From: Lingula anatina
Lineage: Eukaryota; Animalia; Brachiopoda
Length of the DNA stretch: 64,000 nt
Direction of reading: 5' to 3'
Assembly: GCA_051362555.1 (NCBI GenBank)
Contig: CM120642.1
Coordinates: 14,942,001-15,006,000 of the forward strand
The notes under the pieces were generated by a model that made no database searches, was not told the DNA's origin, and worked only from the letters and a program-made list of their open reading frames with translations. Shown one piece after another: positions 1 through 64,000 of the stretch (within the stretch, counting starts at the first letter, position 1; the number at the start of each line of letters is the position of its first letter). Position numbers and translations under genes: made by a program.

Positions 1-2965
1 TAGTATGTCTCATCATATCATCTAAGTGTTATCAGATGAACAAAAGAACACAGCTGTCTGTCTAAGAGTTACTGTTGCCAAAGGGAAGCAATAATGTACC
101 ACGTTTAAAGATAACCACATACTAAATGTCTGCAACCCAAGGAATGTTGCATTAAATGGAAGTTTTTTTTTTTTTTTTTGGTTACAATTCATTCATTGTC
201 AAAAAATAAATTGAATAATTCCATGAATCTTTATTGCACTTATCTGTCATTCTATATAAAAGTACACTTACAGCACTTTGCATGTACATAAGTGAATTAT
301 TAAACACATTCAAAAACAGATTCACACATTTATTAAATCCTAAAGTGAACAAAATTAAAAAGAAATCAGTTACTGCTATCAAATGCTAACTCTCTATTTT
401 ATACTGTACCATTAGTAACTGCACCAGTAATCAAACCCTACATGTACATATGATGGCAATATGAAGCCAATCGGATTTTCCATCTTAGTAAGGAATAAAC
501 CACTGCTTCCCAGATTCAGACTTAACCTCGATTTCACACCATGGACCTCCCCCCCTCCCCCCCCAATCCCCTCCAGGTTGCAACAAAAGTAAAATTATAG
601 TTTGGATGATACAAAGCCCACATGGCCAAAGATATTTACCACTTGACAAATAGATCATAAGATCACTTATAAAAAAACTTATTTCTGGGTGGCACAAAGG
701 TCAGATCATTTCTGCCAAAGTGTAAATCTCCTGTTGAAATTTAGAACTGTCAATATATGTTTTACACTAACATACTCAAAGTACTTCAATATACAAATAT
801 GCATTTGTTGGATTCTGCTTCCAAGCTCCATTTTTACAAAAAGTATTAGCTTATGTTTCCTAGACCAGAGAAATAAACTTATCAAAACTTGCACGTTTAC
901 ATAAACAAACTTATTAATTCTGTTTCTGGACACACCAAGTCCTTCACTGGCTCTTAATCTTCATAACTTGACATGATAACATACTTGACCTTGCTCGTGG
1001 CATGTCAAAAAGGAGAAGTTGCTGAGATATCCAGTGGGCACAAAGCTCTGTGACATCATTTGAAACATCTCCCTCTGTTTGTGCTCTGGGTTAACCCTGA
1101 GCTAATCCACAAGACCAAATATCAAGAGTAAACAATGAAGGCTAATGTGTTAAAATCAAACAAGGTCAAGCATTATTGTGTTCCAAAAAATTCACAAACA
1201 TGCAAGTTCTTGTCTTGTGCACGTGGAAGGAATATTCTTGTGCTCTGGTTCAAAAGGTGAAAAAGTGTGACAAAAAACAAATCACATTTCAAAACCCTTT
1301 TTGGGCAGATTTTGGCAATAATGTTCCTAGGTATAGTTATTAGCAAAGCTGAGCAACATTATTACTTGTAGATCTATATTGGACAGCCCTCTTCCCCACC
1401 CACATCCACTTACAACCATATTACTTATACAATCTAGATACCCCTCCCCCCCCCACCCACCCATCCCACACACTCCCCATAATCTGTAGTAATTAATTGC
1501 AACCTTCAGTATCAATGCGCATATTATATCTTAAATAATAATAATAGATTAACCTTATTTTATTGAGCAATATAAAACTGCAAGCATTATACAAGAAATT
1601 ATCACAACCTCATACTTTCATTAATGCACATTGAACAGCTGCAGTGTTCACCAGTGACAGCCTGGCTGAACCACCTGATAGGAAACTAGCTCTTTGTTCA
1701 GCTGCAGGGCCAACATACTAGTAGTTACAATATTTCATACACCTAACATAAAAGCAGAGATAAGGGGTTGAATCCTGACACTATTTATAATGTCAGAGTA
1801 GCATTTAACCACCCACTCCTTTCCATTTTTTTTTTTTTTTTTGATCTTCAGCAATGCAGGACTTCAGCCATGTCAGTATCAGGTTGTTTATTAGATAAGC
1901 TATCTAACCTCCCCCTCACCATAATATATCACCACCCACCCTTAAATTATTGGAGTTAAATGGTACAATAATGAGGGGCATGAATAATACCAAAATAACA
2001 TACACATTTTTTTCCATCACTGGCTTATTACATTAAAGAACGCACTTCCCTAGGAGATAACAGCAAATAAAATTTTTACCCAGTCCAATGTTTTAAAAGA
2101 AGAGCATTTAAGTACAAAATGCTTGTCATAACTAAAAGATAAATTATCTATCAACTATCTTTTTGGTGTTGGGATATGTGAGTGCATAAATCCATACAAT
2201 TCTTAGTACCTGCATTTTGTACCTGGCTGATCATATTTCTTGTAAGTTATGTAGAACTCAATAAAACTGATGCTAATCTGAAGTGATAAAAACACATGTA
2301 TGGGAAACTGTGAATCAAGCACTCACAATCTTTAACCAGAGAGCCACAGATCATATAGTGGGATATATTTTTTATGGTAATAATCTGTGGCCAACATGAG
2401 AAATATTGTTGTTTAAATATCACTTTGGTAATAACATTCACTCATACGCCCTCTGAGAATAAACACCATGAAATGTGTCAAATATTGGTATACATATTTG
2501 TTTCAGATGTTTGCAACTTTAAATAAATTTTTAACCCTTTTAGAGGAACAAACACTAACAGCAATAAAACATGTAAGGTTCAAATCCCAAAAAGTATAAA
2601 AAGATGAAGTAAATTGTCTGCAATGGCATCATATGTAGGAGAGGACAGCAGGAGCTTTAAGTCATCAAGTACCTTTACATACTTGAGATCAATTGCATTC
2701 AGAACGGGTGTACCTAAACCAAATCACAGTCTTGTTGACAGTAGTCGAACAACCATGTCACATATATGCCCCCCCTCCTCCTTCCTACAACTGTGTGTTT
2801 TGGTATTAATCATTTGGTTCAATGATGCTGTCAGTTCAGCTTCATTTTAGCATTTACTAGTAAGTTAGACCAGTTTTTAATGCTCCTTCAGACCATCCTC
2901 ACAGATGAGTCAGGTAAATCACCCATCTGTATCTTGCTCAAAACAACCCATTATCAGACAGTCCA

Positions 2966-5900
2966 TTATCCTTTGTGCTGTTTGTACATCACTTTTGTTA
3001 GATGGTCATACTAGAAATAAACAAATGAAACTAAAAGCCAGTTAGACTGAGGATAATAAAGGGTGGGGGGTATCTGGGCCCAGTCCAAATTTAAGCCTAA
3101 GGCAAAATATATTCTAATTTGGCGAGAAATGTAAAATATTTTACTAATCATTTTTATCTGATCGGTCTAAAGCCATCCATCAGTTTGGCTAAAATAAATC
3201 TTATCCAAGAGTGAGTGTGTGTGTGCAGTACATCTTTCAAGCTGAACTTATGTCTTTAGGCATAGAGGAAGTTTTCAGTTTTTCACAGGGCTTTCAATAA
3301 ATTTTGGAAGAAAGTATGTAGGTATGTACCTGGCATTTGTGATCAAAATAAATCCCACAGCCACAGAGACCATGGAAGGCTCACTACTTACTATCACTGA
3401 AACCTGACATTAGCAGATGAAATTCTCCTTGACTAAGACTGGGTTCCCAACTTCCCATACTAAGATCGATCCATCTTGATCGACCTAATTCCCTGGGGAT
3501 TCACATTAAATTGCTATCAGCTCAAGAGGCTTAAATGTCTGTCACGCCTACCGAATCAGCTAGGGGTAAAGATAATTACCCCCTAACAGCTTTACTAGGC
3601 GTGACAGACATTTAAGCCGGTTAGTTTGATAGCAATTTAGTGAGACTCCCCAAGGAGATGGATAGATCCAAATATCTGTGGAAATGGTCCTTTAGTTTCT
3701 TATTATATTTATATACATATTTATAGGAAGTAAGCACATTTCCTCACAGTCCTCAGCAACCACTAAGACTTTGCCCCAGCACTCAACACAAACATAGTTT
3801 GATTGGCCTATAAAGCTTTGCACTACTAAGCCTTTTCTCAAATGAAAGTGTTCACATCTAAATTTGAGGACACAAAGTTTTTTTTTAACCAAACTGGCAT
3901 TACTCATTAGTACCCATGTCCCTGTTTGGACTTCAGCATTCATTGTTTGGGTTTAGAAAAAAAATAGTGAATTCAGCATCAGACTGTCTCCACTTTGTCA
4001 TTTAGTTTTTCATGTGATCAGTCTTTCCAGCACAGTGCACCAAATCAACAGCACATAAAATCATCATACTGCATAAGAACACTTTAACAAGTTCAGAAGT
4101 GATACCAAGCTGATATTTAATAATTACAGAAAAGTTTAAATATGGGTTTTGTTGGGTTTTGAAAGTGATGGTGAGGAATTTTTGGCAGGAGTTTTTATAA
4201 CTTTGTCAAACAATACGGGCACCTTGGCAGTTATTCAGTTTAAATGTCAATCTGCTACCTTTCAACTATATTTCCAGTCTTACACGTACAGACACAATAT
4301 ATGTAGCTTGCCAAATAAAATTTCATATTCATATCCCCTCATGCCAGCATGCACACATTTTACCACAAAGTCTGAAATTGGCCATTTTACAATTTCCTGC
4401 AGTGCATACAAGAGATGCAGAGTTCCTCTAGGGCAAACTATTATTCAGGACAGCATCACCTTACATAAATCTAGGGTCCAAAGACTATGTGCTCATGCCA
4501 AACATACATGTAAATAGCAAGGGTAGAATTAAACGAAGAAATCAGCTGGTTAAATTATAACTTCGCTAACTCTAACTGGAAATTCATCAAACTTAAGATT
4601 TTTAAATCATGATATCCACTTTCATTCAACTCATTTCTTTTCATAACAACAATTATGCCCAAAAATTAGATAGATCTTATTTCTTACATATATATTTTCA
4701 AGAACCCTCAATATTGACATTACCTGGCCCTGAATGAAAGGGTCATGGCATGGACCTTATCTTATCAACAGCACTACTCACTGTACATAAACATGTAATC
4801 CTATCTCAGGACTGTAAGTGCAACCAAATACTGTACTCTATGACCTACCACAAACGTTAATTTGAAACAAATAAGTGAATTTATAACAGTTTTCAGTTTT
4901 TCACTATGAGACATCCCCCTCCCCTGCCCAATTAACTATAGACTTATGAAGTCCAATGGAGAATAGGACCTGAATATATTCCATTCTGATCATATACATC
5001 TTATAAGGCTTTCTAGGGGCAAGTGCTAGTATGGTTAACATCTTAAATATGTGCTATATTTCATTTCTCTCCGAGCTAATGTATGGTATCAGGAAGATGT
5101 TAAATATAGCATGATACCAGTGTGCCAGATGGAATGCAAATTAATCAATCAGGAGGAGTTGGTCATTTCTGTAGGGTGAAGCCTAAACATTTTCGCTGCA
5201 ATAGCTATTTCATGGATTTACCTAGAGTGCATTTCTCTACTTTAAGATATAAAAGCCATAGCAATGGGAATGATATCATTCACCACATCCAATACTGTAT
5301 AATGAGAAATTCCATTTGTTAATACTTATAATATCAATTTTACTCATAAAATTCATCTCAGAGGACCAATACAAATGCATCGTTAGATCCAAGCTACTGA
5401 AGGAACTTCCCAGCTAGATTTCCAAGTCTGACAAGCCATGTACTAATAGTCAATGTATCAGCCTAAAGGTTGTTTGAACAGAAAACAGCATGCTTTCAGT
5501 GCACCATTGGACAACATACATCACATCTGCAAACTATGTAAATACTGTCTCATAGTAGACGCAGGAGAAAAAACAGTGCACACCCTCTACAGGCATAAGC
5601 TGTTATGGACCTATTCATTTAATAATGGAATCAGTATTGAGGTCCTAAAAAGATTTATGTAAGACCCTAGAATGCCTAATGGACCATTCCCAGACCCTAT
5701 CATACCAACTAAAGATTGATCTATCTCCAAGGGGATTCTCACTAAATAGCAAACAACTTAAGCAGCTTAGATGTCAGTCATGCCAACTGGAGCTAGGGAG
5801 TAATTAATTACCATTGAGCAGCTTCAGTAGGAGTGCCAGACATATATGTGGCTTAAGTTGAAAGCAACTGAGCGAGAAACCCCTCAGAGAAGGATTGATC

Positions 5901-8774
5901 CTGATAGATCGATCTAGGTATAGGAACCCAGTCTAAGAAGGTGTAATCTAATGCCCTAGGATGTGCACAACAACTTAACAACAGGTGATAAATTGAACCT
6001 GTAACACATTTGGTATGGTTCTTATCTGTCTAATTAAGTTCACTACCTGACATTAACACTATTTACTTAGTTTGTTAAATCACACACTTGACAGAGGGCT
6101 CTAGAAAACACAGTGCAAAAGGTTGTCAACATTTCTGCATCTCTCCCTATACAAAAGAAGAAGGATATATCTTAACGTCTCTGGTAGTTTCCATTCCTTA
6201 TACAGTGTATCACATTGTATGCATTGCTTTTTTTATTCAAACTGGACTACTTTAACAATTAGAGAATGATTGCTGCTAAACAAGTATATGTGTGGGAGTA
6301 AATTTCTACATCAAGTCAATGTCACCGCTGATAACCATTTTAACACTCGAATGTGCCACTAACTTCCTTTCTAGTAGTTGTAAAACTATTACCATTGAAG
6401 ATGGCACACCTTTCATACAATGAAAAGAGAAGATTGTGAGTTTCAGGTTGTGATGACCAAAAAAAAAAAAGGGTTAAAATCACAAAAAGAAGCTATTTAT
6501 TTGTCAAGTTTGTTCTACTAATTCTCTCTGTGTGCTGTTAAACTGGCAAAACCCTATGTCACACCCTCGGCAGAAGTCAGTTAGCAATGGCCATCTGACC
6601 AAAGTTCAATCTGCACCTGGTATTATATTATATTATAAAGGTATGCACTTTTTTGCTGTCTTTGGTCAATATCATGTATATGCCTAACTGCTGTTACAGA
6701 TTCATGCCAAACCTTGTATAAATAACTAAATCACATCTACCACAAAAGAGGTAACATTCAGTGCTTGAAATAACTGCTGGCCAAAAACCACAGATTTTCC
6801 AGCCACAGATTTTCCAGTGGGACCCGTTTAATATGCATCATATTGGCCCAAAGGTATAATATCATATTATGCCCAAATGTGCCACACCTTTGACTTTGTG
6901 TCAAATAACTAAGTTTTTTCCCCCAAGTAAAGTATAATTATTCAATATGATCAATATATGTTGGGAACAGCAACAGTTCTTAAATTGTTAATAATACTTG
7001 AAATTTATTGTCCCAGTTGACCAGTAAAAAAATAAAAGTATCTTACACTGTTATTACTTACCTGTATGGCAACCAGGACTGGCGTTCCTACTAGTATAGC
7101 ATCCAGTAATGTGTGGCGTAACCATCTCCCAAATGGACCTAGTTTATCTGAAAATAATCATAATTATCTTAAAAGGCTTATCAATGCAATTTCTGCTCTG
7201 CTTATGATTACATTTTCTTCTTGCTTTTTTGATAAAAGCCATGAAAATAAAAAGACAGTATGACTAGGAATAGACAAAAAGGGCAAAGAGATTTCGTGGT
7301 CCAAAGATATTCAACACTCTCAAGATGTATGGGTCTTCTGTATATGTATAGCCTTGACTTGCATCTTGGCTATAATTGTGTTTGCTTGCTTATGTTACTA
7401 GTACAGCCTTCATGCTGAATCACATAAATAATACACTATTTTCATATAAGAAGTTAAAAAGGACAATTAAAAAAAGTCATTTGATCATCAAAGTCCTTTC
7501 ATAAAGGGTCAATACACGAACCCTTGGTGAATCTTGTTAAGTCTCCTAAAAGTGAAATTCTATTTTACCATGCAATAAATTTAGCTTTTAAAATGAGAAA
7601 ACAAAAACAAAAACAGTGACTAACAACATCAACCACTGCAAGATTACTAATCATGCCACATTACTAATGTGGCAATAATTTTCAATATCATAACAAAAGT
7701 AAAAGAGAAAATTCAATTGATTAGTTGAATTTTGCTCTGGTTTAAAAAAAATCCCTTTCATCTTTTCCCGTCATTCTCATCCCTGCCCATAAATTTTTAA
7801 TGACCGTGTCTCTTTCTACTGACGCATAAAAAATGTACTAGTAAATACACTTTCTATACATGTTTCTCTTCTTAATTCATCATTACATAATAATAATAAT
7901 TACAATTATAATCATAAACACTGCAGCATCAAATTGATAATATACTGACAGGTACCAAGACTATGCTATCCACTATGAAATGTCCAGATAAAACAGCTGC
8001 CATCTTAATCTGTCACAACGTCATGTGCAAAGTGCAATCAAATAAAAAAAATTACAAATATTTATGCGAAGTCAATTATGTTGAGCATTTAAAGCCGCTG
8101 GGGAAAGCTCATTGTTAAAATGACTCTACGGCACTGACTCATTAATGAAGTACCCAGCCCACAAATATTCAAATTACTCCCAACTCCCTTCGAAAGTACT
8201 GTAAAACATTTGTTTTTAGAATTATCAACATGACTAGATTAAATAAGTCAAGTTAAATAATGCACACTAGGGTCAATAGTGACGGCTGCACAGTGGCAGT
8301 AGCAACGTATGAATAATAAGTACTATTATATCACGTTCAATGAAGCGTAATGAAGGAACACATTCACAGTCGAATTATTGAATTGAAATCGTCGCCGTTA
8401 GAAATGGGCCATTCAATGTTTACTACCCTTTACTCAAGACGAGATTTGTTTCACCTCAGGCAATCCCTAAAAGTCGCTGGCCTGCCGGTTGATTCGGTTG
8501 TTTTTAACTGTCACAACAGCTAAACTCAAATAAGTCTGATTATATATAATGATAGATTACACTGGACATGGGCGCTGAAGTTTCAGACCGGAGAAACTGA
8601 AGGCTGGTTTACTACGGTGTTTCAAGTGAAAATATTTAAACTGTTTCAATTATCATAAAGTTACTTACCTATAGGAGCTGGGTATACACCATTAAATCTC
8701 CTCCGCTGCATTGGGACCGAGCTATCTGATTTTTTCCGCCCCTCATGCTCGGCCCCGTCTTCGTTCATCTCCAT
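2966..8774 (-). CDS. Unknown ~78-aa small protein with one hydrophobic segment; exons 8774-8669, 7147-7062, and tentatively 3010-2966
   Basis: ATG in strong context (AAACATGG). Exon 1 reads MEMNEDGAEHEGRKKSDSSVPMQRRRFNGVYPAPI with a G|GTAAGT donor (phase 1). Exon 2 has a TTTTCAG acceptor, reads DKLGPFGRWLRHTLLDAILVGTPVLVAIQ and ends CAG|GTAAGT. The best downstream acceptor (TTTCTAG) gives YDHLTKVMYKQHKG*. No family recognised; exon 3 is the least certain. Confidence 0.6.
3437..3690. mobile_element. Fold-back MITE family A, copy 1
   Basis: Near-palindromic ~250 bp; arms GCTTAAATGTCTGTCACGCCTA / TAGGCGTGACAGACATTTAAGC; shares termini (GACTGGGTTCCC...GAATGGTCC) with three other copies in the window. 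Confidence 0.75.
5681..5933. mobile_element. Fold-back MITE family A, copy 2 (opposite orientation)
   Basis: Begins GGACCATTCCC and ends GGAACCCAGTC; central TAATTAATTA; reverse-complement similarity to 21671-21911. Confidence 0.7.
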
Positions 8775-9149
8775 GTTTCCGACAGCTAATTTTCGTCGAT
8801 TAGTTTCGAACAAACTCTGACAAAGATTCTCATATGTAACCTTTTAAGGGTAATGACAAACTTCTATACACACTCCGTTTCGCATAAACACTAGCAGATT
8901 GTTCAAAAGTATGAGTGGGTCATTTCCTATTTCATGAGAAGTGAAAAAATTTAACGAAATTTGCCGGTCTGCTGCAGCGTGACTAACTCTGTAAGGCCAA
9001 AGGTCAGTAAAACGAGGTCGGTGAATCATGTGATTTCGTGGGGGTTAGGAATATTCGTCTGCTTTATGCAATAATGTGACCGCTTGATACAGCGTTATCT
9101 ACCCAATGACACTCAATACGTCCTCGGATATACTGATAGAAGAAGAAGG
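8775..9149. promoter_or_regulatory. Bidirectional CpG-containing promoter between the microprotein gene and the SCARB gene; contains M-box TCATGTGA at 9026-9033
   Basis: Divergent ATGs lie 375 bp apart; local CpG enrichment in otherwise CpG-poor DNA; TCATGTGA is the MiT/TFE (MITF/TFEB) site consensus. Confidence 0.6.
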
Positions 9150-12100
9150 ATGGCCTTTTCTGCTGTCTGTAAGCTATGGACGTTTGCTATAATAGGACTG
9201 GTACTTCTCGGGATTGGAATCGGTTCAATATTTGTCATCAATTCAGTGATCCGCGATGAAATAAACAAGGTACTTTTTAATATCAGACTGTCAGTGTCAC
9301 TGTCACGAGTTAAAATCTTGGAAAGTGCATGCTTCTTGTGGTGGTATGATCTTTGAAACCTGGGATTTTGGCATGGTAGTCCGAGCAAAAGGACTAATGG
9401 AATAATGGGAATAATGGAAATGTACATTACTAGTACATATGTACCTTCCCTGGTACCTAAAAGTTACATGTACAAGTTACATGCAAAGTTTTAAGTTACC
9501 ATGTAAAAGGCCGTATGTTATTAATTCATGCAGTTTGCTCCCAAACTTTCCAAACCAGTTTATTTGAATAGCAGAGACAAAAATCAAAGTCGCTATTAAT
9601 TTTGATGAACATAAGAAATTAAAGATTTATATTGTGGGGGAATACTGCTAAAGTACCCAAACTTATTTAATTGATAAATATTTGAAGTTTGATTTTTAAT
9701 GATTCGCTGAATGACTTTGATCAATTGTTGCAATTTATTTACTGATTTTTCTGTGATCAATCTGAAATGAACTTGGCTCTCATTATATTTAATGGGCTTG
9801 AAGTTTCTTGTAAAAATTAACAGCTAAAATTATTGCCAAACTGATTTATTTGAAAAGCAGAGACATTGATTAAATACCATTATAATAATTATGAATGATC
9901 TAAAAAGGTAAATAACTTAAATATTATCAGCATATGTTAACAATGATTTAGAGTTTTTATTGGATAAAATTCAATTATCCATTAGTATTATCTTTCATTA
10001 CTTTCTAAGATGGAGCATTATACAGAGTACTTTCCTTTTCTCTTCTACTTAAATACAGACCAAAATACATAAAATCTCAAATTACCAGTGCCCAGATGCT
10101 TCACTTCTAAGTATAGTTGACAGTTAGTGATTGGTAATGAATAAGTAAACGATTCCTAAAACTGATCACATTTATTACTGTTTTCAGCAAGTGGTTTTGA
10201 CTGCAGATTCAGAAACCTACAGTGCCTGGGTTAATCCTCCAGCAGAAGTTTACCTCCAGTTCTGGGTTTTCCATGTGGAGAATCCATATGAGATTGTTCA
10301 CCGTGGGGACAAACCAGCTTTGAAAGAGAAAGGCCCCTACTCATACAGGTTCATAGTCACTTAAGTAAAACTAATTAGCTTAAAATAATTTACAGTAAAT
10401 ATATGGTATCTGTCTGATATTTTTAAACATCTTGTTTTTTATGTCTCAGCAGAGTCTAAGACTGACTACCATTAATATCTATAGGAAAATGTATTCATTT
10501 GTGTTGACTGTAGTACTATCCAAATGGTAGTACAAAAATGAACCACTTTTTATTGTTTTGGTGTTTCGACTAATATTTTATGTTTAACATGTACATTATA
10601 TTCTTGCTGTACATGGCAGAAGGCCTGTTTTATGGATTTGGCAATTAAGCATGCATTTGAAGTTTTCTTGTTTTACAATTTTGTTCATTTCACACTTTCA
10701 CGGTTGTATTTAATGGTGTGTTAAACATTTATGTATATATCTAATGTATGCAAGATACAGCCATTATTTTGAGCATGTTGTCTTACACAGTGAATTAAGT
10801 AGCCAATGTATTTAATTTACATTTTATGTAAAATATTTTCATTTAGGGAAGTAAAAACAAAAGAGGATGTGAAATTCCATGATAATGGCACAGTGACATA
10901 CAGAGAAACAAGGACTATGTATTTTGATCCAGACACGTCTAGAGGAAGTCAAGATGAAGTGCTGACAGTTGTTAACCTTCCATATGTTGTAGGTTGACCA
11001 AGATGAAGAAAGAAACATGTTTTCATTTTGCTCTGCTTAAAATCTTTTGATGAGTAGTTGCTTTCCTTTATATTTACTTTGAGTGCAACATTCAAGTTTT
11101 TACTTCTAAATTATTATTTAAAAAAATGTTGTGTAATGGATTAGTTGCTTTCCACTTACACAATTAGGGCTATGTTTTTTTCCTAATTTCTACGCAATTT
11201 TTGGTAGCTTTTAAAGTACCATCACGGACTTGTGTGTGTCATTTATTGTTTTGTTATTGTTTATGTTTGAACTTTAAGTCAGGTACATAATAATTACATC
11301 TCTTTCAGACGGTAGCCACCCTGCTCAGGTTTGAGTATGACATTATCAAGGATTTGGTCCAGGACATCTTAAAAGCTACCAATGAGACACTGTTCATAAA
11401 GCTGTCTCCAAGGCAGCTGATTTGGGGCTATGAAGATACTCTTCTTAAAGATATAAAAATGGGATTGAAAAAATATTTCAATTTCACTCTTCCTTTAGAT
11501 GATACCATAGGTTTGTTTTATAAGGTAGGATTTTCCCTTAGTCAAATTCTGGACTTATTTGAAGTAGCATTGGTTTTTATGTTGAATTTCTGACAGTTCA
11601 TTTATGTAAACTTTATTCTTGGTTATGGATTCATGAATACAGTAAATGAATATAGCATGCATATAAATGCATACTGAAAGTAATTAATTTTCTTAATACA
11701 GATTGTTAATGTTTAGTATAACTGTGCCTGTAGTTTGATTCATTTCTTTTTTTAGCAAAATGGATCTGATGATGGAGTTTATAATATCTACACTGGAAAA
11801 ACGGATCCTTCTTTATTTAATACTATCAATTTATGGAATTATTCAAGGTAGGTATTGCATGATTGAGTTGTCCATTTTGTCATTTTCCATTTAAATGTCT
11901 AAAGTGACCCATAGTATCTCAGGAAATAAGTTACATCAGTTGTTTGTAAATGGAGTTGCTCATATTTTGTCAATATATACATCTTCTCTCTCTATGGTGC
12001 CATGTGATTCAGATGTTGGCTGTTACACTGTATCTCCATCTGCCTTGTTCTACTTCATGTGGCAATATATAATATATACATATCACCGGTTGCCCTGATC

Positions 12101-15100
12101 ACTTCAAGACTACTTATGTTAAGAACATCTGTCTTATGCTTTTTGTATAATTGTAAGAAAGTAGCAGAGTATGTGTTGAATATTATTTCTTGTAGTGTTT
12201 TGGACTATTGGACCACACCTGAAGCTAATGCAATAAATGGAACAGGTGAGATTTTATCTTTGATATGTATGATACATACAAAGATAACTGTAAATGCATG
12301 ACATTGAGAACATTTCTAACTGCATGGATTTTTATTTTACTCTAGTAATGAGCTCTGAGTTAGCCAAAACAGTGAACCAGTAGCTGTAGTTTAGCCTGTA
12401 GATTTTAGAAAAGGTTGAAAATCAGTGCTATCAGTGATATCAGTGCTATTTATAGTTTAGAGAAGTAACAATTAACCTTTTGCAACCTGGTGTTTTTCAG
12501 ATGGAACATTTTTTCACCCTTTTATTACTAAAGATGAAACTCTTGAACTGTTTTCAACAGACATATGCAGGTGAGATTTAGTTCACACAAAAAATATCTG
12601 TGGAGAAGGTTTTGGCTTATTTTGAAATGTATGAAAACAGAAAAAGAAAGAAAGAAAATGCTAGGAAGTGGGCACCATACATTGAGATTAACATAAACCC
12701 TCACCCAGCAAACTAAGGCGTCATTCACAATGAATTTCGAAAAGCTGGTGATTGTACAAGAAAGTTGGAAACAAGGGGAGGCATGTTTAAGTCTGTTAAA
12801 GGGACAATAACTCTTCGTATGAGATCTATATTTCACAGTAAAACCATTGTGAACAACTCATAGAAATATAATATATTCTGTTTTACCACAAAAACGGCAG
12901 TTATAGCTATTATTCTGATATCTGAGCTTGTCTTTACACCACGTGACCTCCATTGATGGCTATACTATGTTATAATCTCTTAAGAGATTATAACAAAAGA
13001 AAAAAAAGCTTTTTAGAAAAAAAAACAGGGACTAACTTTGAATGTAAAAATGGATTCATCAACCATTGGTAAGTATGGGAAAATTGTTGTTTACTCCAGG
13101 AAATTCATATTTTGGCCAATACAAAGAGTTATTTTCCCTTTAACCTGATGGCATTTAGCGAGGGTCCCTGTAGAGTTAGTGAGCATTAGATAGGTTGACA
13201 AAATTCAGTGTGAACAGTCCCTAAAATTGTTCTTAATCTAACTCCAAGTAGAAGATGGTTTCAGTTATGCACTTTTTGATCATATGTGAGAGAAGGCTGA
13301 CCAATTTTAAAAAGGGAGGGGGGCATTAAATTTTTTTGTAATGGGGGCTGTGAAATCAATCTGCTTCACTACAGATTTGAATCAGCCTTAGAATTATTTT
13401 AGTTAATATAACCTATTGGTCACTGGGACAGGTTACTGGGTATATGAGCACTTAGTGCCTTGTCATGGGGTGCAGAAGTGATACACATATCTTATTTGTA
13501 AGATGAGATAAGACATAGGGTGACTTCAGTGTACAGGTCTTATGCTTTTATCAATGGGTAAATAAAGAAACTTTGGTACTGAATATAATACAACTATGCT
13601 TTAAGTTTGATATCTTGGTGTAGGGATTTATACATTAGTTAATACTGAGTTGTCTTCTAACTGCTTTTGTATTGTCTTTCTTTAAGTTGAATTATTAATT
13701 CTGGAACTTTCATTTATTCACAGGCCCGTAGCCAGCAATTTCAAAGGGGGGGGGTCTTTTTCTGAAAAAGTGGACCTTTTACCTTATAATCCCTATGTAC
13801 CAAGGTCAAATTTTACCCAGAGTGGACCTTTTTCCAGCAAAAGGGGGGGGTTCTTTCGAACCCCCCGAACCCCCCCTGGCTACGGGCCTGATTCAACTAC
13901 CGGGTACCTGTAGCAGTTATACATGGATAACCGGGGTTGTGTTAAAAAAAAACCTCTTGTTTAGAAATACAGGGGACTTAGTGTGGTACAGTTTCTGTTT
14001 TATGTACTAAATAAGTTAAGGGAATGATGCATTTAGGAAGAAGGCCTAGGGCCAAAAGCTTGGATAGGATATGACATCTTTTTAGTAGTCCTTCATAGAT
14101 GCATCATTATGATAACTTATTTCATAAAGATATATACAGTGCTTTGATATGAATCTTCTATGTATTATGTACTAGTATGCTAATGTGCTGCAGATTTTTT
14201 AAAGAAGTTATTTTAGATAAATATTTTTTCAGATCTATAGGTGCTATATATGAGCAAGAAATGACTGTCCTTGGGATCAACACTTACAGATTTGTAGTGC
14301 CTAAACAAATATTACAGGACTACATACACTACCCACCAAATATTGGCTTTTGTACACCAGATGTGTCAAGGTGTCTGGGTGCAGGACTATTGAATGCTAC
14401 TGTATGCAAACAAGGTGGGTACAGTGTAGCTTTTTTTAATGGCATGTATTACTTTGAGTCTGTTACCCACTGCAGTCTCAGCATATTTGTTTGTTTTTTT
14501 CTTTTTTGTAACATCAGTTGATAGTGATTACATTGTACCAGCCAGCAAGATATTATATACAGTAGTTTGACTATACCCATTGTGGTATCACTTGGTTAGC
14601 TGGTTATCTTGGTACAATTACTTTGAAAGCTAAACATCCCAGAAGCGCAGGTTGAATCTTGTCTGATCAGACTACTAAAGACTTCTGTAAAATCAGACAT
14701 TTGGGCTGTGATGAGGTGATCAGACTCCAGCGATGCTCTGTTGCATTTCAGGCACTTGTTGATCAACCAGTTTATCTGTTGGTGCTGACTGGTTTGCTTT
14801 CTGTTCTGTAATAGCCAACTTCCCTCGATCCTTACTGAAACATATTACCATAATAATTATGGATTGTCATGATGTATACTCGTGCCATATTTGCAGAGAA
14901 CTGGTATTTCTTTTGTCTTCTAAAAAGAAGTTGGTGGGTAGGAAAAAGCAAAAGGATTTCTTTTGGTGCACACTAAATTTAACCGGGCAGCCCTCATCAT
15001 TGAGTTAACAAGAGTGATACAAAGTTTGTAAATATGACTTCTCTTCATTTCATCTGATGTCTTCACGTGAATAAACAGTCCTGATTCACCTTCTCAAAAT

Positions 15101-16913
15101 TCACCTTCCCTTTTCAGGCCAGCCTGCCATTGTATCACTACCTCATTTTTACCAAGGTGACCAGTCTCTTGTCGATGCATTCGACGGCTTACATCCGACC
15201 AAAGACGTCCATCAAACATTCCTTGATGTAGAGCCTGTAAGTTTTAATTATTATAAATTATTATTATTATTTTAAATAGTGATTAAGCACACATAAAGCT
15301 TACTATCAGTATCTGGCATTACTTCCAGATTGTAATGAAAAAGGGTAACAATCCATCACTGTAAGTAAGTAATTGTTGTATTTATTTTAGTACACTGGTG
15401 CACTGTTGCGTGCTTCAAAGCGACTTCAGGTTAACATATGGCTACAAAAAATATCAAGGTTTACGTAAGTTCAATTCATCTTTTCAGTTTCTGATACCAC
15501 CAGAATACATGAATGTCTCTGTAAAGACAGATAATGTGTTGGATGCAGTTAAATATTTTTTTCAACATAACAAAATCTTAACTACATTTGCATGACTTTT
15601 TCAACCGTAAACACATAGTATACAAAATAGAAAAGTGAATTATGCAAATTGTTTATTTCATATTTTTAGGGAAACAGATCACCTGCCTGATTTTCTACCA
15701 TTCCCAGTAATGTGGTTGAATGAGGTTAGTTCTCATCAATTACATTAAAGATTATGAATGTTGTTGTTGGCAATTGATTAGTTGAAATATATTTAAACAG
15801 TTACTCTTTGAAAATAATAATTTTAGTAACTGTTCATATCTTACAAGATTAAAAGTATCCTTTAAGAGACTTTCAGCCATATCTTAAAGATTATGAATGT
15901 TGTTGTTGGCAATTGATTAGTTGAAATATTTTTAAACAGTTACTCTTTGAAAATAATAATTTTAGTAACTGTTCATATCTTGGACACACATTGTCAGATT
16001 TGTTTTCATAGCAAATGCTGAGTTTCATATTAAAGAGTCTTTTTATCCTGAATATCGTTTTTTCTTCACATCTTATTTTAGAAATCCACATGCTTCATTA
16101 AATATTTACCAGTTGGTTTTTTAATTCTTCTAGAGTGCCTTAGTTGAAGAATCTACAGCAGATGAGCTAAAAAGTCAGCTGTTAACAGTGATAAAAGTAT
16201 CCCAAGGTGGGGAATATGCAGTTATAGCTATAGGGTCCATTATGGTCCTAGTGGTGATATGCATCGCTATCTTTAGGTGTCAGAGACAGCGGGTAAGATT
16301 TCACAATGGGAGGAAACTACTGATTTGCAGCATATTTAGGATTATGCCTGATTTCAGGCTTTTCAGTCTTCATTTTAACCTTTTTTCATATAACCTATAT
16401 GTGATGAGAAATTGCAAACTACATTTTCAGTATTTTCAATTTTTTACAACCTTAACCCATGAATTACTCAAACTCAAAAATCCATTTATATGCATGTACA
16501 TTGTTTGTATTTTTCTCACTGGCTCATTGTGGTGTAAAGAAAAATGGTAATCGATTTTGATAGATTTCTACATTGTTTGTTAGACTGAAGACAGGCAGGT
16601 TTAAAGCAGTAAGCCAATGGATGTTTTGTAAAAAAAAATAATCAGTAATTGTAGTCACCCAGAAATATTGACACATTTTAGATATTTCATGTGTTAACAT
16701 TGACTTTTTATCTCTGTCCAAGGAGTAACAATAGTAGTAACATTCTCAAAGATAATGACACATTTTAGATATTCCATCTGTTAACATTGACTTTTTTCGC
16801 TGCCCTAGGATGACCAGCTTCTCCATAGTGTTAACACAGATGACAGGTCAGATTATGGAGCAGTTGGTTCTCGAGAGAACACATACAACAATGGACACAG
16901 CACTCAGATGTGA
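9150..16913 (+). CDS. SCARB2: CD36-family scavenger receptor class B, LIMP-2/SCARB2-like; 13 exons: 9150-9269, 10188-10348, 10847-10988, 11309-11524, 11756-11847, 12196-12245, 12501-12570, 14233-14414, 15118-15236, 15391-15464, 15670-15724, 16134-16292, 16809-16913
   Basis: N- and C-terminal TM helices; CD36-family motifs WVNPP..VYLQFWVF, EKGPYSYRE, LIWGYED, INGTDG, SLPHFYQGD, LDVEPYTG..KRLQVN, FPVMWLNE; tail carries DDQLL and YGAV sorting-type motifs; all splice phases are consistent. The gene symbol is a family-level best guess. Confidence 0.9.
13721..13890. mobile_element. 170-bp MITE with perfect 15-bp TIRs and a 5-bp TSD
   Basis: CAGGCCCGTAGCCAG ... CTGGCTACGGGCCTG, flanked by ATTCA on both sides (13716-13720, 13891-13895). 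Confidence 0.9.
15745..15981. repeat. Near-identical 98-bp direct duplication in SCARB intron 11
   Basis: 15745-15842 and 15884-15981 (TTAAAGATTATGAATGTTG...GTTCATATCTT); one mismatch seen. Confidence 0.9.
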
Positions 16914-18681
16914 CATTGGTGATGCAGATACTTGTTAATATATGGCTTTATTGGCACAAAAAATTGTACAGTTTCAACTGTTAGTAGTTTATAAGAGAAA
17001 AACAGTGAAAAGAAAAAAATGTGAAAAAAAATGAAACAATATTTTGTTTATTGCTCAGTTAACACACAGTATATCTTTCAAAAATCGCATCAGAACAAGG
17101 ATATCCTTCCATCTCATATTTGATTTTGAGATATTGATGCTGTGATAGTCAAAGGTATTTGATCCAAAAGAAGGCAGTGTGGACTGGTGACAAGTTTTCA
17201 CTGCTGTAATTCAAGGATAGGATGCTGCTGTGTTGCAAATCAATATTAAAGTTGTAATCAGTTGAATATTTTTACACCAGTCTGTTGTCTAAATCAGAGA
17301 CATTGTATTTGTTTTCATACAGTAAAAGTTGCAACTTAAAATTCCCCCACCTGTGATTTCTCTTACTGTTACTTTTTAGTAGACTAAAAGTTAAGATGCC
17401 TATAATATGTATGATCTCTTGTGAAATTAATACTGCTGTCTCATTTGGAGATATTTTTTAATTTGTCATTAATTCATTTACCAGATAATCAGGTAATTTT
17501 ACAGATTTTTTCAAACAAAATAGTTATAAAAATTTAACAACTTATCTAGAATCCCAATGCTCATGCAAAATAGATTATTGCTATGGTATGCATATCTGTG
17601 TCATTTATATTTGTACAACATGATTTAGTTTTTTCTTTTAATCTTTGCAATTTTTACTTTCACATGTCAGTAATGAAAATACATGTACTTAGTCTACTGT
17701 AGACTACATGTAGTAGACAAGGCATGAACATGGGTGGGTCTGGTATTGTGTTTACAGTATAACTGTATAGATATCAGCAAAGTATTTTTGTTTATAAAAT
17801 ATAGATTACAAAAAAAAGTCTTATGTATTTTGTAAGCACTGAACATTTAAGAATGCATTTTCAAGTGCTCTTAGAAAAAAAGTTGTATTAACAAAGATTT
17901 GATGATTATGCATTTTAGTAATCTTACCAGTATTTGCAGTCATTATCTTTGTATAGTGCAATTATAGTAATGTGCAAAAGTGAACAAAACTGAAGTGTTT
18001 GTATGTGTTTGAAATTTAACTATGTTAAAGAATACAGTTATTTTTTGGTCTAGGAAATGGGGCGAAGGAAAAATACAGTATGCAGAATAAGCATTTCCTT
18101 GATCAAAAATCTTCGGGATAGAACAAAGCAAGGACCAGTAATTTGGCATCCAGAAAAGGCCTGAGATTGTAGACTCTGAAAAGATACTGTTGATGTCTTC
18201 CTGTTAGTAGTGAGATATTTAATATACATTTTCAATTTAAATTTATTCCAGAACTTATTTATTAGTAGAAGCAAAGGAGAAATGAGTTTTCAAGATGCTA
18301 TATATACATTCTACAACAGTATATCATTTGATAGCATTTTGTAACCAGGATATTAAATAAATATGTTTGAAGTTTTTTCTTGCTATTTTGAGCGAATTAT
18401 TTTTTTATTCACAAAACAAATTGTCCCATTTCTAGTCTAAATTTTAGAAAACTGGAAAATACTTTGAAAGGCAACACCTTACTACCGAACTTTCTTTTTT
18501 TTTTACTTAAAAAAATATCGGTTTAGTTTGCGCAAAAAAAAGGTCTTAAAATGCATCACAGCTACACGAGTGAAGTTGACTGCATTTACACCTTTCGCCT
18601 TTATTGTTAACAATCCGGAGATTCTAATTCAACCATGCCTGGTGTGCTTCGAAGCTGTTCAAGGAGGTCTATATTTAGCAA

Positions 18682-18717
18682 CACGTGGGGATTCCGCCAG
18701 CATCGTCACGTGACGTC
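18682..18717. promoter_or_regulatory. E-box cluster upstream of NXT1: CACGTG, plus GTCACGTGAC overlapping TGACGTC
   Basis: CACGTG at 18682-18687; palindromic GTCACGTGAC at 18705-18714, just upstream of the ATG at 18724. Confidence 0.55.
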
Positions 18718-18723
18718 GGCAAA

Positions 18724-20209
18724 ATGGCGACCGATTTGCAGGTGAGCACGTCTTTGTGAATAACCCATTACTCTGACTTACTTCGATCAATTATTTGCTA
18801 TATTCATATATATAAGAGGAAGTTAAACTCGTGCATCTTACCACAGGACCAATTTATGTAATTTGAATCAAGATAACGTTTCCAGTAGATCATTGAATGA
18901 CTTGGAAAAGGAGACTACGAGGGAAATGTTGTTGAAGCAAGGGGGGGGGGGGGCATGGTTAAACACACTTTTAATGTACTTTTTATGTTGTGCTTGTTTT
19001 TCAAAAGGAAGCACTGTATATTGACATGTTCATGCATACAGTACATGTGAGTGACTAGAGCAAATCATTTTGTGTGAGTTGCTGGAGTCGTCCTCTACCT
19101 GTCTGTCCCACTCCCAACCCTCTCCCCTTCCAACCACATAATGCCCTCTCATCTCAAAATGTATAACACACGTTGCATATTAGGTACTCCGTACGTTTCA
19201 GATTGTATATTCTGCTGATAACTCCAAAATAAAGAAAATTTCATTCAAATTTATTTTTAAAAGAGGCACTAAAATAATTACTTGAAGCTCATAACAAAAA
19301 ACACAAAACCAAAATTTAGAATATATTTTATGCTTTACATGAATCCAGAAATAAAAGTAATGGGGTAGTGAAAAAATGGACAGAAGGGCCCCATTACTTT
19401 TATTTCTGGATTCATTTAAAGTATTAGAATATATTCTAAATTTTGGCTGAAAAATTAAAAATTTAGCTGGTAGATTTTCAGCTTTATATTTACCAGATAT
19501 ACCTGACAGCATGTGGTTGTTTTAATTTTCAGGATCCAAAGTTCCGGATAGATCAGGCCAGCCAAGCAGGTCAGGAGTTCGCCAAGCTCTACTATGAAAC
19601 GTTTGACAAAAGAAGGACGGTATGTGTGTTTTTGCAATGGATTTAAATGTAGTATCAGTATTTCCTTGTTTTGCCCTCATTACCTTTAGCTCTCTCTCTC
19701 TCTGTGTTTGTGTGTGTGTGTGTGTGTGTATGTGTGTATGTGTATTAATGGAAATTAAGATAGTGTGTCACATGCCCAGTCTGAACATTTGTCTCAAAAT
19801 AACTCTTTTTACAAATTACATAACTAACCTTATTGTGGGTTTCATCTTTTACGGGGCATATTATACTGTACAGTTATCATATATCTTCATCATACATTAT
19901 TTTCATCTCTCAATTTCTATTTTCTCTTAGAGTGCAATTTTCTTTCTTCCAGTTGCTGCCCAAACTGTACTTGGCCTCAGCTACTATGGTGTGGCAGGGG
20001 AACCCAGTTAGTGGGATGGATGCCATTGCCAAATTCCAGGAAAGCCTGCCTACTAGTGAGGTGTCCCTAGAATCAGTAGACTGCCAGCCTCTGCCAGGTA
20101 TAATCACAATTATTAAATTTTCATAGAGTAGGTTTGGATGATAAATGGTCTCATGGATATTGTTGAAGAATGATGGTGTAGATAGCTTTTTTCTTAAAAG
20201 TTGCCTGTG

Positions 20210-20245
<36 letters not shown>

Positions 20246-20493
20246 TCGGAAATGCCATCACTGATCTTTTAACTATCACAGTGATATTTATTTGTGTTTT
20301 TTATTGGCTTCCAGATAGCGTAACTCAAGGGCAGACCAGTATCCTAGTTTCCACATGTGGAGCTGTAACATTTCATGGAAATCCTATCAGAACTTTTACC
20401 CAGAGTTTTATGTTGACTGTTCACAAGACTGATGAAAGCAAGGCTATCAGTTGGAAAATAGCCAGTGACTGCTTTAGGTTACAGGATTCTTGA
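18724..20493 (+). CDS. NXT1: NTF2-related export protein (p15/NXT); exons 18724-18741, 19533-19619, 19953-20097, 20315-20493
   Basis: Spliced product MATDLQ-DPKFRIDQASQAGQEFAKLYYETFDKRRT-LLPKLYLASATMVWQGNPVSG...SVDCQP-...FTQSFML...WKIASDCFR carries NXT hallmark motifs; phases are consistent. Confidence 0.92.
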
Positions 20494-21243
20494 TGAGGAA
20501 TAAATAATGTTAAGTTCCAAATTTGTTGAGACAATTGAAAGCACTTGAATTGTCCAGAATTAAGTCATTTTGAGATATTCAGTGGACATTGAAAGTGGCA
20601 TGCACTTCTGACCGTTAGCTGTCATTTCTGTAAGGCTACTGGCTCATTTTTTTTTTTTTTTTTTTTTTTTTGCATCTGACCATAGAAAACATGCTGTTGA
20701 TATCTTTTACACGTTATTGTTCGACTTGCCAGCCTTGGTAAAGTCAGTAAAACTTCCCAGTAACTAAAATTTAATAGGTTTTATTTGAAAATAAAATAGG
20801 CCACAGCTACATGTATTAGCTCTTCAGAAGTTGCTTTAAGAGCTACTGTAGTTTCTCAATATTCCAAATTCCTAAAATGCAAAGGAATTAGTTGAGATTT
20901 TATGGGAACACGTTTTATTAGTTATCCAGAATGTATATTGAGGAACAAAAGAATGCAAGTGCAAAAAGGTAACAATAAAGGAATTTGCTATCATTGGCTC
21001 TGCTTAATATTCCATTTCAATTACACTAGTACTAGTAGTACATGTTCCTTCAATTGTAGAGATACATTATTATAATTACTGAAATTAAACAATCAAAATA
21101 AAGTAGTTAGTTCTATATTGGTATATTTGGATTTTTAGTTATTAGATTCTCAATCACAGTTTGTAACATATTTAGTATTTGTTTTTTAAATTGTATTATG
21201 CTAGATGGTGTACCGCCAGTCTTTCGTATGTTCAAGTGACATG

Positions 21244-21289
21244 TGATAAGCCTTTATCGCTCCAAAAAGATCTATAAATAGCGAGATAA
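21244..21289 (+). promoter_or_regulatory. TATA box and GATA-motif cluster upstream of SULT-A
   Basis: TGATAA at 21244, TTTATC at 21253, TATAAATA at 21273-21280, AGATAA at 21284; ATG at 21338. Confidence 0.45.
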
Positions 21290-21337
21290 CGTGAAGGTGA
21301 CTGGAACTTGTAAGCAGTAATTCGTTTAACGGCAGAC

Positions 21338-23130
21338 ATGACTACTGTGTGCGTTGAAGACGCTAATGGGGATGCCATGACTTTGGTAGAATGGGGAGGA
21401 GTATATTTCCCCGCGTTTCCCGGTATAGTCCCTCGGCTAAACGCCATTGGGACACTGGAGTTCAGACCTGACGACATACTGCTGTGCACATATCCTAAAT
21501 GCGGTAATGTTGCTTTTCAATAAGTAAATTAGTAATATTGATACCATACCATGTATACGGAGCGTGAGTGTATGTCTGTGTGCGTATACATTTAGCTATT
21601 AATTATTTACTGATTTTAAAGGTAGGGGACTACAAGTTTATGCGACCACAAAAAACCTCACGCGAGCCCAGACTGGGTTCCCATAGCTAGATCGATCTAA
21701 CAGGATCGATCCATCTCCAAGGGGAATCACACTGAATTGCATTCAATTCAAGTGGCTTAGCTGTCTGGCACGCCTACTGAAGCTGCGTAACGATAATTAA
21801 TTACCGCTTAGCAGCTTCAAGGCTTGACAGAAATCTAAGCCGCAATTTAGCGAGAACCCCCTCTGAGATAGATCAATCCACAGTGAGTACGATGGGGTCT
21901 GGGAATGGTCCCCTAGATTCAGGTCAACATCTGCTATGTAGAGCATTGATTTGATAAGCGTTATTACTTCCCTGGCCATTGCGTACTTGCTAGTGATAAT
22001 AAAGAGAGGGAAAACGAGAGAAAGACCAGCGGTTTACAATATTTAAATTTGCTGTGGAAAAATAAATAAATTCTACATAAATTACATCAATAAGCAGAGT
22101 TAGATAAGTAGAAAATCGGATGTAAATAAAACACATTGAACTAAAATGTGAAATAAATAAGCAGGCTTATGCTATTGTCTCACCGGTGCCACACTCGCTA
22201 GTTTGACATGGTTTCTGAACCACTCTCCTCCAAACCACTTGATTTCTCGCTCGATGTTATGTTACGTTACGTCGTAAATATTTTAGCTTTGTCGGATTAT
22301 CTCAATTTACCTGCTATCCCTGCATCATTTCAAACAAACTTGAGTCAATGGCACTGTTTGTCTAAGATTTTTGTCTCCATTATTTTGTTTTTGTTTAAAC
22401 TATGAGCCATGCCCTAAAGCTGTAGTGAATAAATAGTCTGCTTTGTAATTTAGTTTTGAGGTACCCCTTTTCAGTGTACAGTCCTGAAAGTCCAACAGCA
22501 AGATCAACGAGAATAGGACCTACTAGCTACTCATCCTAACGAAACAGCCTATCGGTGTGTGTCATATTTTCGCAAATATATATAATATCTGATTATTGTT
22601 TTTATTTTTTAAATATTAGCATCAGTATATTTGCAAACATATAAAACTTTGATACCCGACCATCTCAATGACGATTCTCAGTAATACAAAACAGTAAAAC
22701 TTTTAAGAACAACAGTATGCCTTGCTTCATTTCTAGGAACACAATGGTTAAATGGGATAGTCCAAATGCTCAAACAGAATGTAAGTGAACATTATGACGA
22801 AGTCAAGTATCTAGAAGCTTGTGACCAAGACGTCATAAACGACATGCCGTCACCAAGAATCTTGATTACACACATGCCGAAGAGATTGGTGCCACTGGAT
22901 GCATGGAAGAAGAACATCAAGGTTATCATTGTCAGCAGAAACCCAAAAGATGTGGCCGCGTCCTTCTGTGCCTTTAAAAACGCTTGTAAGCTGTATGAAT
23001 ACAGTGGGACTTGGGACGGATTTTTCCCGCTTTTCTTGGAAGGAAAAGGTAAAGAAAATATGGATTGTCAAACTATTTTTCGAAAAAAAGAAATAAACTG
23101 AAACAGATCTGATGTGATTGATATGCAGAT

Positions 23131-23161
<31 letters not shown>

Positions 23162-24205
23162 TGATAGTTGCGGGAAGTTCATGGTTTGAGTACACCAAAG
23201 AATGGTTTGAGGCAGCCAGGGGCAATCCTAACTGCTTGTTTCTGACCTACGAAGACATGAAAAAAGTAAGTTTACAACTGGAACATCAAATACTGGACTT
23301 TGAATTATCAATACCTATATGACAAAAATAAGTCCTATTTTAACCTGTATATGAGCGATATACATTAGGAATACACGTGAATCAAGACATAATGTTTGGG
23401 CTTTAACCCATATTAATTGGTAACAGTAAAGGTCTCCACTGGGCCAGAATAAACCTCTCTTGAAAAATGCACTATTCAGGCAATCGCTTGTCTGGCAACA
23501 GTATTCCATCTGCCAGCCTTCCGATGGACAGTCTGCGTTCTGCCCTCGGCAACCAGTTGCCGACGCAATTTAAAACGATTCAGAGCCCGTGTTATTTTTT
23601 GTCGGGTGAACAATATGTATTTTATCATGAAAGTTAAAACAGTCTTTTAAAGGGTTGCATTATTTCAAAGTATTCATCACTATAATTCGACAGCAGTTTC
23701 CTTTCAGTGTAAACTCGACAAATATGTACTTTTTTTCTAGGATTTGCTGTCGGAAATAAAGAAAATAAACCGGTTCCTTGAATATGAAAGAACCGATCAA
23801 TTCTTAGAAGAAGTGGCACAACAGTGCACCTTTGCCACCATGAAACGCGCAAAAGATGGCATAAAAAGAATCCAAGACATGTTTAAACCGGGAACATCAT
23901 TCTTCAGAAAAGGTTTTTATTTGCTTCATATATTTATTAAAGGAGAGAGAGAGAGAGAGATTGAAACCCCACCAATTATTTGATTCAGTTTTGTCAGTTG
24001 ATTTTTTGAAAGTATTCATGACCCATAGTTTCTTTTGTCAATAACTATAGAATATTTATTGTAAAAATGAAGTAATTTTTCTATTAATATCGAAAAAGTT
24101 TTTACTTTTAATATTTCGATTTCTTGCGGAACATCTTTATTAGGGAATGAGGCTATCCAGGTGAATAGCCTCTACTCAGGAGAGATTCTGCCCCTTCCCC
24201 CCCCC

Positions 24206-24239
<34 letters not shown>

Positions 24240-24531
24240 CGCACACACCCATTGTCTTAGGAAAGGGAGGTAGAGGCCAGGGAGGATGGCACCATCATTT
24301 CTGTTGAGAATGGCCCCTGTCTTCTTGATGTGGATGGCTTCCAGGCTTCCATGTAAATTTCTCTGGGTTCGGTCACTATCTCATGCTCTATCTACTGGTT
24401 CTATTTCAGGAGAAGTCGCAGACTGGAAGAACTGGTTTACAGTAGCGCAAAACGAACAGTTTGATGAACTATACAACCGAGAAATGGCCGATGCACCTCC
24501 GGAACTCAAGTCCAGAATAGTATTTGAATAA
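21338..24531 (+). CDS. Cytosolic sulfotransferase (SULT1-like) A; exons 21338-21503, 22737-23048, 23168-23265, 23741-23912, 24410-24531
   Basis: 5'-PSB loop TYPKCGT, catalytic His in ILITHMP, 3'-PB RNPKDVAAS, YEDMK, and C-terminal [18 protein letters not shown]. Confidence 0.93.
21671..21911. mobile_element. Fold-back MITE family A, copy 3 (SULT-A intron 1)
   Basis: GACTGGGTTCCC...GATAATTAATTACC...GGGAATGGTCC; same architecture as the 3437 and 5681 copies. Confidence 0.75.
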
Positions 24532-24765
24532 TACCCTTAAAATTTCTTGGCCTTTCTCACACAGCCAGTGGGGAAAGCTGACTTTATTTTTTTTAATAAT
24601 AAGGCATTACTTCCATGAAATTTTGTGAACAAATCTTCAAAGATAAATGTTTGTTTTTAACGTCTGGCTTTTGTGTTCGTCTATTTGCCCTAAAAATTCC
24701 CACAAAGCGAGAAATACCATAATTCATTTCTCCTTCGACGAATTCGTTATGCATATTATATATAC

Positions 24766-24960
24766 AAGTGGCAGATTTAGAGAGGAGGGTGTCAGGGGGT
24801 TCCTGACCCCTCCTTCGATTTCTTAAAAAAATCACACCAAAGGTCGACTCTTGAAATAAGAATTTTGACTAGCTGAATCATAGTTCTATACCGTACGAAA
24901 TGGCACCGTTCGCCCTCTAAAATACCAAATTTTCGGGGACCTTCAAGGGGGGGGGGGGTT
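24766..24960. mobile_element. Partial copy of the CAG(G/T)GGCGGAT-terminal MITE family B
   Basis: Starts CAAGTGGCAGATTTAG; internal GAATC..GTTCTA.ACCGTA..AAATGGCACCGTTCGCCCT..AAAATACCAAA is shared with 52081-52145. Right end approximate. Confidence 0.6.
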
Positions 24961-25853
24961 ACCATAAGTAATTTGCTCGTCAGAATCAAAATGGAATGAC
25001 GTAGAAGCTCCAGCAACTTTTTCCATTTTATTTGTTTATATCAGCTACAGATATTTGAGCTGTTTTATATTAATTTGGCTTTTAATTTGGAACCGCTTCC
25101 TATTCTGTGTTAATACAGCGGGTGAAATCCATTATTCTTATCCCCAACCTTGTTTGGGGTGCATGCTATCTACGTGATGTGAATAAGTCGTTTATATTTT
25201 TTAATAGTTAAAATAATTGATTCATATTAAATGTGTAATGTGGTGTGGTCTTTTTTAACCATAAAAGGTAGGGAGAAATTTTAAGCACCATAATAGCCTT
25301 TTAGAAAGGTTTATACCCTTATCCGAAAATGGAGATTACAGTAGAACAATTATTTTGTTCCTTAATGAGTGCCTTCACTGGAGTATAAAATCATTTTGTA
25401 GATGCTTGTAAGCAAATGTCAATTTGCTGACACGTTAACGGTCTTTGCTTTTGGTATAAAAGACATGCATCGTTTTATTTGGCACTAAATACGTTAGATA
25501 TACATGTAACCATAAGTGTTGTGCTCACCAGATGGAATTATGTAGAATCCCGAGCATCTTTTCCCTTTTATTTATTTAATGCGTTGTGAAGAAAATGTGT
25601 ATTAAGTGATTTTAGTCACTTGAAAATGATTGTTCTCTTTTATGTCTACATAAAGATGGGTACATCTGTACGACCATTTCAGATAAGTCATATTATTATT
25701 ATTATTGCTACAAACACGAGTAAATCTTGTGATTGAATCCCAATGCCAATAAACAAGAGATAAGAACCCTTATCACGAGGCAACAAGTCACTAAAAGGGA
25801 CGCTTAAATGGTACCTACCCTGCGAATTATCAAGTCCGCATTACTGATTTAAA

Positions 25854-27835
25854 ATGGCAGAAATTAGAGTAAAAGATGCTGGAGGCCATGGGTATAACGT
25901 GATAGAGTGGCAAGGGATGTATTACCCCCTTTTCCCTGGAATAGCCCCACGTTTGGAAGCCTTGGGCACGTTTGAATGTAGAAAGGATGACATTTTACTA
26001 TGGACGTACCCTAAATCAGGTAAGTATTACGGCCTAAAGGGCTGATGCATATGAAATTTGTAATGATGATGAATAATATGTATTTGTATGGTGTTTATGG
26101 CACAGGCCAGATTGAAATCAATGGAAATTCAAATTTGCCTAGGCAAAAATGAAATCAAAGTCAAAGTCAATTCTGAACAATAAACTTAATCGAATACGAC
26201 TTTTCATTAAAGCTGTCCAACACTGTTTCTAGGTACACGGTGGGCATATTCAATAGTAAGCATGATCAAAAACAACAGCACTGATGACAATAGCATGGAC
26301 TCGATATACCTTGAAAAACTCGACCAAGAGGTCTTTGCCAAAATGGCGTCTCCCAGGATCTTGGCAAGTCATCTGCCCAGGCACCTCCTACCGCCAGATG
26401 TGTGGAGAAAGCAGATCAAGGTCATCCTAGTTACCAGGAATCCCAAAGACGTGGCTGTGTCATTCTATAACTTCATGAAAGGCAAAAAGAATTTTGAATA
26501 CACTGGCCCATGGGAATCGTACTTTCCAATTTTCACACAAGGGAAAGGTAAGATGTGGAGTGAAATCGGTTAGGAATGGGCGCGCTTTGTGATCAGAAAA
26601 CACATAACACATACGACTTCAGATTGCACTTTGTAATTTTTTCTAAATGCCCAGTGAACCTTGGCGTATTTAATTTTGGGTGTCAATGAATTTAAAAACT
26701 ACGCTCTTCAATTATACATTCCAATACCTGGATGCTTCTCGGCAGTGTTTTGCGTGGTTAGACATTTTGAAGTCATTTTAAAATGAGCGCGAAAATAAAA
26801 ATAAAATATTTGGTCGTCATGTTTACAATTTTCATAACTATGGATATATGTTAAGTTAAAGAAGTGCATTTAATTCATTTTTAGTCCCTTACGGCTCCTG
26901 GTTTGACCATACCAAAAAGATGTGCAAGGGAGTGGACAGCATTCCCAACTGCTTATTTTTGACTTACGAAGAAATGCTTAAGGTATGCAGATGGCTATGT
27001 ATTCAGGTCTATGTGTGCTTAACACTTAATCGACAAATAATTCCTTCTGTTCTCAAGTGATGTCTAATATATCACGATGCACAATTAAAAAGTTATGTAA
27101 GCTTGCACCAGGGTCTTGCAACAGTAATTATCAGTAATATTAATGTAGTGGTAATGATTCTTCGGATTGCCGTCACAAAATACCACGCTGTTCTGCAGAT
27201 TTTAGAAATACTATTACAAATTATTTACAAATTCTTATATAGATACAGTCTCAGTAAATAACAAGTTATTGAAAATATTCGGATAATGGCTGCTTGCTTA
27301 ATGGCACTATTTTACAGGATTTACCAGCCGCTGTGAAAAAAGTCAATTCCTTTCTTGGATTTGAACGATCAGACGCATTTTTGGAGGAAGTAGCGCAGAA
27401 ATGTACATTTTCTTCGATGAAAAGATCCGAAGAAACTAGAGAACCGAATAAATTTATGAGAGAAGGCCACAGATTTTTTAGAAAAGGTTTGTGAATGCTC
27501 TTTTTGATTATCTGTGCATCTACTTGTCTGTTTATGGCTTTTCTTCTAGTTCTAAGTCCCCTGTTACCATTAAGAGTTCGTTTTGGCGCCAAGAGGAACA
27601 CTTATCTGAATGGAAGGGAATGAGCACTTAAAATATTATTAAATAATTCAGGAGTGATATCCTTTATATGTTGAAAGAAATAATATAGCAGCGACGCATT
27701 TCTTGTAATTCAGGTCAAGTTGCCGACTGGAAGAACTGGTTTACAGTGGCCCAGAATGAAGAGTTTGATAAGCTCTACCATGCCAAGATGGCGGATGCAC
27801 CTCCTGACCTCAAATCTAGAGTAGTTTTCGAATGA
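25854..27835 (+). CDS. Cytosolic sulfotransferase B; exons 25854-26019, 26233-26547, 26885-26982, 27318-27486, 27714-27835
   Basis: [41 protein letters not shown]; intact frame. Confidence 0.93.
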
Positions 27836-28395
27836 TCTTGAAAAAAGATATCATAAAAACAAACACTTTAATTCATAAAGTGCTCTAAAAGAAAACCGAG
27901 ATAGTTTAACAGGAGGAGAATGTAATAATGCACCAAACTTCGAATATAAATTTATCAAAAACTGACCACCATATTTCAACAAAATGCCAACATAAATTTT
28001 CCTTTTGTATGATATTGCCTTTTCATAAATAACTTGTATATTAATGCAATAAGGTATATGTGGCGTTGAATTAAAAATATAGGCCTTTATGCGAAACATG
28101 ACATTGCCGACATAGGTTGCCTTTTACCCCAGCAACTTTCTTCTTTTCTTTCTTTCTTTCTTTCTTTCTTTACTCTTTCTTTCTTTATTGCAATGTGAAG
28201 AAAATGTGAATTAATGAATTTCTGTCACTTTGAAAATGATGAATCACTTCGATGTCTAGATAAAAATGAAAAGGATCGATTCCGATAAGTTGCATTGATA
28301 TAGATTTTAACGCTAGTAAATCACGCGGAGACACCTTAATACCAATAAACAACAGATTAAGAACCCTTATCGGGTCAGTAAAGGGGACACTCAAA

Positions 28396-30950
28396 ATGGC
28401 GGAAATTCGAGTCAAAGATGCAGGAGGCCATGAGTATAACGTGATAGAGTGGCAAGGGATGTATTTCCCCCTTTTCCCTGGAATAGTACCTCGTCTTGAA
28501 GCCTTGAGTACGTTTGAATGTAGAAAGGATGATATTTTACTATTGACGTACCCTAAATCAGGTAAGTACTATGGCCAAAGGGCTGATGCATCTGATATCT
28601 ATAAAAATGATGAATAATGTACTTGTATGATGTTTATGTCGCAGGCCAGATTGAAATCCATGCAGATTTTAAATTCGCTTGGGGCAAGGTGAAATCAAGC
28701 CACAGTCAATTTTGAATAATAAAAATATGGCTTTTCGTTAAAGCTATCAAACACTGTTTCTAGGAACGCGATGGATATATTCAATAGTAAGCATGCTCAA
28801 AAACAACAGCACTAATGACCCTAGCATGGACTCGATATACTTTGAAGCGCTTGACCAAGAGGGCTTTGCCAAAATGGCGTCTCCCAGGATCTTGGCGAGT
28901 CATCTGCCCAGGCACCTTTTGCCACCAGATGTGTGGAGAAAGCAGATCAAGGTCATCCTAGTTACCAGGAATCCCAAAGACGTGGCTGTGTCATTCTATA
29001 ACTTCATGAAAGGCATTAAGAATTTTGAATACACTGGCCCTTGGGAGTCGTACTTTCCAATTTTCACACAGGGAAAGGGTAAGATATAAATTGAAATCAG
29101 TCAGGAATACGCGAGCATTGTGATCAGAAAACATTTAAACAACTTCATATGTATTTCAACTTCGATATCAATTAATTAAAAAAACTGTACGCTTAATAAT
29201 ATTATTAATAACCAATTATTTATTCCCACGTCTAAAGGCTTTTCGGTAGTGTTTTACGACATTCTGAAGACATTTGAAAATTTTCGAAAAAGATGTTTTA
29301 CGAAATAAATAAATAAATAAACTATTCGACCTCAACTTTTTTCAATTCCCATTACTTTGGATATATGTGCATTTCACTTATTTTAGTCCCTTACGGCTCC
29401 TGGTTTGACCATACCAAAGAGATGTGCAAGGGAGTGGACAGTAATTCCAATTGCTTATTTCTTACTTACGAAGAAATGCTTAAGGTATGCAGACGGTTGC
29501 GTATTTAGGTCAACACTTAATCGACTATTAATTCCTTCTATTCCCGATTATGCAGACAATTGCGTATTTAGGTCATCACCTTATCGACTATTAATTCCCT
29601 CTATTCCCCATTAAATCTGTTATAAGTGACACGGTGTACAATTAAAAATATTTTTTTAATTTGCAAGAAGGTATGGGAACAGCATTTTTCAATTACATTA
29701 TTGTAGTGGTAAGGATTCTGCGGATTGCCGTCACAAGCTAACACTGTTCTGCACAGTTGAAATATAGGCCTACTATAACGAATAATTTACAAAATATATA
29801 ATATACAAATGCAGCATCAGTTCATAACAAGTCATTTGAAATATTCATACAAGGTTGGCTTTGCTTCATTGCAATGTTTTACCACAGGATTTACCAGCCG
29901 CTGTGAAAAAAATAAATTCCTTTCTTGGATTTGAAAGATCAGACGCATTTTTGGAGGAAGTGGCGCAGAAATGCACATTTTCTTCGATGAAAAGATCTGA
30001 AGAAACTGGAGAACCGAATAAACATCTGAAGGATGGTCACAGATTTTTTAGAAAAGGTTTGTAAATATTCTTTTTGATTACATATCTTTCAAATTACATG
30101 TAAATTGTCGGTTTCTTCTTCCCATTTATTTTATCATCTTCCAATTCCAAGTTGCTTGTTACCATTTATATGAAGGACCCTTTCGCAGCGAGCAATACAC
30201 ATAACTGGACCAGTCTACGGGGCAGGTCCTTCCGGGAAGGGGGGGGGGGGTCTTACTCCCTCTCATTCGTCTTCAACATGTTTGCTTCCTGCTGTTTTAT
30301 TAATAAATTAATTGGACAAGCGGGAGCTCTATTTAGGTTACCATCTTTAGAGGGATAACTGTTAATATGAGATTCAAAATTCCACAATAAATACACTTTA
30401 AACAAAATATACAACTTGGACCTTCACAGATGGCTTCCATCCGTAATAATTTCTTAAAAGATTATTACAAAAACACATTTAAAAAATCGACCAGCTTTGA
30501 ATGTCGGAACAGATTCAGTAACTATTGGAAAGTGTAACAAAATTGTCGTTTACTCCAGGAAAATTCACTTTATGGCACTTTTTCGCCAAGACGAGGAGTT
30601 GTCATCAATTCTCAGTCTCAGTGGATCTACCCAGATACGTGAACCGCTCTTTGTGAAAGGGGTCTAGTCTAACCTCATATCACAGTGTTTCTTAAAATGT
30701 TGTGCGACCTATCTTAAGAGAGGTAAATTGACACCTCAAGTATAATAGAACATCACACTCAGGAGTGACATTCTTTCTTTATTTGTTGAAAGATATACTA
30801 AAGCAGCGACGCATTTCTTGTATTTCAGGTCAAGTTGCCGACTGGAAGAACTGGTTCACAGTGGCCCAGAATGAAGAGTTTGATGAGCTCTACCATGCCA
30901 AGATGTCGGATGCACCCCCTGACCTCAAATCTAGAGTAGTTTTCGAATGA
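28396..30950 (+). CDS. Cytosolic sulfotransferase C; exons 28396-28561, 28764-29078, 29387-29484, 29888-30056, 30829-30950
   Basis: Close paralogue of B with the same motifs and exon sizes; intact frame. Confidence 0.93.
29486..29609. repeat. ~62-bp tandem duplication at the start of SULT-C intron 3
   Basis: TATGCAGAC..TTGCGTATTTAGGTCA...ATCGACTATTAATTCC.TCTATTCCC occurs twice. Confidence 0.75.
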
Positions 30951-31574
30951 TCTTGAAAAAAAGAAATCATAAAAACAAAGACTTTAATTCATTAGATGCT
31001 CTAAAAGAAAACCAGGATAGTTTCGCTGGCGGGGAATGAAATTGTGCATCAAATTTTTTAACATAATTTTTAATTTTTAACATAAAATTATCAAAAGCTG
31101 ACCCTACATTTTGACAAGATGCCAAAAGAACTACAACATAAAATTTGCCTTTTGATGTTCTGCATAAATAATTAATATAGTGCTAGGTTTTGTGCTAGCT
31201 TCGGAATAGGGTAATAACAAAATCAGGAATTCATGGAATCGAACAAACCAACTTTGGTAAAAAAAAAAGAATTAAAATAAGTCAAATAAAAGTAACAAAC
31301 CGAGTCAGTAACTCAGTAAACCTGACTAATTTGATGGTAACAAACCACATACGTCGTCAGGCTGGAGTAAAGAATATCATAATTGAGAGGGGGAAATAAC
31401 GGTTTGTGAATTTGTTTCATAGGTGGGTCCTGGAATACACCATGTTGTAACTTCGGCTTAACTTGGGGACTGTATTAACTGTGTCCATGATTGCATAAAT
31501 CAAAATGCCTTATAAAACTTAAGTCAGAACGCCTAATGCGACAAATGCTACCGAAAATGATAAAAATACAGTAA

Positions 31575-31789
31575 GACTGCATTCCCACAGATTTTAGATC
31601 GACCTATCCCCGTGGGGAGTCTCACTAGATTACTGTCAGCTTAGCCGGCTTAAATGTCTGTCCCGCCTACTAAAAGCTGTAAGGAGGTAATTAACTTCCG
31701 TGCTCTCTCGGCTGACAGCAATTTGGCATGAACCCCCAGGGAGTTAGGTCGATCCAGATGGATCGATCTAAATCTGTGGGAATGCAGTC
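31575..31789. mobile_element. Fold-back MITE family A, copy 4, with TAA TSD (PIF/Harbinger Tourist-like)
   Basis: TIRs GACTGCATTCCCACAGATTT / AAATCTGTGGGAATGCAGTC; TAA at 31572-31574 and 31790-31792. Confidence 0.85.
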
Positions 31790-32369
31790 TAAGACTCCAA
31801 AACCTTCACCTTGCGCAAACATTAAAATTGCAAATAAAAGGATTACTGAATCGTATGTCCGTAAGTATTTTTAATACTGCTCCTTTAACAACACAGCAGA
31901 ATATCGATATAATATAATCGATATCCCAGATACCATTCTATACCTCGATACGGAGCCTGTGTGTGTGTGTGTGTGTGCGTGTGTTGTGGAGGGGGTGCAT
32001 GGTCGGGAGGGGGAGAATGAAGAGGTGGAGCAGGGATTTTAACGTGTTCGACACACGTACACTATGTGAGATGTATATGGGACCATGTATTTCGCACTAC
32101 ATCATGATCACTACTGTTATACTTAGTATTTTTTAGATAATATACAACACCAACATAAACATCTACGATTATGTATGCCGTCCTAGCGGAGAAGCCTAAT
32201 GTTCAGTGTCATATTTCCAAATCTATATTTCGTTGATTTTTGGACTTTAAAATTTTAGCATCACTATTTGCAAACATCCAAAACTTTGATACCGACCATA
32301 TTTGTGCATAATTCTCACATATACAGCGACCTCTTTAAGAACAGCACTTTTTCTTACTTTAATTAATAG

Positions 32370-32898
32370 GAACACAATAATGCCGACACTAAATGTAAGT
32401 GAGCATTAAGACGAAGTCAAAATTCTTGAAACCTTTGATAAAACGTCATAAACGACATGCCGTCACCAAGAATCTTGATTACACACATGCCGAAGAGATT
32501 GGTGTCACTGGATGCATGGAAGAAGAACATCAAGGTTATCATTGTCAGCAGAAACCCGAAAGATGTGGCCGTGTCCTTCTGTGCCTTTACAAACGCTTGT
32601 AACTTGTAAACTGCATGATTACAGTGGCACTAAATGACTTCGCACGGATTTTTCTCGCTTTTCTTGCAAGGAAAAGGTAAAGAATAATATTGATTGTCAT
32701 AATTATTGCCATAAGCGGTTTTTTTGTAAAAAAAAAAGATCTGATATGATCTATGTGCGAATTTTACAGGTGTTTATTTATTTGTTTATTTATTTATTCA
32801 AGTTGCGGGAAGTTCATGGTTTGAGAACAAGAAATGGTTTGAGGCAGCCAACGACAATCCTAACTGCTTGTTTCTGACGTACGAGGACATGAAAAAAA
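32370..32898 (+). pseudogene. Degenerate fragment of a SULT-A-type gene (exons 2 and 3 only)
   Basis: High identity to 22737-23265, including flanking intron sequence. TGG->TAA at 32378, CAT TAA, deletions and frameshifts; exons 1, 4 and 5 not found. Confidence 0.9.
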
Positions 32899-33440
32899 GT
32901 AAGTTTACATCTGGGGCATCAAATGAAGGATTTTTAACAATCATAATCGATATGACAGTAATAAGTTACATTTTAACTTGTGTATGATAGATTTACTGAA
33001 ATCTTGTGAACAGAGCAAATAAGGTAGGCCTAAATGTTTTCTTTTAACGAATGGTTGTTGATTTCTTGTACTTGCCCTAATATGTCCATACATAAAGCAA
33101 GTTCAATGATTTTTATCCTACAAAGTTGTTTTACACATACGCACATGTAACAATGAATGGTTTGCTCACAAGAATCGAAACGAAAGGATGTAGAAAGCCC
33201 ATTACTTATTTATTTATTGTGATGTGACGTGTATAAATGGATTATAGTCACTTTAAAAATGATGATTCTATTTGGTGTCTAAATAGAGATGGGTAGGACC
33301 ATTTCATATAAATACTATTATTCCTATTGATTTTAACGCTAGTAAAGCACGCAGTGACACCTCAATACCAGTAAACAACAGGTAACTTGGCCAAAAAAGG
33401 GGACGCTCAAACGTTATTTACCCTGCACCACTGCTTTAAA

Positions 33441-36400
33441 ATGGCGGAAATTCGAGTCAAAGATGCTGGAGGCCATGAATATAACGTGATAGAGTGGCGA
33501 GGGATGTATTTTCCCCTTTTCCCTGGAATAGTCCCTCGTTTGGAAACCTTGGGTACGTTTGAATGCAGAAAGGATGACATTTTGCTTTTGACGTACCCTA
33601 AATCAGGTAAGTATTATGGCCAAAAGGGCTGATGCATCTGAAATGTATAAAAATGATAAACAGTAGGGCCTACATAATTGTTCGATTTTTACGCCGTGGG
33701 GCAGACTGAAATCCATGCAGATTTAAAATTAGCCTAGGGCAAGGCGAAATCAAAATCACAGTCGATTTTAAATAATAAATAGCCTATATGGGTTTTCGTT
33801 AAAGGTGTCACTGTTTCTAGGTACACGATGGATATATTATATAGTAAGCATGGTAAAAAACAACAGCACTGATGACCCCAGCATGCACTCGATGTACCTT
33901 GAAATGCTCGACCAAGAGGATTTTGCCAAAATGGCGTCTCCCAGGATCTTGTCGAGTCATCTGCCCATACACCTCCTGCCGCCAGATGTGTGGAGAAAGC
34001 AGATCAAGGTCATCCTAGTTACCAGGAATCCAAAAGACGTGGCTGTGTCATATTATAACTTCCTGAAAGGCATAAAGAAATTTGAATACAGTGGCCCATG
34101 GGAATCGTACTTTCCAATTTTCACACAAGGGAAGGGTAAGATATAAATAGGGTATAACAGCCCCCTTGGCACCAGGTGTAGCTTGTGTGAATTCTACGTC
34201 GCCATTTTGGTAATAATACACGTGGGACTGCGCCACTGTTCATACTAAACATGCCTCAGTATTGTTGTGTACCTGATTCTTCAGGGCTTCGTTTGAAATG
34301 AAAGGGGACATTTATCGCGTCAGCGCATAGATAAAAACGCCTTTGGAATACAGGTCGGTACAGTGTCGTGTGTGCGAAGCACCCCACCCCTCTGATTATA
34401 GAAAGACATTTACTGGTAAGAATATGTTGCTTATTATCTAACATAATCTTCACCAATAAGATATTTTTATATGTACTTTTAGGAGGAAACTAAGGGTCCC
34501 GAGAAATTTTACGCATTTATTGTCTTTAAAAGGGTCAATGCTCACCTGCAGTTCCACGGGGTCATGTCGATACTCCCGCGCACCGATACTCCCCCTCAGT
34601 ATATCTGTAATTGTGGGGGAGTATCGGTGCGCGGACGTATAGGCATGTAACCCAGTCCACGACCCCATCATCTGCACTTCCGTTATAATGTAATGTAATG
34701 TAATGTAATGTAATGTAATGTATACCCATGCTTGACTGTCACATTGATTGATTAGATTTAATCCACGATTGGCTTCCCTTTATTGGATTGTGGCTACCTA
34801 ACTAAAGACAAGTAGGCCTGGGCCTAACTAGTAAAACAGGATCAATACGTATTTTCTTGATGCTGAAAGTGAATAATATTGCGTGCCTTGCAAGAAAACT
34901 TTAAAGTTTTGATTTATATTGCAGGTAACTATTGATGTTTGAAATCAACAGCAATTGTGACAGACAGATCATTGAACCCCGTTCATCCTGTGGAACCCCT
35001 GGTGATAGCACAATGGCTGACAGAGGGATATAATGGTTCAAGATTTGTTTGCTGGAAGGGGGCATTAGTGCGCTGGATTTGGTCTTAAAGTGCAGTTTGA
35101 TATCACAAATGATCTTAAAAGATCTTAATCATTACAGCAGTAGTCTTAAAATGGACTGAATCTGCTTTTAAGATCAAAAATAATCTAACATCTACTTGAG
35201 TGGTTAAGCAGTTTCCTCCCCTCACAATAGAGGACACCTCTGCTCACAATAGGAGAATGTGTAAGGGGAGACAACTTAATTGGCTGTCAGTCCAGAATTG
35301 GTCTTACTCATGGCTTAAGATCATGTTAGACTATTTGTGATCTTAAATTGCACTTTAAGACCAAATCAAGCCCACTAGTGGATGTCCATGTTAACACACC
35401 TTCTATGTTAAAGGGCAAGTCACAACTTGACCCAGGCACATTAATTAGAGATGGACAGGTTGCATTAAAAAGAATACATGTAGAAAGGTTAATTGGTTTT
35501 GGCAAAACGTATAAGGTCTTGGTAAAACGTATGAGTGCCCCTAGGAGTGTTTTCTCATGTCCATTTTCAGAAGAGCTATTGTCAGTAAATATTCATAAGC
35601 ACTCCACGTACCTGCATAAGGTTATATTATAAAGTGATATTCTTTTTTTATTGATGTAATGAGCATGACAGGCAATGTTACGTAAAGCATTGTTATTCAG
35701 TCTACTGTAAGAATCATGAAAGGATGTATAAGTTAAATAATTTATTTGTGCACCAACTTTCCTGAATGTGTAGCTGCAATTTCTCGGCCAATGAAATACT
35801 GCAGATATGGAAAACTTTCTATAAAAGTTTCAGAAATAAAATTCAATAAACGTAAAAAACATTTTACAAATTTACACAGTTTTTTGTTCTTTTTACAAAA
35901 TAGCACTACTGAATTATAGTGCTGCCAGCGCGGCGCCGGCGGTGCACGTGGTTTTAGTCCAGAGCTGTATCGTTCACCGGGTGCTCCCCACGTCACCGTT
36001 ACCGCTTCTCCTCCTAAACTACAAGAGCCCCAGTATCCATCTCCTGTGTGAAGGTCACATATAATCTCAACTCGATCCACATGAATTTTGGGCTTTGTCG
36101 GTGCTCGGGTCCAGGTGTGGCGCTAGACGCAATGCTCTCTTGTTCTAAATTTGCAAATCCAAATCGAAGGATTTATGGGAAATTTCTTCAAAGATGGCTG
36201 ACAGACAGTCATAAATCAGTCAGGAATACACCAGTACTGTGATCAGAAAGCATTTAAACAACTTAAGATCGCGCTTTGCAACATTTTTTTCCAAATGGCC
36301 TAGTGAACCTCGCCGTATTTAATCTTTGATATTAGTGAATTAAAAAACTGCTCTTAATAATGTTAGTAGTAACCAATATTTCATTGCCACGTCTAAAGGC

Positions 36401-38014
36401 CGTTTGACAGTGCTTTGCAGGGTGCGACTCTGAAGACATTGGAAAAAATGCTAAAAAAGCAATAGATAAATAAATAAATAAATACAGAAATTTATCGATG
36501 TCCATTATTTTGAATTTATGTGTATTTAACAACGTGCATTTCACTCATTTTAGTTCCTTACGGCTCTTGGTTTGACCATACCAAAGAGATGTGTAAGAGA
36601 GTGGACAGTTATCCCAACTGCTTATTTCTTACTTACGAAGATATGCTTAAGGTATGCAGAGGAATGCGTATTTAGTTCAACATTTAATCGACTATTAATT
36701 CCCTCGATGCCCGAGTAAAATCTATTATAAGTGACACAATGTATAATTAAAATCTTAAATTTGCAAAAAGATATGGGAACAGCATTTTCCAATTGCATTA
36801 TTGTAATGGTTAGAATTCTGCGGATTGTCGTCACAAGCTAACACTGTTCTGCAGAGTTGAGATATAATATAATAAATAATTTACAAAATCTAATAAAAAT
36901 GCAGCATCAAAACATAACAAGCTTTGCTTAATTGCACTATTTTAATACAGGATTTACCAGCCTCTGTGAAAAAAATAAATTCCTTTCTCGGCTTTGAACG
37001 ATCAGACGCATTTTTGGAGGAAGTAGCGCAGAAGTGCACATTTTCCTCGATGAAAAGATCTGAAGAAACTGGAGAACCGCAAACATATCTGAAGGATGGT
37101 CACAGATTTTATAGAAAAGGTTTGTTAATGGTCTTTTTGATTTTCTATCTTTCAGTTTACGTGTCAATTGTTGCTTTCTTCTTCCAATACATCTCATCTT
37201 CTTCCAATTCCAAATTCCCTGTTACCACTAAATTGAAGGGTCTTTTCGCATCGACCAGTCTACGTTGACAGGTGCTATTAGTATACGTTGCTGGTTGGTG
37301 TTGGTGGTGGTGGTGGTGCGTCTTACTCCCTTTCATTCATCTTTGACATGTTTGCTTCCTGCTGTATAATTAATAAATTAATTGACCACGTCACGCGGGA
37401 GCTCTTTTTAGGTGACTTAAAAGGGATAAATCTGAGATTCCAAATTATACAATAAATATACTTTTAACAACACATACAACGTGGACCTTCGTAGATGGGG
37501 GGGGGGGGGGGGGGGGGGGGGGGGGAGGGGGGGGGGGTCTTTCTCCCTCTCACTCGTCTTCGTTAAGTTGCTGTTTTACAAACACGTTTATTAATTGATC
37601 ACGTTAAGCGGATGTGTTATTATTATCTTGAGATTATTACAAAAACACATTTAAAAAATCGTCCAACTTTGAATGTCCGAAAAGATTTAGTTAAAACTAT
37701 TAGGAAGTGTAACAGAGTTATCGATTACTCCAGGGAAATCCATTTTATGGCACTTTTTTTAGCCAAAATGAAGAGTTGTCATCACGTCTGAGTGGATCGA
37801 CCCTCAAATTTAATAGAACATCACACTCAGGAGTGACATCATTTATTTTTTTAAAGAAACATCGTAGCAGCAATGCATTTCTTGTAATTCAGGTCAAGTT
37901 GCCGACTGGAAGAACTGGTTTACAGTGGCCCAGAATGAAGAGTTTGATGAGCTTTACCATGTCAAGATGGCGGATGCACCTCCTGACCTCAAGTCTAGAG
38001 TAGTGTTCCAATAA
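33441..38014 (+). CDS. Cytosolic sulfotransferase D; exons 33441-33606, 33821-34135, 36554-36651, 36951-37119, 37893-38014
   Basis: Paralogue of B/C with the same motifs; intact frame; intron 2 is enlarged by an insertion. Confidence 0.92.
34687..34721. repeat. (AATGT)n microsatellite
   Basis: Seen directly in the sequence. Confidence 0.9.
35059..35386. mobile_element. MITE with ~70-bp imperfect TIRs, nested in the SULT-D intron insertion
   Basis: Left GATTTGGTCTTAAAGTGCAGTTT..TCACAAAT pairs with right ATTTGTGA..AAATTGCACTTTAAGACCAAATC. Ends approximate. Confidence 0.75.
37497..37537. repeat. Poly-G tract (~40 nt) in SULT-D intron 4
   Basis: Seen directly; the paralogous position in SULT-C intron 4 has a shorter G run (~30239-30251). 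Confidence 0.85.
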
Positions 38015-38794
38015 TCTTTAAAAAAAAAAGATATCATACAAACAAATACTTTAATTCATGAATTGCTCTAAAACTTGAAAAAAGATATCATACAAACAAA
38101 GACTTTAATTCATGAAGTGCTCTAAAAGCAAACCGAGAAGGTTTAACGAATGAAACAATGCACCAAACCTTGAATATAAATTCAAAAACTGACCACTATA
38201 TTTCAACAAAATACAAAAGGTGACTTCCACAAATTTGCCTATTGCATGATATTGCCTCTCATAAACATCTTGCATAACTGCTGTAAGGACTACCGTTCAC
38301 TGTGTTCCCGGAGAAGAATTTGCAGGGTCCGACAGACTATGTCATGCACCTTTCTACCCTTTTAAGCTCACCCTCTGTGCAGGGCGGCTGCCATAGTTCG
38401 ATTTGTGAAAAATAAAAATGCAAAAAAGCAGATCCCTCAATAAACAATCAGTGTCGAACTTCTGTTTTTACAATACCCAAAAGGTATTAGATGGGGTTGC
38501 ATATATCTATCATATATTGTATTTCATTGTATACTACAATAGTAAGAGATCCTGTAAAAATAAAATAAATTTTGTGCTTAATAAATTATCATTTCTATTA
38601 TAAAAAAAGCAAGCCAGAGATGCTCTGAACTTCAAATGTTGTTAAGGGACGGTGCGATAACATTAACAGACAGCTTTCGTCTCCAGCCTGGTGTCTGCCT
38701 TCTGGGGTATTTTCTAAAATTGATTACAGTTGTCCATCATCCTCACAGATAATCTTACTTGTACAAAATACTACTGCATTTTGAAGTTAATGAC

Positions 38795-41700
38795 CTACGT
38801 TTGTGTCTTATTAGAAAACATGCTTTTACACAGGATTACCCCTCCACAGAGAAGAAAACTCCCAAAGAGCACGCACAACAAACCAGAGACAACAGAAAAA
38901 GCAACAAATAGATTTGTATTTGTTTTCTTTACGTCAATGCTTGTGGAAGCGTTAGTTGTCAGAACCGGATTATTGGTGGTGGCGGCGGTGGTGGTGGTGG
39001 TGATGGTGGTATCAGTGGTGCTGATGATCTGCGGTACGTAATTAGAACCCATGTGAACTTTCATCTGTCCATCGTTCTCGGAGTCAACGACTTTGAAATA
39101 ATACCCAAACGACATCACGTCGACGCCATTTTGATTAACCGTCGTGACATAATTATCTCGCGGTTTATCTCGTCGTTTCCTTTTCCCCCACCCTGGCTTA
39201 TTGCCTGGACACTGCGATTCCACACATTCTGGGTTCATGTTTCCTTCCATACAGGCTGCCACCGAGCAGAAAAACCCCATGGTTCCGTTCGCTGGATTCC
39301 GTGGCGTGATACGAAACATAGGAAATGTTGAAATGGCCACATATTGGGACGACCCTCGGCTAAATCCGTTAAAGAAAGGGACGACTGGACACCCGCCAGA
39401 GAGTAGTTCTATAGTTTTCCATTCATTGGTATCTGTGATGCCATTAGCCCAACATCGCTCAACCTTAATTTTCATCTCGCGTTCGCCAATTTTCCCCAAG
39501 ATTAACTGCATGGTGATATTTTCACCCAGAACCACCGGGGGACCGTTTGGTAATATGCTACTGTTGTCTTTAGATCGAAACAGCCTCATGATAGCAAACG
39601 AACCAACTCCTTCATATTTCACAGGTTGGTCAAATTCAAGAAGCACAATGACTTCCGCCATTATGTTAGTTATGTTATGTATTGTGGTGTCGTACGGTTG
39701 ACGTTTGCAAGTGAAGGGTTGGGCTTCATCTATGGTTTCTAGGTAGTAATCCTTATCATGTTGCAATATGACTGTGAATTCTTGGTCTTGCACGACGCCG
39801 CATTGCCCATATGGGACCGTAAGGACCCATGGAGGCTGCTGCACGTAACATCCAGCCTGGCTGTAGTGTTTGTCCACGTAGACAATACCTTCGTTGTTGG
39901 GCGGAGAGAACGTGTCCGAGCTCTCCGCGTACTGAATGGTCACTTCGGTATCGCCACAAACGATACTAGTGGCTATTTTTCCCGTTTTTCCACTTGCGTC
40001 TAGAAGTACACAAATGTTATGAAACAATCGACAACTGAGAACTGTTAACATAAAAGATCTTCAAAATCGTCATGAAACCTTAACGCGAGATAAATTAAAG
40101 ACGAACACAGTGAGTACTTTAACGTTGAGTGCATATTAATCTATATCACGTTACACGACTAACCGTTTATCATTGCATTGAAACGGGTGTCACAGCAAGC
40201 AACCCATTCTTTAAACGCATCGAACAACTTATTTCAAGGAAAATCACACCATTTAACTACGTTCTTATTCTGTTAACTTTTTTATTCTTCATACAGTCTT
40301 TCATTGGAAAATCTTACCTGTGTGATTGGTGCAGGTAGTGCCGTTAAAGTATTGGCCTAACGGGCAAATGCAGCTGTATAAGTGCACATTTGGGTAACAG
40401 GTGCCTTCATTGCAGGGATTACCAGCACATACATCTGAAACGAAATGAAACATTTGCGCCTTCAAGGTGTTTAAGCACGTGCACCGTGTTAAGGTAATCA
40501 AGGACGATTGTGTTTCGTTTTGCATGGTGGCCAAAGAGTTTTAACTCTCTTATGTGAAGCATTTAGTATAATACGGAACAGTTAAGAAATTACACGCAAT
40601 CCAGTGTGCTTTTCTGGTGGCCCAGTTAGCTATTTCTCCTTTGCACATGCTATGTGTTTTTTCGAGCTTTTGTGTGTTTTTCTTATGTTCACATCGTTCT
40701 TTGATATAGTGATGCTAAGTAAAATGATGAATATTTTTACTGTATTCAGTTTCGTAAAAGTTGATAAACATTCCCATATACGAGTCAAAACTATAAATTA
40801 CTAAATTTAATTTAACACCTGGAGTTAGTGAAAGCAAGACATCCGCTGTGTTTGCAGCAGTGCATGTATCACTGATTTACATATATTTATTTAATGATGT
40901 TTAGATTTGTTAAAATATCATAATTAAGTGCGCTGCAAAGAAGAACACACGGGGAGTAGGTCTACAACAACACAGAGGCTAATGTTTTTATCTTATATAA
41001 AATATCTGAATGAAAAGGCAATTAATAATGCAAGTAATTAACATAACACCATCACAAAAAAACTTACTTGTGCAAGTAAAACCATCTCCAGTGAAGTTAT
41101 GCTGACACCGGCAGGTATATGACCCAATCGTATTGAAGCATTCGGCGTGGTCGCCACACGTGTATAGTTCCAGAGCGCACTCGTCACGGTCCGTGCAGTT
41201 GGTGGCTCCGTCTCCGTCGAAACCCGTGGCACAAGTACAGAAGTAAGAGCCGTATGTATTCGTACACTGCGCGTACTGGTGACAGGAGTGTTGGCCCTCT
41301 TCGCACTCGTCCAAGTCAACACAGTAAAGGCCGTTGCCAGAGAAACCAGCGCTACATTCACAGTCATAAGACCCGACTGAGTTGGTACAGGTGGCGTTTT
41401 CACTGCAGTACCCGGGAACGGCTGCACATTCATCTATATCGTCACAAAATAGGCGACCATAACCGGTGAAGCCCTCATTGCATGTGCAAAAGAAAGAACC
41501 CGGAGTATTGGTACACGTGGCATTTCCGTCACATACAGTGGGATTGGCCTGGCACTCATCATCGTCTGAAACACAGATTATTTCACTTTTAACGTATATT
41601 TTCAGTAAACGAATGACTTGGGACGGTAATGCAGCGAGGTCTCCTCGGTATTTTTTTCACAAAAATATATATGTATTTATTCACACGCTGGACACATAAA

Positions 41701-44700
41701 TACGGCACACCTGCACGGAAGAAGCGAAAAACGGTAACAATGCCGCATATACAAAGAGTATGTTGGATCGCCTTAAACTGCCCTATAAAGGTTAAATAAA
41801 GAAAGGTTGATATGAATTTGAAATAAATCATCAGTCGAAAGTTCTGAAAAAAGTATCTGAAAACCGCCCATGTTTTTGACACTTGTACAATATTCGGGGT
41901 ATCACTTGTATAATAAGAACACACAGGCGTGTTGATTGTAGAAGAACTTTACTCGACTATGGCACAATGGGTGTTCAAAGCCGAAATTGTAAATGTCAGA
42001 GACAGAAAAGTATAGTCTATCTTACCTTCACAAGAACCCCCTGTCGCAGGAGCGGAGTAACCTACTGGGCATGCGCAGGAATAGGTGTCATTGATAGATG
42101 AAGCACACACTCCTACTCCACATGGAATGTACGTGCAGTTAGTGTGTTCTGAAAATGCCAAGATGTGATTTGAAAATTTAAATGGTAGAAATTGTAATTC
42201 GTTTACTAAAATGAAACTAAACGACGGCGGATGAAAAGTGGAAGAGTATTTCAATTAAAAAAATAAAACTGCATGCAACGACAGGCTTCATAAACGATAA
42301 TTGCCGTTCGCTGTGACAAGCATTAGAAGAAGGAGAACAAATGCCCGAATTAACTACTCGAGCCAAGAAAAGAGTACCCAAACATAAAATTAGTCACAGC
42401 GTCGTACCACACGAACAATTCGACCGGCTTCCATTTGGGTGTCTGGCTGTATAGATACCAGTTTTTTTTCAACCCTAGACTAGTATTTTGAATGAGGTGG
42501 AAGATCCCGAAAACGGCACGTTAGAGCTTTCATAAATTCCTAGTCGTATAAGAGTGATATTTTTCCCCTTCGTACTCGTGGCTACTGATTTTATGTTGGG
42601 AATCGTAATTCGTGGCTCGTGTCGTTAATTTGGGCATTTGAGCTCACAAATTTGAGGCTCGAGTTTTCAAACACCGAAATCGTTTATAAGGCCTAAAATA
42701 CAAACCAACTATTAATATCTGGAGTGCATTGTCAATTATGATGTAGACGATCAAAGTAAATGATATATTTTCAGTTTTTAGAGCCTTCTTTATTTTTCGT
42801 TTATTTTGCCAACATGAAAGTTGCGTGAGTCAATTTATGTGAAAATCGTCCTCTTACAATAACAATACCGTACCTACACATGTCGTTCCGTTAAAGTAAT
42901 AGCCACTGGGACAAGTACAGTTGTAGGAGGGACCGCCTTCAGTGGTGCAGGTCCCAACCCCGCAGGGACTGGTGGCAATACAAACATCTATATCTGGATA
43001 CAAAAATAGCAGTGAAAGATGAAATGACATTTACAAAAAATTGTACTGGATTCTTGCTCAAATACTTACAAAATGTGCAAGAAGAATAGATTACAATAAA
43101 TGCGTCGCGTAACCTAGCTTTTCTGGCTCATCAGTAGTGTTACAGCCGAAGTCACATGACAGAAACATTTATTAGAAAAGTTCACAGGTGATTTAAGTCT
43201 TTACAATTGATTCAATAAGAATGCGTGATTTTTATATACTTGCGGGTACTTACAGGTGTGTGTGTGTGTGTGTGTGTGTACGTGTGTTTTATGTGCGTGC
43301 GCGGCTGTATGGCGTGCAAAGGTTACCTTCATAAGTTGTAAGACTGAATCCTTTTGCACCCCCGGCCCAACCACGAAACAGAACCAACGCTGGCTCCCCT
43401 ACAGAACCCGTCGTCAACTTTAATGTGTCATACTCCATACCACAGAATCTAAAACGAAGCCAGGTGTAAGACAAAAGAAATTGAGGACATACACAAAGAA
43501 AGATCGACAGGCCGGCGGGAAAACTTGTTTTGTATATCTGTTTTATACATTCATATATAAAATTAATACATATATCCATCAATACTTATTGGGAAGAACA
43601 GGGCAAGATTTCGCGATAGTCGGTATGACAACAAATTAGGATTTAAATTGGTTTTACATTACCTCTTGCAAGTGCGGACATTCAATTCCCCGCTAATAAA
43701 AATACAGTTCTGCTTTTGAACATCTCCGCCCCATACTATTGCGATTTGTGTTAAAAGTTTTGTGTCATAAATCTGACAATTCATGTTGCCTCATGTTTCA
43801 GTTTTCCAGAATAAACTGTGGTACTTACCTGGACCCGGTAAAGGCAATTCCTTGGTACCTTATCTCCAGGTAGTCTCTACAGGCATAGTAAGTCCACAAC
43901 TGGAACCCATACTCAGGACCAATGCTGACCACCACCTTCCCGCCGACAGTACTCTGGACACAAAAATGTCTTCGATTAATTCGTTTCGGGTGGAATTTAC
44001 GTGTGAAGAATTATTTTCTTTTTATTCATTTTATCAATGTAAGATTCTGATTTACCGTAAGAGGGGCTCCAAACGCATCAAATTCATCCTTATTGAACTG
44101 AGGTAATTAACGGTTCATCTCCAAAAATAATCGTTTTTGCTTGATTTTAATTTTGTCCCTTTATGTACTCTTCTTAACAGCGACTGTTCGTGTTTGCTTG
44201 CTTGTTTGCTTGCATGCTTGTAACTCACTGGTCTCAAAAGCCACTGACATTTGGTTCCACCCTCATAGATATTGGGATAGTTCGGAGACGTTATAATAAT
44301 CGGGGTTGTTGTCACTGAAATTTCGGCGTGGCAGTTGTGTGTACCTAAAATCAAGACATTTAATTTACATATTTAATATGATACATTTTTGGTATTTTGT
44401 TTTGATTAATGGCTTACAATACATTGTCAGCAGTTAACAAATGTGCCTATCGCGAACTCGATTCTACGTCGATATTGACGTGTACACGCCGTACGCGTTC
44501 CTTCCCTATCGACGTTTTTAAACATTTTTAAAAATGTTTGGAACACGTTTGCTTCATCGTCGTTCATATTAGTGTCGTAATTCTAGAGATGAAAGCCATT
44601 TGCTTAAATTTGTTGAATTTAAAAACCTAATTCACTTTGTTCTGTCTCCGTAAATGTTTGAAAACCTTGCAGACATACATTAAGCGTACATGAAAAATGG

Positions 44701-47700
44701 TATTTTAGGAAATTTGATAATTTCCTTCAAGTCGCCAAGGTAAGCCCCGTTCACCTTAATTCATGTCCATTCACGTCACAGATGAATTATTGCAGTGACA
44801 ACGAATTCTGGCAGCTATTTTAAAACTTGGTAATGAAGGGAAATGTGAAACATGTAGGGTAGTATATTGAATTTCAAAATTTAAAGCTCTAACGGCTACC
44901 GTACGCCTTTAGGTCTACATGTCTATCCTCATTAATGTGTCAGGTAAAAAACTTTATGTAGCAGATTAAATATTAATTTACTAGTCTACACATTACAATT
45001 TTATTTTCTTAATGATAATTCTAAAGGAGGAGAAAAAATAAGACAAAAATAGATACTTGGTTCCACCTTGGAGCAGTCCCCTGTCAGCCCCTCTGGGCAC
45101 CTGCAGGAAGAGCAGTTCTTTGGATCCGGATATCCTTCATTATAACACGTTGTTGAATATGATTCGCAAATCACTGGAATAAGATCGAAGTGAAATGCAA
45201 TTAAAGAAGAAATGGATGTTTATAACAACACAGAAGAACTGTAAAAAAGGTAATCAATCATAAAACGAGCAGGGGGAAAGGATCAGCGAAGAAGATCTGG
45301 GATGAAATCCGTGGCAGATCCATGATACCATGGATGCGAAAGCGGGTTTGATCTGCCCCTACTTCCAAACCGATACAGCAAGTTAAACACGCAATATTAC
45401 AATATAATAATACTTACAGCCGCAATACTGTATGTTAGCAGCCTTGATGTCAGCAAAGGACAGAGCGGATTGCCACGACATGGCAAACTGATACCGAGGC
45501 TCTTTGGCGATTATGGTAAACTCTGTGTCCGCCAAACCACTCACTGGGAACGCCTGAAGGAAGATTTGACCAGGCAATTAAGAACACATATTATCAAATA
45601 AGAGAACAAATTGTAATTTTTTTAACGTATAATAAGTTAAAACTTTAAGGCAATATCTAAAGCAGTCCCGTCTTGAACATTTAGAATCTTGAAATTACAG
45701 AGAGGGTGTTTCGTATTAAAAAGCGTAGTTTATAAAGTGAAAGAAAAAACATACCCTGCTATTATAGTGCATATTTGATCCCAAATCGTATCTGACATTC
45801 ATCTTTGTGTCCGCCTGTTCAAAGTTATGGATTTTGCCCGGGTTTATGTTATCAAACTGAACAGTGACGTACTGGTCTCTGTCGGCGCGGGACTGCTCGT
45901 GCCAAAAAGCGAGGGCGTGGCCAAGCTCGTGAGTGACAGTACCAACCTTGAATGGAGATTAAAACGAAAATGAATGACGTCATTTTTCCGTAACTACATA
46001 GATCATTATACATATTAGTCAGGTAATAAGAATTATGGTCCTAGGAAGAAATACGTTCTACTATTTCAACTCTAAATACCATTTATATTTTATTTTAACT
46101 AAAATTTATAATAGGAAACCATTCTCGGTTAGTTCTGCATAATGCTAATGTAGTTTACTCACATCAAAGCAGCCGGTGTCAATGCTGATTTTCTGGGCAG
46201 TAAGATGGCTCCCAATATACGACGAACAACTAGGTAGACGAACAACAACAATGAGCAACAAAAAAATTTTCAAATCTACATTACAATTAACTTTTTACAC
46301 AATTTAGCAAACTGGCTCTGCATACTAAGCACAGCTGCAATCGAACCATTTTCCATTCTTAATTGAAAATATCAACAGAACAAAACCAGGATCCACCCCT
46401 AGAAGTCGCACTGAAATAAGATTTGTGATTGACTGATGTTTCAATGCACCCATTGCTGCCACGCATGGTATATTCCCATTTTGAAAAAAAAAAAATGACA
46501 TTGCTTGAGATGCTGTCAGTTACAAAAACGATGTCATTACTTATCTTTACCTATAAATGGATCGTTTTAATCTCGTCAATGACTCACACATATGGGTCAT
46601 ATTTGCCTAACTATTTTCTGTCACTTTTTGTAATTACCGTTAATTTCTTTCTACATGTATATCGGAGGGTATTACGGTATAAAAGAAAAAAAATAACGGG
46701 TCAAAATAATCAGAATTATATAACATAAGATGTGTGAATCTAGGATCCAAAATAAAGCATTTATATAAATAATAAATAAGTTTTAACACATTTTGAATCC
46801 TAAGGTAACACTAATGTTCATTCATTGTTTGCGGTTGCAAATTGTCTGGAATGACCCAGTTTCCCCAAGAAATAAATTTACCCTCCACTACGTTGGAACT
46901 TGAGGTACTTTCCAGCCAGCCAATTTTCACTGGTGTACTCAACAAACTCAAGGCACGTGTTTGACTCCCAGTGTGCAATGCCAGCTCGTATAGCGTTCTT
47001 CTCTGCTGTGCCTAAAAATTCAAATCGATGACATTTGAAGGTTAAAAGTCTTGCCGCTTTTTTTACGACCCAAATAAACACTGATGCGTGTATGAAATGC
47101 ACATACAACATGTCCTCGCACATGTACAGGCGTTGCAACATTTGGCAGCAATCAAATATGTATTAACCGCTTTGTTTAATAATTATCTACAAATTGTATT
47201 TGTACACACATGCCCATACTTATTTTTCAACAGAAATAATATATAATCGACAGACTTATGCACTAGCTGGCTATTTAACCAAGCAAATCAAATTTTTACT
47301 GGGATGCAGTAAGATTTTCTGCTGTTTTTAGATCGTCACTTTTATACATTAAATCATGCCAACCGCATAAACATTCAAAGTAACAAAACTTGCGCATAAA
47401 TATTCCGAATGCAGTTTTCTCACGCACAAAATGTACACTGTCAACCTAATAGATTTTACTTACTATAAGCCAAATGTTCAAAGACATACTTGATCGGCAA
47501 AGCCCAGTAAGTAGTGTAGGCGACTTTTCGTTTCTGTCGCGCTTTCTCTCTCCCAAGTGCTCTATATAGTAAGTCGTCTGCTTGTTCGGGGGTAACATAA
47601 ATGTCACTAATTGCATTGTTCTGTACACTGTCAGTGCATTCCTTGGTGGAGCATGGGAGAAAAAACAAAGAAAAAATAGGCAGGTAAGACAAACATACAT

Positions 47701-48937
47701 AAAAGATGATATGTTAGGCCGCAAAACCTAATACAGATAAACGCACGCGCGTACGTCTTAAATTCATACGCTAGTATTATAAGAATTGTGCAGTAAATAT
47801 TTGTAATTTCCAATTACATTTCAATTGAGGATTTAAGATAAACTACCTGTACAACTGCCCTTCCTCTCCTTCCTCGCCTTGCATTGGAAGCGATACATAG
47901 GCCACGGAGGGATGCAATCACCCGCTGGAAATTTCGTCTACCTATCCCATTATAGTCTTTCTGGTTCTTCCTGCCTGCTTCCATGTTGGGCTGTAACAAG
48001 CAAGGGGCATAAATATGGGGAAATAAATGTAAGATCCTCTTTCGTACACCACAAAATAGCTCTAGTTATGCCCTGAAGGATGAAAACATTTCTGATAAAA
48101 TTTGACGACAAGGCTGGCGGAAGGGTCTAGGATGAACTTTATTTTCCCAATAGACCAGATATTTCTTAATTAAGTGGAGAGGGTCCGGTGCCTTCTGGTC
48201 TTGTACACAATACCATGGAGTATATGGCTTTAATCAAACATATTTAGACCTACAATATAACAATGCATGAAAGAGGGTGTTTTATATTTTCTTCATTGGA
48301 ATTAACAGAAACTATTATTCCCGTAAAGATCAATTTCCAGTAAAATTTCAGCATCAGCATGGATTTTATAGACAAGAAGTGCTTTTCATGATAAATTTGG
48401 AATGATAATTTGATTTTTGTAAAATTAAACACACTTGCATGCACGAGGGATTAGACATTAAAAATCGCCCTTCGCATTGCCTTTCGATGTCACTTGTGAC
48501 TTACCGGTCCACCACCACCTGCTGCCGACACAGAAATGATACCATCAGCATTTTTCTCATGGCTTTTACTAGAATTTCCCCGTTGCTGCAACATAAATGA
48601 TATATTATATTAAAATTAATAAAGGGCCAACTATTTCGGGTTAGGCTATGGCGGTGCTACATGTACGTGTGTTCTGTTGGATCAAGTTTTGAACCGCTCA
48701 TATAACAGAAGGATAATAAAATCTGTACACAAAGGACGAAAAAAAAAACACGAAAGCAAGGTATTCCAATCAATGCACTAGGAAGTATATTTGTTGATTA
48801 TTATTATTATTATTATTATTATTATTTTGTTATCCACTTACCTCTCCACCGAACTCCCCGGCGTCTTGTGCCACCCCTGTTGTCACGGCAACCACCACCC
48901 AGGCCACCAGTAGGGTCAGTACGCGTGGTATATCCAT
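38795..48937 (-). CDS. ~1188-aa type I membrane protein: signal peptide-prodomain-astacin-EGF-CUB-7xEGF (4 Ca-binding)-ZP-furin site-Thr-rich-TM; 17 exons: 48937-48842, 48585-48505, 47990-47847, 47641-47464, 47011-46882, 46229-46163, 45946-45755, 45553-45418, 45173-45057, 44344-44229, 43953-43829, 43448-43327, 42993-42874, 42148-42026, 41565-41068, 40434-40318, 39999-38795
   Basis: Signal peptide MDIPRVLTLLVAWVVVAVTTG; RQKR maturation site; astacin motifs HWESNTCLEF, GCSSYIG, HELGHALAFWHEQSRADRD, SNMHY; astacin-type EGF CYNEGYPDPKNCSSCRCPEG; CUB ITSPNYPNIY..CQW, DYLEIR..FCG; DxDEC cbEGF repeats; ZP Cys pattern (VERCWA, GCP, FPMFR, FFCSVAAC); GKRKRR; TM. All 16 junctions are GT-AG and phase-compatible (3567 nt in total). 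Confidence 0.85.
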
Positions 48938-48985
48938 ACATACTTTGATACAACTATCGAAATTGGATTAATTTAGTAAGTTATG

Positions 48986-48988
<3 letters not shown>

Positions 48989-49051
<63 letters not shown>
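48989..49051. repeat. (TA)n(GA)n compound microsatellite just 5' of the astacin-ZP ATG
   Basis: Seen directly in the sequence. Confidence 0.9.
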
Positions 49052-51022
49052 CTTTTGTAGTTCAAAGACAAACTGACACAACAATTCACCCCCAGTACAG
49101 GGTTTTCTATTAAGAAACTTGATAATAATAAATAAGACACGAGGGTGAAAATGGCATGTGGATGTTTACACTGTTTTCAATACATACGTTAAATAATTAT
49201 TAAATACTCCAAAATTCGTCTTTGTCCGAGCAAACTTAGTAGAAAGTCTATGTAATGCCTTACACGGCCGATGCTAAACGGCCTGTGTACGAGTTGCAGT
49301 TATCACCTACTTTTTATTGGTTGTTATTGTCAACTCTTTTTTAAGGCTCGCGCGTGGAATCCTAATTGTACTATACACACCAAGTATGCCTACCTCACCG
49401 GATAAATATAACGTGTCAGGAAGCCTGAAACTATTTCCTTACTGCGACTACAAATGCATGTATCCAGACTTACCCACGTGTTTGTCCGATTCTCCATGTG
49501 AAGGGAGGCTATGAGGATGAGCAGTTGTTAGATTCATGACCTTGCACTTTAGTTCAGTGTCAAAGAATCTGACCTTCTACGTATCCCGGAATTCCCCAGT
49601 GATTAGAAGTTGGAATTCCACGATAAAGATTGTTCTCTTTTCCTCTCTTAGGTAGCTTAGCTCTAATTTACTCTTTAGATAAGTTGTGCGCTGTTTTATG
49701 TCGTTTTATTTAAACAAGACTCGAGATTTCAAGTTTACATAAGGTATGGACTCAAAGCCAAAGAACAATTGATTAATTTTTTCATTGAAAAAATATTCCG
49801 AAAATTCAAGAAATCGTCTCTTCATTTTCAAAAGATTGAAATCATTCTCCATTTTAAAATCAAATTTTTATATGCTTGCAATATATGGTGCATATATATT
49901 GCAAAGAAATTAGAATAAACCATTATTAATGTTATTATTATTATTATTAATATTCTACTCCGGTTAGTGGTAATATCAATCGTGAAGTTTGTTTCGCAAC
50001 CGAGATGAAGTGACAAGCAAAGATTTTTCTGTATTCATATTTGAAAAAATGGGGAAAATGGTCGTTTAAAGTGTTTGCACGCTGTATTGAAGTTTATAAT
50101 CAATAGGCAATATTTGAATAAGATATGTGATTTTTAGATATGGGTATAGTATGACTGGTGATGGTAGAATTCTCCCTGTGGTGGGTAGGATACAGGAAGA
50201 ATTTAGAACACTGGGAAAGATAGCTAGAAATCCATGACTCTTGTTGCCGTCTTGCTATGGCTATGAAATTAATTAATTCAGAACATCTGTCAATATTTAT
50301 ATCATCACTGTAAATCAAGTGTAAACTGCTATAATAAAAGTAATAAACATATATTAACTGGTTTATTCTATTTGTTTATTTTCATTCAAATGCCACAAAA
50401 ATTCAGTGTATTCACTTAAATAAACTGTGTCAGCATGACTTTTGTAAAAAAAACTTCTCAATATAAAAGGTTAAACGTTTGATTCACATGTCTAGAGTGG
50501 TTCAAGTACGACATCATGTTGTTATGACACAAGTAATGTTTTTGTATAATTACACTGACAATGATTAACACAAGGGGTCTTGATCAACTTTTTCCTGTTG
50601 ATATGACTCTCAAATCAGCCAATGTTCATTTTCGTTTGTTTATACAGACTTTTTAAAATGTCCAGGTCTGCAATTTATCTTAGATTGATGGGTAAATTAT
50701 TCCATTCTCTAGGTGCTGCAATTTTACACTGTATGCCACTAATCTTGCCATACAAGCTTTAGAAGGAAGGTGATCACCTGATCTAAGATTTCCATCTCAT
50801 TTAAATAAGAAGGTGCAAGTTTTTAAAATATTGCATGCACAAAAACAGATGAGATGTCACTTAATTTATTAAAACCATCTTTTCTAAGTTTCCTGGTATC
50901 TGCTTCACAATCGAAAGACAAAAGAATTGCGTTCTTTTCTTTTGTCAAGTGTAAGTTTAACCCAGCTCACCCTAAAAAAAAAAAAAAAAAATTGCCAATT
51001 TGATGTAGTCAGCACGATTCAT

Positions 51023-54000
51023 TTATTTGAGCTGTTGGTATATAACATTCAGCACGTTTCTCACTTTACAAGTACCGCCGTTCTGTTTTTCCACCACTTT
51101 CAAAGTCTGTCCTTCTTCCGTACCCACAGGCATTACAAGGCAGCCCCCAACCTTAAGTTGCTTGGTCAGCTGAAGGACAGAAAATTCTGGATATATAACA
51201 ATTACAAACTGGTATAGAAATAAATGCTAAAATTGTTCAAATTTCTATAAAAATGAATATGATGATAATTTTCACTGTTTCTTGCACATTTTTCACAGTC
51301 CTTATGATATAACAGTAAGATATCACTATAATCACAGTGATAACCTTAATGAAGTTGGGAATAACTTAACATATATTATACAACTGGCCGCACATGCATT
51401 TGTTGGCCATATTAAGTTAAAAGAAATCATTTTAATGCAAAATGGTGCTATAAACGTTCTTTTTATTCAGGTCGCAATGAGTTAATTTAGATATATAAAG
51501 AGAAGAAGCACCACTCGTAGCAATACTGAAGAATAATGGTATATCATAAAACAAATGCGTACTGCACTTGGTACTTCTGGTGCCGCCCCACCAACATGGA
51601 TGACGTCATAGGGGCCCAAGGCTTCGTGTCCATCTTTACCGTCGGCACACACCAGAACCAGGTGGTTGGTGTCCATTAATTCCCTGAGACGCGGATCTTT
51701 CTTCATGTTGGCTTCGGCAAACTTCACCAAACCCTCAACTATGTCAATCCCAACCGTGTACCCCGTTCTTCCTGCCTAAAACGATTGTAAAATATTGAAA
51801 TTAGATAACAGCTGCATGATGTCGGGGGAATATGTTACATTGCCAATAGTTGAAACTTTGAGCAAGCACCTTTTTAAATGACGCCATCAGTTAGAGTGGT
51901 CAGTTCGCCTACATACTTCTACATACATCATATTCAATAGGAACAATGTCTGACTTTTCATTGATTAAAATTTTCAAACAACCAGTAACGTTCAATAAAT
52001 GCTTTGACAGTGGCGGATTTAGACAAGAGGTCAGGGCTTTGATTTCTATTCCCTTCTTGAAACTATAATTTTGACTACCTGAATCAAGTTCTAAACCGTA
52101 TCAAATGGCACCGTTCGCCCTTAAAATACCAAAAAATTTCGGGGCCCTTAAGCGGGCTCCGAACCCCACGCCAAGTTGGGGGGGGGGATGGGAGCGTCGG
52201 CTTCGCATCTGCGTACCCCCTTTCAAATAGCCCTGGATCCGCCCCTGCTTGGATATAATTGATCTGGGCAAGCATCGATAGTGGTATTGATTCAACTTTG
52301 TTTTTATTCGGTATCAAATACAGGCTCGCAAGGGAAACATTATTGAGTAGATACCAATCCATTATTTAACCGACAAAAATCTGTTATGCGGCCTTGTAGC
52401 ACGATGCTGCTCCTTGACATAATCCTGTTTTGTAATAGTCCACATATTACTAACCATAATGGCCATGCAGGCCGTCAGGTATCCGCTCCCCATGCCGACA
52501 TCAAGGCAGCGAGCACCCTCCTGGAGACGATCCACCATCAGCTCTAGAGTGGCACCGTGCTGGAATATTAAATTAGTTTCTGTTGTCTCGTTCCCATTGG
52601 AAACATTATAAAAAATGACACTAAATCAAGTTTGGGAGAGCTATAATATTTTATTTCCATTTCGGAAAACTTGAGATGTAAAAAATTGTATTTTTATGAA
52701 AAACCACTAATGCGTTATAAATGACATTTTCAGTGATATGCCTCATTCTCGCATTGTTTAGTTAGATTAGTCCAATATATGGCGAAATATCATTTGGCTT
52801 AAAGCCATGTAGATCTATGCTAATAAAAATCCAATGTACTAGTATACACTGTAAAAATAGTGCTTAGCATTTAAATACATACAACATACGTTAAGCACCT
52901 ATACGCATTTAGAAATATGTGTAAAAGCTAAGCACGTATAGCTTTTCAAGCGTTTCACAGAAGAAAATGCTACACACGTTGGCAGTGTTACACGTTTAGC
53001 TATGTGCTTAGCTTCACCGGTATATGGATCTATAATAAGTCTATCACAAGCTAAGCACATTGGCTAGGCACTTCCCCTGCTAAGCGCGTGAGGCTGCTAA
53101 ACATATGGAGCTGCTATAGGTGTGGAATTCCTAAACGCGTGGAGCTGCTGAACAATACCCTCTATCAAGGCCGCAGTTCTTGGGGACATTTTTTGCTGAG
53201 GCGACATCAGACCAAATTGACTATCTATTTATCTAGAGACATATCCGTGAAAAATCAATCTGTCGCCCTGGTAGAGGGTAGCTGAACAACAAGTTTAGCT
53301 TTTCAAGCTTCTTTCAGAAGAAATAAAAATGTTTAACATTCTTAGAAGTGTCGCACTTTTAGCTATGTGATTAGTTTCACCGGTCCCATAAGTTTATTAC
53401 AAGGCTCAACAATTTGGCTTAACACTTCACCTTGTAAACCTGTGTAGCTGTGGAAGGCGTGGAGCAGTCTGCTCGAACGCTTGGTGTCCTTCCTTGCAGT
53501 ACGAGTGCTTATTTAAAATACGCCTATTAAAGATGCATACAAAGTCAATTTTTGCTCAAAAACCAACCAAATACCAGCATATAGTTTCAAAAAGTATAAT
53601 TAAGGAAATTGCCAGAAGGCATTGATTAATATTACCCGAAAAATAATATTTGAATGGATTTTTCTGTTAGCTTACTATCCTGTATATACATGGGGCAGAA
53701 AAGTAGGTCACATAAGTGGGTTAAATTTCTGACCAAAAATTAAAAGAGCAATCTAAAGCTCTTTTATGGCTGATCGAGTGATTTATTCAGTTTGTCCCTT
53801 GGCATGTCGACTTTATTTGAGTCGTATAAGAATCTAGTAGAGGTGGTTTATATGTGTTACTGGCAACCCACGCTCCACCGATGCTCGATTCATATGTACC
53901 TTTAAGTAATAATCCAAATAACAAATAACGTTTTCACGACGTTATCAGATGGTTACATGCTGGTAATGGTATAGAAGAACATTATGGTAACGTTATGGGT

Positions 54001-57000
54001 GTTTTAACTCCATGCAAAATGATGTACAGTAACGTTATAATTTGTAAAAAGATTCGAAGACCTTTTCTACAAAATTTTATGATACATGTAACATCATTTT
54101 GTGGAGTTTTATCAGCGTGTTTATAACATTCTGGAAAAACATTATATAATGTTTTGAAAACATTTTTTATATAAATAACCAAAACACGTCTTATGCTGTT
54201 TGAACTACAGTTAGTGGTTATTTCCAAAATTGGCTTGGGGTTAGTCGGCGACTAGAGCGGTGCAAATATTCGGACTATCGGTACCGAAATAACCAGCATG
54301 TGATGAAAGCTTAAATAAAGTATTATAATGAATACCCCACCATCATCCTGATGTTCTATTGTTCATTACTTCCGGCAAAAAATAATAGATATCACTACCG
54401 TAACGCATTTTATCAAAATATGGAGAAAGGTGTTTTAAAGTAAAAATGATAGTTGTTTCGTTCCTTTAGTGAACTAGTGAATTTTCCTAACCTGTTTTTC
54501 AGCAATACATTCCAATAAACTACCTCGCAAGGTCAGATAACACAAGGATGAATAAGTACAGCTGTAAAGATGATAGTGGAAAGTCAACGATGTTGACAGT
54601 TCACGGTACCCTGTTATAGAAAGAGATAACTATAGCAGTTAAAGGTGACCGTGAGTTCGTCTGTGTGTGTGTGTGTGCGCGTGCTCGCGCGTGTGTGCGA
54701 CTAAAACCCTTAGCACCTAAAAGTTAAACAAATACACCCTACATTTATAAGCCGTCAAACGCGTCATACTGCTAAACACAAGCGTGTAGCATGTTAAGAA
54801 GCTAAACATGTTAGGAGCTAAACGCGTGGAAAAAGTGCGACAAAACAGGCGCTTAGAAATCTGTTTAGGAGCTAAACACTGATTTTACAGTGTAATCTTT
54901 GCAAACAAAGATACCAAAACATATCATTTTAAAGTTTTTAGCTTAAGCAGCACAGGGAACTTAAAATGGCTGAAAATAATAACATAATTGTCTGCATGTA
55001 GATGAAAATAAATTAAATAGTAATTGGTTTAACATAACTCACAGAATGAAAGACGCCTGCATGTTAGCTAAATCCGAAAGAATGCTCCATTCCACAAGTG
55101 ACGGTATGTGATATAACTTATAGCAAAGCAAGCATAATTTAAACCAAATTATTGTAAAGACGATTACTTACCATGTGAGGTGCGCTGATAGTGGCCCCAT
55201 GGCCCACTTGCTGTGGTTTGTCTAGATATGGATTGTTAGGACTAAAATGTCCACGTACAACTGATGCCATGGCTGATGCAACACGTGGTGTTTTTACTGT
55301 GCCTTTAACTGTAAAAGAATATGAGCTTCAGGTGAGTATACTCAGTGAATATACTAGTGAATGCCAACTATTCCGTTGTGTTATAAACATGATAATTGTG
55401 CGTCTTTTGGTTGTTCAGTGTTGACAACATTTGCAAAGCGGAAATGCTACTGGAAGTGTATTAGTAAAGTGTATAGTGTACCGTAGGTACTGGTAATAAA
55501 GTTAATCAGAAGCGCGTGCATCTATAGACATATTAGAAAAATTTAAATTGGAGGGTAGGCCTACACTCTACCAGCGTCGTAGATAAATAATGTGCACTTT
55601 TGTGTCATCAATTAGCCAGAGACTTATCTAGTGAAAAACCTTTACGGTTTTTCGGACCAATGAACCTTCGGACTATCGAGACGCCCCCATATAGATGGGG
55701 ACGCATGTAATGTGACAAGAGTAAGCGTACACCTACTAAAATTATAGCTTATCATCATCATCGCCATGCATTAAGTAAAATAGTGTGTTGGCCTACGTAT
55801 AGGTATACTATTACCTGCAGGACTTAAAATGTTTGACATAAGATCCACCTTGTGCGTACATATATATATTATAGAACAGGCAATATGTTTGATGTGCACA
55901 GCGCATCATGGCGACCCTCGGGATCACATGCGTTGAGCTTACCTTCGAGAGAACCCACCAATAATTTGTTCTTCCGTTTATCTTCATCAGAGGCTACAAT
56001 GAAAAACGAATAAATAAATGATTAAAGAGGTACAGGCTTTTAATAAGCGGTAAAATGAAATTTGTTAATTTGCTTTTTTATTTTTCTTTTGCAGCACCGG
56101 ACTCTTTTCGAAAAAAAAAAAAAAGTACAATGAGCTTGGCGTTATTCTGTTTTTTTTTCTCTATAAATAAAGGTAGGGGAAATAATAGTGATATAAATAC
56201 TTAAACTTTTTGAAGTCATGTTCTGTAAAATATAATATCGTTGACATAGATAGACATATTTATTTCCATAATATGAAAAATATTAACAGATGTTTGTTAT
56301 TTAGGTTAGATCAATATATGTATGTATATATATTCCTATTTTGCCCGAATCGACCCTGTTTTACGAATACTGCATCTAGACATAACTACAATTTTTTTGT
56401 CATGAACTTACCTTCCGTATTTGTTAAGTCAATCAAGGAAGCAGGTGCTGAGGAATCAGGTGGTTGGTCCGTTTCTAGTTCTTCCTCTGTTAGTAACCTG
56501 CCAAAGCCTTCAATTATCCTATTCCTATCGGCACCGGCTTTCGCACCTGCTTTGAAGACCAGCTTTTGTAAATTTGGCAGGCCATCTACTTTGACGTCTC
56601 GAAGGTGGATAAGACGTTCCTGACACTGAGTCTTCATGCTGGAAATTTCTGCTGGGTTTCCATACTTGACCAAATTCACTGCGTATTTGGTAGTGCTTTC
56701 CATGGCTGCCAGAGTGAGTTGGAGACCCTCTTTGTATGCCTGTAGCTGCTTTCGATTTTGGGCTTTACCGTTTTCTACCTTGTCCAACAATTGCTTCTCT
56801 AGGGAGTTGATGATAGCGTGTAGCATTGCAGACTGATCTTTGATTTCAGATGAAACTTTGTCGGAGTAATCATCGGCGCTTTCCTGCAGTTGGTCCACAT
56901 TTTGCAGTGTTCCTTGAACTGAATCCATTTTCGTACTGACGCCAGGAATCAGCCCTTCGATTTCTGCTTTAAACTCTGTGACAAGATCTTCAAGTTGGCC

Positions 57001-57603
57001 ACATTCGTGGTTTATATGATCGAGCAGACGGCAGTTCACGCAGATTGCCTTATCACAGGACTTGCAGAAGAATTTGACCTGTTCTTTTGGATGAGCTGCA
57101 CACAAAACACGACAGTGGGAACGAACGGTATTTTGCCCTTTCTCGCTCTTCAAGTCATCCATTGTGACAATCCCATGCTCTTTCGTTGCTTTGGAACGCT
57201 GGTGTACCCTTGCACAGCGTTCACAAATAAATTCTTCACAATCAAGGCATTTTGCATAGGCCGGTACTTCTGTGCCATCTTCCAAACAGTACTCACAGAC
57301 AGTCGCCTTTTGTGAAAAACTTTTCTGTTCCTTTAGCAGACTACCTAGGCCGAGAAGGAGAAAATTAGTCTTCAGCCCTTCTAGGCCAGAGCTAGGGATG
57401 GTGGTTTCCGTGCGACACAAAGGGCACTGAAGGATGCCTGTAGATGCCCCTCGTGCTCGTGGTGTCTTCTTTGCCGTGTTCTGCAAACACTCTAGGCAGA
57501 AAGAGTGAAGACACGACAGTGATTTCGGATCACTAAAGATTTCTAAGCATATTGTGCATGTTAAAAAGTCGTCAGTGATAGTCTTTGACAGTACACCGGC
57601 CAT
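51023..57603 (-). CDS. ~614-aa TRIM (RING-Bbox1-Bbox2-coiled coil) fused to a protein-L-isoaspartate O-methyltransferase (PCMT/PIMT) domain; exons 57603-56412, 55993-55943, 55308-55172, 52559-52455, 51775-51563, 51169-51023
   Basis: Exon 1 encodes a C3HC4 RING, two B-boxes and a coiled coil, ending GAAG|GTAAGT (phase 1). A 51-nt phase-1/phase-1 exon reads SDEDKRKNKLLVGSLE. The remaining exons give PIMT motifs: NPYLDKPQQVGHGATISAPHM|H, LDVGMGSGYLTAC, GID, GPYDVIHVGGAAP, QLKVGGCLVMPVG, VIYQQL*. 1845 nt, no internal stops. Domain identities are high confidence; the fusion is inferred from splice phases. Confidence 0.8.
52008..52247. mobile_element. MITE family B copy in TRIM-PIMT intron 4
   Basis: Termini CAGTGGCGGATTT / GGATCCGCCCCTG; internal similarity to the 24766 copy. 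Confidence 0.75.
52847..54892. mobile_element. ~2.05-kb non-autonomous CACTA/EnSpm-type DNA transposon in TRIM-PIMT intron 3
   Basis: TIRs CACTGTAAAAATAGTGCTTAGC / GCTAAACACTGATTTTACAGTG; TA on both flanks; many subterminal GCTAA(G/A)CAC repeats. Confidence 0.8.
53156..53280. mobile_element. 125-bp MITE with a 9-bp TSD, nested in the CACTA element
   Basis: TIRs TACCCTCTATCAAGG / CCCTGGTAGAGGGTA; GCTGAACAA at 53147-53155 and 53281-53289. Confidence 0.85.
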
Positions 57604-58614
57604 TTTGTTCGAACTTTCGCTTTGTAGCGTAGCTTCCTGTCTGTGAAGGCTGCACGTGACTGTTTACATTAGGTCACATAAGATAGGATACGCTGTTGTG
57701 GTGAATCGAAGCATTGGCCTATTTACTAGCAGATAGTTCTGTCAGTTTTATGTTATCCCCTGTTTATAATGGCGTGTCTGTAAACATTCCCTATTAACAG
57801 GCGTATTATGTTCACCTGTTTCAATGGTATTTATTTATTTATTGCTCTGTCCCCAACATCGATTTTTTTTAGCAAAAGGCCCTTGTATAACTGATTTAGT
57901 GCCATTGTTTACGGCGCCTCTTCCCTTGGCCTGCTCTAGCAATACCCTGAAATGTGTAGGTTCCTCAGTAGCAGGAAAGTTTTTCTACACATTAGAAAAC
58001 TTCCATCACCCACCCTCCCACTTTTTGCATCTCCTTTAATTCGTTACTAGTATATCATGGAATATGCTTCACCTACGTTGCAAGATATTGTGTGCGTTAC
58101 TCTGTTAAAACTAACGTTATTAATAAACATATAAAGAGCTGCCTCTTTTAAAAGGGAAATTCTGCAATGGTTTCTGCCTGTTAACTTTGGTTTAGTGATT
58201 TACACGGCGAGCAGACGGCAGATTATGATTGGTGGCTTCTTCAAGACTGAAAACAAGTCTCTATAAAACGAAAGACAGGGCGGAACATGGCATTTAACTT
58301 GCAAGTCAGAGGATAGCCAGCTGGCCTTACTTCGCATACAAGTACAGGAGTTCATTGTTAAAATAGAACTAAATAAATAAACAATGTGGGATGTCAACAT
58401 CATTATAATTTTTAATCACCGATCTAGAACTGTATCAGTAGCATATTACATCATTTATCTTCGTACGCTAATTAAATTCTTAAAATTGTGTAGAATGATT
58501 TAATCAACGGGATAATATCTAAAACGACTTAAAGACGTCCCTTGACTGCATTTATTTAACTTATTATTATAAATTGATTTAACATGTTAAAAAAATAAAC
58601 ACTCTATTTCCATC

Positions 58615-59803
58615 TTAATATATAAAAGTGTCTGTTTGGCGTCTTTTTCTGCGTTTAAAATTCAAGTCTTTGGATTCTATACAGTGACCCTTGTTAAACC
58701 AGTTGGCCAGCGTCCCTGCCTGGAACCACGTGACTGGCTCACTGGGGTCGTTTAACTTGGCACAGAGGTCGCAGTACGCCTTCAGTCGGTTCCCTGTGGT
58801 GTACTGATTCTTCCACTCTAAATATTGAACATAAGCCGTCACATTTTTGTCCAAATATTTCAGATAGGCTGCTAAATCTTTTGGAGATTTAAAATCGTTC
58901 GTATTGATATGCCATTCGGGTTTTATTCCAACCCTGGAATAATTGGCCGGACCTCTCGTAACCGTCACTATGTCTCGATCCAACATTTTCCAAAATTTCT
59001 CTGTGACCTAATCCGTTGAAATACTATTCTCAAAGGACAGGTAAAACTTGTAGTTCGTATTAATGTTCTCCAGACATCTTTCGTTGTCCCGTTTGGAACA
59101 TTTTAACGGACCACACCCACCGTACACGTCAACGGGGATGTGCTTCTTTAACTCTGCGACGTACCTCTCTCAATTACTCTTAGTGTGACAGTTACTGACC
59201 ACCCAAGCCACTAACTTCGTCTTCTTCAGTGCTATTGTCGTGAAATTCTTGACAAGGGGTTTTTCCCGCTCCACAACATACTGATACGATGTAAAAATTG
59301 TGGAATCTCGCCGAAATGTCATCGTCCAATTAAACATTCCCGCCCAAGCACCACTGGCCTCGCCGGAGTAACATGAGCTCTCGTGCGTCACCCACACCCA
59401 GCGCTGGTGAGGCAGTTTTTTAGGTTTCCTTCCCAAACTTCTGGCTATAAAAACAATAGCGTCGCTTTTATGAGCCAAAGACTTATCCTCAGTGTAGATA
59501 CAGTTGTCTATTTTACAGTCAAGGGATTTAAAGACCGGCTTGGCGTAGTCCCTGAGGTGCATGTAGTCCCATCCGGGCCCTGGGGTCCAGGACAAGATCA
59601 GCTTAGGCTTGCCGGGCGGCCCACGGGTTACCTTCGTATCAGAATACGTAGTGGTTTCGCTTTCCTTTGTCACAACTTTTGCTGTAGTAACTGGGTAACG
59701 CATAGGTATCTGCTTCAAAGAGTAGATATCCGACAGTTTTATAAGAATGAATAATGTGGATATCGCAAAAAAGATTGTTCTGCATAGTTTTCCGGCACTG
59801 CAT
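58615..59803 (-). pseudogene. Single-exon alpha-1,3-fucosyltransferase (GT10) pseudogene
   Basis: Type II TM (TIFFAISTLFILIKL), HQRWVWVTHES, FNWTMTFRRDS, AWVVSNC, VDVYGGCG, YKFYLSFENS..D*VTEKFW. In-frame TGA at 59172-59170, TAG at 59010-59008, and an apparent +1 frameshift just after the ATG at 59803. Confidence 0.88.
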
Positions 59804-60509
59804 GAGTCGTTTTTTTATACTTCGTGAGGATACTTTCCCAATAGCTTGTTCCTCCATAGCGATATTGTTAGCTTTCTTCAACGCTTGATTTATAACTTGT
59901 GCAGCACTGAACGCCAGGAGACACCTGAAATATATAATACAAGGTTATAATATACAGGTAGGCCTCCAAATGCACACAATGTCACAGGATGAGTATCGCT
60001 TTGGTTACAGACATATACACCGTAGTTTAGGAAAGATATAGTGTAAATAGGACGAGATAATGGATAGCTAACGAGGGCGCCCGTAGAACATACAATATTT
60101 TTATATAAAATTAGAGTTATCATCATTTTCGTCCTACTTGTCTACAGTTGTTTTTGATAATTTGCTGTACAATGTCAGTTGGTGGCGTTAAGTCCGTAAA
60201 GTCCGTAAACTTTCAGCGTTATATTATCAGGTAAAAAGGTCTTTAATTGTCACAGTGCTCCATACCGCCACCAACCTTTAGTATTTTACTTACAAAGCGG
60301 TAAAATATGCCCAGTTTTATGGCTTGTCTAAATTTACAAAATTTGTTCCAAATCAAGTTCTACCCTTCTTCCCTCCCGGGAAGAAAGAAACTGGTCTCAG
60401 GCGTTTGGGACCAAGGTCTTTATTGGAAACAGAAAGAGGGGTAGCAATTTTGCACTTATTCTTAGCAATCGGTGTTCCTGTTCTGTTCAGCCACATACGG
60501 CTCGAGTCA

Positions 60510-60511
<2 letters not shown>

Positions 60512-60557
<46 letters not shown>
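60512..60557. repeat. Poly-T tract (46 nt)
   Basis: Seen directly in the sequence. Confidence 0.9.
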
Positions 60558-60560
<3 letters not shown>

Positions 60561-61262
60561 CGTGCAGCGTTTTTATCCTCAAAAATGCATCATTGCAAGT
60601 AGTGATTCCGTAACAGTAAAAGCGTGGTCAATAAAGGGTACCGGAGAAGATCAGCATTGGTCAGAATTGTGCCGTAAGTGACGTGTAGTGGTGTAAGACG
60701 TAAAGCTGAGTGGTCATTTTTAGCTGGAGGTAAACGGGAGAGAAGACATGGACTCGGAGAAAAAAGCAGTTTTTCAAACAACATGGTAAGATGACATTTC
60801 TTCTTTACGCATTTTGGGCAGAGAATACTTGTAGAAATAATAGGCACATGATATGAAAACGTGACACGGAACTTGAAGGTGCAAAATGGTGGTTAATTTG
60901 CAGACAACTTGTTTTGAAATACATGCTGCATCGACCGCCAGCGCGACAAAGAGCGCAAAAGGAAAGGAATTCCCGGGAGGCTATAAATCGTTGTCATTTA
61001 GAATTTTGACATTTATATAATCTGATATATCCATATCTAAGTATTTTTGGACGTTTTATGGTATTTGCTGCAATTATAATGATGTTTTCGAGTTCTTTAA
61101 GGACCTTGTGAAAACCAGGAAGTAGTTCGTAACTAACAACTGAACCGTACCGATCTACGACTACTGTGCAAAGATGTATCTTTTTTTTTAATAATGTGAC
61201 GAATTGTTAGATCTTTATATGTCCATCTGACATGAAATTCCACACAAATGACCACACCAATA

Positions 61263-61358
61263 CAGGGGCGGACAGAACAAATTTAATACCCGTCAATGTA
61301 AACTTGAAAATCTGACCGTGTTCCGGAAGACCAAGAAGACGGCCTAAATCCGCCCCTG
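61263..61358. mobile_element. Short MITE with CAGGGGCGGA TIRs (family B-type termini)
   Basis: CAGGGGCGGA ... TCCGCCCCTG perfect 10-bp inverted termini. Confidence 0.7.
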
Positions 61359-64000
61359 ACTGCAGCTCTTGGCTTCTCGGTCTTCTCAACTAAAACAATA
61401 TACGTATTGAGGCATGATCTACATGTATTTGGCTTTTACTATACATGTTTGAGACTAGATTCATTGCCGTTCAAATATATTTTCAGACCTGTTACAGGAA
61501 GGAAGCAAATTTGAAATGGGAAGGCAGCTATTTTGAAAAATGAAAAAAAGGGAGAATTCCCCTGTCCTCCCTCTCTCCAGCTGTCTGTCCCAACGACAGT
61601 TGAAAGGGTGGGGGGTAACAACGCCTATGTACGTGTATGTACATGTATTACTGATCTTGAAATGTGATATATTGTTTCTAACGTCGCGTAAATTTTCACA
61701 ACTCGAGAGAATGAATATTGGTGAGTACAAGGATTTTTACTGGCGTAAGTAAAAAAAAATTCATTTGATCTTTTTGAGACAAAACCCCTCGGCAATTCCT
61801 CTACAATACTGTGTGGATGTTGACAGAGCTGTGTGGTACTGTGTGGTAAAATGCTACCACTGGAGTCGGAAATGCTCTGTCAGGGTTTGACCCAAATATT
61901 CCCGGCAGGGATGACTGAGATGCAAAGTGAACGGAGCTGTTTTAAAATGAGAGTAAGCTACGAATATTTACTATTAAAATTTGAATTTGTTGGAATTCTC
62001 GACATTAGTCGCCGTGTAATGATAATCTCTTTCATTAATGCTTATATTGTTTTGATACCTCAGGACAATGTACGCAGGTAAAATGTACGCGTTTTATTTG
62101 CAGATTTCTCAAAGTCATAGTTTTATACCCTTATTCAGACTTTCAAAACTGTAAGTCCCTTAAATCAGAGAACCTGATGCTGATACATGTATTTTATTTT
62201 TAAATGAACAGGAGGACATAGCTGTTTTATTATTATATGATTGGTCCCTCATTAAGAACTAAATTATTTAATCAGATATAGTATTTAAAAAATGAACCCA
62301 AGTTTAGGCACGAATCGAGCAATGCTTTGTGAATGGGAGAAAATTGCTTTTTTCAAGGAAGATTCGATCGTGCGTGAAGATCCAGGATAATATAATAGGA
62401 TAATAACAATATATATGCACATAACGGCAACCTAAGCTAAGTGTGACAAAACCAGAAATTTACAGTTTGGCGTTTTATCCTCAGGGTAAGGGGGAGGGGA
62501 ATCTAATGAATAGTTTTCCTTATAGGTATGGTTCAGGGGGTATGAAGTTAGAAGTGGGAAAGTATGCTTAATACAGTGTAGTTGCATGGTTTATAAGGTC
62601 TGCAGATAAAGTAGCCTTGAAATATCAAGCAACAGACGGTATCCTCTCATTTCAATCCAAATTGTAATACTATGTTATCTAAGGGGTCGGGAACACATGG
62701 ATTAAAGTATTCAGTTTTCGGACCTAATCTCACGACCTGTGACAGTTAGCACAAAAGGTCAACCTGGCAACCCCAGAACGTCTAGATATGTTGTGGAAAA
62801 GGTGGCTGTGATATCAGAATTTAAAAACCAGCAAGGAGCAGCGGCGTGCACCATTTAGAAAATCTGTCTCGAGCATCTCTATGCAGTTAACATATAAGTT
62901 AAAAAATAAGGTCTTGACGTTTATTTTGGACTATCGGCTTACATGAAAAGCACATGTAACTTATTGATACCAGCTTGCTGACAGGAAGGAGAAAATTAAA
63001 TGCGACTAAGATCTGGAACAAAAAAGCCAGGCTGTTACTTGCAGATCCCTGGGTTTGGAGACTACTGGTTCTAAAAAAGGGTCATTCGTCGACAGATATT
63101 TTAGTAGTGAAAGGGTCTCACTCACGCAAATCTAGCTAGAAATATGTGGACAAACTACTGGCGATAGCAGTGAAAGGCAGATAGACTTAAAGGCTGATAG
63201 GACAGACGGGGCCAAGGAGAAGTGGGGCACTCTTGACTTTTGCAGGCTGCCGAGTGCCGCCACAAGAGCATCAATTGCAAGTTCTTGGGGAGACGGACGT
63301 GAAAATATTCAGGCGATAACTAGGTCGTACGAACGCAATAAGGAGTATTCATAAGGATAGAGCCATTATTTTTAAAGAGCAAGTATTGCATACAAGTATC
63401 AACCTTAATTTGTTATCGAATTCCTGTGTCCTTGAAACATCGTTTGGTTGTTTTTTAACACAAAGCAGAAATAATTGTCTCATTTCTCGAAACTTCAGAG
63501 TATTAAAAGGAAGTTTATAACACAATAGTAGAAATGCAATTAAGACGATTGAGATCTTTAAGTTAAATCCCTAGTTAGGCTGTTCCTTATACACTGTGGT
63601 ATTATTTACAGCATTTACTATAGTATTCCACGATGACAAACACAACGAAAAGCAAAATTAGACCACAAAAGGAAACTGAGGAAAAACATGGACTACCCTA
63701 CAAGATTGCAAAAACAGTATACATGGATTCCTCCTGGATCTGTATGGTAGGTTCTTATCTGAAATTGAAATTCCACAGCTGGTTTAACCAACATCTGCTA
63801 ATATTACGTGAGATGTGCTTCTGTAACATTTATTTTTATAGATATGTATAATTTAGGTTTTTAATTGTGTAAAAAACTGAATAACTGGATTTTTCATAAA
63901 CACTATTTTAACAAATATGACGTAAAACAAATCTCGCCATTTGAAATGTCGACCCGAATAAATAATTAAGCTTTAATGTCCAAGCAGTGAATTGTCGTTG

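Follow-up and report, generated by a model that had tools for sequence, protein, structure and literature searches.

A Lingula anatina gene joining an astacin protease domain to a zona pellucida module and a membrane anchor

In the brachiopod Lingula anatina, a single spliced gene encodes an astacin protease domain together with a zona pellucida (ZP) module and a membrane anchor. The gene (LOC106181263/LOC106159226) lies on the minus strand of the analysed window, 64,000 nt of assembly GCA_051362555.1 (CM120642.1, 14,942,001-15,006,000), to which all coordinates refer. Established features are one transcript chain with its splicing, the order of the domains, the Met-turn, catalytic Glu and zinc ligands of the protease, two furin-type sites and the transmembrane (TM) helix. 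Judging from these features, it is about an even question whether the product is a furin-activated, furin-released protease attached as a side branch to an apical matrix of ZP proteins.

Gene structure, transcripts and prior record

The 17 exons span 48937-38795 (-) (Table 1), all introns are GT-AG, and the joined exons form a single 1188-aa frame with zero internal stops. The predicted protein consists of a signal peptide, prodomain, astacin domain, EGF, CUB, seven EGFs, ZP module, RKRR site, hydrophobic-patch strand, Thr-rich stalk and TM, in this order. Exons have a GC content of 0.49 versus 0.34 in introns, introns 12-16 are phase 1 throughout, and the ZP module is encoded through to the stop codon within one exon. 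Pfam searches of single exons identified Astacin (exon 7, E=4e-22), CUB (5e-05), four EGF_CA, EGF and ZP-C (2e-09, over the cut-off). Furthermore, RefSeq proteins XP_013421046.1 and XP_013390897.1 have an exon chain identical to the window model, with 1175/1184 and 1172/1184 aligned residues identical. Gene model, Pfam, RefSeq and RNA joints thus bear out the original prediction of 17 phase-compatible exons linking an astacin-EGF-CUB head to seven EGFs, a ZP module and a TM. The predicted GKRKRR furin site is present as well, the motif proper being the RKRR (residues 1061-1064) inside it. A 5' non-coding exon, which the original prediction lacked, ends at 49474. No second astacin or ZP gene was found in the 64-kb window by tblastn with the model and two paralogues.

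Table 1. Features of the astacin-ZP gene, in window coordinates
Feature	Coordinates	Strand	Evidence
5' non-coding exon, 3' end	49474..49495	-	spliced to 48953; loose read ends at 48954 match, GT donor next
Exon 1: ATG and signal peptide (~aa 1-23)	48842..48937	-	hydropathy; RefSeq start identical; downstream intron not among read joints listed
Exon 2: prodomain	48505..48585	-	frame; read joint 47990/48505
Exon 3: prodomain, extra basic site RGRR (aa 98-101)	47847..47990	-	frame and read joints
Exon 4: likely aspartate switch SDI, RQKR activation site, start of catalytic domain	47464..47641	-	astacin alignment; read joints
Exon 5: astacin catalytic domain	46882..47011	-	Pfam Astacin E=1.6e-04; read joints
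Exon 6: astacin catalytic domain	46163..46229	-	Pfam; read joints
Exon 7: zinc motif, EQSRADRD, Met-turn	45755..45946	-	Pfam Astacin E=4e-22; alignments
Exon 8: catalytic-domain end, MSWQ (45481-45470) replacing IGQR S1' motif	45418..45553	-	alignment
Exon 9: BP10/NAS-type EGF-like domain	45057..45173	-	Cys invariant in alignment; no Pfam match alone
Exons 10-12: single CUB (~aa 385-500)	44344-44229, 43953-43829, 43448-43327	-	Pfam CUB; read joints
Exons 13-16: seven EGFs	42993-42874, 42148-42026, 41565-41068, 40434-40318	-	Pfam; read joints; flanking introns phase 1
ZP-N-like domain, exon 17 (Cys 802, 838, 854, 885)	39707..39958	-	Cys conservation, weak profile match, model
Interdomain linker, long	39706-39599	-	linker length versus outgroup ZPs
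ZP-C domain, six Cys	39209..39598	-	Pfam PF00100 E=2e-09; fold matches
Consensus furin site RKRR (aa 1061-1064)	39170..39181	-	sequence; basic cluster in three paralogues
Likely external hydrophobic patch VMSFGYYFKVVD (aa 1081-1092)	39086..39121	-	conserved in three paralogues; model beta-strand
Thr-rich stalk, 14 Thr per 28 aa	38939..39022	-	composition
TM helix (~aa 1151-1178), 10-aa tail, stop codon	38795..38911	-	hydropathy

RNA reads were obtained from eight of nine listed runs (chosen by species label, with tissues coded), 6-30% of each run being read. Among the read joints listed, 14 of the 16 introns are spliced at the predicted sites, and the chain runs without a gap from exon 8 through to the ZP exon; intron 1 (48842->48585) and intron 7 (45755->45553), both in the astacin half, are not among these joints. 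Both junctions singled out for checking by the original prediction are spanned by RNA reads, 43327->42993 (CUB to EGF) by four reads from run X1 only and 40318->39999 by 3+15+1 reads, and joint 42874->42148 is spanned by six reads from run X3 only. Short reads support the exons joint by joint and not all exons on a single molecule. Rough depth per exonic base over the ZP, EGF and astacin-CUB parts, respectively, is 7.2/5.4/7.1 in X1, 10.6/5.2/7.1 in X2 and 4.9/7.1/7.1 in X3, and is even over both gene halves. Purifying selection on the gene is indicated by the coding read variants, 21 of the 32 listed being silent versus 22% expected (P=2e-07), with none at Cys or in the zinc motif.

The architecture, described as unusual but of unverified novelty in the original prediction, turned out to be catalogued already, though not as a described family. 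Suppl. Table S1 of a 2023 astacin review lists the protein as ZP_LINUN with the domain string S-PRO-CD-CUB-EGFx5-ZP (PMC9848320). ZP_LINUN is UniProt A0A1S3KFN6 and XP_013421046.1 (1175/1184 residues identical to the window model) and constitutes the only ZP-bearing row in sheet 1 of that table. Its domain string is without the pre-CUB EGF, two more EGFs, furin site, TM and hydrophobic patch, and no discussion of ZP_LINUN was found in the Lingula and zona pellucida passages of the main text. In 2022, some lophotrochozoan EGF-ZP (LEZ) proteins were reported, in the passages concerned, to contain also CUB and zinc-metalloprotease domains (PMC9290575). LanLEZ1/2 (g27450, g8732) of that study are, from these passages, likely the LEZ entries matching the gene, and g27450 is probably this gene, as its ZP coordinates (802-1055) match Cys802; LanLEZ9/10 were rejected on mismatching ZP coordinates. 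The same passages devote a single sentence, along with one supplementary figure, to metalloprotease LEZ proteins, place them outside the clade of molluscan EGFZP/EGFL shell proteins, and contain no expression or function for them. No functional study of the protein was found in the literature searched. The supplement of the shell proteome (PMC4595640) has no row for the gene ids tried, whose versions may differ, and the PMC13425148 supplement contains 0/5 LOC ids; of the five places with 'astacin' in the latter, the two viewed are transcripts with nematode-astacin best matches. New beyond the print record are the TM anchor, furin site and patch, three ZP paralogues, and the Ala and S1' changes described below.

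The astacin head

The whole protein matches Pfam PF01400 with E=3.4e-50. The zinc motif HELGHALAFWH-E (45931-45896, -) has intact zinc ligands H238, H242 and H248 and catalytic E239, and is accompanied by the family Glu and RxDRD motif (EQSRADRD, residues 249-256) and the Met-turn SNMHY (289-293; 45778-45764, -). H238, E239, H242, H248, E249, R252, D254, R255, D256, M291, H292 and Y293 align with other astacins. The Gly position of the zinc motif, which is Gly in 9/10 aligned astacins, is Ala245, also in both RefSeq copies, and the identical HELGHALAFWH motif occurs in the unrelated natural astacin P0015. Gly to Ala at this position is a conservative change. The prodomain contains a likely zinc-blocking Asp, D120, in SDI (119-121; 47608-47600, -), which aligns with GDI/SDI of homologues, and is followed by the activation site RQKR (142-145; 47539-47528, -).

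An Arg in the S1' pocket is the source of the acidic-P1' preference of most astacins. Here, MSWQ (321-324) stands opposite IGQR of TLL1 and homologues, with the S1' Arg replaced by Gln; the GQR/K S1' motif is found in >80% of astacins (PMC3186203). With Ala for the motif Gly and the S1' Arg absent, ovastacin-like specificity is unlikely. The catalytic domain is followed by an EGF, whose Cys pattern is invariant in the alignment, and the CUB; its closest matches are annelid, nemertean, nematode and sea-urchin astacins and not hatching enzymes. Between the CUB and the ZP module are seven EGFs, including four in exon 15 with a calcium-binding consensus.

The ZP module and its paralogues

The ZP module contains ten conserved Cys. 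ZP-C matches PF00100 with 38.1 bits versus a cut-off of 24.6, and its six Cys are invariant in the ZP alignment. No Pfam match to ZP-N was obtained; the region has four Cys conserved in four Lingula proteins (the gene and three paralogues), an all-beta model with pLDDT of about 60-80, and a weak profile match to a ZP-N-bearing protein (hhalign probability 17%). The structure model of the whole ZP region has a mean pLDDT of 58.9 (<50 in the linker) and a pTM of 0.45, and single-sequence folding yielded a pLDDT of 31. The best 14 Foldseek rows listed are all ZP structures, several over about 280 columns, and the fold matches include ZP2, uromodulin, betaglycan and endoglin. Atlas features gave 0.94 to ZP clusters. 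Profile searches of PDB sequences with two alignments returned zero matches, and the best ZP chain in a single-sequence PDB search reached only E=0.15.

The distance from Cys4 to the estimated first ZP-C strand is 37 aa versus 30-31 in two outgroup ZPs. Polymerisation does not occur in ZP proteins whose linker is minimal, and patch release triggers assembly (PMC7737619). RKRR 1061-1064, a conserved strand at 1081-1092 and the TM at 1151-1178 are all present, and the position, conservation and modelled structure of the strand suggest that it is likely the external hydrophobic patch. A basic cluster at the furin-site position and the patch (VALGYF..) are also present in all three paralogues. As judged from its sequence, the ZP module carries the parts for release and assembly, namely the Cys, long linker, furin site, patch and TM.

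The three paralogues, LOC106164032, LOC106179981 and LOC106151078, are stand-alone Lingula proteins with SP-ZP-furin-patch-TM layout, 42-44% identical to the gene across the ZP module. A seven-sequence ZP tree, in which the outgroup branches were very long, left the Lingula proteins unresolved; only pairwise identities were therefore used. These paralogues are likely the source and the partners of the fused ZP module, and exon shuffling in the Lingula line, which would have placed an astacin-EGF-CUB gene onto a ZP-TM exon, is the likely origin of the gene. The fusion was seen in Lingula alone. A stand-alone ZP isoform starting at an in-frame ATG in intron 16 was set aside, because 3/48 frames before acceptors in the gene do likewise.

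Proposed function and comparison with known systems

Because the ZP module has parts for both release and assembly, a protease carried on a ZP matrix appears to be the best reading. A furin-like convertase would cut after RQKR145, removing the Asp-switch prodomain and activating the enzyme, and a cut at RKRR1064 would shed the hydrophobic patch and TM, a step which switches on ZP assembly in uromodulin and egg-coat proteins. The ZP module could then join filaments alongside the stand-alone Lingula ZP paralogues, probably making up only a small share of the subunits, with the EGF stalk and its four calcium-binding EGFs keeping the astacin-EGF-CUB head off the filament, like the N-terminal branch of uromodulin. 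The head might act locally on adjacent matrix or surface proteins, trimming them probably at sites other than acidic P1'; small or neutral P1' residues are the predicted preference. More tentatively, the active astacin may co-polymerise via its ZP module with the Lingula-specific stand-alone ZP subunits, one furin step both activating the enzyme and starting assembly. If true, this would be the first matrix filament with a built-in enzyme, a protease unable to diffuse away that would edit the brachiopod cuticle, periostracum or egg envelope from inside. The original prediction of a protease built into the ZP filament, as a self-remodelling matrix or egg coat, is partly supported: the ZP parts agree with it, whereas the S1' Gln does not favour ovastacin-like self-cutting and nothing indicates an egg coat. 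Points against the ZP-matrix reading are the Ala for Gly in the zinc motif, the divergent ZP module, its moderate model, the non-polymerising betaglycan and endoglin among the fold matches, and C. elegans LET-653 fragments, which form no fibrils in cell culture (PMC7665627).

A rather doubtful but serious alternative is a meprin-like surface protease, in which the enzyme acts at the membrane or as a furin-shed soluble form and the ZP module, without polymerising, serves as a spacer, as a dimeriser or as an adaptor for binding. Meprin alpha is described in the passages concerned as a furin-released astacin of type I (PMC9848320), the ZP modules of betaglycan and endoglin do not polymerise, ZP-N is too divergent for Pfam, and most molluscan EGFZP are suggested, again in the passages concerned, to stay at the cell surface (PMC9290575). 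However, the linker is long and not minimal, the fusion and all three paralogues retain the furin site and patch, and the paralogues consist of little besides the ZP module, which fits matrix subunits. It is improbable that the gene encodes a hatching device or self-remodelling egg coat whose protease digests the ZP filament to which it belongs, in the way that ovastacin cleaves ZP2. As described in the passages concerned, the egg coats of mouse, fish and ascidians are all astacin targets, and those of ascidians contain proteins laid out as EGF repeats plus ZP (PMC9265791), but MSWQ replaces the GQR/K S1' motif, which does not favour ovastacin-like cutting of the filament, and hatching enzymes are not the closest catalytic-domain matches.

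There is a similarly small probability that the head is a catalytically dead or weak astacin whose role is binding, within an otherwise ordinary matrix protein of EGF-ZP type. The Ala at the motif Gly245 position and the altered S1' loop would fit such a loss, yet the protein retains all three His, the catalytic and family Glu residues, RxDRD and SxMHY, together with the prodomain Asp and activation site, HELGHALAFWH has its natural precedent in P0015, and the review authors admitted the protein after a motif check, as stated in the relevant passages (PMC9848320). Two adjacent genes, astacin-CUB and EGF-ZP, joined by prediction or occasional read-through only, are very improbable: although the CUB to EGF joint was covered in one run by four reads and AATAAA hexamers occur within introns 12-16, no signal-peptide exon for a separate EGF-ZP gene was identified, depth is even over both halves, introns are short (201-725 nt), two RefSeq models share the chain, and read ends were not reported to pile up within the gene.

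In mouse and ascidian egg coats, uromodulin and the fly trachea, ZP matrices are activated or remodelled by proteases that exist as independent molecules. With its activation and release sites both intact, a natural fusion of protease and ZP module offers a direct test of whether ZP filaments can carry an enzyme side branch, and of how matrix proteolysis stays local. Furthermore, the gene is a type I membrane astacin outside vertebrates that went unrecognised in the 2023 review, in which the relevant passages describe non-vertebrate MAM/EGF astacins as apparently not membrane bound (PMC9848320). Its domain list has already been published, the fusion is known from a single species, and experiments on Lingula are difficult; pending functional evidence, the gene is to be regarded as a domain shuffle specific to its lineage.

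Sea-urchin BP10/SpAN and nematode EGF-CUB astacins (HCH-1, DPY-31 type) share the catalytic domain-EGF-CUB order, with 31-37% identity to the head for non-self matches, and the Steinernema matches also share SDI, FWHEQSRADRD and YDLGS. In contrast to the gene, with its one CUB, EGFs, ZP module and TM, these astacins close with either a TSP or another CUB and lack the EGF rod, ZP module and TM. BMP1/tolloid proteins are set apart by the single CUB here and an Atlas likeness of only 0.75-0.76, and acidic-P1' astacins of BMP1 and meprin type have GQR/K where the gene has MSWQ. Meprin alpha and beta are type I membrane astacins, and alpha is furin-released as proposed here, but their MAM and TRAF/MATH domains are absent from the gene (Pfam) and meprins are without ZP. 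The remainder of the protein resembles uromodulin/GP2 and egg-coat ZPs, which likewise combine an EGF-bearing N-terminal branch with ZP-N/linker/ZP-C, cleavage site, patch and anchor; the branches of these proteins, however, are not enzymes, and hepsin, ovastacin and Notopleural act in trans.

Gene structure and transcription

A search with the ZP exon (2883 candidates) returned one longer protein, Lingula anatina XP_013421046.1 (LOC106181263, UniProt A0A1S3KFN6), which is already annotated with PF01400, PF00431, EGF and PF00100; a second model, XP_013390897.1, belongs to the same cluster. Of 1184 aligned residues, the window model shares 1175 with the former and 1172 with the latter, while the two models share 1177 with each other. 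As a heterozygosity of 1.6% is reported for the Lingula genome (PMC4595640), both models and the window copy are probably alleles, although they may be very recent duplicates.

The fusion gene was rebuilt from the window as 17 exons on the minus strand (48937 to 38795), with GT-AG introns throughout and a frame of 3567 nt (1188 aa) interrupted by no stop but the terminal one. GC content is 49% in exons versus 34% in introns. Exon-by-exon Pfam searches identified Astacin, CUB, EGF, four EGF_CA and ZP-C domains, the last scoring 38.1 bits (cut-off 24.6), and hydropathy indicated an N-terminal signal peptide and a single C-terminal helix. All seven predicted stalk EGFs are present, four of them with a calcium-binding consensus, and R-x-K/R-R motifs occur at aa 98, 142 and 1061. 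A single 1205-nt exon holds a putative ZP-N, linker, ZP-C, RKRR, stalk, TM and stop. Introns 12-16 are all in phase 1, the usual mark of shuffled modules. The window frame runs four residues past the ends of both RefSeq models (38798-38809); the short cytoplasmic tail probably carries a polymorphic stop codon. Neighbouring genes include a sulfotransferase tandem cluster.

Genes neighbouring the fusion gene (window coordinates)
Feature	Position	Strand	Location relative to fusion gene
CD36-family gene	9075-16550	plus	
NTF2-domain gene	19824-20493	plus	
Sulfotransferase (PF00685) tandem cluster, at least four genes	about 21000-37300	plus	directly downstream, opposite strand
Protein-L-isoaspartate methyltransferase	51485-51775	minus	upstream
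RING-B-box (TRIM-type) gene	56386-57663	minus	upstream
Family 10 fucosyltransferase	58615-59814	minus	upstream

Eight of nine Lingula RNA-seq runs (X1-X9) were aligned to the window, using 6-30% of each run's reads. Runs X1-X3 each gave 177-209 reads, on one strand, and X4 and X7 two to three, while X6, X8 and X9 contributed mainly repeat-like or scattered reads. Short reads were joined at the predicted sites of 14 of the 16 introns; the two with no listed joint in the eight partly read runs, introns 1 and 7, both lie within the astacin half. Between exon 8 and the ZP exon the read-supported chain has no gap, although short reads trace it joint by joint and not along a single molecule. Both junctions singled out for checking in the original prediction proved to be spliced, 43327->42993 in four reads from X1 only and 40318->39999 in 19 reads across three runs; junction 42874->42148 is covered by six reads, in X3 only. 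Silent changes account for 21 of 32 listed coding-exon read variants (22% expected, P=2e-07), and two neighbouring changes in one codon in X8, taken together, amount to one substitution. Six X1 reads with two start points lie in intron 5 (46382-46762), representing unspliced precursor or a minor isoform. Reads of several runs pile up at 38000-38460 and 42290-42660, matching at 90-95% or having loose ends, and a further stretch resembling these lies near 27851-28123; these pile-ups are probably dispersed repeats outside the fusion gene proper.

The ZP module and its paralogues

A ZP search of 1.84 billion representatives yielded seven matches, three of them below 1e-30: the fusion itself and two stand-alone Lingula ZP proteins. 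A profile search added a third. These paralogues share the layout signal peptide-ZP-basic site-conserved strand-TM. Identity is 42-44% between them and the ZP module of the fusion, and 54-61% among the paralogues. The three (P0017, P0018 and P0023; LOC106164032, LOC106179981 and LOC106151078) make up a small family of divergent ZP membrane proteins found only in Lingula; each is named 'uncharacterized', and P0023 carries no precomputed Pfam domain. This family is the likely source, and would supply the likely partners, of the fusion's ZP exon. Intron 16 (40051-39999, minus) contains an in-frame ATG with a mildly hydrophobic run, 32 codons upstream of Cys802 and close to the point at which the stand-alone paralogues begin; the ATG could be a relic or an alternative start, but three of 48 control frames show the same.

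The Pfam ZP-N model gave no match in the ZP tail and profile searches of the tail against the PDB were blank. A four-sequence AlphaFold2 model of moderate confidence (pLDDT 58.9, pTM 0.45) contains two beta-rich domains and one strand past the furin site. The best 14 Foldseek matches listed were all ZP structures (ZP2, uromodulin, ZP3/ZP1, betaglycan, endoglin), followed by T-cell receptors, and ZP clusters ranked at the top for the tail in the Atlas (0.94).

The protease head

In the alignment with other astacins, the zinc-binding His triad, catalytic E239, the family Glu (E249), RxDRD, SNMHY and the catalytic-domain cysteines C186 and C340 are all matched; PMC9848320 defines the family by these features. 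SDI 119-121 occupies the GDI/SDI position of homologues, and RQKR precedes the mature astacin domain. Gly245 of the zinc motif, conserved in nine of ten aligned rows, is replaced by Ala; the unrelated natural astacin P0015 has an identical zinc motif with the same Ala. MSWQ stands in place of the GQR/K motif, the source of the S1' Arg in >80% of astacins, and LAST and crayfish astacin, the two assayed enzymes that lacked a preference for acidic residues, favour small residues (PMC3186203); the fusion protease is therefore predicted to favour small residues as well.

The 14 non-self matches to the head region (29-37% identity) comprise annelid, nemertean, nematode, sea-urchin, lancelet, tapeworm and unnamed astacins, none with PF00100. 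The metagenomic proteins P0014, P0015 and P0016 (660-876 aa) combine an astacin domain with PF13517/PF01839 or other repeats.

Candidate function and relation to known proteins

Anatomy and splicing are demonstrated for the fusion, and all functional steps are drawn from uromodulin, egg-coat and astacin biochemistry. We give about even odds to an active protease carried on the EGF stalk of a furin-released ZP module in an apical matrix. The precursor would reach an apical membrane, and furin-type cuts would strip the prodomain and, along with the TM, a likely external hydrophobic patch after RKRR (aa 1061-1064). The ZP module would then enter a matrix made mostly of the stand-alone paralogues, and the stalk would keep the active protease clear of the filament while nearby proteins are processed.

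A meprin-like enzyme, at the surface or shed, with a non-polymerising ZP module is a less probable but serious competitor. An intact ZP module need not yield fibrils, as described for LET-653 (PMC7665627); by the criterion in PMC7737619, the long interdomain linker fits a module that polymerises better than one of the endoglin or betaglycan type. An egg coat that cuts itself, close to the self-remodelling matrix or egg coat originally proposed, seems unlikely, as does, to the same degree, a dead head with a binding role, given a zinc motif that, though altered at one residue, is complete in its His and Glu. Two separate genes would be very surprising: rough read depth per exonic base is similar across the three parts of the gene.

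The fusion is apparently lineage-specific and was found in L. anatina only, by insensitive word-index searches and with brachiopods thinly sampled; the whole protein matched only tolloid-like Atlas clusters (0.75-0.76). Because of these limits, independent astacin-ZP fusions may exist elsewhere. A functional study of such a fusion was not found in the literature searched, which reached few subscription papers. A look for the gene in published data bearing on the shell turned up no row for the gene ids tried in PMC4595640, where id versions may differ, and none of five LOC ids in PMC13425148. The architecture already appears in a supplementary table of PMC9848320 and in the text of PMC9290575. 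The fusion is catalogued but unstudied, and this is not its first sighting. In the former source, A0A1S3KFN6 is listed as ZP_LINUN (S-PRO-CD-CUB-EGFx5-ZP), with ZP in the key to Figure 1; that entry gives no TM, whereas the window model has one. The same review holds that, outside vertebrates, MAM/EGF astacins apparently lack a membrane anchor. The latter notes CUB and zinc-metalloprotease domains in some lophotrochozoan EGF-ZP proteins, and its g27450 (LanLEZ1), with ZP at 802-1055, fits the fusion protein.

What the first reader, a model, noticed from the sequence alone, without database searches (positions are those of the whole stretch)
51023..57603. TRIM RING E3 ligase fused to a protein isoaspartyl methyltransferase: a candidate single-chain 'repair-or-destroy' quality-control enzyme
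Seen: the 405-aa TRIM ORF (RING, two B-boxes, coiled coil) has a canonical GAAG|GTAAGT donor at 56412 after 397 codons plus 1 nt. It joins in frame to a 51-nt exon (55993-55943) encoding the first PIMT helix (NKLLVGSLE-V-KGTVKTPRV), then four more exons that complete a PIMT fold. The helix-1 exon has an acceptor but no in-frame ATG, and no usual TRIM C-terminal domain (NHL, filamin, PRY-SPRY) lies nearby. Known: TRIM C-terminal domains usually select substrates; PCMT1 methylates L-isoAsp/D-Asp damage; vertebrate PCMTD1/2 join a PCMT-like domain to a SOCS box for Cullin-5 recruitment. Inference: this is an independently evolved E3 that may read isoAsp-damaged proteins and ubiquitinate them, convergent with PCMTD1. 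I do not know of a described TRIM class with a PCMT domain, but I cannot search to confirm this.
Basis: partly seen in the sequence, partly recalled or inferred. Interest (0 to 1): 0.92.

Follow-up and report, generated by a model that had tools for sequence, protein, structure and literature searches.

The report
TRIM ligase fused to repair methyltransferase
A lamp-shell (brachiopod) gene, confirmed by spliced RNA reads, joins a TRIM-type ubiquitin-ligase scaffold to a protein-repair (isoaspartyl) methyltransferase domain in one chain; similar ligase-methyltransferase fusions turn up in other eukaryotic sequences, and they likely use the repair domain to pick age-damaged proteins for ubiquitin tagging.

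Summary
The fusion is real. Six GT-AG exons on the minus strand (57603-51023) give a 614-aa frame: RING, two B-boxes, long helix, linker, PIMT domain. The organism is Lingula anatina. RNA reads join the TRIM exon to the 51-nt exon (8 reads, 3 runs) and that exon to the PIMT core (9 reads); intron 1 has no coverage. RefSeq splits the gene, but an unnamed UniParc record holds the fusion. Read variants are mostly silent (28 of 38 codons). The architecture is not unique: unnamed RING-B-box-PIMT, RING-TRAF-PIMT and RING-PIMT proteins exist elsewhere, and none of five paper searches listed such a fusion. All 16 fused PIMT domains aligned changed the Val/Ile of the substrate-lining V-P-L motif, against 2 of 34 stand-alone ones (only 3 independent pairs, p=0.25). 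Independent origins are likely from the differing N-terminal halves but are not shown by the PIMT tree (AU p 0.12-0.51). Isoaspartate-directed ubiquitination, like PCMTD1, is the best guess and untested.

The parts
56412..57603 (-). Exon 1 (coding part): TRIM N-terminal half - C3HC4 RING (aa 16-63), B-box 1 (102-143), B-box 2 (167-201), long helix/coiled coil (about 204-335), acidic linker
   Evidence: Pfam; PDB sequence hits to TRIM28, TRIM3, TRIM2, TRIM56; AlphaFold model of P0024; read depth
55994..56411 (-). Intron 1 (418 nt, GT-AG, phase 1); holds the 56386 stop of the unspliced ORF
   Evidence: 8 junction reads in 3 runs and zero depth at 56010-56393
55943..55993 (-). Exon 2 (51 nt, phase 1-1): first helix of the PIMT fold, no Met
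   Evidence: helix 339-355 of P0024 model (about 400-416 in window numbering); aligns with human PCMT1 from residue 12
55309..55942 (-). Intron 2 (634 nt); read through in the RefSeq 438-aa model; holds a repeat near 55630-55690
   Evidence: 9 spliced reads against depth under 1 in two intron bins of one run; P0001
55172..55308 (-). Exon 3: PIMT second helix and pre-motif I (TISAPHM); internal Met 428 is the start of the RefSeq 187-aa model
52455..52559 (-). Exon 4: SAM-binding motif I (DVGMGSG, Ser>Met)
   Evidence: joint to exon 5 in 7 reads; joint from exon 3 not seen in listed rows
51563..51775 (-). Exon 5: post-motif I acidic residue and motif II
51023..51169 (-). Exon 6 (coding part): motif III, post-motif III changed to Y-Q-Q-L, stop; no C-terminal helix 9
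   Evidence: same ending in P0023 and P0024
50568..51022 (-). Likely 3' UTR (low read depth continuing past the stop; end not mapped)
   Evidence: depth bins 50568-51135 in X7 and X8

Best explanation
This is one spliced, expressed gene encoding a TRIM protein whose C-terminal module is a PCMT1-derived domain, and that domain likely binds SAM and isoaspartate-type damage in target proteins so that the RING would ubiquitinate them. Shown: exon structure, four of five splice joints, domain order, PIMT fold (predicted), mostly silent variation. Inferred from TRIM biology (own knowledge): coiled-coil dimerisation and clustering-dependent RING activity, with the C-terminal domain choosing substrates. 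Inferred from the sequence: SAM binding is probably kept (motif I, acidic post-motif I, TISAPHMH intact), while the changed post-motif III and lost helix 9 open or retune the substrate pocket, making it more a reader than an efficient repair enzyme. Origin (inferred): a genomic duplicate of PCMT1, introns included, was captured behind a one-exon TRIM, its first coding exon becoming an internal 51-nt exon.
For: Junction reads and empty intron 1. On both joints flanking exon 2 the shorter side reaches 56 letters in X7 and X9, the full exon-2 piece as laid (55939-55994), which implies reads crossing both joints (inference). Independent database model with the same joints (P0024). 28 silent vs 10 changing codons, N/S sites 3.39, ratio about 0.1; PIMT part 5:1. 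PIMT model matches human PCMT1 at 1.0 A over 210 columns. Precedent: PCMTD1-CRL5 binds isoAsp in a SAM-dependent way, does not methylate, and lacks helix 9, which restricts the PCMT1 pocket (PMC12590147, abstract and sections 6, 8, 10). Recurrence: RING+PCMT in 10 of 17 proteins scanned and 5 of 28. In a related TRAF the same position holds a MATH domain. 16 of 16 fused domains lost Val/Ile at post-motif III against 2 of 34 stand-alone.
Against: No activity data. The Lingula domain is fast-evolving (end branch 1.2-2.0) with D>V, S>M and VPL>QQL changes seen only in the two Lingula records among 360 held sequences (pattern count), so isoAsp binding may be lost. It keeps the Thr of TISAPH, unlike the Thr>His change reported to block PCMTD1 (my assignment of the position), so it is not a PCMTD1 copy. 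Ubiquitylation by CRL5-PCMTD1 itself has not been shown. The motif correlation rests on 3 independent pairs, p=0.25. Other RING-B-box fusions keep helix 9. PIMT also appears fused to kinase, nucleotidyltransferase and other domains, so it may be a promiscuous fusion partner. Depth is low and 3 of 6 runs show no exon reads. Reads differ from the window at many sites and may come from another population or a close paralogue.
Confidence: 0.45

Rival explanations
1. Signalling brake or switch: the PIMT domain is an active methyltransferase tethered to a RING ligase to methylate a deamidated Asn in its own or a partner ligase's coiled coil and so tune oligomerisation and auto-ubiquitination in innate immune signalling.
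For: Mammalian PIMT binds TRAF6, methylates at Asn350 in the coiled coil and blocks oligomerisation and auto-ubiquitination (PMC10112892, abstract and section 8). A whole family of TRAF-PIMT fusions exists. Lingula keeps TISAPHMH and has Asn-Gly at 278 in the long helix.
Against: No partner or pathway data for Lingula; Asn-Gly sites are common; post-motif III and motif I changes may impair catalysis.
Confidence: 0.2
2. Repurposed binding module: the PIMT fold no longer reads isoAsp and serves as a lineage-specific adaptor or decoy for some other protein, one more case of TRIM C-terminal domain shuffling.
For: Long branch; three substitutions unique among held sequences; one RING-PIMT (P0348) has lost the core pre-motif I altogether; closest TRIM halves carry no PCMT (P0264, P0265).
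Against: Pre-motif I, which lines the isoAsp site, is fully kept, and TRAF- and RBCC-type fusions keep nearly all PIMT motifs.
Confidence: 0.2
3. Write-then-tag enzyme: the PIMT domain methylates a C-terminal Asn or isoAsp to form a cyclic imide or ester and the tethered RING ubiquitinates the product, a one-chain version of PCMT1 plus cereblon.
For: [quoted passage not shown] Catalytic pre-motif I kept.
Against: No imide-reading domain in the chain; no data on substrates.
Confidence: 0.1
4. Two genes with occasional read-through splicing, as RefSeq annotates (438-aa TRIM plus 187-aa PIMT-like).
For: RefSeq models; a trace of intron-2 coverage in X7; exon 3-4 joint not seen in listed rows.
Against: 9 spliced exon 2-3 reads in 3 runs; zero intron-1 depth; the 187-aa model lacks the first two helices of the fold; no own start codon in exon 2.
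Confidence: 0.05

Closest known systems
Human PCMTD1/PCMTD2 substrate receptors of CRL5 (PDB 9oma; PMC12590147)
   Same: A PIMT-fold domain placed in a RING ubiquitin-ligase; helix 9 absent; proposed isoAsp degron reading.
   Different: PCMTD1 uses a SOCS box and separate CUL5/RBX2; here RING, B-boxes and coiled coil are in the same chain. The Lingula domain is far closer to PCMT1 (179 bits) than to PCMTD1 (41 bits) and keeps the Thr of TISAPH.
PCMT1/PIMT protein-repair methyltransferase (PF01135; PDB 1i1n, 1kr5, 1r18)
   Same: Same fold (1.0 A, TM 0.93 to target), 45-48% identity, pre-motif I and motifs I-III recognisable.
   Different: Fused behind a TRIM; D>V before the conserved Arg, S>M in motif I, V-P-L>Q-Q-L, chain ends before helix 9.
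TRIM/RBCC E3 ligases of the TRIM2/3, TRIM56 and TRIM28 type
   Same: RING, two B-boxes and long helix in order.
   Different: C-terminal domain is PCMT instead of filamin/NHL, PHD-bromo or PRY-SPRY (class list recalled, not from a call).
PCMT1-cereblon and PIMT-TRAF6 partnerships (10.1101/2025.03.24.645050; PMC10112892)
   Same: PIMT activity is functionally coupled to an E3 ligase.
   Different: Those are separate proteins acting in trans; here the two are one polypeptide.
Unnamed RING-B-box-CC-PCMT (P0298, P0302, P0304), RING-zf-TRAF-CC-PCMT (P0032 and kin) and RING-PCMT (P0348, P0402) database proteins
   Same: RING at the N terminus, coiled coil, PIMT at the C terminus, changed post-motif III.
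   Different: Different N-terminal families (at most 41 bits to the Lingula TRIM half against 217-350 bits for non-PIMT TRIMs); single B-box or TRAF finger; undescribed as far as searched.

Membership tests
TRIM/RBCC | N-terminal C3HC4 RING with full ligand set | tested here: met
   Pfam above cut-off; ligand pattern matched
TRIM/RBCC | One or two B-boxes after the RING | tested here: met
   PF22586 102-143, PF00643 167-201
TRIM/RBCC | Coiled coil after the B-boxes | tested here: met
   Predicted 111-residue helix plus return helix; match to TRIM28/KAP1 RBCC; prediction only
TRIM/RBCC | E3 ubiquitin-ligase activity and dimer formation | not testable with these tools
   No assay; complex prediction not run
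Described TRIM C-terminal classes | Filamin/NHL, PRY-SPRY, PHD-bromo, FN3, MATH, ARF or TM at the C terminus (list recalled) | tested here: not met
   Only PCMT follows the coiled coil
PCMT1-type PIMT | PIMT fold | tested here: met
   (predicted models)
PCMT1-type PIMT | Pre-motif I TISAPHMH | tested here: met
PCMT1-type PIMT | SAM motif I and acidic post-motif I | tested here: inconclusive
   Glycines and both Asp kept, but Ser>Met is seen only in the Lingula records among 360 held sequences
PCMT1-type PIMT | Post-motif III Y-V-P-L and C-terminal helix 9 | tested here: not met
   Y-Q-Q-L then stop
PCMT1-type PIMT | Methylation of isoAsp peptides | not testable with these tools
   No assay
PCMTD1/2 | C-terminal SOCS/BC-box recruiting Elongin BC and CUL5 | tested here: not met
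   Chain ends at the PIMT domain; no such Pfam hit
PCMTD1/2 | Thr>His block in the SAM-substrate channel | tested here: not met
   Thr of TISAPH kept; matching it to the paper's Thr is my inference, the text seen gives no residue number
PCMTD1/2 | SAM-dependent isoAsp binding without methylation | not testable with these tools
   No assay

The most novel reading that the evidence does not exclude
Eukaryotes have repeatedly built single-chain isoaspartate-directed ubiquitin ligases by putting a PIMT domain in the substrate-selecting slot of unrelated RING scaffolds (a TRIM in Lingula, a TRAF family, a second RING-B-box family, an RNF41-like RING), each time retuning the same pocket residue; isoAsp would then be a widespread degron, with PCMTD1 only the vertebrate-studied case.
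Probability: 0.3. Interest if true: 0.92.

Novelty: new variant of a known kind. Interest (0 to 1): 0.78.

Why it matters
Whether isoaspartate is a true degron is open: PCMTD1-CRL5 binds it, but ubiquitylation has not been shown (PMC12590147, discussion). A one-chain RING-PIMT needs only E1, E2, ubiquitin and SAM, so it makes that question directly testable. It also adds a C-terminal domain type to the TRIM family and a MATH replacement to the TRAF family that the searches here did not find in print, and corrects a split RefSeq annotation. Repeated E3-PIMT fusion supports a general link between protein-damage repair and degradation or immune signalling.

Tried and rejected
No whole genome is held, so a separate canonical Lingula PCMT1 could not be checked; the window holds no second PIMT or TRIM copy (tblastn) and the search listed no other Lingula PIMT among 118 hits, which is weak. 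No RNA holder was listed by index; runs came by species label. X1, X3, X4 gave essentially no exon depth. Read-through to the 56386 stop rejected: no intron-1 depth. The word-index TRIM search found no TRIM+PCMT among 22 hits. Atlas search with the TRAF-type P0032 gave no usable hit; the Atlas hit for P0024 scored 0.88, a lead only. The metagenome scan with the TRAF-type alignment gave 3 loci matching only the N-terminal half; the viral scan gave 4 loci matching only the PIMT half, so no fusion locus DNA was seen and no viral fusion was found. No organism names were obtained for the other fusions. AU tests did not reject single clades: Lingula+TRAF p=0.505, Lingula+RBCC p=0.202, all 11 RING fusions p=0.12. 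Earlier findings of this scan: none relevant. The one supplementary file held for PMC12590147 is a proteomics table; the supplementary figures naming the mutated residues were not seen. Complex prediction was not run.

Full report
Observation. The minus strand carries six exons at 57603-56412, 55993-55943, 55308-55172, 52559-52455, 51775-51563 and 51169-51023. All five introns are GT-AG and the joined frame is 614 aa without internal stop. Pfam places RING and two B-boxes on exon 1 and consecutive pieces of PCMT on exons 3-6. The TRIM frame is 99% identical to Lingula anatina XP_013390896.1, which identifies the organism.

Is it one transcript? Six RNA runs were laid (X1, X4, X7, X8; X7, X8, X9, X3). 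X1, X3 and X4 gave essentially no exon depth. In X7, X8 and X9 the TRIM donor joins exon 2 in 4, 2 and 2 reads, and exon 2 joins exon 3 in 6, 1 and 2 reads. For both joints the shorter side reaches 56 letters in X7 and X9, which equals the whole exon-2 piece as laid, so some reads probably cross both joints (inference). Intron 1 has zero depth in bins 56010-56393. Exons 4-5 and 5-6 are joined in 7 and 9 reads. The exon 3-4 joint was not among the rows shown; it is in both database models and the intron next to exon 3 has no depth. RefSeq splits the locus into a 438-aa TRIM that reads into intron 2 and a 187-aa PIMT-like protein from Met 428; only X7 shows a trace of intron-2 coverage. UniParc UPI00078A1659 (P0024, 553 aa, unnamed) already holds the fused chain with the same joints, differing from the window at 6 residues.

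Constraint. I classed 40 variant positions: 38 coding rows of the 40 shown (27 rows hidden), one from the junction and one. They give 28 silent and 10 changing codons against an N/S site ratio of 3.39, about 0.1 of neutral; the PIMT part gives 5 to 1. The reads may come from another population or a close paralogue; RefSeq lists the identical 187-aa protein on two scaffolds.

Anatomy. The AlphaFold model of P0024 (mean pLDDT 87.8, pTM 0.48, so domain placement is unsure) shows B-boxes, a 111-residue helix, a disordered linker and a confident PIMT domain that begins with the exon-2 helix. Its best PDB match is human PCMT1, 1.0 A over 210 columns; PCMTD1 ranks 17. By sequence it scores 179 bits to PCMT1 and 41 to PCMTD1. 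Pre-motif I TISAPHMH, the motif I glycines and the acidic post-motif I residue are kept. Changed: Asp>Val before the conserved Arg, Ser>Met in motif I, and Y-V-P-L>Y-Q-Q-L followed by the stop, so helix 9 is missing. [quoted passage not shown]

Relatives. A search with the PIMT region among 304-968-aa proteins gave 39 hits. Of 17 scanned, 10 have RING+PCMT and 5 more a TRAF finger+PCMT; they form a RING-zf-TRAF-coiled coil-PIMT family, all unnamed. A relative of their N-terminal half ends in a MATH domain (L002), so PIMT appears to sit in the MATH slot. Their PIMT domains form one clade, sister to stand-alone PIMTs, and four contig lengths recur between the two kinds, which hints at tandem origin. 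They resemble sponge TRAFs, a recalled lead that I did not test. The HMMER search of 1.84 billion representatives listed the best 150 of 16,138 hits; of 28 long hits scanned, 3 have RING+B-box+PCMT, 2 RING+PCMT and 1 B-box+PCMT. The RING-B-box group falls with Stentor PIMTs (98/86), so ciliates are likely. The ESM Atlas nearest cluster has 145 members, PCMT 100%, B-box 68%, score 0.88, a lead. The closest TRIM halves (42-43%) carry no PCMT; no orthologous fusion from another animal was identified.

One origin or several? The Lingula TRIM half scores 217-350 bits to three non-PIMT TRIMs and at most 41 bits to other fusions, and the TRAF group has its own stand-alone sisters, which favours separate fusions. 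The PIMT tree alone does not reject common origin (AU p 0.505, 0.202, 0.12), and Lingula sits on a long branch. In a 51-row alignment, 16 of 16 fused domains lack Val/Ile at post-motif III against 2 of 34 stand-alone ones (one row had a gap and was dropped); five of the 16 belong to a B-box/coiled-coil group without RING. Only 3 independent pairs rest on well-supported branches, p=0.25, so this is suggestive only. Loss of helix 9 is shared with most TRAF-type fusions but not with the other RING-B-box group.

Mechanism. Most likely (0.45) the PIMT domain is a SAM-loaded reader of isoAsp-type damage that brings substrates to the RING, working like PCMTD1 without being a member of that family. 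Rivals: a tethered methyltransferase that tunes ligase oligomerisation, as PIMT does to TRAF6 (PMC10112892, abstract and section 8; 0.2); a repurposed adaptor (0.2); a write-then-tag enzyme like PCMT1 plus cereblon (10.1101/2025.03.24.645050, abstract; 0.1); two genes (0.05). Dimerisation, E3 activity, SAM binding and substrates are all untested.

Novelty. Five full-text searches for the architecture listed 1, 0, 2, 0 and 2 papers, none about such a fusion judged from listings and abstract starts. The library lacks most subscription journals and I could not query InterPro or CDART. The fused sequence exists unnamed in UniParc. Verdict: real, expressed, apparently undescribed, a new variant of a known kind (PIMT-fold module in an E3), with added weight from its recurrence. 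Interest 0.78.

Noticed in passing
window 58615-59814, minus strand: Family 10 fucosyltransferase just upstream of the TRIM gene with two in-frame stops (TGA at 59172, TAG at 59010) in one frame; looks like a pseudogene or a null allele.
   Followed up: partly
window about 22700-37300, plus strand: Tandem array of cytosolic sulfotransferase exons, at least four similar copies (one confirmed by Pfam).
   Followed up: no
window 38795-42254, minus strand: EGF-repeat plus ZP-domain membrane protein gene.
   Followed up: no
window 14153-16550 and 19824-20493, plus strand: CD36/scavenger receptor exons and NTF2-domain exons.
   Followed up: no
window 55630-55690 and 53200-53900: Intronic repeats with large pile-ups of partly matching RNA reads and opposite-strand joints, probably short inverted-repeat mobile elements.
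   Followed up: no
P0055, P0060, P0389 (database proteins): Other PIMT fusions: protein kinase-PCMT, poly(A)/nucleotidyltransferase-PCMT, PCMT-phosphopantetheinyl transferase; may include mis-joined models.
   Followed up: no
P0350, P0386, P0317, P0392, P0407: A clade of AT-rich-looking coiled coil-PIMT proteins without RING, one with a B-box, two with an N terminus that looks ubiquitin-like by eye.
   Followed up: partly
P0348: [quoted passage not shown]
   Followed up: partly
P0268; P0264, P0265: P0268, the nearest PIMT to Lingula in the tree (81/93), also has a changed post-motif III and a short tail; P0264 and P0265 are the closest TRIM halves and lack a known C-terminal domain. Any of these could be pieces of split TRIM-PIMT genes.
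   Followed up: no
L004-L007: PIMT homologues (32-37% identity) on four giant-virus (GVMAG) contigs, matching only the PIMT half.
   Followed up: no
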